From Octopus bimaculoides (taxonomy: Eukaryota): a stretch of DNA of 64,000 bases. Where the stretch lies: the NCBI RefSeq assembly GCF_001194135.2, contig NC_068981.1:166122073-166186072 (forward strand). Direction: 5' to 3'. The translations under genes and the position numbers were made by a program. The notes under the pieces were generated by a model that saw only the letters and a list, made by a program, of their open reading frames with translations, made no database searches and was not told the origin of the DNA. Position 1 is the first letter of the stretch. Each line of letters opens with the position of its first letter. Positions 1 through 64,000 of this stretch are shown here, in pieces.

Positions 1-634
1 GTATCAGTTGTGCTGCATTGTTTTGTCTTTTTTCTTCTTGAAGTTGTTTCTCTCGCAATTCCTGAAGAAACTGCCTCCGAAGTTTTCTACTTTCAAGTTT
101 GGATCTGTAGAGTTTCTGAATTAAAATTACAGATGAAAGTAGCTTTAGATATTTGGATTGGCAATAATGCTTCCTGAAGTATGACTGAATAACTACAGCT
201 GCTGCCTCTTGGCTTTTCAACAATTGGCGCTGCATTACACCACGCCACATAGATTGTATTTGTATACAAGCCTGCTTTTCTTTCAGGTATTTGTTCCGTT
301 GTTTTCTGCACAAGATAATACCTCTATACCATTGTTGTATCTGGGTTGTTGACCTGCAGAGGGAGCGATAGTTTTGACGCGTTTGATGCATTCTTACTGC
401 TGCTTGCAAAACACGGATAGCCTTGAGCTGTTTGTGGTACTTTCTCTGCTGGGAATACATACGGTAAAAGCTCTGTAGAACTATGACAGCACTTTTCATT
501 CTTTGGTAATCTGAAGCAACATGGTAGCTTTCTTGAAGATTCCTATACCATCTTTGAATTACAATGGCACACTGTTGTTCAAGAACACCCCTAGACACAT
601 CTAAAATGTTTGGTCTTGAATCTCCTGCATCAAT
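1..634 (-). CDS. ASPM: ASPM IQ-array exon (partial; runs off the window)
   Basis: Acceptor GTTTTGTAG|ATT at 635; open to position 1 with 7 IQ-type motifs (IQRWYR, LQSFYR, LQAAVR, IQQWYR, IQSMWRG, IQSYFR, IQKLYR) and the start of an eighth. Absent from the ORF track in this frame because no stop lies in the window. Confidence 0.92.
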   Translation of the reverse strand, partial: MDAGDSRPNILDVSRGVLEQQCAIVIQRWYRNLQESYHVASDYQRMKSAVIVLQSFYRMYSQQRKYHKQLKAIRVLQAAVRMHQTRQNYRSLCRSTTQIQQWYRGIILCRKQRNKYLKEKQACIQIQSMWRGVMQRQLLKSQEAAAVVIQSYFRKHYCQSKYLKLLSSVILIQKLYRSKLESRKLRRQFLQELREKQLQEEKRQNNAAQLI

Positions 635-3600
635 CTACAAAACAATTTTTGAAAAATTAAAATCATTACATGATCCTTTTTATAAATGATTTATAACAGT
701 CATCAATGAGGTTTCTAAGAAAATCTGCATTCTTGGAAAAGGTATTTTGCAGTTTTATTATATCACCAATACAATCTTTAGTGGAACTATTGCCTATTTT
801 TCTGTTAAATGTAATCTTTTGCTCAACAAAATACCAATAGCCGTATTGGTAATAAGCTTGGAATCTTTAACATATAATCACTGCAACTTCGAACCTTGAA
901 AATGACCATCATTAAATATCCATGTTCCATGCTAACATGGGTTGGACAATTTGACAGAATCCAACAGGTTCAATATCTGCATCTTGTGGTTTGCTTTGGC
1001 ATGGTTTCTATGGCTGAATACTCTTCCTGACACCAACCACTTTACGATAAGTAATGGGTATTGCTTTCAAGGCACTAAGGCCACCATACAATTTGCAAGA
1101 CTAAGATCCTCTTTGGCTGAGTAGAGTTTATGCAAGGAGATGAGCGTTAAAATAGGAGGGAAGAGACCAAAATAACACCGGTTGCTTCCTGTAAAGGAGC
1201 TCCATGGCTAGTCCCATTATTGAAGAGAGGGTGAGAGCAACTAGGAAGAGTTATGAGAATGATGAAGAGTCATAGCGAACCCTTAAGTTATAAGGCAAGT
1301 AGAAGTGAGTGGAGACAGGAGAACAAAGTGTAGATGAGTAGACATTGCAAAAGTGTACAGGAGAATAAAAAGATGGTTAAAGATGGAGGCTGGGTGAAGA
1401 GCTGAATATAATTAACTAAGAACTGTTGAGGGACAAGTAGGGACGGTAGGAAAGAGCAGGTGACAAATGCAGAAAACTGACCTCACCTGTCTAAGTGCCA
1501 CGTAAAGAGCACTCAGCCAACTATGGAGTGGTTGGTGTTACAAAGGGCATCCAGCTGTAAAAACCATGCCAAAACACACTCGGCATCACACAGGGTCCCA
1601 ACTGGCCAGCTCCTGTCAAGCTATATAACCCATGTCAACATAGGAGGATGATGATAATGATGATGCCACCTTTCAGAAAGTCCAGTGGACCACAGTCTGC
1701 TTACAACTAAGCTAAATGCTCTCACAACTTTCTACAGGTTTACTTATAACAAATTCTTACTCTTGAAAATTCCTCTGCTTGCTTCATGTAATATTTTATC
1801 TTGTGTGCATTTTATATTTATAATGATCGTTATCTGAAGATTATGAACATTTTATTGCTTGTTCAGACCTTTTACAATAAACTTTTATGATATTCTGTAG
1901 CACTTGCACTATATTTCTTGTACACTATTACACACTTTATTGAACTACATTCTTTTGTTCTACCATTCAATTACTTTATGCTAAACCTTCTTTTAACATG
2001 AGTAGTTTTCTCTATTTAACAAGTTTATTTTCTACTTTTTTCATTTTCCTTGAAAGGTTAGTTTGCAATATTTACCGTTGTCTAAATCTCAGAAGGCAAA
2101 AGTAGAAATTCTATACTATGTGAAATAAAAAAAGCAAAACAAAAACAGTCAGATCATTTCTATGTTCTCTTTAGTTTCACATATCGCAGCTAAAACAAAA
2201 ATTTAAAGATTTCATTTCTATATGAAGCAGCAACAAGGTAAAATCCATAATTTATCAAAAGAAAATAAAATAAAACCAGACAGGAGAAAAAAAAACAAAA
2301 AAACTTAAATGCTATATTTACCTGATCCTGAAGTATCAGACTCTTGTCTTCAAAGACTATATCAGATTGTGGTTGGAGACCTGTATTGATTTTACTGGAG
2401 TTCAGCACCTGGATACCATCAGCACTGTCACTTTCATCACATTCAACCTGTGACAGGTGTTTACTATCATATTTAGAGGAAGAAAGTCTTTCATAATCAA
2501 CTAGACCGGAATTGTTGACATCTGTTATAATATTGGCAGTGGAACTAGCAGAGCTGCCTTTCTGATCATCACAATTAGAAACAGTAGAGCAATCTTGGTC
2601 ATGAGGAAATTCATCCTGAAGGTGACAGTGTCCATCAGCAGGAGAGTCAGCTGATAGATCATGGTGGCCATCAGTAGAGACATCTAGCAGATCAGGGTGA
2701 CCATCAGTGGAGCCATTTGGCAGACCATGGTCACCGTCAGTGGAGTCATTTTGCGGAAGAACATGGTGAACGTCAGTGGAGTCATTTTGCGGAAGAACAC
2801 GGTGATCGTCAGTGGAGCCATTTTGCGGAAGAACACGGTGATCGTCAGTGGAGCCATNNNNNNNNNNCATTTTGCGGAAGAACACGGTGATCGTCAGTGG
2901 AGCCATTTTGCGGAAGAACACGGTGATCGTCAGTGGAGCCATTTTGCGGAAGAACACGGTGATCGTCAGTGGAGCCATTTTGCAGAAGAACACTGTGATC
3001 GTTAGTGGAGCCATTTTGCAGAAGAACACTGTGATCGTCAGTGGAGCCATTTTGCAGAAGAACACTGTGATCGTCAGTGGAGCCATTTTGCAGAAGAACA
3101 CGGTGANNNNNNNNNNNNNNNNNNNNNNNNNNNNNNNNNNNNNNNNNNNNNNNNNNNNNNNNNNNNNNNNNNNNNNNNNNNNNNNNNNNNNNNNNNNNNN
3201 NNNNNNNNNNNNNNNNNNNNNNNNNNNNNNNNNNNNNNNNNNNNNNNNNNNNNNNNNNNNNNNNNNNNNNNNNNNNNNNNNNNNNNNNNNNNNNNNNNNN
3301 NNNNNNNNNNNNNNNNNNNNNNNNNNNNNNNNNNNNNNNNNNNNNNNNNNNNNNNNNNNNNNNNNNNNNNNNNNNNNNNNNNNNNNNNNNNNNNNNNNNN
3401 NNNNNNNNNNNNNNNNNNNNNNNNNNNNNNNNNNNNNNNNNNNNNNNNNNNNNNNNNNNNNNNNNNNNNNNNNNNNNNNNNNNNNNNNNNNNNNNNNNNN
3501 NNNNNNNNNNNNCCATTTTGCGGAAGAACATGGTGATCGTCAGTGGAGCCATTTTGCGGAAGAACATGGTGATCGTCAGTGGAGCCATTTTGCGGAAGAA

Positions 3601-6600
3601 CATGGTGATCGTCAGTGGAGCCATTTTGCAGAAGAACACGATGATCGTCAGTGGAGCCATTTTGCAGAGCACGGTCACCATCAGTGGAGTCATTTTGCAG
3701 ACCATGGTCACCATCAGTGGAGCCATTCAAAGTAGAAGTCTCTAATCTACTTCTAATCTCAGTTGTGCTGTTTGCTTCACTTTCATTGATGTTATCTTTA
3801 TCATTAAGATCCATATTTCTATCTGATGTACCATCATTCAAGTTCTGATTATGCTCCAAATATTTATTGGGACTACAAACAGAATGTTGTTTAGAGGTTG
3901 CTGGCATTCCAATATATTCAGTCACTATCTCATCTCCAGATTTCTCAACACTGCAAATGTTGCCTTGAACACCATTATCAATATCTATAGTCTGATTTAA
4001 GAGACGGGAATGGTGAGGTTTATTGTTAATCTCAAACGTGCCATTAAGGTGATTATTGAAATCCTCATGCTCAAATTCAATAGTTTGATTCAATTTTGAT
4101 GTTTTTATACTGATACATTCCTCTCTGGCATTCAGGTTTTCTTGCTTCTGTTGGCCAAGATCATTTGAATCGTTTACTTTACGAATGACTAAGTTGAGTG
4201 GTGAGTTATAATTGGTTTCTGCACCTCTTTGCCAGTTGTTCCCCTCAGCAACTAAATCCAAGCATGAAACTTCTGCTATTGTGCCCAAATTACACTTTGG
4301 CAAGTAACTGTGCTCAGTATTATTGTGTTTCTGATAACACTGGGATGGTGAAAGTGCCAAATTTTTATTTGAGTGTTTTACCAATGGACTAGTCTTGTCG
4401 TATGATCCAACTTGGGGAGAAAGGATTTGTATTTTATTCATTGTATTACATTGCCATTGGGTTACTACTGCAGATTTACTCTTCATCTAAACCAAATAAA
4501 ATTTTAAAAAAAAGGTAAATATTAGCAAAAGAAATGTTTAAAATATTTATTTGAAAATTTGGAAGGAAAAATTACATGATATACATTCATTCAAGCATAA
4601 ATAATTACCCTCCGTAGCCTCTGCTTCTTGCACCATAGATATTTCCGCCAAGCCATTTGGATAACAATAGCCGCTCTTGCTTCATGTCTTATTTCAAGTA
4701 AACGTATAGCAAGGTAAGTAATATAGGTGATCACTACTTTCTCATCTGGTATAGTATTGGACATGTCCGAGTGGCGCAACATAGCTGGTACTCCACCAAT
4801 AGCACTCACCTAAAATACATAAATACTTGTTAAATATAAAACATTTGCAACTTTATTTAGTAACAAACAAAATCAATACAATATTTTCATTAATTAAATA
4901 TTAGCAAAATTTACAAAAAATAATTTCAGACTAAGTTTCTCAAGAGTAAGGCAGTGTAACTAAGACAAATTTAATGATAAGCCTTATGTCAAAAATTACA
5001 ATCAAATGCTTTTATTTTAAAATTAAAACCCTTCAAACATGATTTTTAGTGTACCATGAGAAGAAAATTGTTTCAAGTAGCACTCCTACTCTTACTGTAT
5101 ATTTTGGGACTACTGAACTACAAGTCTCTTTAAATTGTCATTAACTGACTTCATGTTAAGCTTCAACTCAAAACCTCAAGTACCCTACCCCATGTCTTGC
5201 CATTTGAGTTACTTGTAGCCTAACCATAAAACCTCAAATTGAAGGAAAAAAAAGCCACAACTTACTTTTTTAGCAATAAGTTTAAAATTTTCGGCTTCGT
5301 TAGCTAAAAGAGCTTCATAAATTTTAGGTTTCCCCGTTTCTGAAACAAATTTTATAAAAAACAAATATAATTTCTTTTTGATAAAGAAACTCAGTATACA
5401 GAAACAGAAATATTGGTGATGTGTCCAAGTGCATGAATAAGTAACAGTACAATGCAGTAAACCAAACTTACTAGGGCTAAACAGAGTGCTAAATGCGAGT
5501 TCATCCAAACTCTGATCACTGTCTTGTTGTTGATTTTCACATTCATTGATGTAAGTTACAGTTGTGTCCTGCTTGATTTCAGACAATGGCAGCAATCCAG
5601 GATAATAATGATGAATTAGATAACACAAAACACGGCCATCAGAGAAGGATACTGTGAAATTCTCAATCTGAAATTTGCAAGGAAAGCAAATAAAAAAAAA
5701 GTTATAATGAAAGTAAATGAAAAATAGAATTAAACTCTGGTAACGATCACGCTCAAATGGTGCTATTTACATGCCACTGGCACGGAAACCAGACAGCTGC
5801 TCTGGCAATGATCACGCTTGGACAGTGCTGTTAGCGCTCCACTGGCACATGTGCCAGTCAAAGATTTTATAACCCTCTTGCCAATATAACAATGAAGAAC
5901 TAACACAATGCAATATCTTAAGGTTTGTTCTCTAGATAATATGATCATTTCACAGTATGAGATGGTCACAACCTTAATTTCAGTCATAGTGAGATTGATA
6001 GTCAGCATATCATTCCCTTCACCACCCCAATGCTCTTGACAATTGAAATCCAAATGCTATTATAGTCTATTATGATTAAACTCCATTAGCAGCTAAGTGC
6101 ACATGTTTACATCAAGGGGACAACTTTATTCTTAACACCCTCAGACTACCACTGTATGCTCCTTCCTCAACCTAGACAACAGTGTTGGTACCAGCAGCCT
6201 TAGGCTGGCAGCTCCCATTGCTGCAAAAGCTCTCTATATCATGAAGCTGTGGCTTCTCAGTTATAGTGAAAGCAACCATACAATCTCACAATTATATGAA
6301 AAGGAATCTGCTCTAATCACATGGAAAGTCAACTCAAGCCAAAAACACCAGAGAATAACTTGAATAAAAGCGAATACTGCACAAAAGGTGCAGACAACTC
6401 CTCTAATGTTGTCGTAAAGATAATGCAAAACAGGAATGCAGATAAGATGGGCTCTAATGTACAGCAAAAGCAACCCATCAGATGAAAAGAACTTTGAATA
6501 AGTGATCCAAAATAGAGGGGGGTTTTAAGACCTGGTACACAAGCCTTTAATTACAGAAGCCCAATTAAATTACACTTGGTCATTTAAAATTGTTGGTGAT

Positions 6601-9600
6601 AAAAAAAGATGGCATCTAGCTACAAGAACCAAATAACCACAACAAAGAGGAGAGTTTGCTCTGTTGCTTGTGGTTGTCAGTTACTGAAGGGATAAAAACG
6701 GCAAAACAGTATCAGAACAAACCTGTCTAACCCATACCATACCAGCATTAAAAAAAATAAGTAAAAATAAGGATAAGCTTCAATATACGCAGGTTTCAGT
6801 CTTTATATTACCTGTAAGCCATAATGAGCTGAAACTGCTTGACACCATTCAAAAAGTAGCTGATGTTTCTCATTTTCTGGTTTAACAAGTCCTTCCACTG
6901 AATTACGCCCGACTGAAATAATGGTGAAGAATATTTTCATTACTCGTTTAAAAGGGAAAAGGCCTGTCTAATATCGTGACAATCAGATTTACTACAATTA
7001 TAAATATAGTTTTATTATTACTCTAATTACAAATATACATTAAATATTTGGCTAATTACAATACCAGTGAATTTTTTAAACATTTATTCCTATATCAGTA
7101 GAGGTGAAATTTGTAGCTGCTAGTGTACATTTAATAAAGTGCTTTTATTACATTTTACTAAAGTCCTTGTTAATTCATTTGTGACGAAGTCAGCACGGGG
7201 TGGATGTTTGTGATATTGGCAGGAGAGAGTAAATCCAATATAGAGAGAGTGGGTACTTGATAGAGTAGGAGTCACAGAATATTCCAAAAAAAAAAAAAAA
7301 AAAAACAATCTGGTTCGCAGACATTGCTAATAGAATGTGTAAGCAATCTATAAAGTTGTAGAAAAAGACCCTTTATCGATACAAATACCAAGTCTATAAC
7401 AGAATATGGATGTAAAATTTCACTCCATAACTGCATGCTGACATACTACAAAGATACAAGTAGCAAACAATAGTGAACTTAATATCTCTAGGCTAAGGTT
7501 ATATTCAGTAGTAATGGCTTACAAACCCATGTTATTTTGGCCAAAAAGTTGGCATGTTAAAACTTGTCCAGTACGTATTGGAAATGTTAAAATTGGTTGT
7601 CTCCAGAACACTTCAAAAGAAAATTAGTTTCAAGAGACCAAATGTTAGGAAAAATAAAGAAGTCAGGTAGCGAGATCAAGTTAAAGTAAATTCAGTAGCT
7701 AACAAGGACAAGGGATTCATATTTTCTTATAACTGTATTTCAGAAGTACTGATAAATAGTTCTAACCAATACAGCCAATATTCTTACCCAAATTTGGGGA
7801 TAAAACATTCAAAGCCACTTACTTGAATAGTCCTCAACACCAGCCAACTTCCTAACAGACCTTTTCTTCTCAAGGCACCTCTTCAAAAAGTGGACTTCAT
7901 CTCTAAGCTCATTGATATCCAGAAGTATATCAACCTGAAAAGAGGACCAAAATAAAAGTAACCCAAAACGGAAAACAATGATTCATGCAACAATACTAAT
8001 ACTGAATATAGTACAGATTTGTTTTAACCTGATCATCCCCAGCCTATACAATTTTAGAATTATTTTTTAAAACTATAAACAAGTAACTATATATACATTA
8101 ATTCAATTTGCACATTAAAAAAAAAAACTGTATCCATTACCACCTTCTGCAAGGAAAGGAGACATACATAAAACTGGATTTGCTGATCCTGAGATCAATA
8201 TGAAATACTCAAAGAGGTTCCTAACAGTGGTACTTTTTAAAGAAGTTGAGTCATAGATAGATCCCTCAAATGAGATTTAATTATTTCATTTTGAAATTAC
8301 TTCCAATTCTAAATACATAATAGAATTACCTGGAAACCAGTCACAATTCTCCAAAGAAGAGTCAATGTTTTTTCTCTGTGTCCATCTACAATATCTTTAG
8401 CACATATTGAACCTGAAATATCAAATATTTTAGGATTAAAGATTTCTCAAGAATTTATGAAGAATTGGAAAAAAGAAAATGAATGAAATGAAATAAAAGT
8501 CTCCATTAAAAAATTTCATGTCAATCTACTCAGAGAAAAAATAAAAGCTAAGTTACCTTTAGCAAGGCTTAGATCCATTCCATTGACCAATAAAGCTTTC
8601 AGCACTTTGTTAACATTGTGGATCTTCTGCAGATGACTAATTGCAGGGGCACGAAGGGAGTTGGTGAGTTCCCATTTACCTGTGAGTATTTCTACAGCTC
8701 GACTAAACAAAGAAAAAATATTCTGACATTATTGTTTTGTACAACCATCTGCCACCTACCCAAGAAAATAATGCTTTATTTTGATTAGGGCCAATTATAT
8801 AACAGCAAGGCATTTTCAAGCTGACCTATGTCTTATTAAATTTAGTAGACAGAAACTGCAAGATGCTTGTCATGTGTGTGGGGGGGTGTTCATATTCCTC
8901 ACTTGTAACCACCTGAGTGAAGTGTTGACATTCCTTTTGACATTATGACCAGTCACTGTACACTTGGAGACTTTTAGAATAAAGTATCCCTTATTTGCAA
9001 AGCAGATAAGGGCTGGAAATGAAGATCATCTTATCTGGAAATTCCCATCATAAAAATAACTCCTCATGCAACCAAAGTTAGCATAGAAAAATGGATGTCA
9101 AATGAACAAACACATGAAAGGATTCAATTGAAAACTTTCCTTAGAAGGGCAAAAATATAAATAACAGTTGAACACTGCTTAAATCTATCATAGTCAGTCC
9201 CAAATCTGTTTGAAAAAGTGGGAGAATGAGAAGCATAGGGTTAGCAGCCCTGCACTATCAGTTCTCTACACTGCTACAGAAATGCCAATAAGAGAACGTG
9301 AAAACTGGCGCTAGTAAAGCAAGACAGCCCTCAGAGACTACATATGAAGCAATGTAATGAAAGCACAAACTGGATTTACCTGTAATTTGGCATAATACTA
9401 TAATGATTGAGAAAGAGAAAATATGTTCTATATCTCAATCCAAAATGAGTTAAAATGCTGCTAAAAACTTTAAATGATTTCTCATACTGAAAGGAGATGT
9501 AACATTATCAATACAGGATTGATAGATACTGGTAGAAGTGATGTTAAGCATCAAAGATTTGAACTTAGAAGAGTGATAAATCTAAATACTTCAAAAGCAT

Positions 9601-12600
9601 TTTGTTTAAATGTTAACATATCTGCCAGCTCAATATCTCAACAAAAATAGGTGTAGCTGTGTGGCTAAAAGGTTCACTTTGCAATGGAGTTTCAGTTTCA
9701 ATCCTATGCAACACCATGTGCAATATCTTTCTTCAGTTAACCAAAGCTTTGTCAATGAAATGGAGTTATATGGAAACTGTAGAAACCTGTCAGAGACACC
9801 ATTCTTGTGTGGTAGGCTTAATTTGATGCTTAGTTTAACCCTTTAGCATTCAAATTATTCTATCTACTATAATACTTATTTATCCATATTGTTTTAACCT
9901 AATCATGCATTATTTCGTAGCTTCAAGATTTCGATGATGTTATCACCTATTTTTAGAATGACATAGGTTGGTGTGAGATACAAAATCTGGGCAGTTTTAA
10001 CATAAAACAGATTATTTGGGCTGGATATGGCCGGTTTTAACACTAAAGGGTTAATATCTCCACCACTACCACCAGCTCATCCTAAGGTGTTTAACAAAAT
10101 CAACTGTTGCAAGCATTCAAGCCAGACTTCCAGCTGGAGGATAATGTTCTGTCTCATGCCTGTACCCTTCTTCCTCAGATCAAATTAAAAAAAAAAAAAG
10201 AAAAAAAGGAAGTCCTTACGTTAGACGAATTCCATCTCGTAGATCAACAGCAAGGTTAGAAACTGCATAATCAAATTCATGCAAAGGTGTCTGGACATAG
10301 CTGACAGTGTATCCAAAATAAGACAAATGACGAGTAACATCACCTTCACCTTTAAGAAATTCCCTCGCTATATTATAGAGAAGGTTTTTGCTTGCCTGTG
10401 GAAATAAGAAAAATACATCAGCGACATTAGCAACAGAGATAAAATGTTTACATTCTAAGCTTGTACAGATATTAAAGTAACATTTTCCCCTCCATTATAC
10501 AAATATTTTTCTTAACATTTTAACCAAAAAAATAACAGACTAAAAAGAAAAACTGAGCAAACCAGTTTTGGGATTAAGATGTGGAACTAACCAAATAGTT
10601 GAGAGTTCAAATTTTCCAACAAATTTTGTTTTCACTCTTGAACAAACTATAGATGGCCACAGGTTTTAATAATTGTTTAAAAGTTAAAAGTAAGAGAATT
10701 TAGTTCTAAGAATCCTCACAGGGTGGAAAAATACATGTAAAAACAAAGACAGAAAAGAGTATTCACATCAGTGATATTAAGAAATTATAATCTCTTAACA
10801 AGAGTCACATGATAATTGAACTAGTATCCAGTTAGTCATTTACAATTACATTAATTGTATACCCCAAATAAATTGTTTACTATAAAGAGAAACAAAACAT
10901 GGATAGCTGACTAATACCATTATGGGGGAAATGTTAGAAAAAAAATTTCAAACGGAGTAAAAGATATGCTAAAACAATCCTAAACACGGAGACAAAAAGT
11001 ATTAACTGAAAGGGTTTGAGCTTGCCTTGATTTCAGCATCTTTGCAGAAAAGACAGGGATCATGTTCTATGAGGCGCTTCCTTTTAGCGTAATCCAGAAA
11101 GAAAACCAGAATCAAATACTTTTTCAAGGTATGTTTAGAGAGGGCCTCTTGGTAACCTGACAAAGATGCAAAATGTTAAAACAATAGATTTACTTCAAAG
11201 AGAATACAGATGTAACAAAACATTGTTTAAATGCTCAAAAGAGCTGAGTAACAGGCAGTTCATCTCATTTATGGCATTAGCTAAATCTAACACTGCAGTG
11301 GTTTCCATAGCAAGAAACAATTCTTACTTCTTTAGTCCACCCAGCCATTTGAAACAGATGCTATGAAGAAGCACATCTCACCAGCACAAACATTGTAAAT
11401 GATCAGTTTGGTTAGCATGCAGTGCTGTGCTCAAATTGACTCATTAATAAATCACACCACAAAATGATATTCTATTTAAGAGAATTGTAACATCATAGAA
11501 ACAAGAATAAACTCTCTCCACTACCATTGACACGTCTATAATAGAAACAAATATAGCTGTGTGGTAAGAAGCTTGTTTCCCAACTACATGGTTCCAGGTT
11601 CAGTCCCATTGCATGGCACCTTGGGCAAGTGTCTTTTAGTATAGCCTCAGAGCAACCAAAGCCTTGTGAATGGATTTGGTAAATAGAAACTGAAAAGTCT
11701 ATTGTGTGCGTGTTCATTCTCTACCTCCCACTTGACAACCAGTGTTGATGTGTTTATGTTCCCATAACTTCGAGGTCTGACAAGAGAGACCAATAGAATA
11801 AGTACTAGGCTTTAAAAAAAAAGTCCTGAGGTTGATTTGTTTGACTAAAATTCCCTTCAAGGTGGTGCCTCCAGCATGGCTGCAGTCAAATGATTGAAAT
11901 AAGTAAAAGATAGATAATCTTTCTTAAAAACTTTTTCATACAGAAATGCTAAGAAATGGAAAGAATTAAGGCAAAAATCTGAAGTTAATGTAACGCTACC
12001 TTCTCTGTAAAGATGTGGCACTGTAGGATGAGCATACCGATTGGCAATGTCAGGGTTTCCAAGTAAGCGAGTAACAATAAACCTTGACAGGCCCAAGAAG
12101 TCAGTATTGGAATCAATAAGCAAGATTTCTCCAAACACCATCTGTAATAGATCAAATATCACTAAAACATCAAAAGATAAAATACACACCAATTAAATTT
12201 ATGTCAATGTGGGTTGAAGAGATCTTAAGTACAGCACCTTCCGGCCTGCATAACTGGACATTAAGGTTTCTATAATTATGATAAAAAAACCCATACTTTG
12301 ATTTTAAAAAAAAAACTATAAAATTGGATTTGGCCCTTGGATGTTGCCAGATTTTTTTTTTTTCTTTTTTAATTTGAAGAGAATGGGATATACTTTTGTA
12401 TTTAAATGAAATTTAAAATTTCGTGGCTTTGTGGTAAGAAGTTTGCTTCCCAACCACATGGTTCTGAGTGGAGTCCTGTTTGACCCTTTGGGCAAGTGTC
12501 TTCTACTACAGTCTCATACTGATCAAAGTCTTCTGAGTAGAGTTGATAGACAGAAACTGAAAGAAGCCAGTCTTGTGTATGTCCATCCGACACCACCACA

Positions 12601-15311
12601 TGATAACCATTATTGGTTTGTTTACATCCCCGTAACTTACCGGTTCAGCAAAATAGACTGAAAGAATAAATAAGGCTTTAAAAAAAATGTTCTGGGGTCA
12701 ATTCATTCGACTGAAAGCTCTTGAAGGCAGTGCCCTACCATAGTCACAGTCTAATGACAAACAAGTAAAAAAAAATAATTCTTACATTTTCTTTAAGTGG
12801 TAATCAATTCTGAAAAATTAGGATGGTGGGGAGGGAAAGCAAATAGAAGTACCAACCTCTAACCCAATTCGCAACCACAAGGAATTGTATGAGAGAATCC
12901 AGTTCAAGATCATCTGTTTCAAACCGATATCAGCATGCACAGGACGATCTTTCCTCATGACCAATCTCTGACTGTCGATTTCCACCTCAAGCCGCTGGAC
13001 AACTTTTACTACGTCCTCAGTTTGAAACATTTTACAGGACAGTTTCCGCAGTCTGTTAAGTCTCTTGCGTGCAGCATAAGCTTCGAAGCTCAACACCTCT
13101 TTGGATGGAGCAAGTCGTGCTTCTTGTTTGGTACTGAACAGTAACGATTTAGCATCAACTAGAAAACAGGAATCAAAAACAATGTTTAGGAAGTAAAATA
13201 TTACAAAACATGTCGATTGGAACTGTACTAGAAAAAAAAAAAAAATTTCTTTCTTGTATTGAAATATTATTGGTCAGAAGTTCAGAGCTTGCTACAACAA
13301 ACAGCTATGTCTTCAAACTAAGAGCATCACTGCCAACTTTATTTTGTCTGTATAGAAAATAAAGCAGCTGAGTTTGATTTCTACATTATGATGGTATGAT
13401 TACAAATAGAATATCCATCTGTATAGATGAACTTGTAGTAATAAGCAACCACTTTCCATGCTGGCATGGGCTGGACAAGATATCACAATCCAAGTCAGTT
13501 CTTATTTAGACTTACTACCCTCCTAGATCAGGCAAGGGACCACATTTCTGTCATATTTATCTCTGACAAGGTTTCTGCAATTGGATGCCCTTCCTAACAC
13601 CGAGTTTATAGAGTTTACTAGAAGCAATTTATTATGACTACAGCACTAGTGAGATTGCCTTGTCCTTCAGAAGGCAAAAGGATCCTCACTGCAACATTGC
13701 CAACAGGAACTGGGATGACAGTATGGAAGAGGAGAGAAAATGAGAGAGACATACTGGAAAGATTAATGAAGAATGACTAATTGAAAGTACATGTTTACTG
13801 GTAAGTTAAGAGATCTTACTAAAATCCTGAACAAAGATACACAAAAATAAGACCATATCGAATTACCTTTGACACATTTTCTGATTTTGTATTCTTCAAC
13901 AGGAGTTAAGATGTAGTTGAACCAATGAGTAAAACTCCATTCTTGTTTCTGCATCCATCTTTCATCATAATAGATATTCTTACTAGCAAATGGCATAGGA
14001 TGTTTTGGAATAACTGATAAAGAAAAAAGGAAAATATGTGAAAATTAATAACAGCTTTTATTTTAATTCATCTGCTTATAAATTACAGAACCTTGTGGTA
14101 TTAAAATAGATATACTCATGTATCCTACCCAGCACTGTCACAGAAAACACTACAGTTTTAAAAAGTGCAATTTCAAATGAGGGAAAGATTAAACAATAAT
14201 TATACAATTATATAACTTTTTCCATGGGTTGGATGGTTTGACAGGAGGTGGCAAGCCAGGGACCTGCACCAGGCTCCAGATGTCTGTTTTGGCATAGTTT
14301 CTATGGATGGATACCCTTCCTAATGCCAACCACTTTACAGAGTGTATTGGGTGTTTTTTACATGGCACCAGCACATTGACGTATTAGAAAAAAGAAAAAC
14401 AGCATCAGACATCAATGGACAATTGGAATCATTTAAAAAACAAATTACATTTTTACCAAAATTTGCATACATAGCTATTTTAAATTACTAAAACTTGATT
14501 AAAAAGCAGGTTCGTTTGTTTATTTCATTTTGCAATTGTTTTTTTATGTTAGCACAGCTTAGACGTGTGCACACAATTGCATAAATGCACATACAAGTGC
14601 ATAAGTGCATATGTGAGTGCATAAATGCACACACAAGTGCATAACAATTGCATAAGTGTGCATGTAAGTGCATAGGTGCGCACACACAAGTGTATAAGTG
14701 CGCACACACACACACACAAGTATACACACAAATACACACATACATACATACATAAGTACACACACACACACACACATACATGCACTGTCACTTTCTCAGA
14801 TGCAGCATGGAATTTTGTCAGTGAACAGGTCGCAGTCTCAAAGCAACGAAAATATTTTGGCAAATTAAATTTAAATGTTGAAGTGAATCTAACGCTTTTT
14901 GTATTTCTTAAAAGGCTTATAAACACCTTTCACGCTGCAATAAAACATACACACACACACATTATATATATATAATGTGTGGCATATAAATGGTTGGCGT
15001 TAGGAAGGGCATCCAGCTGTAGAAACTCTGCCAAATCAGACTGGAGCCTGGTGTTGCCATCCGGTTTCACCAGTCCTCAGTCAAATCGTCCAACCCATGC
15101 TAGCATGGAAAGCGGACGTTAAACGATGATGATGATGATGATGATATTACTCCATAACGTGGATTTGTGGTAAGAAGCTTGCTTCTCAACCTCATGGTTT
15201 CAGATCAGTTTCCTTGCATGACACCTTGGGCAAGTGCCTACTACTATAACCCTGGGTCAAACAAAGACTTGAGTGGATTTAGTGGACAGGAGCCAAAGAA
15301 AAAAACCCATC

Positions 15312-15357
<46 letters not shown>

Positions 15358-18300
15358 NNNNNNNNNNNNNNNNNNNNNNNNNNNNNNNNNNNNNNNNNNN
15401 NNNNNNNNNNNNNNNNNNNNNNNNNNNNNNNNNNNNNNNNNNNNNNNNNNNNNNNNNNNNNNNNNNNNNNNNNNNNNNNNNNNNNNNNNNNNNNNNNNNN
15501 NNNNNNNNNNNNNNNNNNNNNNNNNNNNNNNNNNNNNNNNNNNNNNNNNNNNNNNNNNNNNNNNNNNNNNNNNNNNNNNNNNNNNNNNNNNNNNNNNNNN
15601 NNNNNNNNNNNNNNNNNNNNNNNNNNNNNNNNNNNNNNNNNNNNNNNNNNNNNNNNNNNNNNNNNNNNNNNNNNNNNNNNNNAAAAAAAAAAAAAAAAAG
15701 TACTACATAGAAAGACACTGAGTTTTAATACCACCAGCAGTAATTTCAATTGGCTTAGCTGTATGGCAATTTTAAGTTAAAATTCCATTATCAAAACAAT
15801 ATATTTTTTAACAGGTTTCTGCAAAAATTGTTACAAATCAATGAAACTTACCAGTTTTCTCTCTCTTGCCTAAAATCAGTCTGCTCTGAGCCACAGCTGG
15901 CTTCTTGGGAGACAAAGCCGGTCTTCTCTTCATTTCTGTAATGAAATGGGACCAATTATTTACAGCTATATTATAATAGGTGTTAGATGTGTGGGGATAT
16001 CATATTGCAGATCCAGCCTTATTGTGCAAAATAAAAAATTCATATGACTGGAGTGGGGGCTTCATAGCAAATTAAAAACAATGAAGTAAAAGGAAAAATA
16101 CAATTATATTTATTTCAGTGATAGGACTATGGCTATGATTTGTTCAACTAAAACAGTTTAGAGGGTTTAGTCCAGTGGTTCTCAACCATTTTTTGCCTAT
16201 GAACCCCTTTAATTCCCATTTTGCTTTACTGGACCCTAATATGCATTTGAGGTTTAAAGAAAGTGCTATTATAATTTGATAAATATTAGAATTGTAAAAA
16301 AAATAATTTGTGTACTGTAGAAGTATAACCAATTATATGCACAAATTTTAACAATCTTAAATGGACCCCCTTAAGGGCTATGTAGACCCTGGTTGAGAAG
16401 CACTGGTTTAGTCCAACAAATCAAAGCCAGGATTTATTTTTAAGTCTAGTACTTATTCCATCTGTCTCTTTTGCCAAACTGACAAATCAAAAGGATGTGA
16501 ACAAACCAACACTGCTTTTCGAGAAGTGTGGTGAGCTAACACAGACATATATATACAAAGGGAATCCATAGTGTCCATTAACAAAATTCACTCAAAAGGT
16601 ATTGGTCAACCCAAGACTAAAGTAGAAGACATTTGCCCAAGGTGCAACACACAGAACTGAATCAAAACCCATGCAGTTACAAAACAAGTTTCTTAACCAC
16701 ACAGCCATGAGTGCACCTAAACAGAAATCCCATACAAATACAAATTACAAGTTTGTCAAATTACCCAAAATTTAAGCTTAGAAACCCAAAAAATATAAAT
16801 CAGAGTACTCCAAAAACAGTTTTGAATATTTCACATGAACAAGCTAATTTTCTGCTAGAGAGACAATTAAAAAATAAATTAAGAAAATGCCATTTAAATC
16901 AAACCCCACCACCTCAAGAAAAAATATTTCGTCTTCAGACAAAAATATTTCAACACGGATACTGGTGCCACACAAAAAGCCCCCAGTACACTGTAAAGTG
17001 GTTGGCATTAGCAAGGCCATCCAGCTATAGAAACCATGTCAGAACTGACAATGATACCTAGTGTGGCCCCTGGCCTTACCACCTCCTGTCAAACCATCCA
17101 ACCAATGCATGTAAAATAGATGTATGATGATGAATAACATTAACTTTTACAAAATGCTAGTATAATATGCAGCACATTGGAAAGAAGCCTACACAACTAA
17201 GGTGGTGTAAGAAGGCAGCAAAATGGTTCATTGTTGAAGCATCAGATAAGCTTTGCGAAAATTTGTTCAAATTATATTCAGAGTTCAAATCCAAGTCAAC
17301 TTTGCCTTTCATCCTTTTGGTCATTGTATTAATATATTTGATCTGGAATGAAGCACAGACTCTCGAGCTAAGATAAATTATATAACCAGTGGTCTGCTAT
17401 TGCTAAAAAGGTAACCATGAACAAAATCAATTAGAACAGAAGCTATTAAAATGTGATAGGCTTTTAGATGAGGTTTTAATAAGTAGCTTCTAAAAAAATA
17501 AATAGAGAGTAGATAGAAATAGAGTTTTATAAGCATATCACTCACCTACAGACGATTCCTTAGTAAATCAATGTAATTGAATACTGTAAACTCAAACCTA
17601 TTAATTATTAATTACAATGCAAATAGAGACCATTATGTATATGTTGGTTAATATCCTGTTTGACATGGTCATTACACAACCGATATTTGGAACTCAACAA
17701 AACTGCCATTGAAAAAGATGAAATCTGAACTAATGCCAACTTGGTAGTTGTTAACTAGCCAAAAGAAAAGCAGTTGTCAAAGAGAAAGACTGCAATATAT
17801 TTTGATTGAAAACTAATGATTTCTAATATAAGTACAAGGATACAAATTTGAGAGGAAACAATTATCTCAACCCCAATACTTCATTGATACTTATTTTATG
17901 GGTCCCAAAATGATCTAAATGAAAGTTGACTTTGGCAGGATTTGATGTCAGAACATGAGCAGCAACTAAATACTGCAAAGCATTTTGTCTGTCACTATTG
18001 ACTGCCAATTCATTGGGCTGGATTGAAAAATAAACATTTTAAGTGGCATAGAACACTATTAGCTAATATAAATAGGATTAAAAAATTATGCAATTAAATA
18101 TTTGATTAATTGCCATTTTAAATTCAGTGTTAAGTTCAACATTCACTTTTATTGAACTGGTTTACAAGGATATGTTCAAACTGCTCATTAACACCCAACA
18201 CTTATCCCATTATGATCCCATAAGGGAATCTATGTAGTCACACTATCAGCTAGAAATAGCAGTTGAACCATAACCCTCCCACACCATAAAAAAATGAAGG

Positions 18301-21300
18301 TCATACTGGTTGGTGTAGTTTCATCATCATTTAACACCTGCCTTCCATGCTGGTATGGGTGAGACAGTTTGACAGGAGCTGGCCAGGCAGAAGCCTGCAC
18401 GATTTTTACAGTTGGAGGCCCTTCCTAACACCAACCACCCAGCAGAGTGAACTTAGTGCATTTTACATGGCTACATGTTATATAAATAGATTTGGCATCA
18501 TTTCTAAGAACAGCCAAACACCTACTGGGGTTTAAAAATCTTATCCCTACAACCCAAACACAAAATTACTCAAATATCATCATTTCTAAAGATAGATTTG
18601 ACATCAATTCTAAAAATAGCCAAACACCTACTGCTGCTGTCCAAAGGAATTGGTATAAAAGACAGAAAACCAGCCAACTTATTACAGTCTGTTAAAGTCT
18701 GTCATACCGGCCATGACGAAGGGAAATAGCCCTGAAACTCGAGTCGCCTTTATATATTTATATTTATATATTTGATCCTTTATATTGAACACTCAATATT
18801 TCATNNNNNNNNNNNNNNNNNNNNNNNNNNNNNNNNNNNNNNNNNNNNNNNNNNNNNNNNNNNNNNNNNNNNNNNNNNNNNNNNNNNNNNNNNNNNNNNN
18901 NNNNNNNNNNNNNNNNNNNNNNNNNNNNNNNNNNNNNNNNNNNNNNNNNNNNNNNNNNNNNNNNNNNNNNNNNNNNNNNNNNNNNNNNNNNNNNNNNNNN
19001 NNNNNNNNNNNNNNNNNNNNNNNNNNNNNNNNNNNNNNNNNNNNNNNNNNNNNNNNNNNNNNNNNNNNNNNNNNNNNNNNNNNNNNNNNNNNNNNNNNNN
19101 NNNNNNNNNNNNNNNNNNNNNNNNNNNNNNNNNNNNNNNNNNNNNNNNNNNNNNNNNNNNNNNNNNNNNNNNNNNNNNNNNNNNNNNNNNNNNNNNNNNN
19201 NNNNNNNNNNNNNNNNNNNNNNNNNNNNNNNNNNNNNNNNNNNNNNNNNNNNNNNNNNNNNNNNNNNNNNNNNNNNNNNNNNNNNNNNNNNNNNNNNNNN
19301 NNNNNNNNNNNNNNNNNNNNNNNNNNNNNNNNNNNNNNNNNNNNNNNNNNNNNNNNNNNNNNNNNNNNNNNNNNNNNNNNNNNNNNNNNNNNNNNNNNNN
19401 NNNNNNNNNNNNNNNNNNNNNNNNNNNNNNNNNNNNNNNNNNNNNNNNNNNNNNNNNNNNNNNNNNNNNNNNNNNNNNNNNNNNNNNNNNNNNNNNNNNN
19501 NNNNNNNNNNNNNNNNNNNNNNNNNNNNNNNNNNNNNNNNNNNNNNNNNNNNNNNNNNNNNNNNNNNNNNNNNNNNNNNNNNNNNNNNNNNNNNNNNNNN
19601 NNNNNNNCATACATACTTTTCTTTGTATGACGGCCTGTCTTTGATTATGTTCTTATATGTCGCATTCACACTCACACACAGACATACATTTTAACGCCAT
19701 AATAAATATCACTGTTATTCATCTTATATGGTTGTGGTCATTCATTACTGGTCATCTATGTTATCGTCGTATAACATATCATGTATATCATCATTTGATA
19801 TATATTTTTGTGTTCGACCGTGTGACACGTTTAAATAAAAGGAGTCCTCTGTTTCTTCCATTCGTCACCATATCTCCTTTTTGAGTTCGCACGGTCGTTC
19901 CTTACAAATATAAATAAAACATAAAAAACAGACAGTGTTGGAACTCTTTTAAACAAAATAATATATTCCTCTATACACAATCATACAAAAAACCCACCTT
20001 TTTTTGTATTTATTTTTACTCGCATATATATATATATATATATCCCAAACTACATTAACCAGTATTAAAAAAGTGAATGCTAGAACTCATGATCAAAGTT
20101 GACTTTGAGCTAAACAACTACTACCACCACCAACCAATCCTACAATGTTAGAATTATAAATTAATTGTAATTTTCTACATTATTTCTATACAGAAATAAT
20201 CTTTTGTACTATAGGTACAAGGCATGACATTTTTGGGGAGGGGTTAGTCAATTACATTAACCCCACAGTGCTCAAATGGTCCTTATTTTATCAACTCCAA
20301 AAGCGATTACATTGACCCCACAGTACTCAACTCGTCCTTATTTCATCGACACTGAAAGGATGAAAGGCAAAGTCAAACTCAAAATGTAACAATTTTTCTG
20401 GCACTTTTTCTGGCATGCTAACAATTATGCCAGTTCAATCACCTTGATAATAATGCAGCCTGTGTAACTAACCAACAAAAAAGGTTGGAATAAACAGCAG
20501 CTTTTGATTTCTACCAGTCTACAATTTTCTCTTATACATTAGCATAGATGGAATAATGTTCACAAATTTGACAGATCTTTGTTGTCTGAGGTATTGTTTT
20601 TACAGTTTAATGCCTTTCCCAGTGCTGACCAATCAACTGTGAAGCAAGGGTGGAACAAGGCACACAGCTTAACTGCTTTGTTACCATATTTCTTCTGTGT
20701 TTTAATTAATAAAATATCAAAAAAATGGGAGGATTTATTAAAATAATTGTCCATTCAAAGATGGTGTTTGGACTATAACTTATGGGGATCTTACATAAAA
20801 TTATGAGAGAGTGTTTTAGTTTGAACACGAACACTTTGAAGCAGGTAAAACTAAAGTATCTCAAGAGTTAGGACAAAAATAATCCTTTCAGTATAAATCC
20901 ACTTGCTCTATGATATAAACCATGTTTAAAAGTAACCTAAAAACCTTCCATCAAATTTTCATGTTAATTTATGTTCCAAAGACCAGATTAATAATGACAA
21001 AGTGATTCTAAGTTCTTCATTTCCAAAATAAACTGAAACAAAAGCAGTGTATTTCTACATAAATATGATAGTGAAAGGGTTATATATTTAATGCAGGGAG
21101 CATTTTAAAATACTATAAATAGTGATGAGTGGGGTGGATATTAATTAGTCAATGGTTTTAAGATTTATTTTTCCAACAAGTATAGAAGATAACTCTGAAT
21201 TAAGTAAAACATAACTTTCATTGCAGACATCCTGATGAAGTGATGAAAGAATCACTGTTTCAAGTTGTACATTGTTAACAAGGAAATTAAAATGACTGCA

Positions 21301-24300
21301 AAATTAAATTCAGAGACCATTCTCATCAAAAATTTTATTAATGCATGGGGCATTAAAATGCTTACTTGAAGTAAATTAAAAAATGTCTTTAACTTTGCCC
21401 AAGTGGCACAAAACAAGAACTCCAGTAAAACAAACCTCTGGATCAAATGTCAGTAGGACCCTAGGGAACTGCTGAATCTAATGAGAAAAACTGTACCAAA
21501 GAAACCACAGTCAAACAAACCTCAAACCAAACGCCACTTAAGCCTTCTAATACCATATTTCTGTTAAAATACACTGCTTTTATTTCAATTAATTTTGAAA
21601 ATAAAAAATTTGGTAATTTAACTTTGTCATTAATACATTGATGTTTGGAACATAAATTAAGAAATTTTGACAGGTTTTTAGATTTCTTTAAAACAGGAAA
21701 TTTGAATCAGAACTACAGGTGGTTTTGGGTGAGTTGGTATTAAAAGGGTTAAAGAAAGGGCCACTAGGTAAAGTAGTCAGATATACAAAACGGGAGGTTG
21801 GACAGGGGTGAACTGTCAGACTATAGTCACAGGTATGGCTGTGGGGTTAGAACATTCACTTTGCAATAATGTGGTTCCAGAATTGGCCCCACTGAGCCTT
21901 ACAACTGAAATTTTGGTGGTCAGAAGCCTATCTGATGTATTGATACACATCTACAGGTGCAGGCATAGCCATGTGGTAAGAAGTTTGCTTCCAAACCACA
22001 TAATTCTAGGATCAGGCTCACTGTGTGGCACTCTGGACAAGTGTCTTCTATAGTCCTGGGCCAACCAAAGCCTTGCGAGTGAATTTGGTAGATGGAAACA
22101 AAGAAGCCCGTCATGTATGTAAGTGTGTGCGTGCGTGTGCGATATACACAAACACGTATATATTATATATATATGTCTGTGTCCCCACCACCACCACCAC
22201 TTGACAACCAATGTTGGTGTGTTTACATCCCCATAACAGTTCAGCAAAAGGGGCTGATAGAATAAATGCCAAGCCTAAAAGGAAAAAATAAGAACTGGGG
22301 TAGATTCCTTCAACTAAACTTCAAGGCAGTGATTCAGCACATCTGCAGTCTAATGGCTGGAACAAGCGATCAAAGATATATGCACTCATGCATGGATAGC
22401 TTTATAATAAACAAAAATTACAAAATAAATCAGTGCAAACAAATTTTCTGGTACTTCCATCCCGTCTCTTGACACCAAAGCTTACATTGCCCTTCAGCTC
22501 ACATTGGATTGATAAAATAATTGCATCAAATTTCAAAGTACTGAACTCAATTTTACTAAAACTTTTAGAAAGGTCCCAGGATGGATGTAGTACAATGACT
22601 GAAACAAGTCGTACTTCTTCCATGCTGGGATGTAGAATAAACAGACAAAAAAAAAAAAGTGTCTACTTGATCAGAGCTGATCTGAAGTTATATAAGCACA
22701 GGTGTGGCTGTGTTAAGATGCTTGCTTGCAACCACATGGTTTCAGGTTCAGTGCAACTGCATGACACCTTGGGCAAGTGTCTTCTACAATAGCCCTAGAC
22801 TGACCAATGCTTTGTGAGTGAATTAGGTATATGGAAGCCTATCATACACGTGTATGATAGGCTTTCTCCTCCAACCACTGCTTGACAACTGGTATTGCTT
22901 CATTTATATCCAACTAACTTAGCAATTAAGCAAATGAGTAATAGAATAATGAGTAGTGGGGCCAATTTGTTTAACCCTTCATGGGAGTGCTCCAACATGG
23001 CTATAGTCCAATAACCGAAAGAAAAAGATATAAAAAGAGGAGACTCACCAGTTTTCTCCTTTTCACAAGGAGCCTTCTCTGTACTTTGTGTAACTCTTTT
23101 AGCAGTTCTCACTTTATAACTTGATATTCTGTCATTCTTCGGAGTAGTATTGGCTCTGATAACTTTACAGTTCACAGGAATTTTCCCCACAGGAAATGGC
23201 TTCTTCTCACAACAAAATAGACTTTTTTTCTTCAGTGCTCCAGCTTTACAAAGAATCTTTGGTTCTTTGATAACATGTGTAGATCTTCTAGAAATAGATG
23301 TATCTTGTGCTGAAAGCATAGGAGTTTGATGAAGATCATAAATAATTTCCGAATTGGGAGAGGAGTACCTGCTATTTAAGGAGTCTGAAGATAAACCATT
23401 GTCAGATTTAGGAGATGCTTGTTTTTCAATGCGAGTTAATTCAGAAGGGTGTCCAAGTTGAGAAAGCACTTCGAGTTTTGCATTATCTTCTCTATCTTCC
23501 CTTTGGCACACATCTTGAAAACCATTACCTGAACATTCATTTGGCAACAGTAAGTTCGATCTGTTAGGACAAGCAGAAGTTTGGTGGTGACTTTCAATGG
23601 GAGAACTTGTCAGGAGGAAATTTGTTTGAATAGGGCTCACACTGTTAATGCTGAGGGTTGTATTTTTAATAGAATTATCATAGACATGAGGAGGAGATAG
23701 TTGTGGTGGAGAAAAAGAAGTTACCACTGGTAAGGAACCACTTGAAGTTGGAGATTTTTTTAATTTGTTTTTCCAGCTCCTCCGTTTTTGCTTTTTTACC
23801 AAATAAGTTTCCCGACGAGGACTCTGTTTACAAAATGATGGCCCAATGACTTCATCTGCCATCTGTTTTTGGCGCTTGGTTGTGACATAACTGTGTTGAT
23901 ATTCATTTGCACTTTCAGCACTTTCTACAGTTACATTCCTCACACATGTTAATACTGCCACCTCATTGTCAATTTCTATAGTTTTGTTTTCTGGTGAGTC
24001 TTCATAGGGCACACAGATAACATTCTTAGAGATGGATGAAATTTCCTGTACTGAATACTCAGTTTGTAATTCCAAATTTGTATTGACATTCATACAAGAA
24101 ACAGAATCATTTTTCTTGGAAGAGTAATTCTTGACAGTACACTGATTTGGTGAAATTCTATTCTTTGCAACCATCTTGGTAGAAGGTGGTACTGTATTTT
24201 CTCGATTGGAAATTGTCTTGTTCTGAGTTCGTTTGGAGGAAACAGTCTTATACTGAATCTCTGTTGAGTTGTAAGACTTTAAATTTGTCAAATTTGGTGT

Positions 24301-24348
24301 ATGTAGAACAGAGAATGGCGTTTTCACACTCGACATGATTCCCCTGAC
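1..24348 (-). CDS. ASPM: ASPM / abnormal spindle protein, multi-exon gene model (16 coding exons in window; 3' end runs off position 1; 5' end uncertain)
   Basis: Manually joined exons have consistent phases and give one continuous protein with diagnostic ASPM motifs recalled from vertebrate ASPM: [109 protein letters not shown], then tandem IQ motifs. Exons: 24348-23049, 15935-15852, 14013-13867, 13158-12857, 12141-12000, 11156-11026, 10395-10220, 8702-8557, 8412-8330, 7934-7823, 6912-6812, 5667-5472, 5339-5266, 4809-4609, 4486-2322, 634-<1. Confidence 0.95.
2322..4486 (-). CDS. ASPM: ASPM long non-IQ exon containing the 12-aa tandem repeat (two N-gaps inside)
   Basis: Acceptor TTTATTTGGTTTAG|ATG at 4487; 974 nt open to the first gap at 3512. 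After the gaps, open to donor GATCAG|GTAAAT at 2321. Phase 0-0 fits both neighbours. Frame across the gaps cannot be verified. Confidence 0.75.
2640..3725 (-). repeat. Coding minisatellite: 36-bp unit (CAGTGGAGCCATTTTGCGGAAGAACACGGTGATCGT on +) with 33-bp degenerate edge units
   Basis: Read directly. About 13-14 36-bp units are visible, plus about five 33-bp edge units; N-gaps at 2858-2867 and 3107-3512. Confidence 0.95.
4609..4809 (-). CDS. ASPM: ASPM exon ([11 protein letters not shown]...DEKVVITY...[12 protein letters not shown]), end of CH2 plus first IQ motif
   Basis: Acceptor ATTTTAG, donor AGG|GTAATT; 201 bp, phase 0-0. Confidence 0.95.
5266..5339 (-). CDS. ASPM: ASPM exon ([25 protein letters not shown])
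   Basis: Acceptor TTGTTTCAG, donor AAA|GTAAGT; 74 bp, phase 1-0. Confidence 0.92.
5472..5667 (-). CDS. ASPM: ASPM exon ([23 protein letters not shown]...)
   Basis: Acceptor ATTTCAG, donor CTA|GTAAGT; 196 bp, phase 0-1. Confidence 0.95.
6812..6912 (-). CDS. ASPM: ASPM exon (...[16 protein letters not shown]), start of second CH domain
   Basis: Acceptor ATTTCAG, donor CAG|GTAATA; 101 bp, phase 1-0. Confidence 0.92.
7823..7934 (-). CDS. ASPM: ASPM exon ([19 protein letters not shown]...)
   Basis: Acceptor CTTTTCAG, donor CAA|GTAAGT; 112 bp, phase 0-1. Confidence 0.92.
8330..8412 (-). CDS. ASPM: ASPM exon ([28 protein letters not shown])
   Basis: Acceptor ATTTCAG, donor CAG|GTAATT; 83 bp, phase 1-0; CH-domain signature. 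Confidence 0.95.
8557..8702 (-). CDS. ASPM: ASPM exon ([30 protein letters not shown]...)
   Basis: Acceptor TTTGTTTAG, donor AAAG|GTAACT; 146 bp, phase 2-1. Confidence 0.95.
9839..10050. mobile_element. piggyBac-type MITE (TTAA target duplication)
   Basis: TTAA-CCCTTTAG...CTAAAGGG-TTAA termini at 9835-9838 and 10051-10054. Confidence 0.75.
10220..10395 (-). CDS. ASPM: ASPM exon (ASKNLLY...[18 protein letters not shown]), start of CH domain
   Basis: Acceptor TTTCCACAG, donor AAC|GTAAGG; 176 bp, phase 0-2. Confidence 0.95.
11026..11156 (-). CDS. ASPM: ASPM exon ([13 protein letters not shown]...[13 protein letters not shown]), GC donor
   Basis: Acceptor TTTGTCAG; 131 bp, phase 1-0; donor AAG|GCAAGC (GC-AG intron). 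Confidence 0.93.
12000..12141 (-). CDS. ASPM: ASPM exon (MVFGEILL...[11 protein letters not shown])
   Basis: Acceptor ATTACAG, donor AAG|GTAGCG; 142 bp, phase 0-1. Confidence 0.95.
12857..13158 (-). CDS. ASPM: ASPM exon (...[22 protein letters not shown]...[11 protein letters not shown])
   Basis: Acceptor TTTTCTAG, donor GAG|GTTGGT; 302 bp, phase 1-0. Confidence 0.95.
13867..14013 (-). CDS. ASPM: ASPM exon ([38 protein letters not shown]...)
   Basis: Acceptor CTTTATCAG, donor AAAG|GTAATT; 147 bp, phase 1-1; strong ASPM motif. Confidence 0.95.
14540..14780. repeat. Degenerate TGCA/CA-rich minisatellite grading into (CA)n
   Basis: Repeated GTGCATAA(A/G)TGCAC units; source of the C/V/H/Y/M-rich spurious ORFs at 14488-14975. 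Confidence 0.85.
15852..15935 (-). CDS. ASPM: ASPM exon ([29 protein letters not shown])
   Basis: Acceptor CATTACAG, donor G|GTAAGT; 84 bp, phase 1-1, open; basic S-P-K-K motif. Confidence 0.8.
16173..16405. mobile_element. hAT-type MITE with perfect 8-bp TSD
   Basis: TIRs CAGTGGTTCTCAACCA / TGGTTGAGAAGCACTG (15/16 match); GTTTAGTC duplicated at 16165-16172 and 16406-16413. Confidence 0.9.
18709..18748 (+). ncRNA. Penelope-type minimal type I hammerhead ribozyme motif with a 1-nt insertion in the core
   Basis: GGC (stem I) - C[A]TGACGA - AGGG aaatag CCCT (stem II) - GAA - ACTCGAGT (palindromic stem III) - C (GUC cleavage triplet) - GCC (stem I). Confidence 0.65.
21542..21748. mobile_element. 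piggyBac-type MITE, same family as 42565-42781 in the opposite orientation
   Basis: TTAA-bounded; the reverse complement of its right end (CCCTTTTAATACCAACTCACCCAAAACCACC) resembles the start of the 42.6-kb copy. Confidence 0.6.
23049..24348 (-). CDS. ASPM: ASPM large N-terminal exon (S/T/K/N-rich low complexity; first ATG at 24336, MSSVKTPF...)
   Basis: Core of the 500-aa ORF. Acceptor TTTTTCTTTCAG|GTC at 24349; donor ACTG|GTGAGT at 23048; 1300 bp, phase 0 to 1, matching the next exon. Confidence 0.85.
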
Positions 24349-25069
24349 CTGAAAGAAAAATGCAGGTCCATTACCTGACAATAACTCAAAACCATGCAAC
24401 ATTATATAGTAGATTACACAAATTACAGTTTATGATGGTAACAGAGTTTACTAACCAAAAGATCAACATTTAATAACTTGCTAATGGTGCTATATATTTT
24501 GTCCAGGATTCAAAGCCTATAGCAACCAGTACCTCAGCCTATCAAGAAGTAAATAAATACAGCTGCTTATTGCAAGACTACCAAATAATGAACACTTCAG
24601 TAACTAGTAGTAATATAGTCAAGTTATTTCTCCATATTGATAAAGGAGATCTCAAAACTACTTCAGCATAAACTTTATAAGCAACAGTCACCAGAAAATT
24701 TCCCCATGAAATCTTGTAGCAGCTCTGCTACATGCAAAGAGACAAGATTGTTATATTCTTATGGATAAACAAATACACTACAACAGTGTATTAATACAAT
24801 CGAAACAAACAGCAGTAATCGCATGGAACAATCTTTTAAGAACCAAAATTCCAACACACTAATTCGAACTGTAAACTAGCACAATAATTTTATTAAAACC
24901 ACAGGGGTTAAAGAGGGGACAATACATGGGACAAATAGGGGTCAGGAACTTGTTGGATAAGATTACAATATAGTGAATAAAAACATTATTGCAGATGAAA
25001 ATGTAAGAATGAATGAACACGAAATGAGTTTGACCCCACCAACCACATTGTTCACTTCGTCCCCCACTT

Positions 25070-25510
25070 AATTAGGCATTTACATACCCAACAGTCAGAC
25101 TACTTTCTTCCATTTTTTCGTACTTTTTGATGTCAGGCATTTCTTCTCGAGACATGCTTTCCCTTAGGTGATATAAAAAGAGGTTAACCAAAGTACACCC
25201 GGAGATGAAGGTGCTTGATGCAATACCTCTTCCATGCACCTTCCATATCACCTCTTTCACTATAGCTATTATGGCTAGAGAGCAGAATTTCTCTTCTCCT
25301 TTTAGAGAAGATGGCAGAATGATCTTAATAATCAACTCTGCCAACAGCTGGACTCTACCCAGCTGTGGCAATACCTGTTAGGTAGAAACCCACAGGTCCA
25401 AAAGACTCGGATACTGCACAATTGCATACAGACCAGTTTTGTTGCTCTGCCCAAAACATGGGCATGTAGGCAAATCCATGACTCCATGCCTCACGAGTTT
25501 ATCCTGAACT
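25070..25510 (-). mobile_element. Decayed 3' fragment of an L1/Tx1-clade LINE
   Basis: ORF pieces DKLVRHG...TCPCFGQSNKT...LWV and AIVKEVIWKVHGRGIASSTFISG...FLYHLR resemble the zinc-knuckle/C-terminal region of Tx1-like ORF2 (from recall). Confidence 0.55.
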
Positions 25511-25668
25511 GACAAGATTTTATGAAATCCAAATTTTTGGAACCCATGTTTTTTGAAAACCAAATTCTGTGAGGCCAATTTTGGTGGAACCAAAATTTGT
25601 GAATCCATAGTTATGAATCCAAGTTTGTGAAATCAAGTTGAAGCTGGGTTTCTGAGTCTGAATTTCTG

Positions 25669-25711
<43 letters not shown>

Positions 25712-27952
25712 TATTACCTGTATAAATATTTTGACTGCATGTCTAGTGTAGCATTAATTTATTGTTGTTCGTGTATATATTTGTTTTGTATGTAGGCTGT
25801 ATTTTTATGCAGATAATTGTTAATATTTTACAAAAAACTTCATGGTGTGTTGTTGTTTTGGGTTCACCCTATCCTCATTGGTTGTGTAAATTCAGGTTAT
25901 GGCCACCAGGTTGTAACAATATATTAAAGTACTGGTGTCTTAACATGAATCTAAGTTTAGAAAAAAAAAAAAAGAAAAAGAAAGATTCTAGCTAGCAGAC
26001 TCAGTATAATAGGCTAATCAATAAATTAGCCAACAAGAGCCACTTCGTGGTCACTCAGACTGCAAAAAATAGAAACCAAATTTCCATCATAACACCGTAC
26101 ACGTTGAATAAGAGTGTAATCTTTACGCAAATTTCCCCAATCACATTGAATAAGAGTCGTTTTAGATATATTAGCCTGGTCATGGTTGAGATCCTTTTGA
26201 TTATAGTTCAGCTCAAGCAGATTTGAGCAAGAGTCAAATAGTGGTGCAATTTAATTAGCAAAAATGAATGTGTCTAAATGGTAAATTTAATATCTGTTGT
26301 CCATGCTGGCATGGGTTGGATGGTTTGACCGGGCTCTGCACCAGACTCCAGTCTGATTTGACATGGTTTTCTACAGCTGGATGCCCTTCCTAATGCCAAT
26401 CATCCCAGAGTCTAATGGGTACTTTTACATGCCAGTTTGCATGACACCAGTATCTGCCACAACTGTGATTTTGCTCAGCTTGATGGGTCTTCTTCTCAAG
26501 CACAACAATGCCAAAAGTCTGGGTCATTACCTCTGTGAGGCCCAACACTCGACAGGAACTCAGCCACTTCGCCTCCATGAGGCCCTTGCCACTATCACCA
26601 TCTACTACTTTGTTTTGCTTAGTTTTTCTGCTCGTGTGGTATTCTTGTCAGTGTTTCTCCAGCCCCTCAAAGTTGTTCCCCTTTATATACTCCTCGCTCC
26701 CATCAGGAGAGAGTGCACGACATGTGCACCAACACACACGTACGAGTGAGAATCAGTAGTTCCAACCTTTTCACTAGCAAGGATCCCTATTTACTTAAAA
26801 CAGCTTCCCCACAAGTCCTATGGGTTTGTCTACTCGACAAACCTAGCATTATCTTAGGCCACCAGATACAGACTCTAACTTAGGAGTATATATTATAGCC
26901 ATATAATGCAATAATTAAGAACAACGCAACGCTTTCTCTATACTCAAAATTGACATTTGCTGACACCAATCTATACAATAACCCAGTTATCTTACTTTTG
27001 ACATAAAGAGCATTAAACACCTAACACAGTCAGTAAGAAAAGTTAGGTGGAAGTGTGGCTTTATCAAGCTTTAGACAAAATCATTTGCCTTCCTACTTGC
27101 CAAGCAAGTTCGTGACAATGGTACGGATGTCAGATCACTGGTGAAAGGCTCCACCCTCTTTATTTTTAATATATATATTTTTTTTAAATATTCTAAATTG
27201 ATAAAAGAGAGTACTCTCCCTTGCCTATAGGCTTAACGGTTTACTTTTATAATTGTTCATTTGAACATATCGCATTCTCGAACGGTTGAATATATTTACA
27301 GGCTTTGCAATTTTATAAACAAATTGGTTTCAAATTGAAATAAACTTATGAACTTTCAGAGACTGGAGAAAGAGGAGTTTTAAATTTTGGCACAAGGCCA
27401 GCAATTTTAAGGAGGACGGGGTGAATTGATAACATCGACCTCAGTGTTCAAATGCTACTTTATTTTAACGAACCCGAAAGGGTTAAAGAGTAAAGTTGGC
27501 CTCGGCAGAATCTGAACCCAGAACATAAAGAGCAGGCTGTTGTGACAGAGAATTTGAAGTAATTAAGAGGAACACAATTTTTAAGATATTAGATAACTAT
27601 TCCCCAGTAAAAGCAAGAGATTTAACTAAGCCATCATAAAGGAAGGTTTCCAGCAAATAATCAAAGCAATGCTTACGAAAAAATTACTCTATGAAGTTAG
27701 AGTATACAAGAAATTCTAAAATATTACATAAACTATCCAACTACAAATCACAAAATCCCAGTTAGTATTCAACGCCCAAAAGAAACTAAAACCTAGGTTT
27801 TGTATGCGCTTTCTCGTTTCCAGTGCCCTGTGAAAGTTTATCTTGTTAAAAGCAGGTGTTTTTTCGGGCAGATAGTATTATTCAGTTATTACAAATGGCA
27901 AATGTATCTAATTTCTTCAGACAATCGTTTAAACATATCTATCTAGTGAGTC

Positions 27953-27963
27953 TTTGGCGCAAA
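27953..27963 (+). promoter_or_regulatory. E2F-consensus site TTTGGCGC(AAA), in the region 5' of the first visible ASPM coding exon
   Basis: Exact match to TTTSSCGC in a locally CpG-richer region; CHR-like TTTGAA on the minus strand at 28487-28482. Motif match only. Confidence 0.3.
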
Positions 27964-30900
27964 CTTATTCTCTAATACTTCAGTGCGAAGAGAAAATGAA
28001 ACTAAGGAATGAGTCTCCCCCGTAGGTAGTAACTCCAGTTGTATACAATACAGGCGAAATATTATAAAACGACATGTATATGTTTCACTATTTCAGTAAA
28101 ACCGAAATAGTTTTGCGACAAAGCAAACTCGCTTTTTATGCTGCACTGGGGAGATAGAATTAATTTGCTTCTTGCAAGATGTTACATGAACATGACTACT
28201 GATAACTAATCAACGAACTTTATTAATGTTTTTAGGCTGTTTCGTTAGAGACAAAAACACCAGGAACTTTCGCTAAAACTCAAGAAGTGGAGTAGACAGA
28301 GACAAAAACACAGGGACCTTTCGCTTACTGCACAGGGCTACAGTTATAGTTTACTTGAGCAAACAATTGGGGGGGAAAAAAAAAAAAGTCGGAAATAGGT
28401 GGTGTGAAGGCACTTTACCTTCGCTCGATAAACCTATTTCATTTTCAGTACTCGCAAAATCTGTCCGGCCTTGCAAAGAATTTCAAAATAAATTAAATTT
28501 TAGCAATTTATTTTAATTCAGTATTCTTCCTCGTAGAAGATATGTAGTAGAAGACTGGTTAAATGGGTAGGGGTGGATGGTGACCAACGAGCAAGCCAGG
28601 TAATAATTAAGGCGGGGTACANNNNNNNNNNNNNNNNNNNNNNNNNNNNNNNNNNNNNNNNNNNNNNNNNNNNNNNNNNNNNNNNNNNNNNNNNNNNNNN
28701 NNNNNNNNNNNNNNNNNNNNNNNNNNNNNNNNNNNNNNNNNNNNNNNNNNNNNNNNNNNNNNNNNNNNNNNNNNNNNNNNNNNNNNNNNNNNNNNNNNNN
28801 NNNNNNNNNNNNNNNNNNNNNNNNNNNNNNNNNNNNNNNNNNNNNNNNNNNNNNNNNNNNNNNNNNNNNNNNNNNNNNNNNNNNNNNNNNNNNNNNNNNN
28901 NNNNNNNNNNNNNNNNNNNNNNNNNNNNNNNNNNNNNNNNNNNNNNNNNNNNNNNNNNNNNNNNNNNNNNNNNNNNNNNNNNNNNNNNNNNNNNNNNNNN
29001 NNNNNNNNNNNNNNNNNNNNNNNNNNNNNNNNNNNNNNNNNNNNNNNNNNNNNNNNNNNNNNNNNNNNNNNNNNNNNNNNNNNNNNNNNNNNNNNNNNNN
29101 NNNNNNNNNNNNNNNNNNNNNNNNNNNNNNNNNNNNNNNNNNNNNNNNNNNNNNNNNNNNNNNNNNNNNNNNNNNNNNNNNNNNNNNNNNNNNNNNNNNN
29201 NNNNNNNNNNNNNNNNNNNNNNNNNNNNNNNNNNNNNNNNNNNNNNNNNNNNNNNNNNNNNNNNNNNNNNNNNNNNNNNNNNNNNNNNNNNNNNNNNNNN
29301 NNNNNNNNNNNNNNNNNNNNNNNNNNNNNNNNNNNNNNNNNNNNNNNNNNNNNNNNNNNNNNNNNNNNNNNNNNNNNNNNNNNNNNNNNNNNNNNNNNNN
29401 NNNNNNNNNNNNNNNNNNNNNNNNNNNNNNNNNNNNNNNNNNNNNNNNNNNNNNNNNNNNNNNNNNNNNNNNNNNNNNNNNNNNNNNNNNNNNNNNNNNN
29501 NNNNNNNNNNNNNNNNNNNNNNNATGATTTTTTTTTTTTTTTTGTTATGTATAACAATCACTACTCATTAACAAGGAAAATAAAATTGACACGCACTAAA
29601 ATTAATCCAAAGTAATTACGACGAGAATAATACTGTATTACTAGGAACAATACTATGCAAGAATGTTTTGCGTAGGAGCATGCTAAATTTATATTTGTTG
29701 CCGTTTGAATAACAATTTTCAAATTACCGCCACAGTAACCAATCAGAAAGAGGCATAGCTTTAAAAACCTGGATTGTTCCAAATGAATTATATTAATCCA
29801 TCGAAATGAAAATATTCTTTATATATATTTTTTTCTGGTAAAACATAAATTGGTATCCATAATATAAGGAATTTATTAGAAATAAATATTCAAATATTTA
29901 ATCATTTAGTATTTTTAAAGCTGAAAAGTGATTAATATATTTTGGATAAATAAATATTAAACAACGAAAATGACCGTTGACTGTAACTGAAATTTCCTGT
30001 TTTTGAACTACTTATATTTTGAAAATATAAACAAACCGAATTTAAGTCATCTGCATTAAAGATAAATTAACATTTATTTAGGAAGCAAAACAAAGAGACT
30101 CGTCAGTAGCTACTGATCACTAACGAACATATTTTAATTGTTTATTTACTGAAAATTTTTTTAATTTATTCTTCATTTTATTTGAGATGTTTTAGTAGGC
30201 AAATAAACAAATCTTTTTTCTTTTTTTACGGTTATTTTGTATCTTGTTTTGATTCCACCTTACGTCGAGATCGAATTAGGCTTTTGTATATGCGGGTATG
30301 AAAATACTCTCAATTATTCAGTTAACTATGCTTCTAACACTACAAAAGCTGGAAACTAGAATAATGTGTCAGTCCAGTAAGGACCCTGCTCGAAACAGAA
30401 TTTGCTTCTCATGACACACGAACTAATTTTGATTTCATTTATAAATATATATCTTGTGTCTTGTGAAAAGAAACATTTAATAATCTATCCGTTTAATTGC
30501 TACCAGGACTTATTCATGCATACAAAGTATAGTACACAAGGGTTTGCCAAACGTGTGATGCATCTTATAGTACTGGGTAACAAAATATGATATAATTACA
30601 GTTTGGTGTCTCTTTCCCTTATTTCTTCATAACTTTCTTAATTATGTATATTTTCTCATTCTTTCGGGGTCGATAAATTAAGTACCAGTTGCGCACTGAG
30701 CTTGATCTAATCGACTGGCCCCTGCCCCAAAAATTTCGGGCCTTGTGCCTAGAGTAGAAAAGAATTATGTATATTTTCTTAAGAAATGTTTTTGAAGGTG
30801 TAGATTTATTCAGAATGAAAAGAATATTATTCAGAATATTTTAAATTTTTATTTTAATAGACTAAACGAATTTTTTCCCCCTTATGTCTATCAATTTTAT

Positions 30901-31739
30901 GCTGAAAATGAATAGACGGGTAAGGATCATGGGCAAGTTATGAAACAGAAAGTTATGAATTTCTTTCTGATTAAAAATTAAATAAATTTTATTAAGATTA
31001 TCGTTATCTGCACATTCGGAAACAAAGTATGAAGAATCATATTCCATTTACAGCAAGTCATAGGAAGGAGAGATGTCAGCCAAGAAGTTGAAAAATATTT
31101 CATTACTTCTAGGGGAACGTTTGTGTCACCAACCAAAGACTACATATCAGTGCAGTTGCATCTGATCACGGAGTATGTGTTGAATTCTATCGCAAAAGTA
31201 GTAGTTGATATGACACCGCTGTCATTTGCCCAGTATGAATACTATAGATTACAAATGAGTTATGCAATCTTTGAAGGTTTGGCAATGCATATAAATTCTA
31301 AGACTTTCTTTATAAAACCAGCATTTATTCAGTGTTATTGAACTATACATAAGATGAAGTAACCAAATGTATAAACAAACTCTCGTGTTTTGTCTTACTT
31401 CCTACATGTATCCTGTGATATACACAACTGTAGAAGCCAACCGAATGAGACTCAAGATTATAATACAAATCCTTTTCATAGTTTGTTTCTCTGAATATAC
31501 AGAAATACAAATGGATGGTCTTTTGTTATTCGATTAAAATCTGTATCACAATATACAATTGCACGAGTTTGAGGACACAGAAACAAACTCCAAAGAAAGT
31601 ATATTAAACAAAGGATTACATATAGTTTAAGAAGAGCTAAGACAAAAATTTAAAACAGCACCAGTTAAAAATAAAATAATTAGATATTAAAGAATATAGC
31701 AATAACAAAAGAACAGGCTCTTCAGAAACAATGAAAAGA

Positions 31740-32080
31740 AATTTTACCAACACGTGAACATTGAAGATAAATATCAACAGTGACGTGCCAAATGCTGAAG
31801 CAGTAAGGCACTTTTACTCACATATCTGCAAGATGACACTTGTTCCTCTGGTAATTGGTGCACTTAGCATAATGCACGAAATGCTGCCCAAGAAGCTGAA
31901 GTATAATGGAAATGAGACTCATGTTGACTTGCAGGAAAGTGCAGTTCTGTATTCTGCAAAAATCCTGAGAAAGGTTTTTGAGATTTGAGGAGACTTGTCA
32001 TCACCAAACCTTGAAAAAATATACCTACTGACTAGTAAGCATGTTCTACTTTTAATTATAATGCAAACGATAATAATAAT
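31740..32080 (+). mobile_element. 3' end of an R4/Dong-like (RLE) non-LTR retrotransposon
   Basis: LVPLVIGALS...VDLQESAVLYSAKILRKVFEI* resembles the RLE-element C-terminus; followed by a short TAA-rich tail. Confidence 0.6.
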
Positions 32081-32469
32081 GATCATCATCATTTAACATC
32101 TATATTCCATGCTGGTATGGGTTAGACAGTTTGAAAGATTCTATGCTTTGATAGGGATTTTATGGCTGGATGCCCTTCCTAATACCAACCACTTTACAGC
32201 ATGGACAAGCTGCTTTCTTCGTAGCACCTACACTACTGAGGTCACCAAAAATTACACAAAATCTACTTATAATTATAAGTATATCTTGACTTTAAAATCA
32301 CATCCGAGTAAAATATACTGAGATCTAACAAGATAGGAACATGGCCATTGTTTTCATTACTTGCTTTTAAAGACAAGATGAACTCCAAACTGCATTGTGT
32401 TTATTTTGCAAAAATTTGGATTATTGGAGTTATCTCTGTTGCTCATGGAATTTCTTTTTAGATTTTAAA

Positions 32470-32880
32470 CGGAGTGGCTGTGTGGTAAGTAGCTTGCTCA
32501 CCAACCACATGGTTCTGGGTTCAGTCCCACTGCATGACACCTTGGGCAAGTGTCTTCTACTATAGCCTCAGGCCGACCAAAGCCTTGTGAGTGGATTTGG
32601 TAGATGGAAACTGAAAGAAGCCCGTCGCATATACGTATATATATGTATGTGTGTGTGTGTGTGTATGTTTGTGTGTCTGTGTTTGTCCCCCAACCCAACA
32701 TCGCTTGACAACCGATGCTGGTGTGTTTACAGCCCTGTAACTTAGCAGTTCGGCAAAAGAGACCAATAGAATAAGTACTAGGCTTACAAAGAATAAGTCC
32801 TGGGGTCGATTTGCTCGACTAAGGGCGGTGCTCCAGCCTGGTCACAGTCAAATGACTGAAACAAGTAAAAGAGTAAAGAG
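32470..32880 (+). mobile_element. tRNA-derived SINE with a CORE-like segment and internal microsatellite (best copy of family B)
   Basis: Head GGAGTGGCTGTGTGGTAAG...GGTTCTGGGTTCAGTCCC, then CACCTTGGGCAAGTGTC, (TG)n, tail AAGTAAAAGAG. Approximate related copies: 11555-11910, 12428-12770, 15165-15315, 16500-16710 (-), 21970-22380, 22705-23037, 34780-34945, 49860-49930, 51000-51340 (-), 58040-58320. Confidence 0.85.
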
Positions 32881-33459
32881 TATTCCTAGAGGGAGTTTTT
32901 GTTACTGATTTCAAGGACAATAATTGAAGTTTTTCATCTCATTACATTACATTTATAAGACTTTACTGTGTATGAAGTTAGTATGCAAAACACTCCTTTA
33001 GTGTACTTCTTTAGACTCTATTGCCAATATATATTTCCATTTTATTGATCACCAAAACACAGAAGATTAATTGGTAGACACATGTACTATTTATTGCATT
33101 CCTTGAAATTATCAAAGAGATTCTTAACAAACTGTTAATTAGGTAAATACATATTTAATGTTTCAAACAGTTGGAGATCAATAAATGATCACATACCTGT
33201 GAGTTTTTGCACAATCCATCTGCTAATTATGAACAATGTTGTTATGTAATTCTGAGCTTCCTGAAACAGCTGTCGAGTTGAAATATTATGCATTCTCTCC
33301 TTAGTATTCTATATTTTTTATGTAAATTTATGTATCCATATATAGATATATAAATGTCTATATGCTTGTACATATGTGTTTATCTTCTTAATATAGCTAG
33401 TTATATGTATCCCTAAATGTCTTTGTATACACCTAAGTGAAATCGTGATGGTACCTGTG

Positions 33460-33795
33460 CCCAGCGTCGCCATCCTGGCATGTGTAAAGACATTCGAGCG
33501 AGATCGTTGCCAGTGCCGCTGGACTGGCTCCTGTGCAGGTGGCACGTAAAATACACCATTTTGAGCCTGGCCGTTGCCAGTGCCACCTGACTGGCCTTCG
33601 TGCCAGTGGCATGTAAAAGCACCCACTACACTCTCGGAGTAGTTGGCATTAGGAAAGGCATCCAGCTGTAGAAACTCTGCCAAATCAGATTGGAGCCTGG
33701 TGTAGCCATCTGGTTCACCAGTCCTCAGTCAAATCGTCCAACCCATGCTAGCATGGAAAGCGGACGTTAAACGATGATAATGATGATGATGATAT
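33460..33795 (+). mobile_element. Family A short retroposon / LINE 3' end with (GAT)n tail
   Basis: GGAAGGGCATCCAGCTGTAGAAAC...CCAACCCATGCTAGCATGGAAAGCGGACGTTAAACGATGATG. Approximate copies: 920-1050 (-), 1480-1665, 13450-13640 (-), 14230-14370 (-), 14990-15145, 16980-17130, 18320-18470 (-), 26290-26600 (-), 32090-32230 (-), 34150-34300, 44200-44400 (-), 47740-48180, 63745-64000 (-). Confidence 0.85.
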
Positions 33796-36700
33796 GAGTA
33801 TCTATGTGTATATATTTATATATATATTAAGACTAACCATGTTTATCTGCCTTCCTATCTACACAAACACATACACATCATATGTATGTATGTATGTATG
33901 TTTCATGATTATATTTTTCCAAATTGTAGACTACTTTGATCCTAACTGAAACACTGACAAGAGGCCTTTTGGCTAAGGAGAACGTGTAGTTTTTAAATGT
34001 TTACAATTTATCTAAGTTTGTGTTAGAGCAAAATTATCGACCATGTCCCAAAATTTATGGTCTTACTTTACAATTTCTGTAAGCGCAAAGTCCCATAACC
34101 TGAGGTAGGTGAGTTTTTTAATTTATCTCATCAGTGCTGGCACCAGCACCCAATACACTTTGTTAGGTGGTCAGCATTAGGAAGGGCTTCCAGCCATAAA
34201 AGGCCATGCCAAAGCAAACAAAAGTTCTCTGGTTAGTGTGCTCCTGTCACACTGTCCAACCTATCCCAGCATAGAAAACAGAAATTAAACATCATGATGA
34301 TGATGGTGATATATTCCAGGGGTGACAAATTTGTTGAAACAAAATGTATTTTGTTGGACTAACAATTATGGATTAAATAATGTGTGTGTGTGTGTGTGTG
34401 CGTGTGTGCGTGCGTGCGTGTGTGCGCGCGTGCGCGTATATGCTCTCATTTTGCCATGACATGCTCTCATTTTGCCATGACTTACAACAAGTAGAATTGT
34501 GCTGCTGTGGCTGTATGTACAAAAGTCAAACATAGTAAATTTGTATATGAATGCTACAAAAATTAGCGTGAAAAGGGGAAAAATAAATAAAAACAGGGGA
34601 AAACCCGTTTTCCATTTGTGTTTTATGGAAAACCCGTTTTCCATTTGTGTTTTATGGAAAACATTATTTCTATAATTGACAGAATTTCTGGTCAAGGGGG
34701 GTAACTCTTCAAGTGACAATCGACTTCTTTTTTTTTTTCTTACATTCCCCTTCGTTTGTATATATCTATGTGCGTGCATGTCGTAAGTCTGCTTCCCAGC
34801 CACATGGTTTCTCTTTCACTTCCATTGCGTTGGATCTTGAACAAGTCTCTTCTGTTATAGCCTCGGACCAACCAAAGCTTTGTGAGTGAAATTGGTAAAT
34901 GAAAAATGAAACAAGCCAATTGCATGTGTGTGTGTGTATGTGTGTGAGGGAAGGATTTTGGGATTTTGTTAGTTTGTTAGTGTAACAAAAAATCATGATG
35001 ACATAGATATATGCTCATCAAACAGTGTGCCACTCCTCTCACAAAACCCCATTGCGCATATTCCATGCTCTTTAAACAATTGTATCAATGAAGTTGTAAC
35101 TTGTTAAGGAGAAGGCTTGTTTTATGTATATGAACATAATTTATTGCTACAACCCATACCAGTATGGAAAGCGGACATTAAATGATGATGATGATTAATA
35201 CAGAAAATGTTAATGCAATACAAGAGTAAAGAATATTCAGATGAAACAACATATAGGACAAAAGCAGAAAGTCTTTGTTTGAAATTCAACATTCAGGCTA
35301 ATTTTTACTCATCAATATATAGTCTTGTGGCCATGGCATGTTTTTTTTCTTCTGTTGTGCCAGGTTGAATATTTAGCTGTGCAAACAGCGATATGTTGAG
35401 AGTAAATGCCACCAAAGACCAGAATCACTGTGAGGTTTCCATGCTCAAATGAGCTGTATTTGTAGGTTCTCTTCACAGAAGATTCTAGTGATGCCACCAG
35501 GCTATCACATGAACAACAACCATTAACTGGGTCAAAATTAAGTTTGTGCACATGATCAACTTGTAGATTCTATATGGGATTGAACCCAACTGCTGTAAAC
35601 ACTAAAAGCTATGCTACCATATTTACTAAACCTCAAGTAAAAGAAAAGAAACAAAAACCTGTAGGCAATTACATAGTAATTGATTGATATTTTATTTTAT
35701 TGATCTCAGTAGGATGAAAGGCAAAGTTTACTTTGGCAATAATTGAGTTTGGAGCATAAAGGGTGGGAACAAACACCACAATGCATTTTTCCAACCCTCT
35801 AATGATTCTGCTAATCCACATCATCATCATCAACACCATGAGGAGAAGAAGAAGAAGAAGAAGAAGAAGAAGAAGAAGAAGAAGAATCTTGTCTACAATA
35901 AGCACAAGGCCTGAAATTGGTTGGGGGAGCCCCCAGTACTCAATAGGTGCTTGTTTTATTGACCCTTGAAAGATGAAAAGTAAAGTTGGCAAAATTTGAA
36001 CACAGTGCATCAGAAAAAAAAATATGAGTGGTATCTGTAATTTTAGCATGAGGCCAAGAATTTTGAGGGAGGAGGAAGTTGATAGCATCGACTCCAGTGC
36101 TCAGCTGGTACTTATTTTATCAGCCCCAAAAGGATGAAAGGCAAGGTTGACCTTGGCAGAATTTGAACTCAGAATATAAAGCCAGAAATGCTGCTAAGTA
36201 ATTTGTCTGGCATGCTAACAACTCTGCTACCTTGCTGCCTTAATGGTAATAATAATAATAATCCTTTCTGCTATAAATACAGAGTCTGAAGTTTTGGAAG
36301 AAGAGGGTAGTCGATTACATCAACCCAGTACTCAACTGGTACTCATTTTATCAACCCTTGAGCAAAAGAAAGGTAAAGTGGACCTTGATGGAATTTCAAC
36401 TCAGAACGTAAAGCTGGAAGAAATACTGCCAAACATTTTGTCCAGTGTGCTAATGATTGTGCCAGCTCACCATCTTAATGATGCTGAAGATGATGACAAT
36501 GACGATGACGACAATGATAACAACAACAATGACGATGGCATTATATATTATAAGGCAAAAAAAAAAATGTAATTGAAAACCAAGGAGATTTAATTTGTGA
36601 AAGGTGTCCAGTTAAACATAAAAATGCTGGAAGACATGTCAAATAGAGAGGTAAAAGAAGGAAAGAGTGTACATAATACACACACACACACACACATACA

Positions 36701-39124
36701 TGTAAACCATGTGTTTGTAAGAGTGCATATATGTATGTAGAGTTTGTTTGTGTGTGTATATACAAATGCATGCACACACACACACACACGTATATGCATA
36801 TACATACACACATACATGTTTGAAGCTAACTAGTAAAGTGGCTGATATGAGAATATGATATTCTATTTTATTTGTATCAATAAGATATATAAAACACATG
36901 CACATCTGCATGCAAACACATGCATACAAACATGTGCGGGAGGTGTATTTATGCATGTGTGTGTGTGCATGTATGTACACCTATGTATTTATGGATGGAT
37001 ACATGAATGAATGGACAAATGGATTGTTGTATATGTTTGCGTTTATAATCAGATTAAGATTTCATATACAAAACATCAGATGGCCCAAACAACACATGAG
37101 AGACAGTTCTGTAAATAATAAGCATCTGCCACAATATAGCATCATTATCTTTAGGGCTCGTGGCATAGTTTTTGTATCAAACTAAAGCTCAGGTATGAAG
37201 GAATTGTGACATAAATGAATTAATTTTTCCTTGTAAAGACTCATTCACCAACACACTGTAACCCTTGACCCATAAGCAATGTCAAAGCATCTACATGGTT
37301 ATTTAACCTGGTAGAAATATTAGCCAAGTACCCTTCAGACTATTCCTTGTGCATTAAATAATTTAGTTTGGGGTATACAATGTTTAAGAAAAGGTAGGAT
37401 GGTGATGGTATGAACAGCATTGATTATAGTTCTCCTTTGTCGAGGCTGTCCTGGGGTTAGATAATCACAACAGTCTCTGGCCTGCAGATGCACTATCTCC
37501 TCTCTGTGTCTATATTGCCACTGCTATAACAGCCTCTGCTACTCTTAATTAGCAAGCTGTATACCACTTCAACATAGATAACCACCCCATTTATCTTCCT
37601 CATATTACCAATACTGTTTCAACCTCTGCTTTCTCTCACCTTCCATATTGTATTGCATGCCCTCTCTTCCCAGATCTTGCACTAACTGCCATTCCCTAAT
37701 TTTTCATTTTATCCCCTAGGGCATCAACCCTTTGGTATTCTCTCCCTCACCCATCTTTCCTGTGGACGTCAGTTTTGAGATATTTAAATAATATCAATGT
37801 TACTATTCTCAGAGGGCATGAAAATGTCATGAGAACTGCCCACTTCTTTATGTTAGTAATTTTTTAGAAAAATGAACATTCTGAATTTAAGTCATGCTGG
37901 ACTAGCTTGACTTTTCGTTCCACCCAGATCAATAAAATAAAAAGCACTCTAGACTCATGAAGTTAAGGTACTGGACTATGAATTTATCATGACTGTATTG
38001 TTAGCAGTACTTTAAACTTCACTACACCAGAATGCCTCAAACTACTGATTTCAAATTTTAGAACAAAGCCAGCAATTTGGTGGGAGGTGGGTATGTTGAT
38101 TACATCCACCCCAGTGCTCAACTGATACTTATTTTATCTACCCTGAAAAGATGAAAGGCAAAATGAACCTCAACAGAATTTGAACTCAGAGCATGACAGA
38201 CGAAATGCTGCTATACAATTTCCTATTTGCTTCTATCTAGAAATCAAAGGAAATGACTACTATTCTCTTCAAACTTTGCTTTTGTAACCTGGGCATCAAT
38301 ATTTTGAGACTGACCTCTTTTCCATTACATTTCAGACAAATTTAGTGCTGAGCTGCTGCAGCAGAAATATCGTTATAGCAAATATTCTGCTCAATACCAC
38401 AGATTTGCTTGTCGGTTGCTTAACCTTAACTATTTGAGTAGTGGGGGAGCATCATAGCTATATGTTGAGAGGGATTCTTTGGGATTTAAATGTAACAAAA
38501 GTAGTTTGAATGAAATATAAGCCATTTTTCATATTTTCTAGGGGTAAACAAATAAGAAATAACAGTTGCTACCCGAGAACAAAAATCATGTTACACAGTG
38601 TTATAAATTGGGCCGTGTTGGTGGTGTTGTTAGCGCTGCTGCTGCTGCTGTTGTTGTGGGTGGTGGTGGTGGTGGTGGTGCTGCTGCTGGTGGTATTAGC
38701 ATCATCAGTTGTGACAGGTGTGGATGTAGTGAAGGTGGTAACTATGATTATAATGATCATGATGAATATTGTAATATGTCTTAACTCATTATCTTATCAA
38801 ATACACTTTCATAAATGAAAATTCCAAAAAAATCAAAATCAAAACAAAAAAACATTAGTGTCAAAAACAACAATAGCAAAAATAATGACAGGATTGAGCA
38901 AACTATAAACTGTTGCTCTGGGGGCTAACTATCTAATCCCTAGGTTGAAAGATTAGAAGCAACAAAGATTAACATACAAGAGATAGAAATTATAAGTACA
39001 AAATACAACACGCATCTACACACATAAGCTTCAGAGGGCAATACAATAGTATGTACCTGCTATTAAATGCAACTACCTATTTGTAAACAAGAAAACAGAA
39101 TCTCTCTCTCTCTGTCTCTCTCTG

Positions 39125-39163
<39 letters not shown>

Positions 39164-39174
39164 CTCTCTCTCTG

Positions 39175-39205
<31 letters not shown>

Positions 39206-40109
39206 TGCATGCACGCACACACACATACGCCATTCATTTGAAAATACTAGGCTAGTGATGTTAGTGAAAATAATGGTAAGTTGTTACAGCATTCCATACA
39301 TCCCACTTTATATAAGTGCTAGATTAAACAGTCTCTAAATCCCTCTATAGAGACCCCCAATGCTCTTTATATAGCATTTTTAGATACAGAATGTATACTT
39401 TAGCTTGAAAAAAAAAACTGCCTGCTCGTCTTTCAAAAAAGGACACACATACTATAAACAAGGCTATATGATTATTTGATCTGCTATAAATTGTAGCTAA
39501 ATTTCCTTCAAATAAAATACCACCATTTCAAAAAAAAAACACCATTGCGTAATAGACTTATATCCCCTTTTACCGTACTAGCATGGATTACATGAGATAT
39601 CTTAATGCAATATTCTCTAGATTATGTTCTTTAAAAAATGTTTGGTTTGCTTGATCAAGGCTAATTTGTGGCTAAACAATTAAAAATAAATGAAGCCAGT
39701 AACGTATCGCTGTCATATTTGCAACTGATTTTGTATCCACTTTTCACGGACATATCTTTTGTCATTGCTGTGGAATACCACATAGATTCAATAATAGAAT
39801 TAATCATGAAGCTTGGAAAACTGGGAACTAGTCAACAACTGAGAAATGGTGTAACAGCCTCTTTACCTTCTCTATTTCCATATGAAGACTTGCCTACAGT
39901 GCTGCAAAATATTCATTAAACATACAGTTATTGCAACACACACTTGCAACCTTTATCTAACCATGATGCAATTTTACAGCTGGGAAGACTTACTTTGCAA
40001 AATTTAAGTAATTGGGACATTGATTCATACATAAAAAAGGATTTCAAATATAAATATTTACTTACAAATATCAATGTGGTTATAGTAAATACAGAGTCTA
40101 TGCAAAAGA

Positions 40110-41260
40110 AATCAAACATTTTAGAAAGCCAATTTATTACATTATTTACAATTTAATTAGACTTGTTTTGATGAAAACAATTTCCTCTGCTGCTAGTTCA
40201 GTGCTTTCCAATGATTTTTCTAGTTTAGGAATGTGACTTGGAATGGATTTTCAAAAGTAGTTTGCAAATTTTTCTCAGTCTCTTCTGTTGTCTGAAATTG
40301 GTGACCTTTCAGGGTAGATTTTCAACTTTGGGAGAAAGAGCAGGGTAACTAGGGTGGGTGGGGTGGGGAGGAGGAATGAGTTGTTTGTGTCTTACCAAGA
40401 TGTCTCAGAGAAGAAGTGACACATGAGAAGGTGCATTGTGTTAGTATTGCATCCAAGTTTTGTTTGTCCTACCACAGGCCTCTTCCTTAGCACAACCTCT
40501 CTACAATGATTCAGGACACTCAACTAAAACTCTTTATTTATAATTTGAATGCCCGGATCAAACTTATGGTGAACAACACCCTTCCCGTCGAAAAAAGGGA
40601 GTAACATTACCTTCACATTTGAGCAACTCTGCAATGCTATTCTGGTTGCAGTAGTTATGATTCAACCCACCATCTCAACAACCATTTTGTTTTGACATAG
40701 TAACCATGCACCCAGGTTTTGTCCACCTGTTTCAACACCTTTTAGAATGATTTCATCAAACTGGTTTCATTAATTTCCGTCAAATTGAAGAATCAAACAG
40801 CACCTGACTGACTGTCACTTGGCTCTCATTTAATTCATCTGTCAACAGACATAACAAAAACTTTTGTGACAGTGTAATGCATCTTCAATTTTTCTTTTAA
40901 AATTGTGTGGCACAAACTTTTACAAAGGCTTGCTTCTTCAGAAACCTCATGGACAAACAGGTGGCAATTTTCAAAGATCACTACATGCACTTTCACATAA
41001 TCATCATCTATTGTCATGGAAGACTGACCTGATTTGAAAGCATCATTGGCAGATGTTCTATCCAATTTGAAATACTGGTACTTCTTGTGACATTGCATAT
41101 CACTCAAGCAATCCCTCCCACAGAAAATCTCCATAATAGTTGTTTACCAATTTGAGACAAAATTTTACACAAAAATGTTGTTCTTCCAAATCCTTCAATG
41201 TTCAACTTGCAAAAAATCACAAAGTGGACAAAACACATGTTCACTTTACTATGCATTAAT
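40110..41260 (-). mobile_element. Near full-length decayed mariner transposon
   Basis: Fragments in order: KDLEEQHFCVKFCLKL (41198), FKSGQSSM, HTILKEKLKMH, DKTWVHGYYVKTK, HNAPSH, KSTLKGHQFQT; multiple stops and frameshifts. Confidence 0.85.
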
Positions 41261-42564
41261 TGGTGACCAGCTGACATGGTTTAATGTAGCTGTTATTAAT
41301 TGTAATGAGAGTCAAGATCACTCATTCACTCATACAAAGCACTGCACTCAGGAGGAATCTGCACTAGCTAGTTGGTGCATTGTTTTAAAGCTTCAGTTTC
41401 CTTTTGGAGAAACCTTGTACATGCACAAACAATAAACTTTTATTTCATTACTTCTATCCATAAACAATTAAAGTTACCATCTATGATGGTGTCTCATGTT
41501 GACCCTACACATAAAGACCCCCTTCAGTCATGAATGACCATAGGATTGCACCAAGGAAGTCTCCCTCCGAGGCACAAGTCTGGGCAAGATTGTTTGTGGA
41601 AGATCAGCAATCGCCCATGAATACCAGCCTTTCCTCTCCATGCTGCCGATGTTATTGTCCAAGGTAAACATAGAGGCCAATATAGACTGGCACCAGTGAC
41701 GTCACAACTCATTTCTACAGTTGAGTGACCTGGAGCAATGTGAAATAAAGTGTCTTACTCAAGAACACAACACACGGCTCAGTCCAGGAATTGAACTCAC
41801 AACCTCACAATTGTAAGCCCAATGTTCTAACCCAGTGATTCTCAACTGGGGTCCATATGGCCCCTGAGGATCCATATGGCCCCTGAGGGTCCATATAAGA
41901 TTTTTGGGGGTCCACACAACAAAATAGTAAATTGGAGAGCCACAATAGTATTTTAAGGGCTCCTGAAAAAATTCTACCTTAGATTTATATATTGTTATGT
42001 ATTGCAAGAAACAGCTAAGCTTCTTTCTATAATATTTCACATAGTTCAACCCACACAAGTTAATGTGTGAAAAGCAAAATAGGAATTTTGAGAGAAGTTT
42101 CTATAAAATTAGATTTTAAACATCAAATGGCTATGGAGGTCCACCAGAATAAGGTAGTAATTAGATGGGTTCATAGATGCTCTCACATACAACAATGTTA
42201 AAACTGCATCACAAAAACTAGGTTTCTTCTTTAGGGGAAAAAAATACTTCAACCTGGATTGGTTTTACTCTTTACAAATTTGAATTGTATACCACATTGT
42301 AATCATCTTAAATTTCTTCATCTTCCCAATCATTGGGTTTCCACTTCAGATGCTCTGATTGCCATAAATTGCCACTGATCCTAATTCTTCATCATATACA
42401 AAAGGGTCTGCAGTGTTAAGGTCATTCCACTACCTTGGTGTTGTCTCAAAAAACTTTTCTTTGTCTATGCCTTTTCTTCATTCTCTTTCATCTGTATCCG
42501 AGAGAATGGTTATGGGCAGAAAGTTATGTCAAGATAGTCTATAAGACATTGTCACTGCTATTAA

Positions 42565-42781
42565 TCCTTTTGATACCAACCCGCCTGAAACCGCCTATGG
42601 CACTGTAGTACAAATGTCTTGTTTTCATAAGTTCTGAATCTTCCACCAAACCTTAATCACAATTTATGTTCCTAACACTAGCTTAATGATAACTGAGTTA
42701 TTTTACAAAATTCTTTGTTATATTTAAAATTTATTGAAAAAAAACACAGAGCATCTCAACAGAAATATGGTGACAAAAGGG
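42565..42781. mobile_element. piggyBac-type MITE
   Basis: TTAA-TCCTTTTGATACCA ... TGGTGACAAAAGGG-TTAA termini. Confidence 0.7.
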
Positions 42782-43854
42782 TTAAATACACAAATATCTT
42801 AGGCTGCACCCAAATGAAATCCATTCAGTTGATTGGTAGACATTCACTAACTGACAAGCTACAAATAGTGGCTAATAAATGTTGTTTTTTTCCCTACTAC
42901 TACAATGGCTTCTCTTTCTCTCAACTGAAAAACTACATATCACCTTCACTCAGGTACCTGGCACATCTGTCTCTACACTGTGTTTCCCTACTCCGGTCCT
43001 GCACTAAGTACAACTCCCAATCCTTCTATCTCAAAGTTATCCCTTTGGAATTCCCTTCCTGCCCATATTTTCCCTGTAGGTGTCAACTTCTTTATGCTCA
43101 AGTGAACAATTAACTGTATTAATCTCGCCAGTGTGTGATGAGTTATGGGCACTGCACCTTCCATGTGACTAAACCAGAAAACATAATGTTTTTGATGCTT
43201 GTCATAAGGAAAGGAAACAGAAAATTAAATGAAATACTTCATTTCTGTTTGCAATAGCACTGAAACATGGAGCCGTGACATTGCTTCCAGAATGAGACAA
43301 GTCAAGAACATGTCAGTGTGTGTGGTACAGACAGTGGTAATGGTAGTGATGGTGGTGGTGGCGGCGGCGGCGTGGTGGTGGTGGTGGTGGTGGTGGTGGT
43401 GATGGTGGTGTGTTTAGAAACCATGCTGATAGAAGTTGATATTGGATACATTAATGGTGGTAGTAAGGAGCAATGACAGTAGTGATGATTGTGGTCATGG
43501 TGGTGAGGTCGGTTGTGGTGTTAATGGCTTGTTGTAGTCATAATGATAGCCTGAAGGGTTATGATGGTAATGGTAATGTGCGGTTATGATGGCAGAAGCA
43601 GTAGTGGTGGCAGTGAGAGATCATAGTTATTGGAATGATGATGATGGTAGTGGTTACAATGGCAATATTTCTTTTTGAAAATTTTCTTCCTGTGACACTT
43701 AAAGCAATTACAAACATTTTATTTTGATAAGGTGGATGATTAATTAACTCAATGTCATTTTTTCAGTGATTCATAATTTGTTGATGAATTTAATGATGAA
43801 TGCCATAGTCACTACATTAAAGTGTGTATAATAGTACTTTAATATTAATATATA

Positions 43855-44175
43855 CAGTGGAACTTTGGTTTATGAAAATCTCTCATCATGAATAACTCTG
43901 TTTACAAATAAGCTTTTGAACATAAGACATCTTGGTTGACAAACAGTGTCTCAAGTAACAAACATGCAAACTGGCAATGACACTTGATGACAAGCTGAGA
44001 GAATCAGTTGGAGAGAGTCCGTTGTTGTCTAGTTTTTGCTCAGTGCACATCCTTGCTTGAATTCACAGTACCTTCTCTTGAATTTCATATGGGAGAAATA
44101 GTTTTGGTTTACGAACATTTCAGATGATGAACAACCTTCAGGAATGAATTAAATTCACAAATTGAAGTTCCACTG
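43855..44175. mobile_element. pogo/Tigger-like (Tc1-mariner superfamily) MITE
   Basis: TIRs CAGTGGAACTT / AAGTTCCACTG flanked by TA on both sides. Confidence 0.8.
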
Positions 44176-44619
44176 TAAATATACATATTCATCATCGTCG
44201 TCGTTATTATCATCATCATCATCATCCCACCATTTCATGTCTATCTTGTATGCTGGCATGGGTTGGATGGTTTGGCAGAATTTAATGAAATGGAGAGTCA
44301 TATCATTCTCCAATGTCTACTTTGGCATGCTTTCTATGGCTGGATTCCCCTTTTTGATGTCAACCCCTTTACAAAGCATACAGGGCACTCTTTTTGTGGC
44401 ACCAATGCTAGTGAGGTTGCCGTGTGACTCACAAGAATAAAAGGCTCCCTTGGTCACCTAGGTAACAGAAGCTATCAACTACTTGTAGTTTTTACCCTTG
44501 GAATGTGACAGAAGTTTTTCTCTGCACATTTTCAGTGTTTATTACTCCTGAGCATTTGCCACATACTAAAACTATCTTCACAGTTAGCCTTCCTTTCATA
44601 TTGCTGCAACCTCTTATGT

Positions 44620-46556
44620 GTCCATAGCTTACACTGGGTACATCATATGGAGTTTCTACATACGCGTTTTCTACAGATTGAGCAGGGCCATCTACCTGAA
44701 GGGATCTGTCGTTTGCCTGCCTTCCTACTTATTAAGACTTTGGTTTTTGCTAGGTTGACTCTAAGGCCTTCCGATTCTAATCCTTGCTTCCACACATGAA
44801 ACTTCTCTAGTCCTGATAGTGAGTCAGCAATTAGAGCAAGGTCATTAGCATAGAGGAGCTCCCAGGGGCATCCTGTCTTGAATTCCTCTGTTATTGCCTG
44901 GAGGACTATGATGAATAAGAGGGGGGCTGAGGATTGATCCATGGTGGACCCCTACCCGGAACTCTTCACTGTACTCATTGCCTCACCTTACTGACAGCAT
45001 CACTGTATATGGCTTGCACAGCTCTAACTAACCATTCATCTATCCCTAGTTTCCTCATTGACACCAGATAAGGGGGACCCTGTCAAAGGCTTTCTCCATG
45101 TCAATGAAAGCCAGGTACAGAGGTTTATCTTTGGCTAGGTATTTCTCCTGCAGCTGTCTTACTAGAAATATAGCATCAATGGTGTCTTTCCCAGGCACAA
45201 ACCCAAACTGCATCTCATCTAGACTGACTCTCTCCCTAATTAGTTGGGCTATGACTCTCCATTTCTTTCATTCCCTGATCCAACAACTTGATACCGCTGT
45301 AATTGTTTGTATCTAACATGTCACCTTTACTTTGTAGCAGTTGATTATGGTGCTGCTACACCAGTCATTGTATATGACTCCTTCATGTATTACCTGGTTG
45401 ATTATATGGGTGACTAGACTATAGCCAACACCGCCAGATATTTTAAGCAACTCTGTGGTGATTGCTGATGGGCCAGGGGCTTTCCCTGTCATCATACCCT
45501 TTATTGCTTTATCTACTTAGGTACTGTCAATTCGGATAGCTGGTCCGTCTGTTGGCTTGACATTCAGCCAACTCTCTTTCTCCCATTCATTCTCTTCATT
45601 TAGCAAACTTTCATAGTGGCGTCTCAAAGTCTCTCTCCTTGTGGCCTCGTTAAATACAAGTGAGCTGTCATCTATGCAGACACATTTCTCTCCTATGACA
45701 TCACGCTTCTCTCTCATGCACTGTCTTGCAACACGAAACACCTCAAGTCTTCGATCCTCCCGACACAGAACATTGGCAAATTTTTTCTTATCTGCTTCCC
45801 CTCTGGCTAAGTTAACCTGTCTCCTAGCTTACCTTCTGGCAGTGTGATACAATTCCCTGCTGCCACCCTTCTTCCAGTCCTTCCATGCCTGTTTCCCTAA
45901 TGGCTCTGTCAACTACATTGTTCTACCACCATGTTATCTTGGGTTGGTCGTCTTCTGGGCATCCATTTAGCCTTGATCCTGAAGTTGCTAACTACTAATC
46001 TATGTTGTGGCGTGCATTCTTCACCAGGGAAGGTTTTGGTATTTATAAGTAGCCATCTTTCCTGTTTCCTGGCAAGGATGTAGTCAATTTGACTAGTGTG
46101 TCTACCAGATTGGTAGGTGACTAGGTGACTGGCAGGTTTTCTGAAATTAGTGTTACAAACCATAAGATCATTTGCATCACAGAACTCCAGCAGCCTGGTT
46201 CCCTCCTCATTGCAGGAACCAAAACCATAGCCTCCATGTATGCCATGGAAGTCCCCTGCATGTTGTCCAACATGCCCATTGAAGTCACCAGCCACAAAAA
46301 GAAGGTCCCTGACATTTGTCGATGAGGTAGTCTGCAAGAGGGTGTCATAAAATCAGTCTTTCTGTCCATCAGGTAGCCCCGGCTGAGGTGCATAGGCCAA
46401 GATAATGGTTGCTGACCCATGATGCAGCACTAATCTAATCTTAAGTATTCTATCGCAGACTCTGACTACCTCGATTACCTTATCAACCCATTTCTCCGCA
46501 AGAAGTATACCCACATCCCCGACCCTGTCAGTGTACCCTGCCCAGAAAATCTTTAG
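44620..46556 (-). mobile_element. RTE-clade LINE fragment (AP endonuclease plus reverse transcriptase), frameshifted
   Basis: IILAYAPQ, VAGDFNGHVG, NTNFRK...SQIDYIL, MQFGFVPGKDTIDAIFLVRQLQEKY, PLLFIIVLQA, ELLYAND (YADD degenerate). Confidence 0.9.
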
Positions 46557-48176
46557 ATCATATTAATGCAATAATGTGAAGAATATATGTAACATTCAGC
46601 ATTTACCAGTTGATACTGATGCACTGAAACAATTGTAGTGATTTGTATTAAATTCTGTTCATTTCATTTTGTTGTATTAAAATTCTTTTGTATATACTCT
46701 ACAGATACTTGTGGATTTCCACATGTATATCCAGGAACCAATAGCTGAAGAGGAGCTTTGGAAAGCAAGCTATAAGGTTATTACCCACATATCAAATAAT
46801 TGTGTGTGTGTGTGTGTGTGTGTATGTGTGTGTGTGTGTGTGTGAATGTGTGTATACGAATGTGTGTGTGCATGAATGTGTGTGTGTGTGTCAATGTGTG
46901 TATATGAATGTGTGTGTGTGTGTGTGTATGCATGTGTAGTAGTGTATCATATATCCAAAATAGAAGCACACTCTAAAGCATAGAGCAGTAATGTATTTAT
47001 ATGTAGTTAAGTCTATGGATGCAAAACCATTGGTCACTCTATGGCTGGACATAAACTTAACTGCATGTACATACAAATATAAATATGTATATGTATATAT
47101 GCATATACAAACACACACACACACACACATATATATTTATATAGACACACACACACACACACACATATATATTTATATAGACACACACACACACATATAT
47201 ACAGACGTGTGTGTATGTATGTATGTATATTATAAATGACAGCTTGCTGAAAATTGGGAAAAAAATCACAAAACAGTTGACTTGCTTTTGAATATTGGGT
47301 CACTTCACTTAGTTATACACATTCTTTGCCCTTCCTTCTCATATAGACAGATGTTACTATTGAGCTGACTGCCTACTAGAAGGGGAGGAGGAGGAGGAGG
47401 AGGAGGAGGAGGAGGAGGNNNNNNNNNNGCCTACTAGAAGGGGAGGAGGAGGAGGAGGAGGAGGAGGAGGTGGGGGGGATGTAGAGATGTATGGTTGTGA
47501 TGGGGCAGAATTATGAAAGTGTAGGCAAACAAGCTATTTTTTACAGACAAAAATATACTTCCTGAAACACTTAGCTGTAAACCCAACTCACACACTACTG
47601 CTTCATTACACATGCACGCACACACACACACATAAACACACACACACACATACACACACAGACACACACACACACAAACACACACATTCAGACATCCACA
47701 GACACATGTATGAATATGTATGTATATATATTAGCACCCATGCCAGTGGAGCGCTAACAGCACTGTCCGAGCGTGATCATTGGCAGAGCAGCTGTCTGGC
47801 TTCCATGCTGGTGGCACATAAAAAACACCATTTGAGCATCATCATTACCAACATTGCCTTATTGACATTTGTGCCGAAAAAACATTCAAACGAGGTCGTT
47901 GTCAGTGCTGCTGGACTGGCTCCTGTGCAGGTGACACATAAAAGACACCATTTGAGTATGACCGTTGCCAGTACCGCCTGACTGGCCCTCGTGCCGGTGG
48001 CATGTAAAAGCACCCACTATACTCTCAGAGTGGTTGGCGTCAGGAAGGGCATCCAGCTATAGAAACTCTGCCAGATCAGATTGGAGACTGGTGCAGCCAT
48101 CTGGTTCGCCAGTCCTCAGTCAAATCGTCCAACCCATGCTAGCATGGAAAGAGGACGTTAAATGATGTTGATGATC

Positions 48177-48199
<23 letters not shown>

Positions 48200-48211
<12 letters not shown>

Positions 48212-48460
48212 AACTTACTTTTCTTACAGGCCTCTGCCACTGCCTGCAGAATCACATTCTGGTCCTGTTCTACTTTTGTCACTATCCTGGCACATATCTC
48301 TGCATCTTTGCTTGCAGTTAACCCTTGAACAAAAATTAGACATTTAAACATGTCCAGGGTTAATCCTTTCAGTTTGAATTTTTTGCATACTTGATTGACA
48401 ATTCTGGCATAGGTGATGAAATCTTCAACATCTTTTTCTACTAAATTCAAACACTCCCAG
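48200..48460 (-). mobile_element. Ty3/Gypsy gag-like fragment
   Basis: LTLDMFKCLIFVQGLTASKDAEICARIVTKVEQD resembles the K02A2.6-type Gypsy gag region (from recall). Confidence 0.6.
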
Positions 48461-49808
48461 CAAGTATTGAACAGGGAACGTCTCTCACTGAAAATTTTGT
48501 AATTTTGTAATTTTGTATTTTCCTAAGAAGATTTTAGTCCACATCCTTGTATGGAAGTTTGTGAATGAATCAACAAGTAGAAAAATCTAACAAGGGGAGG
48601 TAATTGCTCATTTTGGGTGGTGGGGATAAATAAATATAACAAAAACTCAAAAGCTGAAGTAGTGAAATGAAATATGCACAGTGATGGGTATGTGATCATG
48701 AATTAAAATATATACTGAGACCAAAGTTGGTTATGCATTCATATTTAGGCGTGTTCTGTATTTTTCGATAAATAAATTTTCTTTATCTAAATGTTTTTGT
48801 ACAAAATTGTTTCTTTGCACTGGTAGATGGGGAAAACCGTAAAGTTTGGTTGGCTATTACTTGCACATCTCTCTATGTGTTCACTCAAAAGAATCTGTCT
48901 GTATTTGGAAAATGAATCTGTTCCTTATGTAGTGTGGTTCTCTGTCTAAGTTCCAGACTTGTCTGTCCTATATAGTTATGTCCACAACGTGAACAAGTTG
49001 TAATGTAAATTAGATTCTCAGAAGCACAAATAATCAATTACCTCCACTGTCCTGAATAATAATGACCACCAATTACCTCCCCTTAGGTTTTTCTACTTGA
49101 TTCATTCACAAACTTCCTTACAAGAATATAGACAACAATCTCAAGAAAATACAAAATTACAATAATTTCAGTGTTATGGTTAGAGAAAATGAAACCGGTC
49201 AGCATACACAATATTCTGTCACTTATAAAACATATTAAAAAATATATTAAAACTATGTAAACTGTGTGCATTTTCCTTCTTTTATTTTGTGTGTGTGTGT
49301 GTGTAGTTGTACTGGATTTAGTCATGCTGGAGTATTGTAATAAAAGAGTTTTGTAATCTTGATGAGACCAGTACTTGTTTTTGCTTGCTACTGAATCTCT
49401 GATTGTTGAATCTCTAAATTAAGAGATATGAGCAACAGCATCAGTTGTTTATGTGTTTGTGGACATAAACAACAGCTCTTGGGAGCAATCATTTTTATTG
49501 TATCATCTGTTGAGGAACTGAAAGAAATGGTTTTGCCAAACCTTTCTACCTGGATCTCAGTTGGTTGCATAAAAGAGTAATATTTCCTACCACAAATAAC
49601 GCTTTCGATGTCATTGACATATAGCTTCTGCAGCAGCTGTTTAGCAGGTAGTACTGGTACAAGTATGCATGTGTGTGTGTGTATGTACATGTGTGTGTGT
49701 ATGTGAGTGTGTGTGTGTGTGCATGTGTGTGTGTTTGCATGTGTGTATTTTCATATATGTGTGTGTGTGTGTAGATGGATAAATAGATAGATAGATAGAT
49801 AGATAGAT

Positions 49809-49848
<40 letters not shown>

Positions 49849-51138
49849 GGATAGGTACAGGTGTGGATCTGTATTAAGGTTCAGTCCCATTGCGTGGCAC
49901 CTTGGACAAGTGTCTTCTATAGCACCAAGCTATACAGACACAAACATGCAAATACATATATGCACATGTGTGTATGCATGTATGTATGTATGCATGTATG
50001 TATGTATGTATGTATGTATGTATGTATGTATGTGTATGCTCAGTCTTGACATCATTGTAGGATAGTTGTGAATAAGCATCACTGTTTTACAAGCAGTATC
50101 ATTCATTGCAGTTACTCAGCAAGAACATGTCTGGCAATAGGGAAATATTGTTGTTGATTGTTATCATGAAAAGAAGGACTAAAATATTTTGTAAAAGAAT
50201 AAGATATGTGTTTTTTTGAGATACAAAAAATAACTAATCTTAATAATGCTCAGCAGAATTATATTGGGTCAGAGAATACATAGAGGTGAACAGTTAAGAC
50301 ATGTTTTTAGTAAATGAAAGTCTACAGCATGTGTTTTTATATGTGCATATTATTACAATGTTTAAGTTCAAAAGTTAGTATGTGTCAAAATATATGTTTC
50401 CCATGTGACCAGTCATCTGTGTGTATGTGTGCATGCCGATTAGATTTAAATGCTTGTTAACAGGAATTATCATGAAGTGTGTGCACGTGTGTGTGTGTGT
50501 GTGTGTGTGTATGTATGCATGAGTCTGCGCATGCATGTTAATGTGTGAGTGTGAATGTGTATGTCTGTGTGAGAGAGAGAGAGAGAGTGTGTGTGTGTGT
50601 GTGTGGGTGTGTGTAAACATACTAGACAGTAGTCTTTGTGTCAAAATTTGCTGCTGAGGTCAAGGTTACAATTTTTTGGGAATTTCCAGTGTGAAATCTG
50701 AAGTGTTTCCTGGTGACAAGGGGTCTGCTGAAGCCTTACAGTGTTGATGGGTTGAGTCTATGTTAACAAAATAAAAAAAAAACAACAACAAAATACAATT
50801 CTGCTTCCATGTAAGAAAAAGAAAACATCGACATCTAAAGTCTATAACTCACAGTCAAAAATAGTCAGTTTACCAAGTTTAGGTTTCAAATTTTCTCTGG
50901 ACTTCCTGTTATACATATATGCATACATACACGAATATCTCTTGTCTCTTTTACTTGTTAGAGTCATTAGACTGTGACCATGCTGGGGCTTTGAAGAATT
51001 TTTGGTTGAATCAATACCAGTGATTTTTATATTTTTAAGCCTGGTATTTATTTTATCAGTGTCTTTTGTCAAACTGCTTAGTTACAGGGACATAAACACA
51101 CCAACACTAGCTGAGCCACAAGCAGAGCCACAAAGACA

Positions 51139-51176
<38 letters not shown>

Positions 51177-51499
51177 TATAGATACAATAGGCTTCTTTCA
51201 TTTTTGTCTACCAAATCCATTCACAAGGCTTTGGTCAGCCTGAGACTATAGTAAAAGACACTTACCCAAGGTGCCATGCAGTGGGACTGATCCCAGAACC
51301 ATGTCATTGGGAAACAAGCTTCTTATCACACAGCCATGCTTGTGCCTATATATGCAAATAAATTCACTATATTTTTGATTACATCTTTTGAAAATATGTT
51401 AATAGTCTGTACTTTGTCAACTGAAAATTCACTGGAAATTGTTGCATCCAGGTAATTCAGCTGATAATTCAAATTGAGCTTTGCGAAAATGTTCAAATA

Positions 51500-51860
51500 G
51501 AGAAATGAACATCTGAACGTTCTAAGGATTTTTCCAGCCTGCCTTTTATTGCCAACTTAGTAATATGCAGCTGGAAAGATGCATCATTGCTCATGTAAAT
51601 ACCCAGGTTCTGCCCTGATTTTGATTTGGGGATTGCAGTCCCTCCTGGGCCAGTGTATCTTGTCTGTTTTTTTATCCAGCTTTCTGTTTGGTAGTACAAG
51701 GCATTAAATAGCATTCTATTTTCCTCAGCCCAGCTATATATTGCATCCAACTCCTGTTGTGGACACACAACAACTCTAAGGTTCTGTCTCCTCTGAGAGA
51801 CTTCTGTATCATCTCATAGCTAGCAAAGATGGCTATCTGAGCAGCTCAGAGCATGTTTAA
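51500..51860 (-). mobile_element. CR1/L2-like LINE reverse transcriptase C-terminal fragment
   Basis: QQELDAIYSWAEENRMLFNA...SGQNLGIYMSNDASFQLHI is typical of the post-YADD RT region. Confidence 0.6.
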
Positions 51861-51918
51861 GAGGGTCGCTATGAACAGCAGTGGCACCCTTCAAAACTGT
51901 AATTCTTTTCAGGCTTAC

Positions 51919-51970
<52 letters not shown>

Positions 51971-52372
51971 ACATACATACATACATACATACAAAAATAC
52001 ATATACATACAAACATGTATGTATGTATGTATGTATGTATGAGTGTATGTATGTATATAAAATATCAGCAGCAAAAACTTGCACTATCAACAATGGAGTA
52101 TCATTCTCAGTATACCAAACCTCATTAATATTTAAATACTATAAGGCAGCAAACTGGTAGAATTGTTAGCACCCAGCAGCCAACATGCTTGGTGGCATTT
52201 TGTCCAGCTTTATGTTCTGAGTTCAAATTCCATTGAGGTTATCTTTGCCTTTCATCCTTTCAGGGTCGATAAAAAAAGTACCAGATGAGCACTGGGATGG
52301 ATGTAATTGACTTACTCTCTCCCCACAAATTGCTGGCCTTGTACCAATATTTGTCTGTTTTTCTCTCTATCT

Positions 52373-52466
<94 letters not shown>

Positions 52467-53028
52467 CTTACAGTTAGGAAGTGGATTTAGCTTTTGGAGA
52501 GATGATTGGACATGAGATGGAAGGATGAGTGGGGACAGATTTGTAGTGGGGACACAGATTGTTTCATGTTGGGTAGAACAGAAGTTGGTGTGCAACACTG
52601 GAGGAGATACTGAGTAGAGTATATCAATGCAGCACTGGTCAGCTAGACAGCTGTGTCCACTATTTAAATATTGGTTTCAAATGTTAGTACAAGATCAGCA
52701 ATTTCAGGGGAAGAGTAAGTCAATTAGATTGACCCCAGTATTCAACTGGTAATTATTTTATCGACCCTGAAAGGATGAAAGGCAAAAATGACCACGGCAG
52801 AATTTGAACTCAGAAAGAACATAAAGATGGATGAAATGCCACTGAACATTTTGCCTGGGTGCTAACAATTCCACCAGCTTGTTGTCTTACAGTATTTGAA
52901 TATTAATGAGGTTTGGTATACTGTGAACAATACTCTATTGTTGATAGTGAGGACCTTCACTGATGACATTTAACATACATATATGTATGTATGTTTGTAT
53001 GTATATGTATATGGATAGGTAGATAGAC

Positions 53029-53061
<33 letters not shown>

Positions 53062-54379
53062 CATTTCTTTTATTAGCCACACAGGGCTCAACAAAGATGG
53101 GACAAATACAATGTAGAGCTTTTCTTTTTGGGAGGGGGNNNNNNNNNNNNNNNNNNNNNNNNNNNNNNNNNNNNNNNNNNNNNNNNNNNNNNNNNNNNNN
53201 NNNNNNNNNNNNNNNNNNNNNNNNNNNNNNNNNNNNNNNNNNNNNNNNNNNNNNNNNNNNNNNNNNNNNNNNNNNNNNNNNNNNNNNNNNNNNNNNNNNN
53301 NNNNNNNNNNNNNNNNNNNNNNNNNNNNNNNNNNNNNNNNNNNNNNNNNNNNNNNNNNNNNNNNAAAAAAGGGGGGTGTCGATCAAAAGGGATCGTAGGA
53401 AGGGAAAAAGGGGGGAGTTCGATCAAAAGGGGTCGAGAAAAAAAAAAAAAAGCGATCAATAGGGATCGTGTATCACAGTAATGTTCTCGTGTAAAAAGAG
53501 GGGAGGACAGTTTAGGTTTAGCCGTGGAAAGAAAAGCCTACGGAAAAGACCACGGTAACCTTGGTCAATATTGTCATTGAAGAAACTATAACAGTAAGTG
53601 ACTCTCTTTTGCCTTTTTGTTTTTTTTTTTCTAGTTCATAGGGTTATGCTCAAGATGGCTCCGTCATTCACAGATAGATAGATATGTAGGTAGGTAACTG
53701 TATTGTATATGGAGAGACAAAGAAAAAGTGAGACAGTGTTTATATCTTACACACACGGTCACATGATGAACACACATACACCCACACATACAGCACGCAC
53801 GCACACGCGCCCACACACACACGCACACACAAATCACTTGGATACATACACTAATTGAAAATATTAACTGAAAACCAACATTTGCTTTTAATTACAACTA
53901 CATAAATACTATAAATCATATAAATGAAAGTGGAGCCAAGCAAACACTTAGGTATTTAAAGGCTCTGTAGTAAGTCAGCATAATAAAACCAAACAAACTA
54001 ATGACTTTCTAAGAAAACTCTCTAAAACCTTATTTGCTATAGTACACAAGGGTGATAGTTGGTTAGGGTGTTCTTTTTCTTTAATAATAATAACAACAAC
54101 AATAACAATAATAATCCTTTCTACTGTAGGATCAAAGCCTGGATTTTGGAGGAGTTAAGTTGATTACATCAACCCCAGTGTTTCACTGGTACCTAATTTA
54201 TCAACCCTGAAAGGATGAAAGGCAATGTCGACCTTAGAGAATTTGAACTCAGAGCATGGTGGCAAACAAAATACCACTAAGCATTTTTCCCAGTGTGCTA
54301 ACGATTCTGCCAGCTCACTGCCTTATAATAATAATAAAGAAAACTAATACAAAGGAAAACTAATACAAATAGCCACAAA

Positions 54380-55376
54380 ACACAAGCAAAACAAAAAACT
54401 GTTTTCAGTATTTAAGGAAACTGACAAATACAAACAAGAAATCATACTACCTAACAAATATGAAGAAGATGAAACAACAAAAGCTATAAAACAAATGAAA
54501 TCCAAACTAAAACTAGAATAGCAATGGACCATGATAAAATGATGGCAAGAAAAGCCCCTTCATGGCAAATACTGGGCTAAACTAAATGCAAAAGAAATAG
54601 ACAGAGAAAAATCCCAGCAATGGTTGAGAAGCTCAGGACTCAAAGCAGAGACTGAAGGATTTTTAATTACTGCACAAGACCAAAGCCTCCCCACCAGAAA
54701 TTACCAAAACCATATAATGAAANNNNNNNNNNNNNNNNNNNNNNNNNNNNNNNNNNNNNNNNNNNNNNNNNNNNNNNNNNNNNNNNNNNNNNNNNNNNNN
54801 NNNNNNNNNNNNNNNNNNNNNNNNNNNNNNNNNNNNNNNNNNNNNNNNNNNNNNNNNNNNNNNNNNNNNNNNNNNNNNNNNNNNNNNNNNNNNNNNNNNN
54901 NNNNNNNNNNNNNNNNNNNNNNNNNNNNNNNNNNNNNNNNNNNNNNNNNNNNNNNNNNNNNNNNNNNNNNNNNNNNNNNNNNNNNNNNNNNNNNNNNNNN
55001 NNNNNNNNNNNNNNNNNNNNNNNNNNNNNNNNNNNNNNNNNNNNNNNNNNNNNNNNNNNNNNNNNNNNNNNNNNNNNNNNNNNNNNNNNNNNNNNNNNNN
55101 NNNNNNNNNNNNNNNNNNNNNNNNNNNNNNNNNNNNNNNNNNNNNNNNNNNNNNNNNNNNNNNNNNNNNNNNNNNNNNNNNNNNNNNNNNNNNNNNNNNN
55201 NNNNNNNNNNNNNNNNNACATACAGAAAATTGCACTACAGGGCACTGCACACATCCTACGCAAAACACTTTCAATACAGTAACCATAAGAGCATCACAGC
55301 AAACCACAGCACATATCCAAGGCACACAGAGCTGCGCTCGGTAGTGAAGTGAAAGCACGCTATAAAAATAAAACTA

Positions 55377-55377
<1 letters not shown>
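54380..55377 (+). mobile_element. 5'-truncated R4/Dong-like LINE with (TAA)n tail (gap 54723-55217 inside)
   Basis: WQEKPLHGKY...WLRSSGLKAETEGFLITAQDQSLPTRNY is characteristic of R4/Dong ORFs; (TAA)n follows. Confidence 0.75.
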
Positions 55378-55435
<58 letters not shown>

Positions 55436-55436
<1 letters not shown>

Positions 55437-55991
55437 GCCTTTTGACAAAACTCGTTCAGACAGCAAATGTAGAATCTGTAGGATAGGAGGCAAAAGTATT
55501 AGTCACCTTTTCAGTGAGTACAGTATACTAGCACAATAGGAGCATAAGCACAGACATGATTGTGTGAGCAAAAGAGTGCACTTACTGTTAGCTGAGTGTG
55601 TGACTTCAAAACAACAGAAATGTGGTATGAACATGAACTGGAAGCTGTAATAGAAAATTAGAACTACAAGATTTTGTGGGATTTCCCCATAAAGCCTGAC
55701 CATACTATTGAAGCAAGATGACCAGATGTGGTTATAGAGGACAAAATATAAAGACAGTGTAAGATCATAGATTTTGCAGTTCCCTATGATAGCAAAATTG
55801 ATGCCAAGAAATTGAAAAAATTGAGAAATATTGGTATTTAACTACAGCGCTGAGGAGACTGGAAGACCAAGACAACAATTATTCCTATAGTAATTGGTAT
55901 AATTGACACAACACCCATAATGCTACCTATAACAAGTCCTAAAACAAATACCAAGATAAAATACCTGCTGACTAAATTAGTATGCACTAGC

Positions 55992-55992
<1 letters not shown>
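55436..55992 (+). mobile_element. Second, older 5'-truncated R4/Dong-like LINE (CCHC knuckle plus RLE endonuclease)
   Basis: DSKCRIC..., KILWDFPIKPDHTIEAR*PDVVI, IIDFAVPYDSKID, IIPIVIG; many stops; followed by a long (TAA)n. Confidence 0.75.
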
Positions 55993-56057
<65 letters not shown>

Positions 56058-56099
56058 GTAATAGTAATAATAATAATAATAATAATAATAGTAATAGTA

Positions 56100-56130
<31 letters not shown>

Positions 56131-56171
56131 TAGTAATAGTAATAATAATAATAATAATAATAGTAATAGTA

Positions 56172-56225
<54 letters not shown>

Positions 56226-56261
56226 GTAATAATAATAATAATAATAATAATAGTAATAGTA

Positions 56262-56303
<42 letters not shown>

Positions 56304-56305
56304 GT
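55993..56305. repeat. Compound (TAA)n/(TAG)n microsatellite, about 310 bp
   Basis: Read directly. Other microsatellites include (GT)n 15315-15357, (AAG)n ~35845-35885, (GGT)n ~43340-43390, (GATA)n ~49780-49850, (TC)n ~52370-52470, (AG)n ~58508-58580. Confidence 0.97.
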
Positions 56306-56523
56306 AATGGTTTCTAAATTTGGCAAAAGGCCAGCAATTTTAGGGGAATGGGTAAGTCAATATCATCAACTTTAGTGCCTAACTGGTGCTTATTTTATTG
56401 ATTCCAAAATGAGGAAAAGCAAAGTCAATCTTGATGGGATTTGAACTCAGACTGTAAAGAGCTGAAAGAAATGTCACTAAGCATTTTGTTCAATGTGCTA
56501 ATAATTCTGCCAGCTTGCAATCT

Positions 56524-56597
<74 letters not shown>

Positions 56598-58487
56598 AAT
56601 CCTGTTGATTTCAATGTATGAATGTTTGAAGGAGAGGAAAAAAAAAAGAAGGGCAGATGTGAGAGACCAGATCTGGCTAGTTCTAACATAAAACATCTAG
56701 AATAATTAAACCAAATAAGGCTGGTTTAAACGCTAAAGGCTTAATCAAAGGTGCTCCAATCATCATCAGACATTTCAGACACAATGTACACAGGACTAGA
56801 TTATCCATGTTTCTAACCTCATCCCCCTTTTTTTCTCTTTATAGGAGGGACTGAATTTAAAGAAGATATGACTGTTAGTTTTAACGTATCAGACAACTAC
56901 ATAAAGCTTCCTTCATTATTTGTTTTCAAAAGAAATCTGTCTCTCTTATGCAGTTATGAGATAGTAGAGTTCCTCTTGTCAAATAACATATTGAACCCTA
57001 AAAAGTAGCATATTGAACCCGAAAAAGTTAATTTGTTATTTTCTCCTTTTGATATCTTAATTTCCATAAAATATTTCTCAGTGAGTTGAAAGTATTTGCT
57101 GATTTGAGAATCTGTATTCCAACTTCCTTCATTACATGCCCTCTTAATGATATTTTAATTTCCTTGAGAAATGTAGCAAGATTTAGGGAGGATATCAATT
57201 TCTTTAATAAACTGAAGGCCCGAAATTTAGATTTGAGACTAAATCCTGTATGATGTTCATGACTTCCTTAAGAGCCAATGGGAAGAGCAATGGAAAAAAA
57301 CAAGTAAAGTGAATTGATTAGTGCTGAGGATAAAAGCCAGACTCAGTTACTGAGCATTTTAACTCTATTGTTTGACATTTACCACAATTTACCTTTGTCT
57401 TCTACACTCACCCTATAAAAGAACCTCTGTATGGATGCTCAACCCACTAGAAATGCAGCCTAATTTCTCTCAGATTACAACCTACAGTCTTAAATAAATG
57501 TAGGATGGTCACAGCTGAAATGCTTTTGAGCATAGATTTTACCTGCCAGACCCAACTTAGGACTAAACAGTTAGTTATCCTAATTTAACTCTCTTTTACT
57601 ATGCTCATAATGTTCTGTCCCTTCTCTATTATACTCACCATAATTGACTGCTATTCTTCATCAGTTTCTCGAATTAAATTTTATTCTTCTATACCAATTC
57701 TAACTGATCCCTTTTCTGCTAGATCTACTACAAATACCTCTATCCTTCAATCTTCACTCCGGCTTATCTTTCCCTACTACACTCATCACAACTGGCTATT
57801 GTCCTACAACACTCCCATAATTTACTTCACTTCTGTTTAATTACACTCACCCTAATTTGTGGTGAGTGTAGAATATTAGAGATTGGAATCTCCAATCTTC
57901 TACATTCACCACAATTAATCTCTATTCTACTTCACTATCTTAACCTCTTTTTTCACTAATTTTACCACAATTTATCTCTGTTTTACTACTTCACAATTGA
58001 CATCCTGTTAAGGATGGAGTGTTGTAGATGGAAACTGAAGGAAGCCTAAGAAGTTTGCTTCCCAACCACACAGTTCTGGATTCAGTCCCAGTGTGGAACC
58101 TTAGGCAAGTGTCTTCTACTATAGCCTCAGGCTGACCAAAGCCTTGTGAGAGGTTTTGGTAGATGGAAACTGAAGGAAGCCTGGTGTGTCTGTGTTTGTG
58201 CTCTACTACTACTTCACAACTGGTGTTGGTGTGTTTACATTCCTGTAAATTAGTGGTTCAGCAACAGAGATCAATAGAATAAGTACCAGACTTTAAAAAA
58301 AGTACTGGGTTTACACACACACAGAGTGTTTGTTGCAATTTTTTCTACATTTGCTCTGTATATCATAACTAGTAATACTTCTAAGTATAGTAATTATTCA
58401 ACCACTATACTGGAAGTAGACTGGATGATGGAGCTCTGAATTTAAAACTAGCAATCATACATCTATCTGAATATACAAGGTTCTGTA

Positions 58488-58582
<95 letters not shown>

Positions 58583-58919
58583 ACTGCTCAACAACTGGTG
58601 TTGGTTTGTTTATAACCTCTGTAACTTAGCGATTTGACAAAAGAGACCAATAGAATAAGCACTGGACTTTAAAAAATAAGTACTAGGGGGTCAATTCATT
58701 CAATTAGACTCTTCAAAGTGATACCCTAGCACAGCTGCAATCTAATGGCTGAAACTATAAGAAGATAAAATATAATGATATACAGATTATATCTGTGACT
58801 ATATAATTAAAAAAAATGTCCATACCTAAGTAAAAATAAAAATTCTAAATTATAGATAATCCATATTTATACCTAATTATAGTTATTACTTTATGGTGTG
58901 TTGTTGCTTTTAAGCTATG

Positions 58920-59345
58920 AAGAAAGTGTTGAGCCGGCAGAATCATTATCGTGCTTAGTGGCATTTTGTCCTTCTTCACATTCTGAGGTCAACTTTGCCT
59001 TTCATCCTTTTGGGGTCAATAAATTAAGTGCCAGTGAAACACTTGGGTCAATGTAATTGACTAGTTCCCTTCCCCAAAATTTCAGGCCTTGTGCCTTTAT
59101 TAGAAAGGATTATTAAGCTATGTAAGGTGGTGAACTGGCAGAACTGTTACTGTGCCAGACAAAATGCTTAGTAGCATTTCTCCCAACTTAACATTCTGAG
59201 TTCAAATTCTGTCATGGTGGACTTAGCTTTTCATCCTTTTGGAATCAATAAAACCAGTGAAGTATCGGGATCAATATAATCAACTAGCTTCCTCCCACAA
59301 AATGTCGGGCCTTGTGTCTTCAGTATAAAGGGTTATTAAGCTATG
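58920..59345 (+). mobile_element. Head-to-tail pair of family C SINEs (Nin/Deu-like domain)
   Basis: Motif ACTTTGCCTTTCATCCTTTTGGGGTCAATAAA..AGT(A/G)CCAG in both copies. Other approximate copies: 17185-17340, 17820-18020, 20200-20450, 27380-27530, 30660-30760, 35690-36480 (several), 38040-38230, 52140-52360, 52670-52890, 54110-54330, 56305-56525. Confidence 0.8.
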
Positions 59346-61483
59346 TAAAAACAGAGTTGAGGTTGCTGACATATATATAACACAAATGAAAAGTTAACAG
59401 AGTTGAAAAGTAACATTATGTTTTTATTATTATTGTTATGTAGCCATCAGATCAACCCTAACTGAACAAACATTTGATAAAAGACATTCAAACCATGATT
59501 ACATTATCCGTGAGGTTGTCATGAGAACTCAGCGGAAATTGCGAGGCTTAGTCATATGTTATATAACCATACATATATATGGCAATTAACAATATGACAC
59601 AGACAAGCATGGTTGAATAGTTAAGAAATCCACTTTGCAATCATGAAGTTACATGTCTGATTCTATTGCATAATATTTGGGGCAAATCATTTACAAAGCC
59701 TGGATTAAACTAAGCCTTGTAAGTAAAACTGGAAAATAAAATATTTGGAAGAACCTGTCAGATGGATTGTATCAATAATCCAAAGGGCCAGACTTGTCTC
59801 ACATCATTATGGTGATTCTCACTGAGAATTATATAAAGGGTATATGTATCTGTGAATTATTTGGCCACTATCCACAAGTGTGAGCCCTGTGAATTAGTGT
59901 GGCTGTTCAAATGCAACTCCCTCACCATCTTCTGGAACAACATCTTTTCTACTGTGTCTGCTGGGATCATGAGGCAGTTTGAATCATAGAGAATCAAGAC
60001 AATGTAAGAATTTTATAGCTTAAAATAATTGTCATTGAAGATTGCTTCCTGTGTGTTATCAGTGTTCTTTTTTGCTCTTTCCTTGGTCACCTACTTAGCT
60101 TGATCTCTGTCAACTGTCACTGACTTTACCATTCTATTTATCTTCTGTTGAATGTGTAAGCCATTCCATTGGTTGAACATTTGGAAGACTCATTGTCAAA
60201 ACCAATAGGGATTCATTTATTATATATAGCAATGTTATATCTGCTACAAGGCAGTGATAAGAAGAACAATGTGGACAGGAAGTGGTTTCCGGATGTTGCA
60301 GCTCTGGAAAAGTAGCACATTAGGTGATATGATTTTATACATGATTTATAAGATGAGATATGAGCATCAAACATAATTAAGCTAGTACAGAATGAGCAAA
60401 TTCAGAAAACAAATGACCATTGTAAATCAGATGTGACAAACAGAAGGCACGGCTCTACAATGTCTAGTGGGTGTAGAATGCAATTGTCTGCATCTTAGAT
60501 GATGGTGATGATGATGATGATGATGATCATCATCATCATCAACATCATCATCATCACCATCGTCATCATTATAATCATAATCATCATTTAATGACTGTTA
60601 ACATATCTTAGATATAGTCAATATTGTCAGCTTTATTCTAATATAAAACATGACTTAGACATTCACAGCATTCTAAAAGTTCAACATTTAAACTTTTCAA
60701 CTATTATATCAACACCTGTCATATTTGAATGTTAAATATTCATTTTCTGGTAACATAAATAATATTTTACAAATTGCTTTGTTTCAAGTATTTTACAATC
60801 ATTTATTTATTTATTTTCATTGTCTGAATTTTTGTAAATTTATACATTTGAAAGAATTGTAACACTAAATTTTCTTGTTGAGTGACCTCTAACTGCCAAT
60901 CAATCAAATCATCAGGTAGAAGTTGAATCTGTGACATTTAGCCAACTTGGATCGAGTGAAGTTATGTGCTTTCTGTATGCCCACAAAACACAATGATCAT
61001 AGTATGTTTTTAGCTCATAATCTCAAAGTTAAAATACTGGAATAAATGACTGGCCCACATGGTCTAAATTCCACATACTGTTACTCCATCTTCTCAGAAA
61101 TTCAGTTTTCTCTGATATTTTTGTAAATACACAAAACATTCCACCTTCAAAAAGAAAACTTTATGAGTTAAGTCTCTACTTAAATATGATGAGATTTTAA
61201 TGAATCCTAAATGAAAGATTTTTTTTTTAATTATAAAATTGAAAGATTTTCATGCATAATTAATAACTGTGTTTCCTGTCAAATTTCCTTTTTAATTTAA
61301 CTTCAAAATTAAAGATTTTAATTCTAAATTGCTACTAACCTTGCCAATAGATTGTAGAAGAAATTTTATGCAGGGTGAAAGAATGCATCCTGGATCTTTC
61401 TGAATTGGCGGGCACCACTTTCAAACTTGGGATACTGGTAGAATGTGTCATATAAAACATCTTTTTCTCTTAGCCTTCTTAAC

Positions 61484-61832
61484 AAAAATTTCTACATTGC
61501 AAGTTATTTCATGTTAACGTTGTCGTATTTCTGTAATTTCAACCAATCACTGACGTCTATTCAGCTGAATACAATTACTGCTGTTTTTGTAAACAATAAT
61601 TTTTGCTGGTGTCAAGGTCGTTATTCCTTGTTAATTATATCGTTATTCCCTAGTAAGGGTTTAGAGTTAGGGTTCGGGTTTTAGACTTAGGGTTAGGGTT
61701 TTAGGGTTAGGGTTAGGGTTATGAGTTATAGGGTTTTAGGGTTAGGGTTAGCGTTAAGGTTAGGGTTATTGGTTGAAATTACCGAAATACGACAATTTTT
61801 CACATGAAATAACTTCGAATACAAAAATTTTT
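61484..61832. mobile_element. MITE-like element: about 65-bp imperfect inverted repeats enclosing a degenerate (TTAGGG)n tract
   Basis: 61484-61547 pairs with 61768-61832 (e.g. GTTGTCGTATTTCTGTAATTTCAACCAAT vs ATTGGTTGAAATTACCGAAATACGACAAT; AAGTTATTTCATGT vs ACATGAAATAACTT). Confidence 0.75.
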
Positions 61833-61959
61833 ATCTGTTCTATAACACAATATACAAGTATACGAAGTTTGAAAATGTTTCGGCACCAAAAACACTACAT
61901 AAAACATATATGAAAAGTGGTGCCTGTCAATTCAGAAAGATCCAAGAAACTTACGTAAT

Positions 61960-62955
61960 ATATGCAGAATGAATTTTATTAAACCAAATAATAGTATCTA
62001 CACATTTTTGCCAACAAGAAACAAAGTTCATTACTTCAGTAGCACAGAATTCTGAAGTCCTGGAAATGATGATTTCTTTTAAGGTATTTTGAGCTGCTGC
62101 CTAGTTGCTGAAAACCTTCAGAAAATATTGAGAGGCTTGAAAAAATAGTAGTCAATAGAAAAGAGGTCTGGGGAGTAAATTGGGTGAAATTGGGTTTCAT
62201 GGGCCAGTTCATTTAAGTTCTGTAGGGTCTTTTTTGAGAAATATGGTTAGGCACTATCATGGATTTGGTTCTTTTCCATTGATCAATATCAGATGTAAAC
62301 ATTACAATTCTTGGTGGATTTATCAACTTCCTGGTAATCTTTCTCTGTTGTGGTGGCTTCACAAGGATTAAAGAAGTACAAGTGGCTAATTTTATTTGCC
62401 AACCATAATCCCTCTTCTTTTGGTGCAGTTTTGATTTGGGAAAGAGTTTTGGCACTTCCCCTTTGTTCAGCCACTGCACAGGATGCTGTGAGTTGTGTAG
62501 AATCTATTTTCCCTCAGATGTCACAAGAACTGGATCATGTTTGTTATATTATAGAAATGCAGAGCAAACATCATAACAGCGAATTCTTTTCCTGTTTTTC
62601 TTCAGCTAATGTAACAATCATTTATTGAGCTATTTTGACTTTCCAGCATGGTGCAAAAGTCAACAACTTTTGAAGTATCAACATTTAGTGCTTCTGCAAT
62701 CTGTCGAGTTTATAGGTCCACTTAAAAAATAACCTTCAATTAGTTGTTGTCAATCACAGAAAGTCATTCATAACCTTCTCTGTCTTGAAGACTCTCATCT
62801 CCACTTTGCAAGTTTTGGAACCAATATTGAGCCGTATATCCATTGATGGCTTCTGGAAAAATTTCTGGTTGATATTGCAACCAGTTTCCACAGCTTTACA
62901 TTCCATTTTGAACTCATACAATAAAATTGCTTGAATTTCTTTACTTTTTCTCCAT
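61960..62955 (-). mobile_element. Decayed mariner transposase (Hsmar1/cecropia-like type)
   Basis: ATG at 62955; AILLYEFKMECKAVET, QYWFQNLQSGDESLQD, QWLNKGEVPKLFPKSKLHQKK, VSCWQKCVD; many stops. Confidence 0.8.
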
Positions 62956-64000
62956 ATTTAATCTTACAGCCTCAAATAAACATAAGTAAATAGGAAAAGC
63001 AAAACCATTATCCTCACTTAATAGACTGGAATCTGCACTTCAAAACTGTTTATTACATGGGCAAAAATGATTCCAAAATAAGCATGGAAATTTAAAATAA
63101 CAAAGTTGTAGTTACTACCAACTTAACACGCACACACACACACACACACACCCACAACATCAGGAAGCAAACAATATTAGTGCTATTTTAAAAATTAATT
63201 CCCTGCAGTTGTTTCGATAATTTTTACATATGATCATAATAACATCAATAATATTTATATGTTTATATGATAATATAATTATACAGAATGTACGAACCAC
63301 ATTTTCAACAATTTTTCAAGATATTGATATTTCAAAGCATCTTTGAAAATGGGATTCATAAGTCCTGTATAATTATATTATAATATAAATATAAAATTCT
63401 GGTTGGTGCTATCATATGTAAGGATTATTGAAACATCTGTAGAAAATGAATATTTGAAATCTCACTGATATTGCTTTCTGTTATGTTTCCGAATGTAATT
63501 TCTTCTCTGCATCCAATATAACCAGTTCCACACTATATGCAACATTCTACTTGATAGTGCATTGAAGTTGTGAATTTTTGGATTTTAACATGCTCTAAAT
63601 TTATAGTTGTTCAAGTGTTTAAGTACCATATTGGGAAGTTGTATATATTGTTCAAATGTTTAAGTATCAAACTGGAAAGTTTTCCCAAGGCAAAAAACAT
63701 CAGGTTCTTTTGTAGTTTTGAGATGGACAAATGTTATTAGTAATGATCATCATCATCATCATCATCGTTTAACGTCCGCTTTCCATGCTAGCATGGGTTG
63801 GACGACTTGACTGAGGACTGGTGAAACCGGATGGCAACACCAGGCTCCAATCTAAATTTGGCAGAGTTTCTACAGCTGGATGCCCTTCCTAACGCCAACC
63901 ACTCAGAGAGTGTAGTAGGTGCTTTTACGTGTCACCTGCACGAAGGCCAGTCAGGCGATACTGGCAACGGCCACGCTCGAAATGGTGTCTTTTATGTGCC

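Follow-up and report, generated by a model that had tools for sequence, protein, structure and literature searches.

A probable coding exon of the Octopus bimaculoides ASPM gene specifies an acidic, repeat-containing spacer between the first IQ motif and the IQ array

The window analyzed here, a stretch of 64,000 nucleotides of O. bimaculoides DNA (RefSeq assembly GCF_001194135.2, contig NC_068981.1, forward-strand positions 166,122,073 to 166,186,072), includes an ASPM gene on the minus strand. Nucleotides 4486 to 2322 of this window are probably a real coding exon of the octopus ASPM orthologue, and would encode a disordered acidic spacer that contains a young coding minisatellite. The exon is in phase 0 at both ends, and therefore it would add about 580–720 residues between the CH2-IQ1 region and the IQ array without disturbing either of them.

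The gene comes from a cephalopod (O. bimaculoides, GCA_001194135.2) and was compared with known protein families and structures. Pfam searches identified tandem CH domains (CH, 2.8e-05 for the CH1 exons and 4e-08 for CH2, plus CAMSAP_CH), and a search of the PDB matched two stretches to the tandem-CH actin-binding domains of alpha-actinin (2e-14). An IQ array is located C-terminal to the CH domains (Pfam IQ, 2.4e-18 for the first 211 amino acids of the exon that opens at 634). These matches supported the assignment to an ASPM/Asp-type gene made in the preliminary description. The exon that contains CH2 and the first IQ motif (IQ1) shares 54–75% identity with its counterparts in 50 contigs from animal hosts, all with the same exon end, and the octopus ASPM is 53% identical over 139 amino acids to a protein fragment, P0001. 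The C-terminal (armadillo-like) region of the GenBank protein model P0004 (2672 amino acids, GCA_001194135.2), ending in ...LSPVCCLQLARENAIPVIYNIIKGCNRSVPHMELIKYSIQ, resembles by eye, with no formal score, a downstream open reading frame in contig L003 (...RLSPECCEQMVEGHALPVIFKLIKSCNRSVPHMELVKYSIS). Tandem CH domains, an IQ array, and a conserved C-terminal region are also the components of vertebrate ASPM, Drosophila Asp, and C. elegans ASPM-1. By the CH domains, the IQ array, the C-terminal region, and a similarity at the level of orthologs, the gene is classified as a member of the ASPM/Asp family. The P0004 model begins at an internal methionine (24336) within a larger open reading frame, and its first 500 amino acids match no Pfam family. 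Exons resembling ASH, as in the N-terminal microtubule-binding region of the family, were not seen by eye between 24.3 and 40 kb (upstream of 24402), a region where a gap of 902 N (28622–29523) could hide some.

The limits of the spacer exon are set by its splice sites. The upstream exon (4809 to 4609, minus strand) includes the end of CH2 and IQ1, as indicated by Pfam CH, CAMSAP_CH, and IQ matches, and closes in phase 0 on the residues KKQRLRR. The spacer exon starts at 4486 after the acceptor ...tttatttggtttag/ATG (the slash marks the exon boundary), which is preceded by a T-rich tract. The AG of the acceptor is part of an in-frame TAG (4489 to 4487), so the open frame of the exon begins exactly at the acceptor. 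The exon ends at 2322 with the donor CAG/gtaaat, whose GT occupies 2321–2320. The following intron (2319 to 635) is free of assembly gaps; thus, the acidic tail of the spacer is physically linked to the IQ-array exon. The latter is 2004 nt long, opens at 634 in phase 0 (IDAGDSRPN, with IQ motifs after it), covers positions 634 to 1, and runs off the window. The spacer exon (about 2.15 kb) and the IQ-array exon (2.0 kb) are the two largest of the gene. An open exon with phase 0 at both ends, joining the first-IQ exon to the IQ-array exon, had been proposed before, and its acceptor, donor, phases, and open frame limits were all confirmed.

The encoded product would have three parts: a unique region of 253 amino acids, a young 36-bp coding minisatellite, and an acidic tail. 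The unique region (4486 to 3728, minus strand) is rich in N, S, L, and E and belongs to no Pfam family. It is followed by repeat block A (3727 to 3513), composed of two 33-nt and four 36-nt units and interrupted at unit position 5; by block B (3106 to 2868), with 6.6 units, those of the HSVLLQ type preceding those of the HRVLPQ type, and a gap on either side; and by block C (2857 to 2656), where core units decay into degenerate 33- or 36-nt units that stay in frame. The tail (2655 to 2322) is rich in S and D, has a pI of about 4.2, and ends in SLILQDQ in phase 0. The 12-amino-acid unit is NGSTDDH[RHS]VL[PL]Q (TRF periods 36 and 33, 88–97% matches). A scan of the whole window found 13 near-perfect copies, all within the spacer exon, versus 0 expected, and about 17–19 units are resolved. 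An organization of about 250 N/S/E-rich non-IQ residues, a 12-residue repeat array, and an acidic tail had been read earlier from the same DNA, and it agrees with these results. As in other coding minisatellites, the units are head-to-tail, the period is a multiple of 3, and a single frame, that of the repeat unit, is continuous with both unique flanks and both splice phases. Blocks of identical adjoining units, as expected from recent local duplication, degenerate units at the edges of the array, and the collapse of short reads into gaps are further points of likeness. The usual hallmark of coding minisatellites is copy-number polymorphism. A transposon origin of the exon was considered and discarded, as no transposable element domains were found and no copies of the repeat lie elsewhere in the window.

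The 581 resolved residues are most often D, S, N, L, Q, or T (D 67, S 66, N 59; H accounts for 36), with a GRAVY of -0.97 and a net-acidic pI of about 4.8. A Pfam search with the insert matched no family. A single-sequence AlphaFold2 run returned a pLDDT of 31 and no secondary structure, values that cannot separate disorder from lack of information. The acidic character and the His/Asp-containing 12-residue repeat of the previously proposed spacer were borne out, and its disorder is probable, as judged from its low-complexity composition and this model.

The exon is interrupted by two assembly gaps, both within the repeat. With the Ns taken as written, its length is 2165 nt (3n+2) and the frame is broken: the literal frame meets a stop in the second sequenced piece, leaving an open reading frame from 4486 to 3074. 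Each of the three pieces has one fitting open frame, of 324 amino acids in piece A (4486–3513), 79 in piece B (3106–2868), and 178 in piece C (2857–2322), the last one ending exactly at the donor. At the gap of 406 N (3512 to 3107) the repeat halts at unit position 5 and restarts at position 18, so that 12+36k nt must be missing (408 for k=11). At the gap of 10 N (2867 to 2858) it halts at position 4 and restarts at position 2, which predicts 36k-3 nt, and the flanks may overlap simply by ATG. Both lengths are divisible by 3 and connect the open frames of pieces A, B, and C. From this register, we infer that the spacer exon is continuous in frame across both gaps, which would hide roughly 11 further repeat units. 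The length of about 700 amino acids first suggested hinges on the gap estimate, with 581 residues resolved and approximately 718 expected should the register hold. The gaps are explained by the inability of short reads to resolve a 36-nt repeat. An artificial fusion of two unrelated loci was ruled out, because no gap separates piece A or piece C from the adjacent one of the consecutive ASPM exons, and both contain this repeat in one and the same frame. The matching contig L001 comes from the same assembly and is identical to the window, gaps included; the repeat is known from one assembly.

The preliminary description left open whether the spacer exon was already known. As an annotation it is, in the public model P0004 (amino acids 1062–1561). 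Of the 31 IQ-like motifs in this model, one is at amino acid 1044 and the others are within 1587–2404. To span the gaps, P0004 uses a non-canonical GG..CC pseudo-intron (3514 to 2850) that omits piece B. The need for such a pseudo-intron indicates an automated fix and is not proof of an mRNA. With this pseudo-intron and one repeat block left out, the public protein is wrong in detail, and the locus needs long-read resolution. The 90% identity cluster of P0004 has one member, hence it provides no second octopus sequence.

If the stretch were an intronic open frame that grew around a minisatellite and was absorbed by the gene predictor for being open, by coincidence, between an AG and a GT, it would be found in no mature mRNA. 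The pseudo-intron in P0004 fits this reading, as do the lack of homologues and the fact that the repeat array is open in two of the three sense frames and also in antisense frames. Openness outside the repeat is another matter. Along the 253 unique codons and the 108 codons of the tail, precisely the frames demanded by both splice phases stay open, with probabilities by chance of about 3e-9 and 1e-3, respectively, and the longest open run in the introns of the gene is 126 codons (27.7 kb scanned). In addition, the open frame is bounded precisely by the acceptor, and the degenerate units keep the frame. Codon usage in the proposed frame scored +0.097 bits/codon, a signal that is weak when only sense codons are counted (+0.007). 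In the best frame of intron windows the values were -0.341±0.073, or -0.149±0.045 for sense codons only (maximum -0.014), and the spacer exon exceeded all 53 intron windows tested. For comparison, the other large disordered exon of this gene has a log-odds of +0.047. We consider it highly improbable that the stretch is intronic.

An exon that is real and optional deserves more weight, and we hold it as a minority possibility: the long form could be a minor or tissue-specific isoform, found for example in the germline or the early embryo. Both junctions (4609/4486 and 2322/634) are in phase 0, the symmetry typical of cassettes, and skipping would keep the frame and yield a conventional ASPM with IQ1 beside the IQ array. 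The neighboring donor AGG/gtaatt (4609) and acceptor ttgtag/ATT (634) look competent to be joined directly, as they are in most relatives. A precedent exists in human ASPM, whose isoform 2 lacks the giant in-frame exon 18 through alternative splicing (PMC10436222), which makes large modular exons a habit of this gene. Against this possibility, the splice sites of the spacer exon resemble those of the constitutive exons of ASPM and nothing in their sequence marks weakness. We favor a coding exon that is probably included in octopus ASPM mRNA.

An exhaustive search among 1.84 billion representative proteins found no homologue of the unique 253 amino acids other than P0004 itself; the other five matches (P0005–P0009) align with the repeat only and were set aside as unrelated repeat proteins. 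A relative of this region was not found among metagenome contigs either. The lineage specificity proposed in the preliminary description is supported by these two negative searches and is weaker than first stated. Comparison of the spacer translation with an indexed protein collection gave no match, an uninformative result because neither cephalopod sequences nor long eukaryotic proteins are included in that collection; a query with the CH2/IQ flank retrieved three fragments from it and missed P0004 itself. Literature on ASPM in cephalopods or octopus, and on coding tandem repeats in O. bimaculoides, was searched with nothing relevant found.

The surroundings of the insert are shared across the abnormal spindle family, which has in common with octopus ASPM a highly conserved CH2/IQ1 exon, the intron position after IQ1, and giant in-frame exons. 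The intron site at which the spacer exon lies, directly behind IQ1, is common to many animals. In octopus, about 580–720 non-IQ residues separate IQ1 (amino acid 1044 of P0004) from the next IQ motif (amino acid 1587), whereas in at least seven relatives (P0001, L003, L013, L021, L032, L042, and the vertebrate-like L043) the next IQ motif comes within a few tens of residues of IQ1. This direct junction is the commoner state among the relatives readable here. The octopus architecture, initially described as unusual, is so in this sense and is not unique, as about 17 loci of one invertebrate-host clade have an acidic spacer at the same place. These loci, among metagenome contigs L005–L048 (prefixes Ga0056, Ga0209, Ga0049, Ga0066, and Ga0126), which may come from marine gutless-oligochaete symbiosis projects, encode 160–264 acidic (pI 4.05–4.3), non-IQ amino acids directly 5' of the IQ array. 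Like the octopus spacer, theirs follows the IQ1 exon, precedes the IQ array, is acidic, and has no known domain. It is rich in S, T, D, and E, evolves fast in sequence and almost neutrally by codon position, and its frame is always open. Unlike the octopus spacer, it is shorter (160–264 amino acids), lacks a tandem repeat, and shares one exon with the IQ array. Tests for homology between the two spacers gave no significant match (blastp E>=0.01; hhalign E 0.54 and 0.81), and a short look-alike (SDDLALENTSLS on one side) was likewise dismissed as non-significant. The presence of an analogous open acidic spacer in another clade shows that the site after IQ1 tolerates such inserts.

ASPM/Asp is a central protein of the spindle pole and the microtubule minus end, and its IQ array has been discussed in relation to brain size. 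In our preferred reading, a real coding exon, the spacer would be flexible and negatively charged, and we infer that its exact sequence counts for less than its length and charge. It could alter how far the CH/IQ1 part lies from the IQ/calmodulin rod, as well as the electrostatics between them, and acidophilic kinases might act on its 24 S/T-x-x-D/E sites (counted in 581 resolved amino acids). Those sites, the DDH[HR] motif present in each unit, and a large-brained cephalopod as host would also suit a specific module, either an array that binds metal through His and Asp or a phospho-switch with multiple sites that regulates spindle-pole or microtubule-minus-end activity, perhaps tied to neural progenitor expansion in cephalopods. 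Of the variable sites within the repeat, five out of six alter the amino acid, including the H/R/S position, so the repeat gives no indication that its sequence is under selection. The near-neutral evolution of the analogous spacer also speaks against a specific module, and nothing links the exon to brain size. Metal binding or phospho-regulation is speculation, and we regard such a module as the least probable of the readings. Long disordered inserts are common in large proteins and often neutral.

A tentative and rather doubtful extension is that, in spiralians, long spacers of acidic and disordered sequence have been inserted repeatedly at the junction after IQ1. The octopus version would be a separate, cassette-type exon enlarged by a length-variable minisatellite, giving a tunable distance and charge between CH/IQ1 and the IQ rod that could affect spindle-pole focusing in dividing progenitors, including neural ones. 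The stakes are lowered by the presence of the exon in a public model and of an analogous spacer in another invertebrate clade. The predicted separation of IQ1 from the rest of the array by about 600–700 disordered acidic residues would be a natural experiment on whether CH-IQ1 has to adjoin the IQ rod. Should the exon be expressed with a varying number of repeats, it would offer a convenient handle on the relationship between linker length or charge and spindle focusing in a cephalopod.

The ASPM gene lies on the minus strand, and translation of the reverse complement of window positions 5400..1 revealed three consecutive exons in this interval. The CH2/IQ1 exon (4809..4609, minus strand) covers the last part of a CH domain plus one IQ motif and terminates at the donor AGG/gtaatt. 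The spacer exon (4486..2322, minus strand) is a long open stretch between the acceptor ttatttggtttag and the donor CAG/gtaaat, and the IQ-array exon, encoding IQ motifs, runs from 634 onward (minus strand) behind the acceptor ttgtag/ATT. Translation showed phase 0 at the end of the CH2/IQ1 exon, at both ends of the spacer exon and at the start of the IQ-array exon. The codon immediately 5′ of position 4486 is TAG (4489-4487); therefore, the open frame of the spacer begins exactly at the acceptor AG. The splice sites and the translation confirmed the preliminary description of an open, phase 0-0 exon joining the IQ1 exon to the IQ-array exon. The flanking exons matched the Pfam families CH (twice), CAMSAP_CH and IQ, and their PDB match was to the tandem-CH actin-binding domains of alpha-actinin. 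Beyond the spacer-exon donor the frame is still open for 44 codons (2190-2321, minus strand), into a T-rich intron, before a stop is found. Therefore, intron retention would give a truncated protein without the IQ array and the C-terminus.

Two N gaps, one of 406 N (3512-3107) and one of 10 N (2867-2858), divide the spacer exon into pieces A (4486-3513), B (3106-2868) and C (2857-2322). With the Ns taken literally, the exon is 2165 nt long (3n+2) and its frame meets a stop within the middle piece, where the ORF 3074..4486 ends. Both gaps are enclosed by a 36-nt tandem repeat, AATGGCTCCACTGACGATCACCGTGTTCTTCCGCAA, which encodes a 12-aa unit (TRF and unit listing). The register was determined by aligning 30 nt at the gap-facing end of each flank with the cyclic 36-nt unit. 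The 5′ flank of the 406-N gap breaks off at unit position 5 and the 3′ flank picks up at position 18, which predicts 12+36k nt of missing DNA (408 nt at k=11 vs. the gap estimate of 406). At the 10-N gap the flanks break off at position 4 and pick up at position 2, which predicts 36k-3 nt; the two flanks may do no more than share an ATG. Each solution is divisible by three. The unit frame that they imply is the one open in pieces A (324 aa), B (79 aa) as well as C (178 aa), and it runs on into the unique 5′ part and the tail and fits both splice phases. Therefore we infer, on good grounds, that the exon is continuous in frame across both gaps, a continuity drawn from the repeat register rather than observed. 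The spacer comprises 581 resolved aa, or 718 aa under the 408/-3 solution.

The best-supported reading is that 4486..2322 is a genuine coding exon of O. bimaculoides ASPM. That it is a pure annotation artefact is unlikely because of the frame statistics. The probability of an open frame, computed from the base composition of each segment, is ~3e-9 for the 253 codons of the unique part (4486-3728) and ~1e-3 for the 108-codon tail at the 3′ end; open runs in 27.7 kb of introns of this gene, read on the same strand, reach at most 126 codons. A codon-usage model trained on the gene's remaining 2170 codons, contrasted with intron trinucleotides, gave the unique part +0.097 bits/codon in the proposed frame vs. 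-0.39 and -0.84 in the other two, and the tail +0.168 bits/codon. Known exons, each left out in turn, scored 0.005-0.45 (0.047 for the other large disordered exon of the gene), and the best-frame scores of 53 intron windows were -0.341±0.073, peaking at -0.152. When only sense codons were scored the signal was weak (+0.007 for the unique part), yet it exceeded every intron window tested (-0.149±0.045, maximum -0.014). Length variants of the repeat unit measure 33 or 36 nt, units that have decayed at the 3′ edge stay in frame, and within the 64 kb the repeat is confined to the spacer exon (13 matches, 0 expected). The genuine exon could equally be an optional cassette, since its phase is 0-0. 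ASPM is a gene composed of large modular in-frame exons, such as the 4.7-kb exon 18 of human ASPM, which is skipped in isoform 2 (PMC10436222). The feature is real and represents a variant architecture within a known protein family.

An exhaustive HMMER search of piece A against 1.84 billion representative proteins produced one real match, P0004, the 2672-aa GenBank protein model of O. bimaculoides ASPM (full query at aa 1062-1385, E 1.3e-222, 94% identity reported over three matched stretches); the other matches cover the repeat alone and are unrelated repeat proteins. All P0004 exons lying in the window are identical to it. P0004 is an NCBI nr protein encoded by CM046601.1 of GCA_001194135.2, the chromosome-scale Octopus bimaculoides assembly (10.1101/2023.05.16.540928), and the window matches this assembly locus (L001) base for base across 34,336 nt, gaps included. 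Of the 31 IQ-like motifs in P0004, the one at aa 1044 is followed by no other until aa 1587, and aa 1062-1561 are the translation of 4486..3515 joined directly to 2849..2322. Therefore, the public model includes the spacer exon, of which the preliminary description could not say whether it had been described; it is already in the databases, imperfectly annotated. The model places over 2850-3514 (minus strand) a non-canonical pseudo-intron that starts with GG, ends with CC and skips both gaps and the entire 239-nt repeat block B. As a result, no fewer than 81 resolved residues (those of block B and two beside the small gap) are absent from the deposited protein, along with some repeat units. 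This pseudo-intron is an automated frame-keeping device: the exon was accepted by the pipeline, and the mRNA structure is only predicted. The public protein model is wrong in detail, and the locus needs long-read and transcript confirmation. A literature search found no paper on octopus ASPM or its insert.

Metagenome contigs carrying host DNA served as the comparison set. The unique part had no match among them, and the CH2/IQ1 exon matched 50 loci with 54-75% identity, the exon end position being the same in most. IQ motifs come straight after CH2/IQ1 in L003, L013, L021 and L032, directly next in the coding sequence of the intron-less L042, and likewise in the vertebrate-like L043, where the coding sequence continues with ERDRAARIIQKSAINFL. 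The protein fragment P0001, with 53% identity to P0004 917-1052, likewise goes straight on into IQ motifs. In vertebrate-like loci an extra intron after NTIPDEKV splits the CH2/IQ1 exon (L050, 765-1050; L043 and L045, 10001-10285); it is absent from the octopus and invertebrate loci.

About 17 loci of one clade with invertebrate hosts (L005, L007, L011, L014, L016, L017, L019, L020, L029, L048 and relatives) differ from the relatives with a direct junction in having an acidic pre-IQ stretch, e.g., L007 790-1390. The contig prefixes of this clade may stem from marine gutless-oligochaete symbiosis projects. Their giant IQ-array ORF has 160-264 further open codons 5′ of the first IQ, encoding an S/T/D/E-rich stretch of pI 4.05-4.3 without IQ motifs. 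While this spacer starts the IQ-array exon, that of octopus is its own exon, and similarity between the two was not significant (blastp E≥0.01; hhalign E 0.54 and 0.81). Thirteen distinct sequences of this clade were aligned. Between species, the clade spacer showed 38-89% identity, substitutions spread evenly over codon positions in most pairs, length shifts in whole codons and never a stop; it evolves almost neutrally, yet its frame is always open. An acidic, fast-evolving spacer therefore exists at exactly this site outside cephalopods, and this analogue weakens the proposed lineage specificity of the octopus spacer. The site after IQ1 tolerates inserts of this kind. The architecture had been described as unusual, which holds against most relatives, with their direct IQ1-IQ junction, and is tempered by this analogous clade.

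A Pfam search of the spacer product found no family. Its 581 resolved aa form an acidic sequence (pI 4.76; 91 D+E vs. 38 K+R; 36 His) of strong hydrophilicity (GRAVY -0.97), with D, S, N, L, Q and T most frequent; the tail has a pI of 4.2. The AlphaFold2 prediction of piece A alone (mean pLDDT 31, secondary structure absent) is consistent with disorder, weakly so because no alignment exists. The exon would separate the CH2-IQ1 module from the IQ array by a long spacer that is disordered and carries negative charge. The resolved sequence contains 24 S/T-x-x-D/E sites, and a specific metal-binding or phospho-switch role is possible but unsupported. Five of the six variable sites in the core repeat units are nonsynonymous (R/H/S, P/L, D/N, G/D, D/V) and one is synonymous, and identical units adjoin each other in blocks. 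The pattern is that of a young array that expands through local duplication, its exact sequence not under selection. A coding minisatellite would have enlarged the octopus ASPM spacer.

The gene-model start, the Met of MSSVKTPF at 24336 (minus strand), is internal to a larger ORF that is open 22 codons further 5′ (24336-24402), behind the possible acceptor gtcag/GGGAATC. Inspection by eye of the sequence upstream of it revealed neither ASH exons nor exons for an N-terminal microtubule-binding region; the 5′ exons of ASPM may be missing or concealed by the 902-N gap at 28622-29523. A dispersed, probably SINE-like repeat, with translations sharing a motif that contains LGKCLL, occurs at ~1480-1700 (minus strand) and at 12431-12661, 15167-15300 and 21808-22053 (plus strand), recurring in ASPM introns, including the one directly 3′ of the spacer exon. 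A LINE-type retrotransposon remnant is located at 44643-46420 (minus strand), its ORFs giving sub-threshold Pfam matches to RVT_1 (E 2e-4) and Exo_endo_phos_2 (E 2e-5). Long TG/CA-type and related microsatellites (14488-14975, 36541-36980, 46891-47303, 47434-47685 and 49546-50644) produce spurious Cys/Val/His/Thr-rich ORFs on both strands, and several adjoin assembly gaps. A long ATT/ATC-type simple repeat at 55838-56375 yields poly-Ile ORFs of 151-162 aa on both strands, which are plainly non-coding though among the longest in the window.
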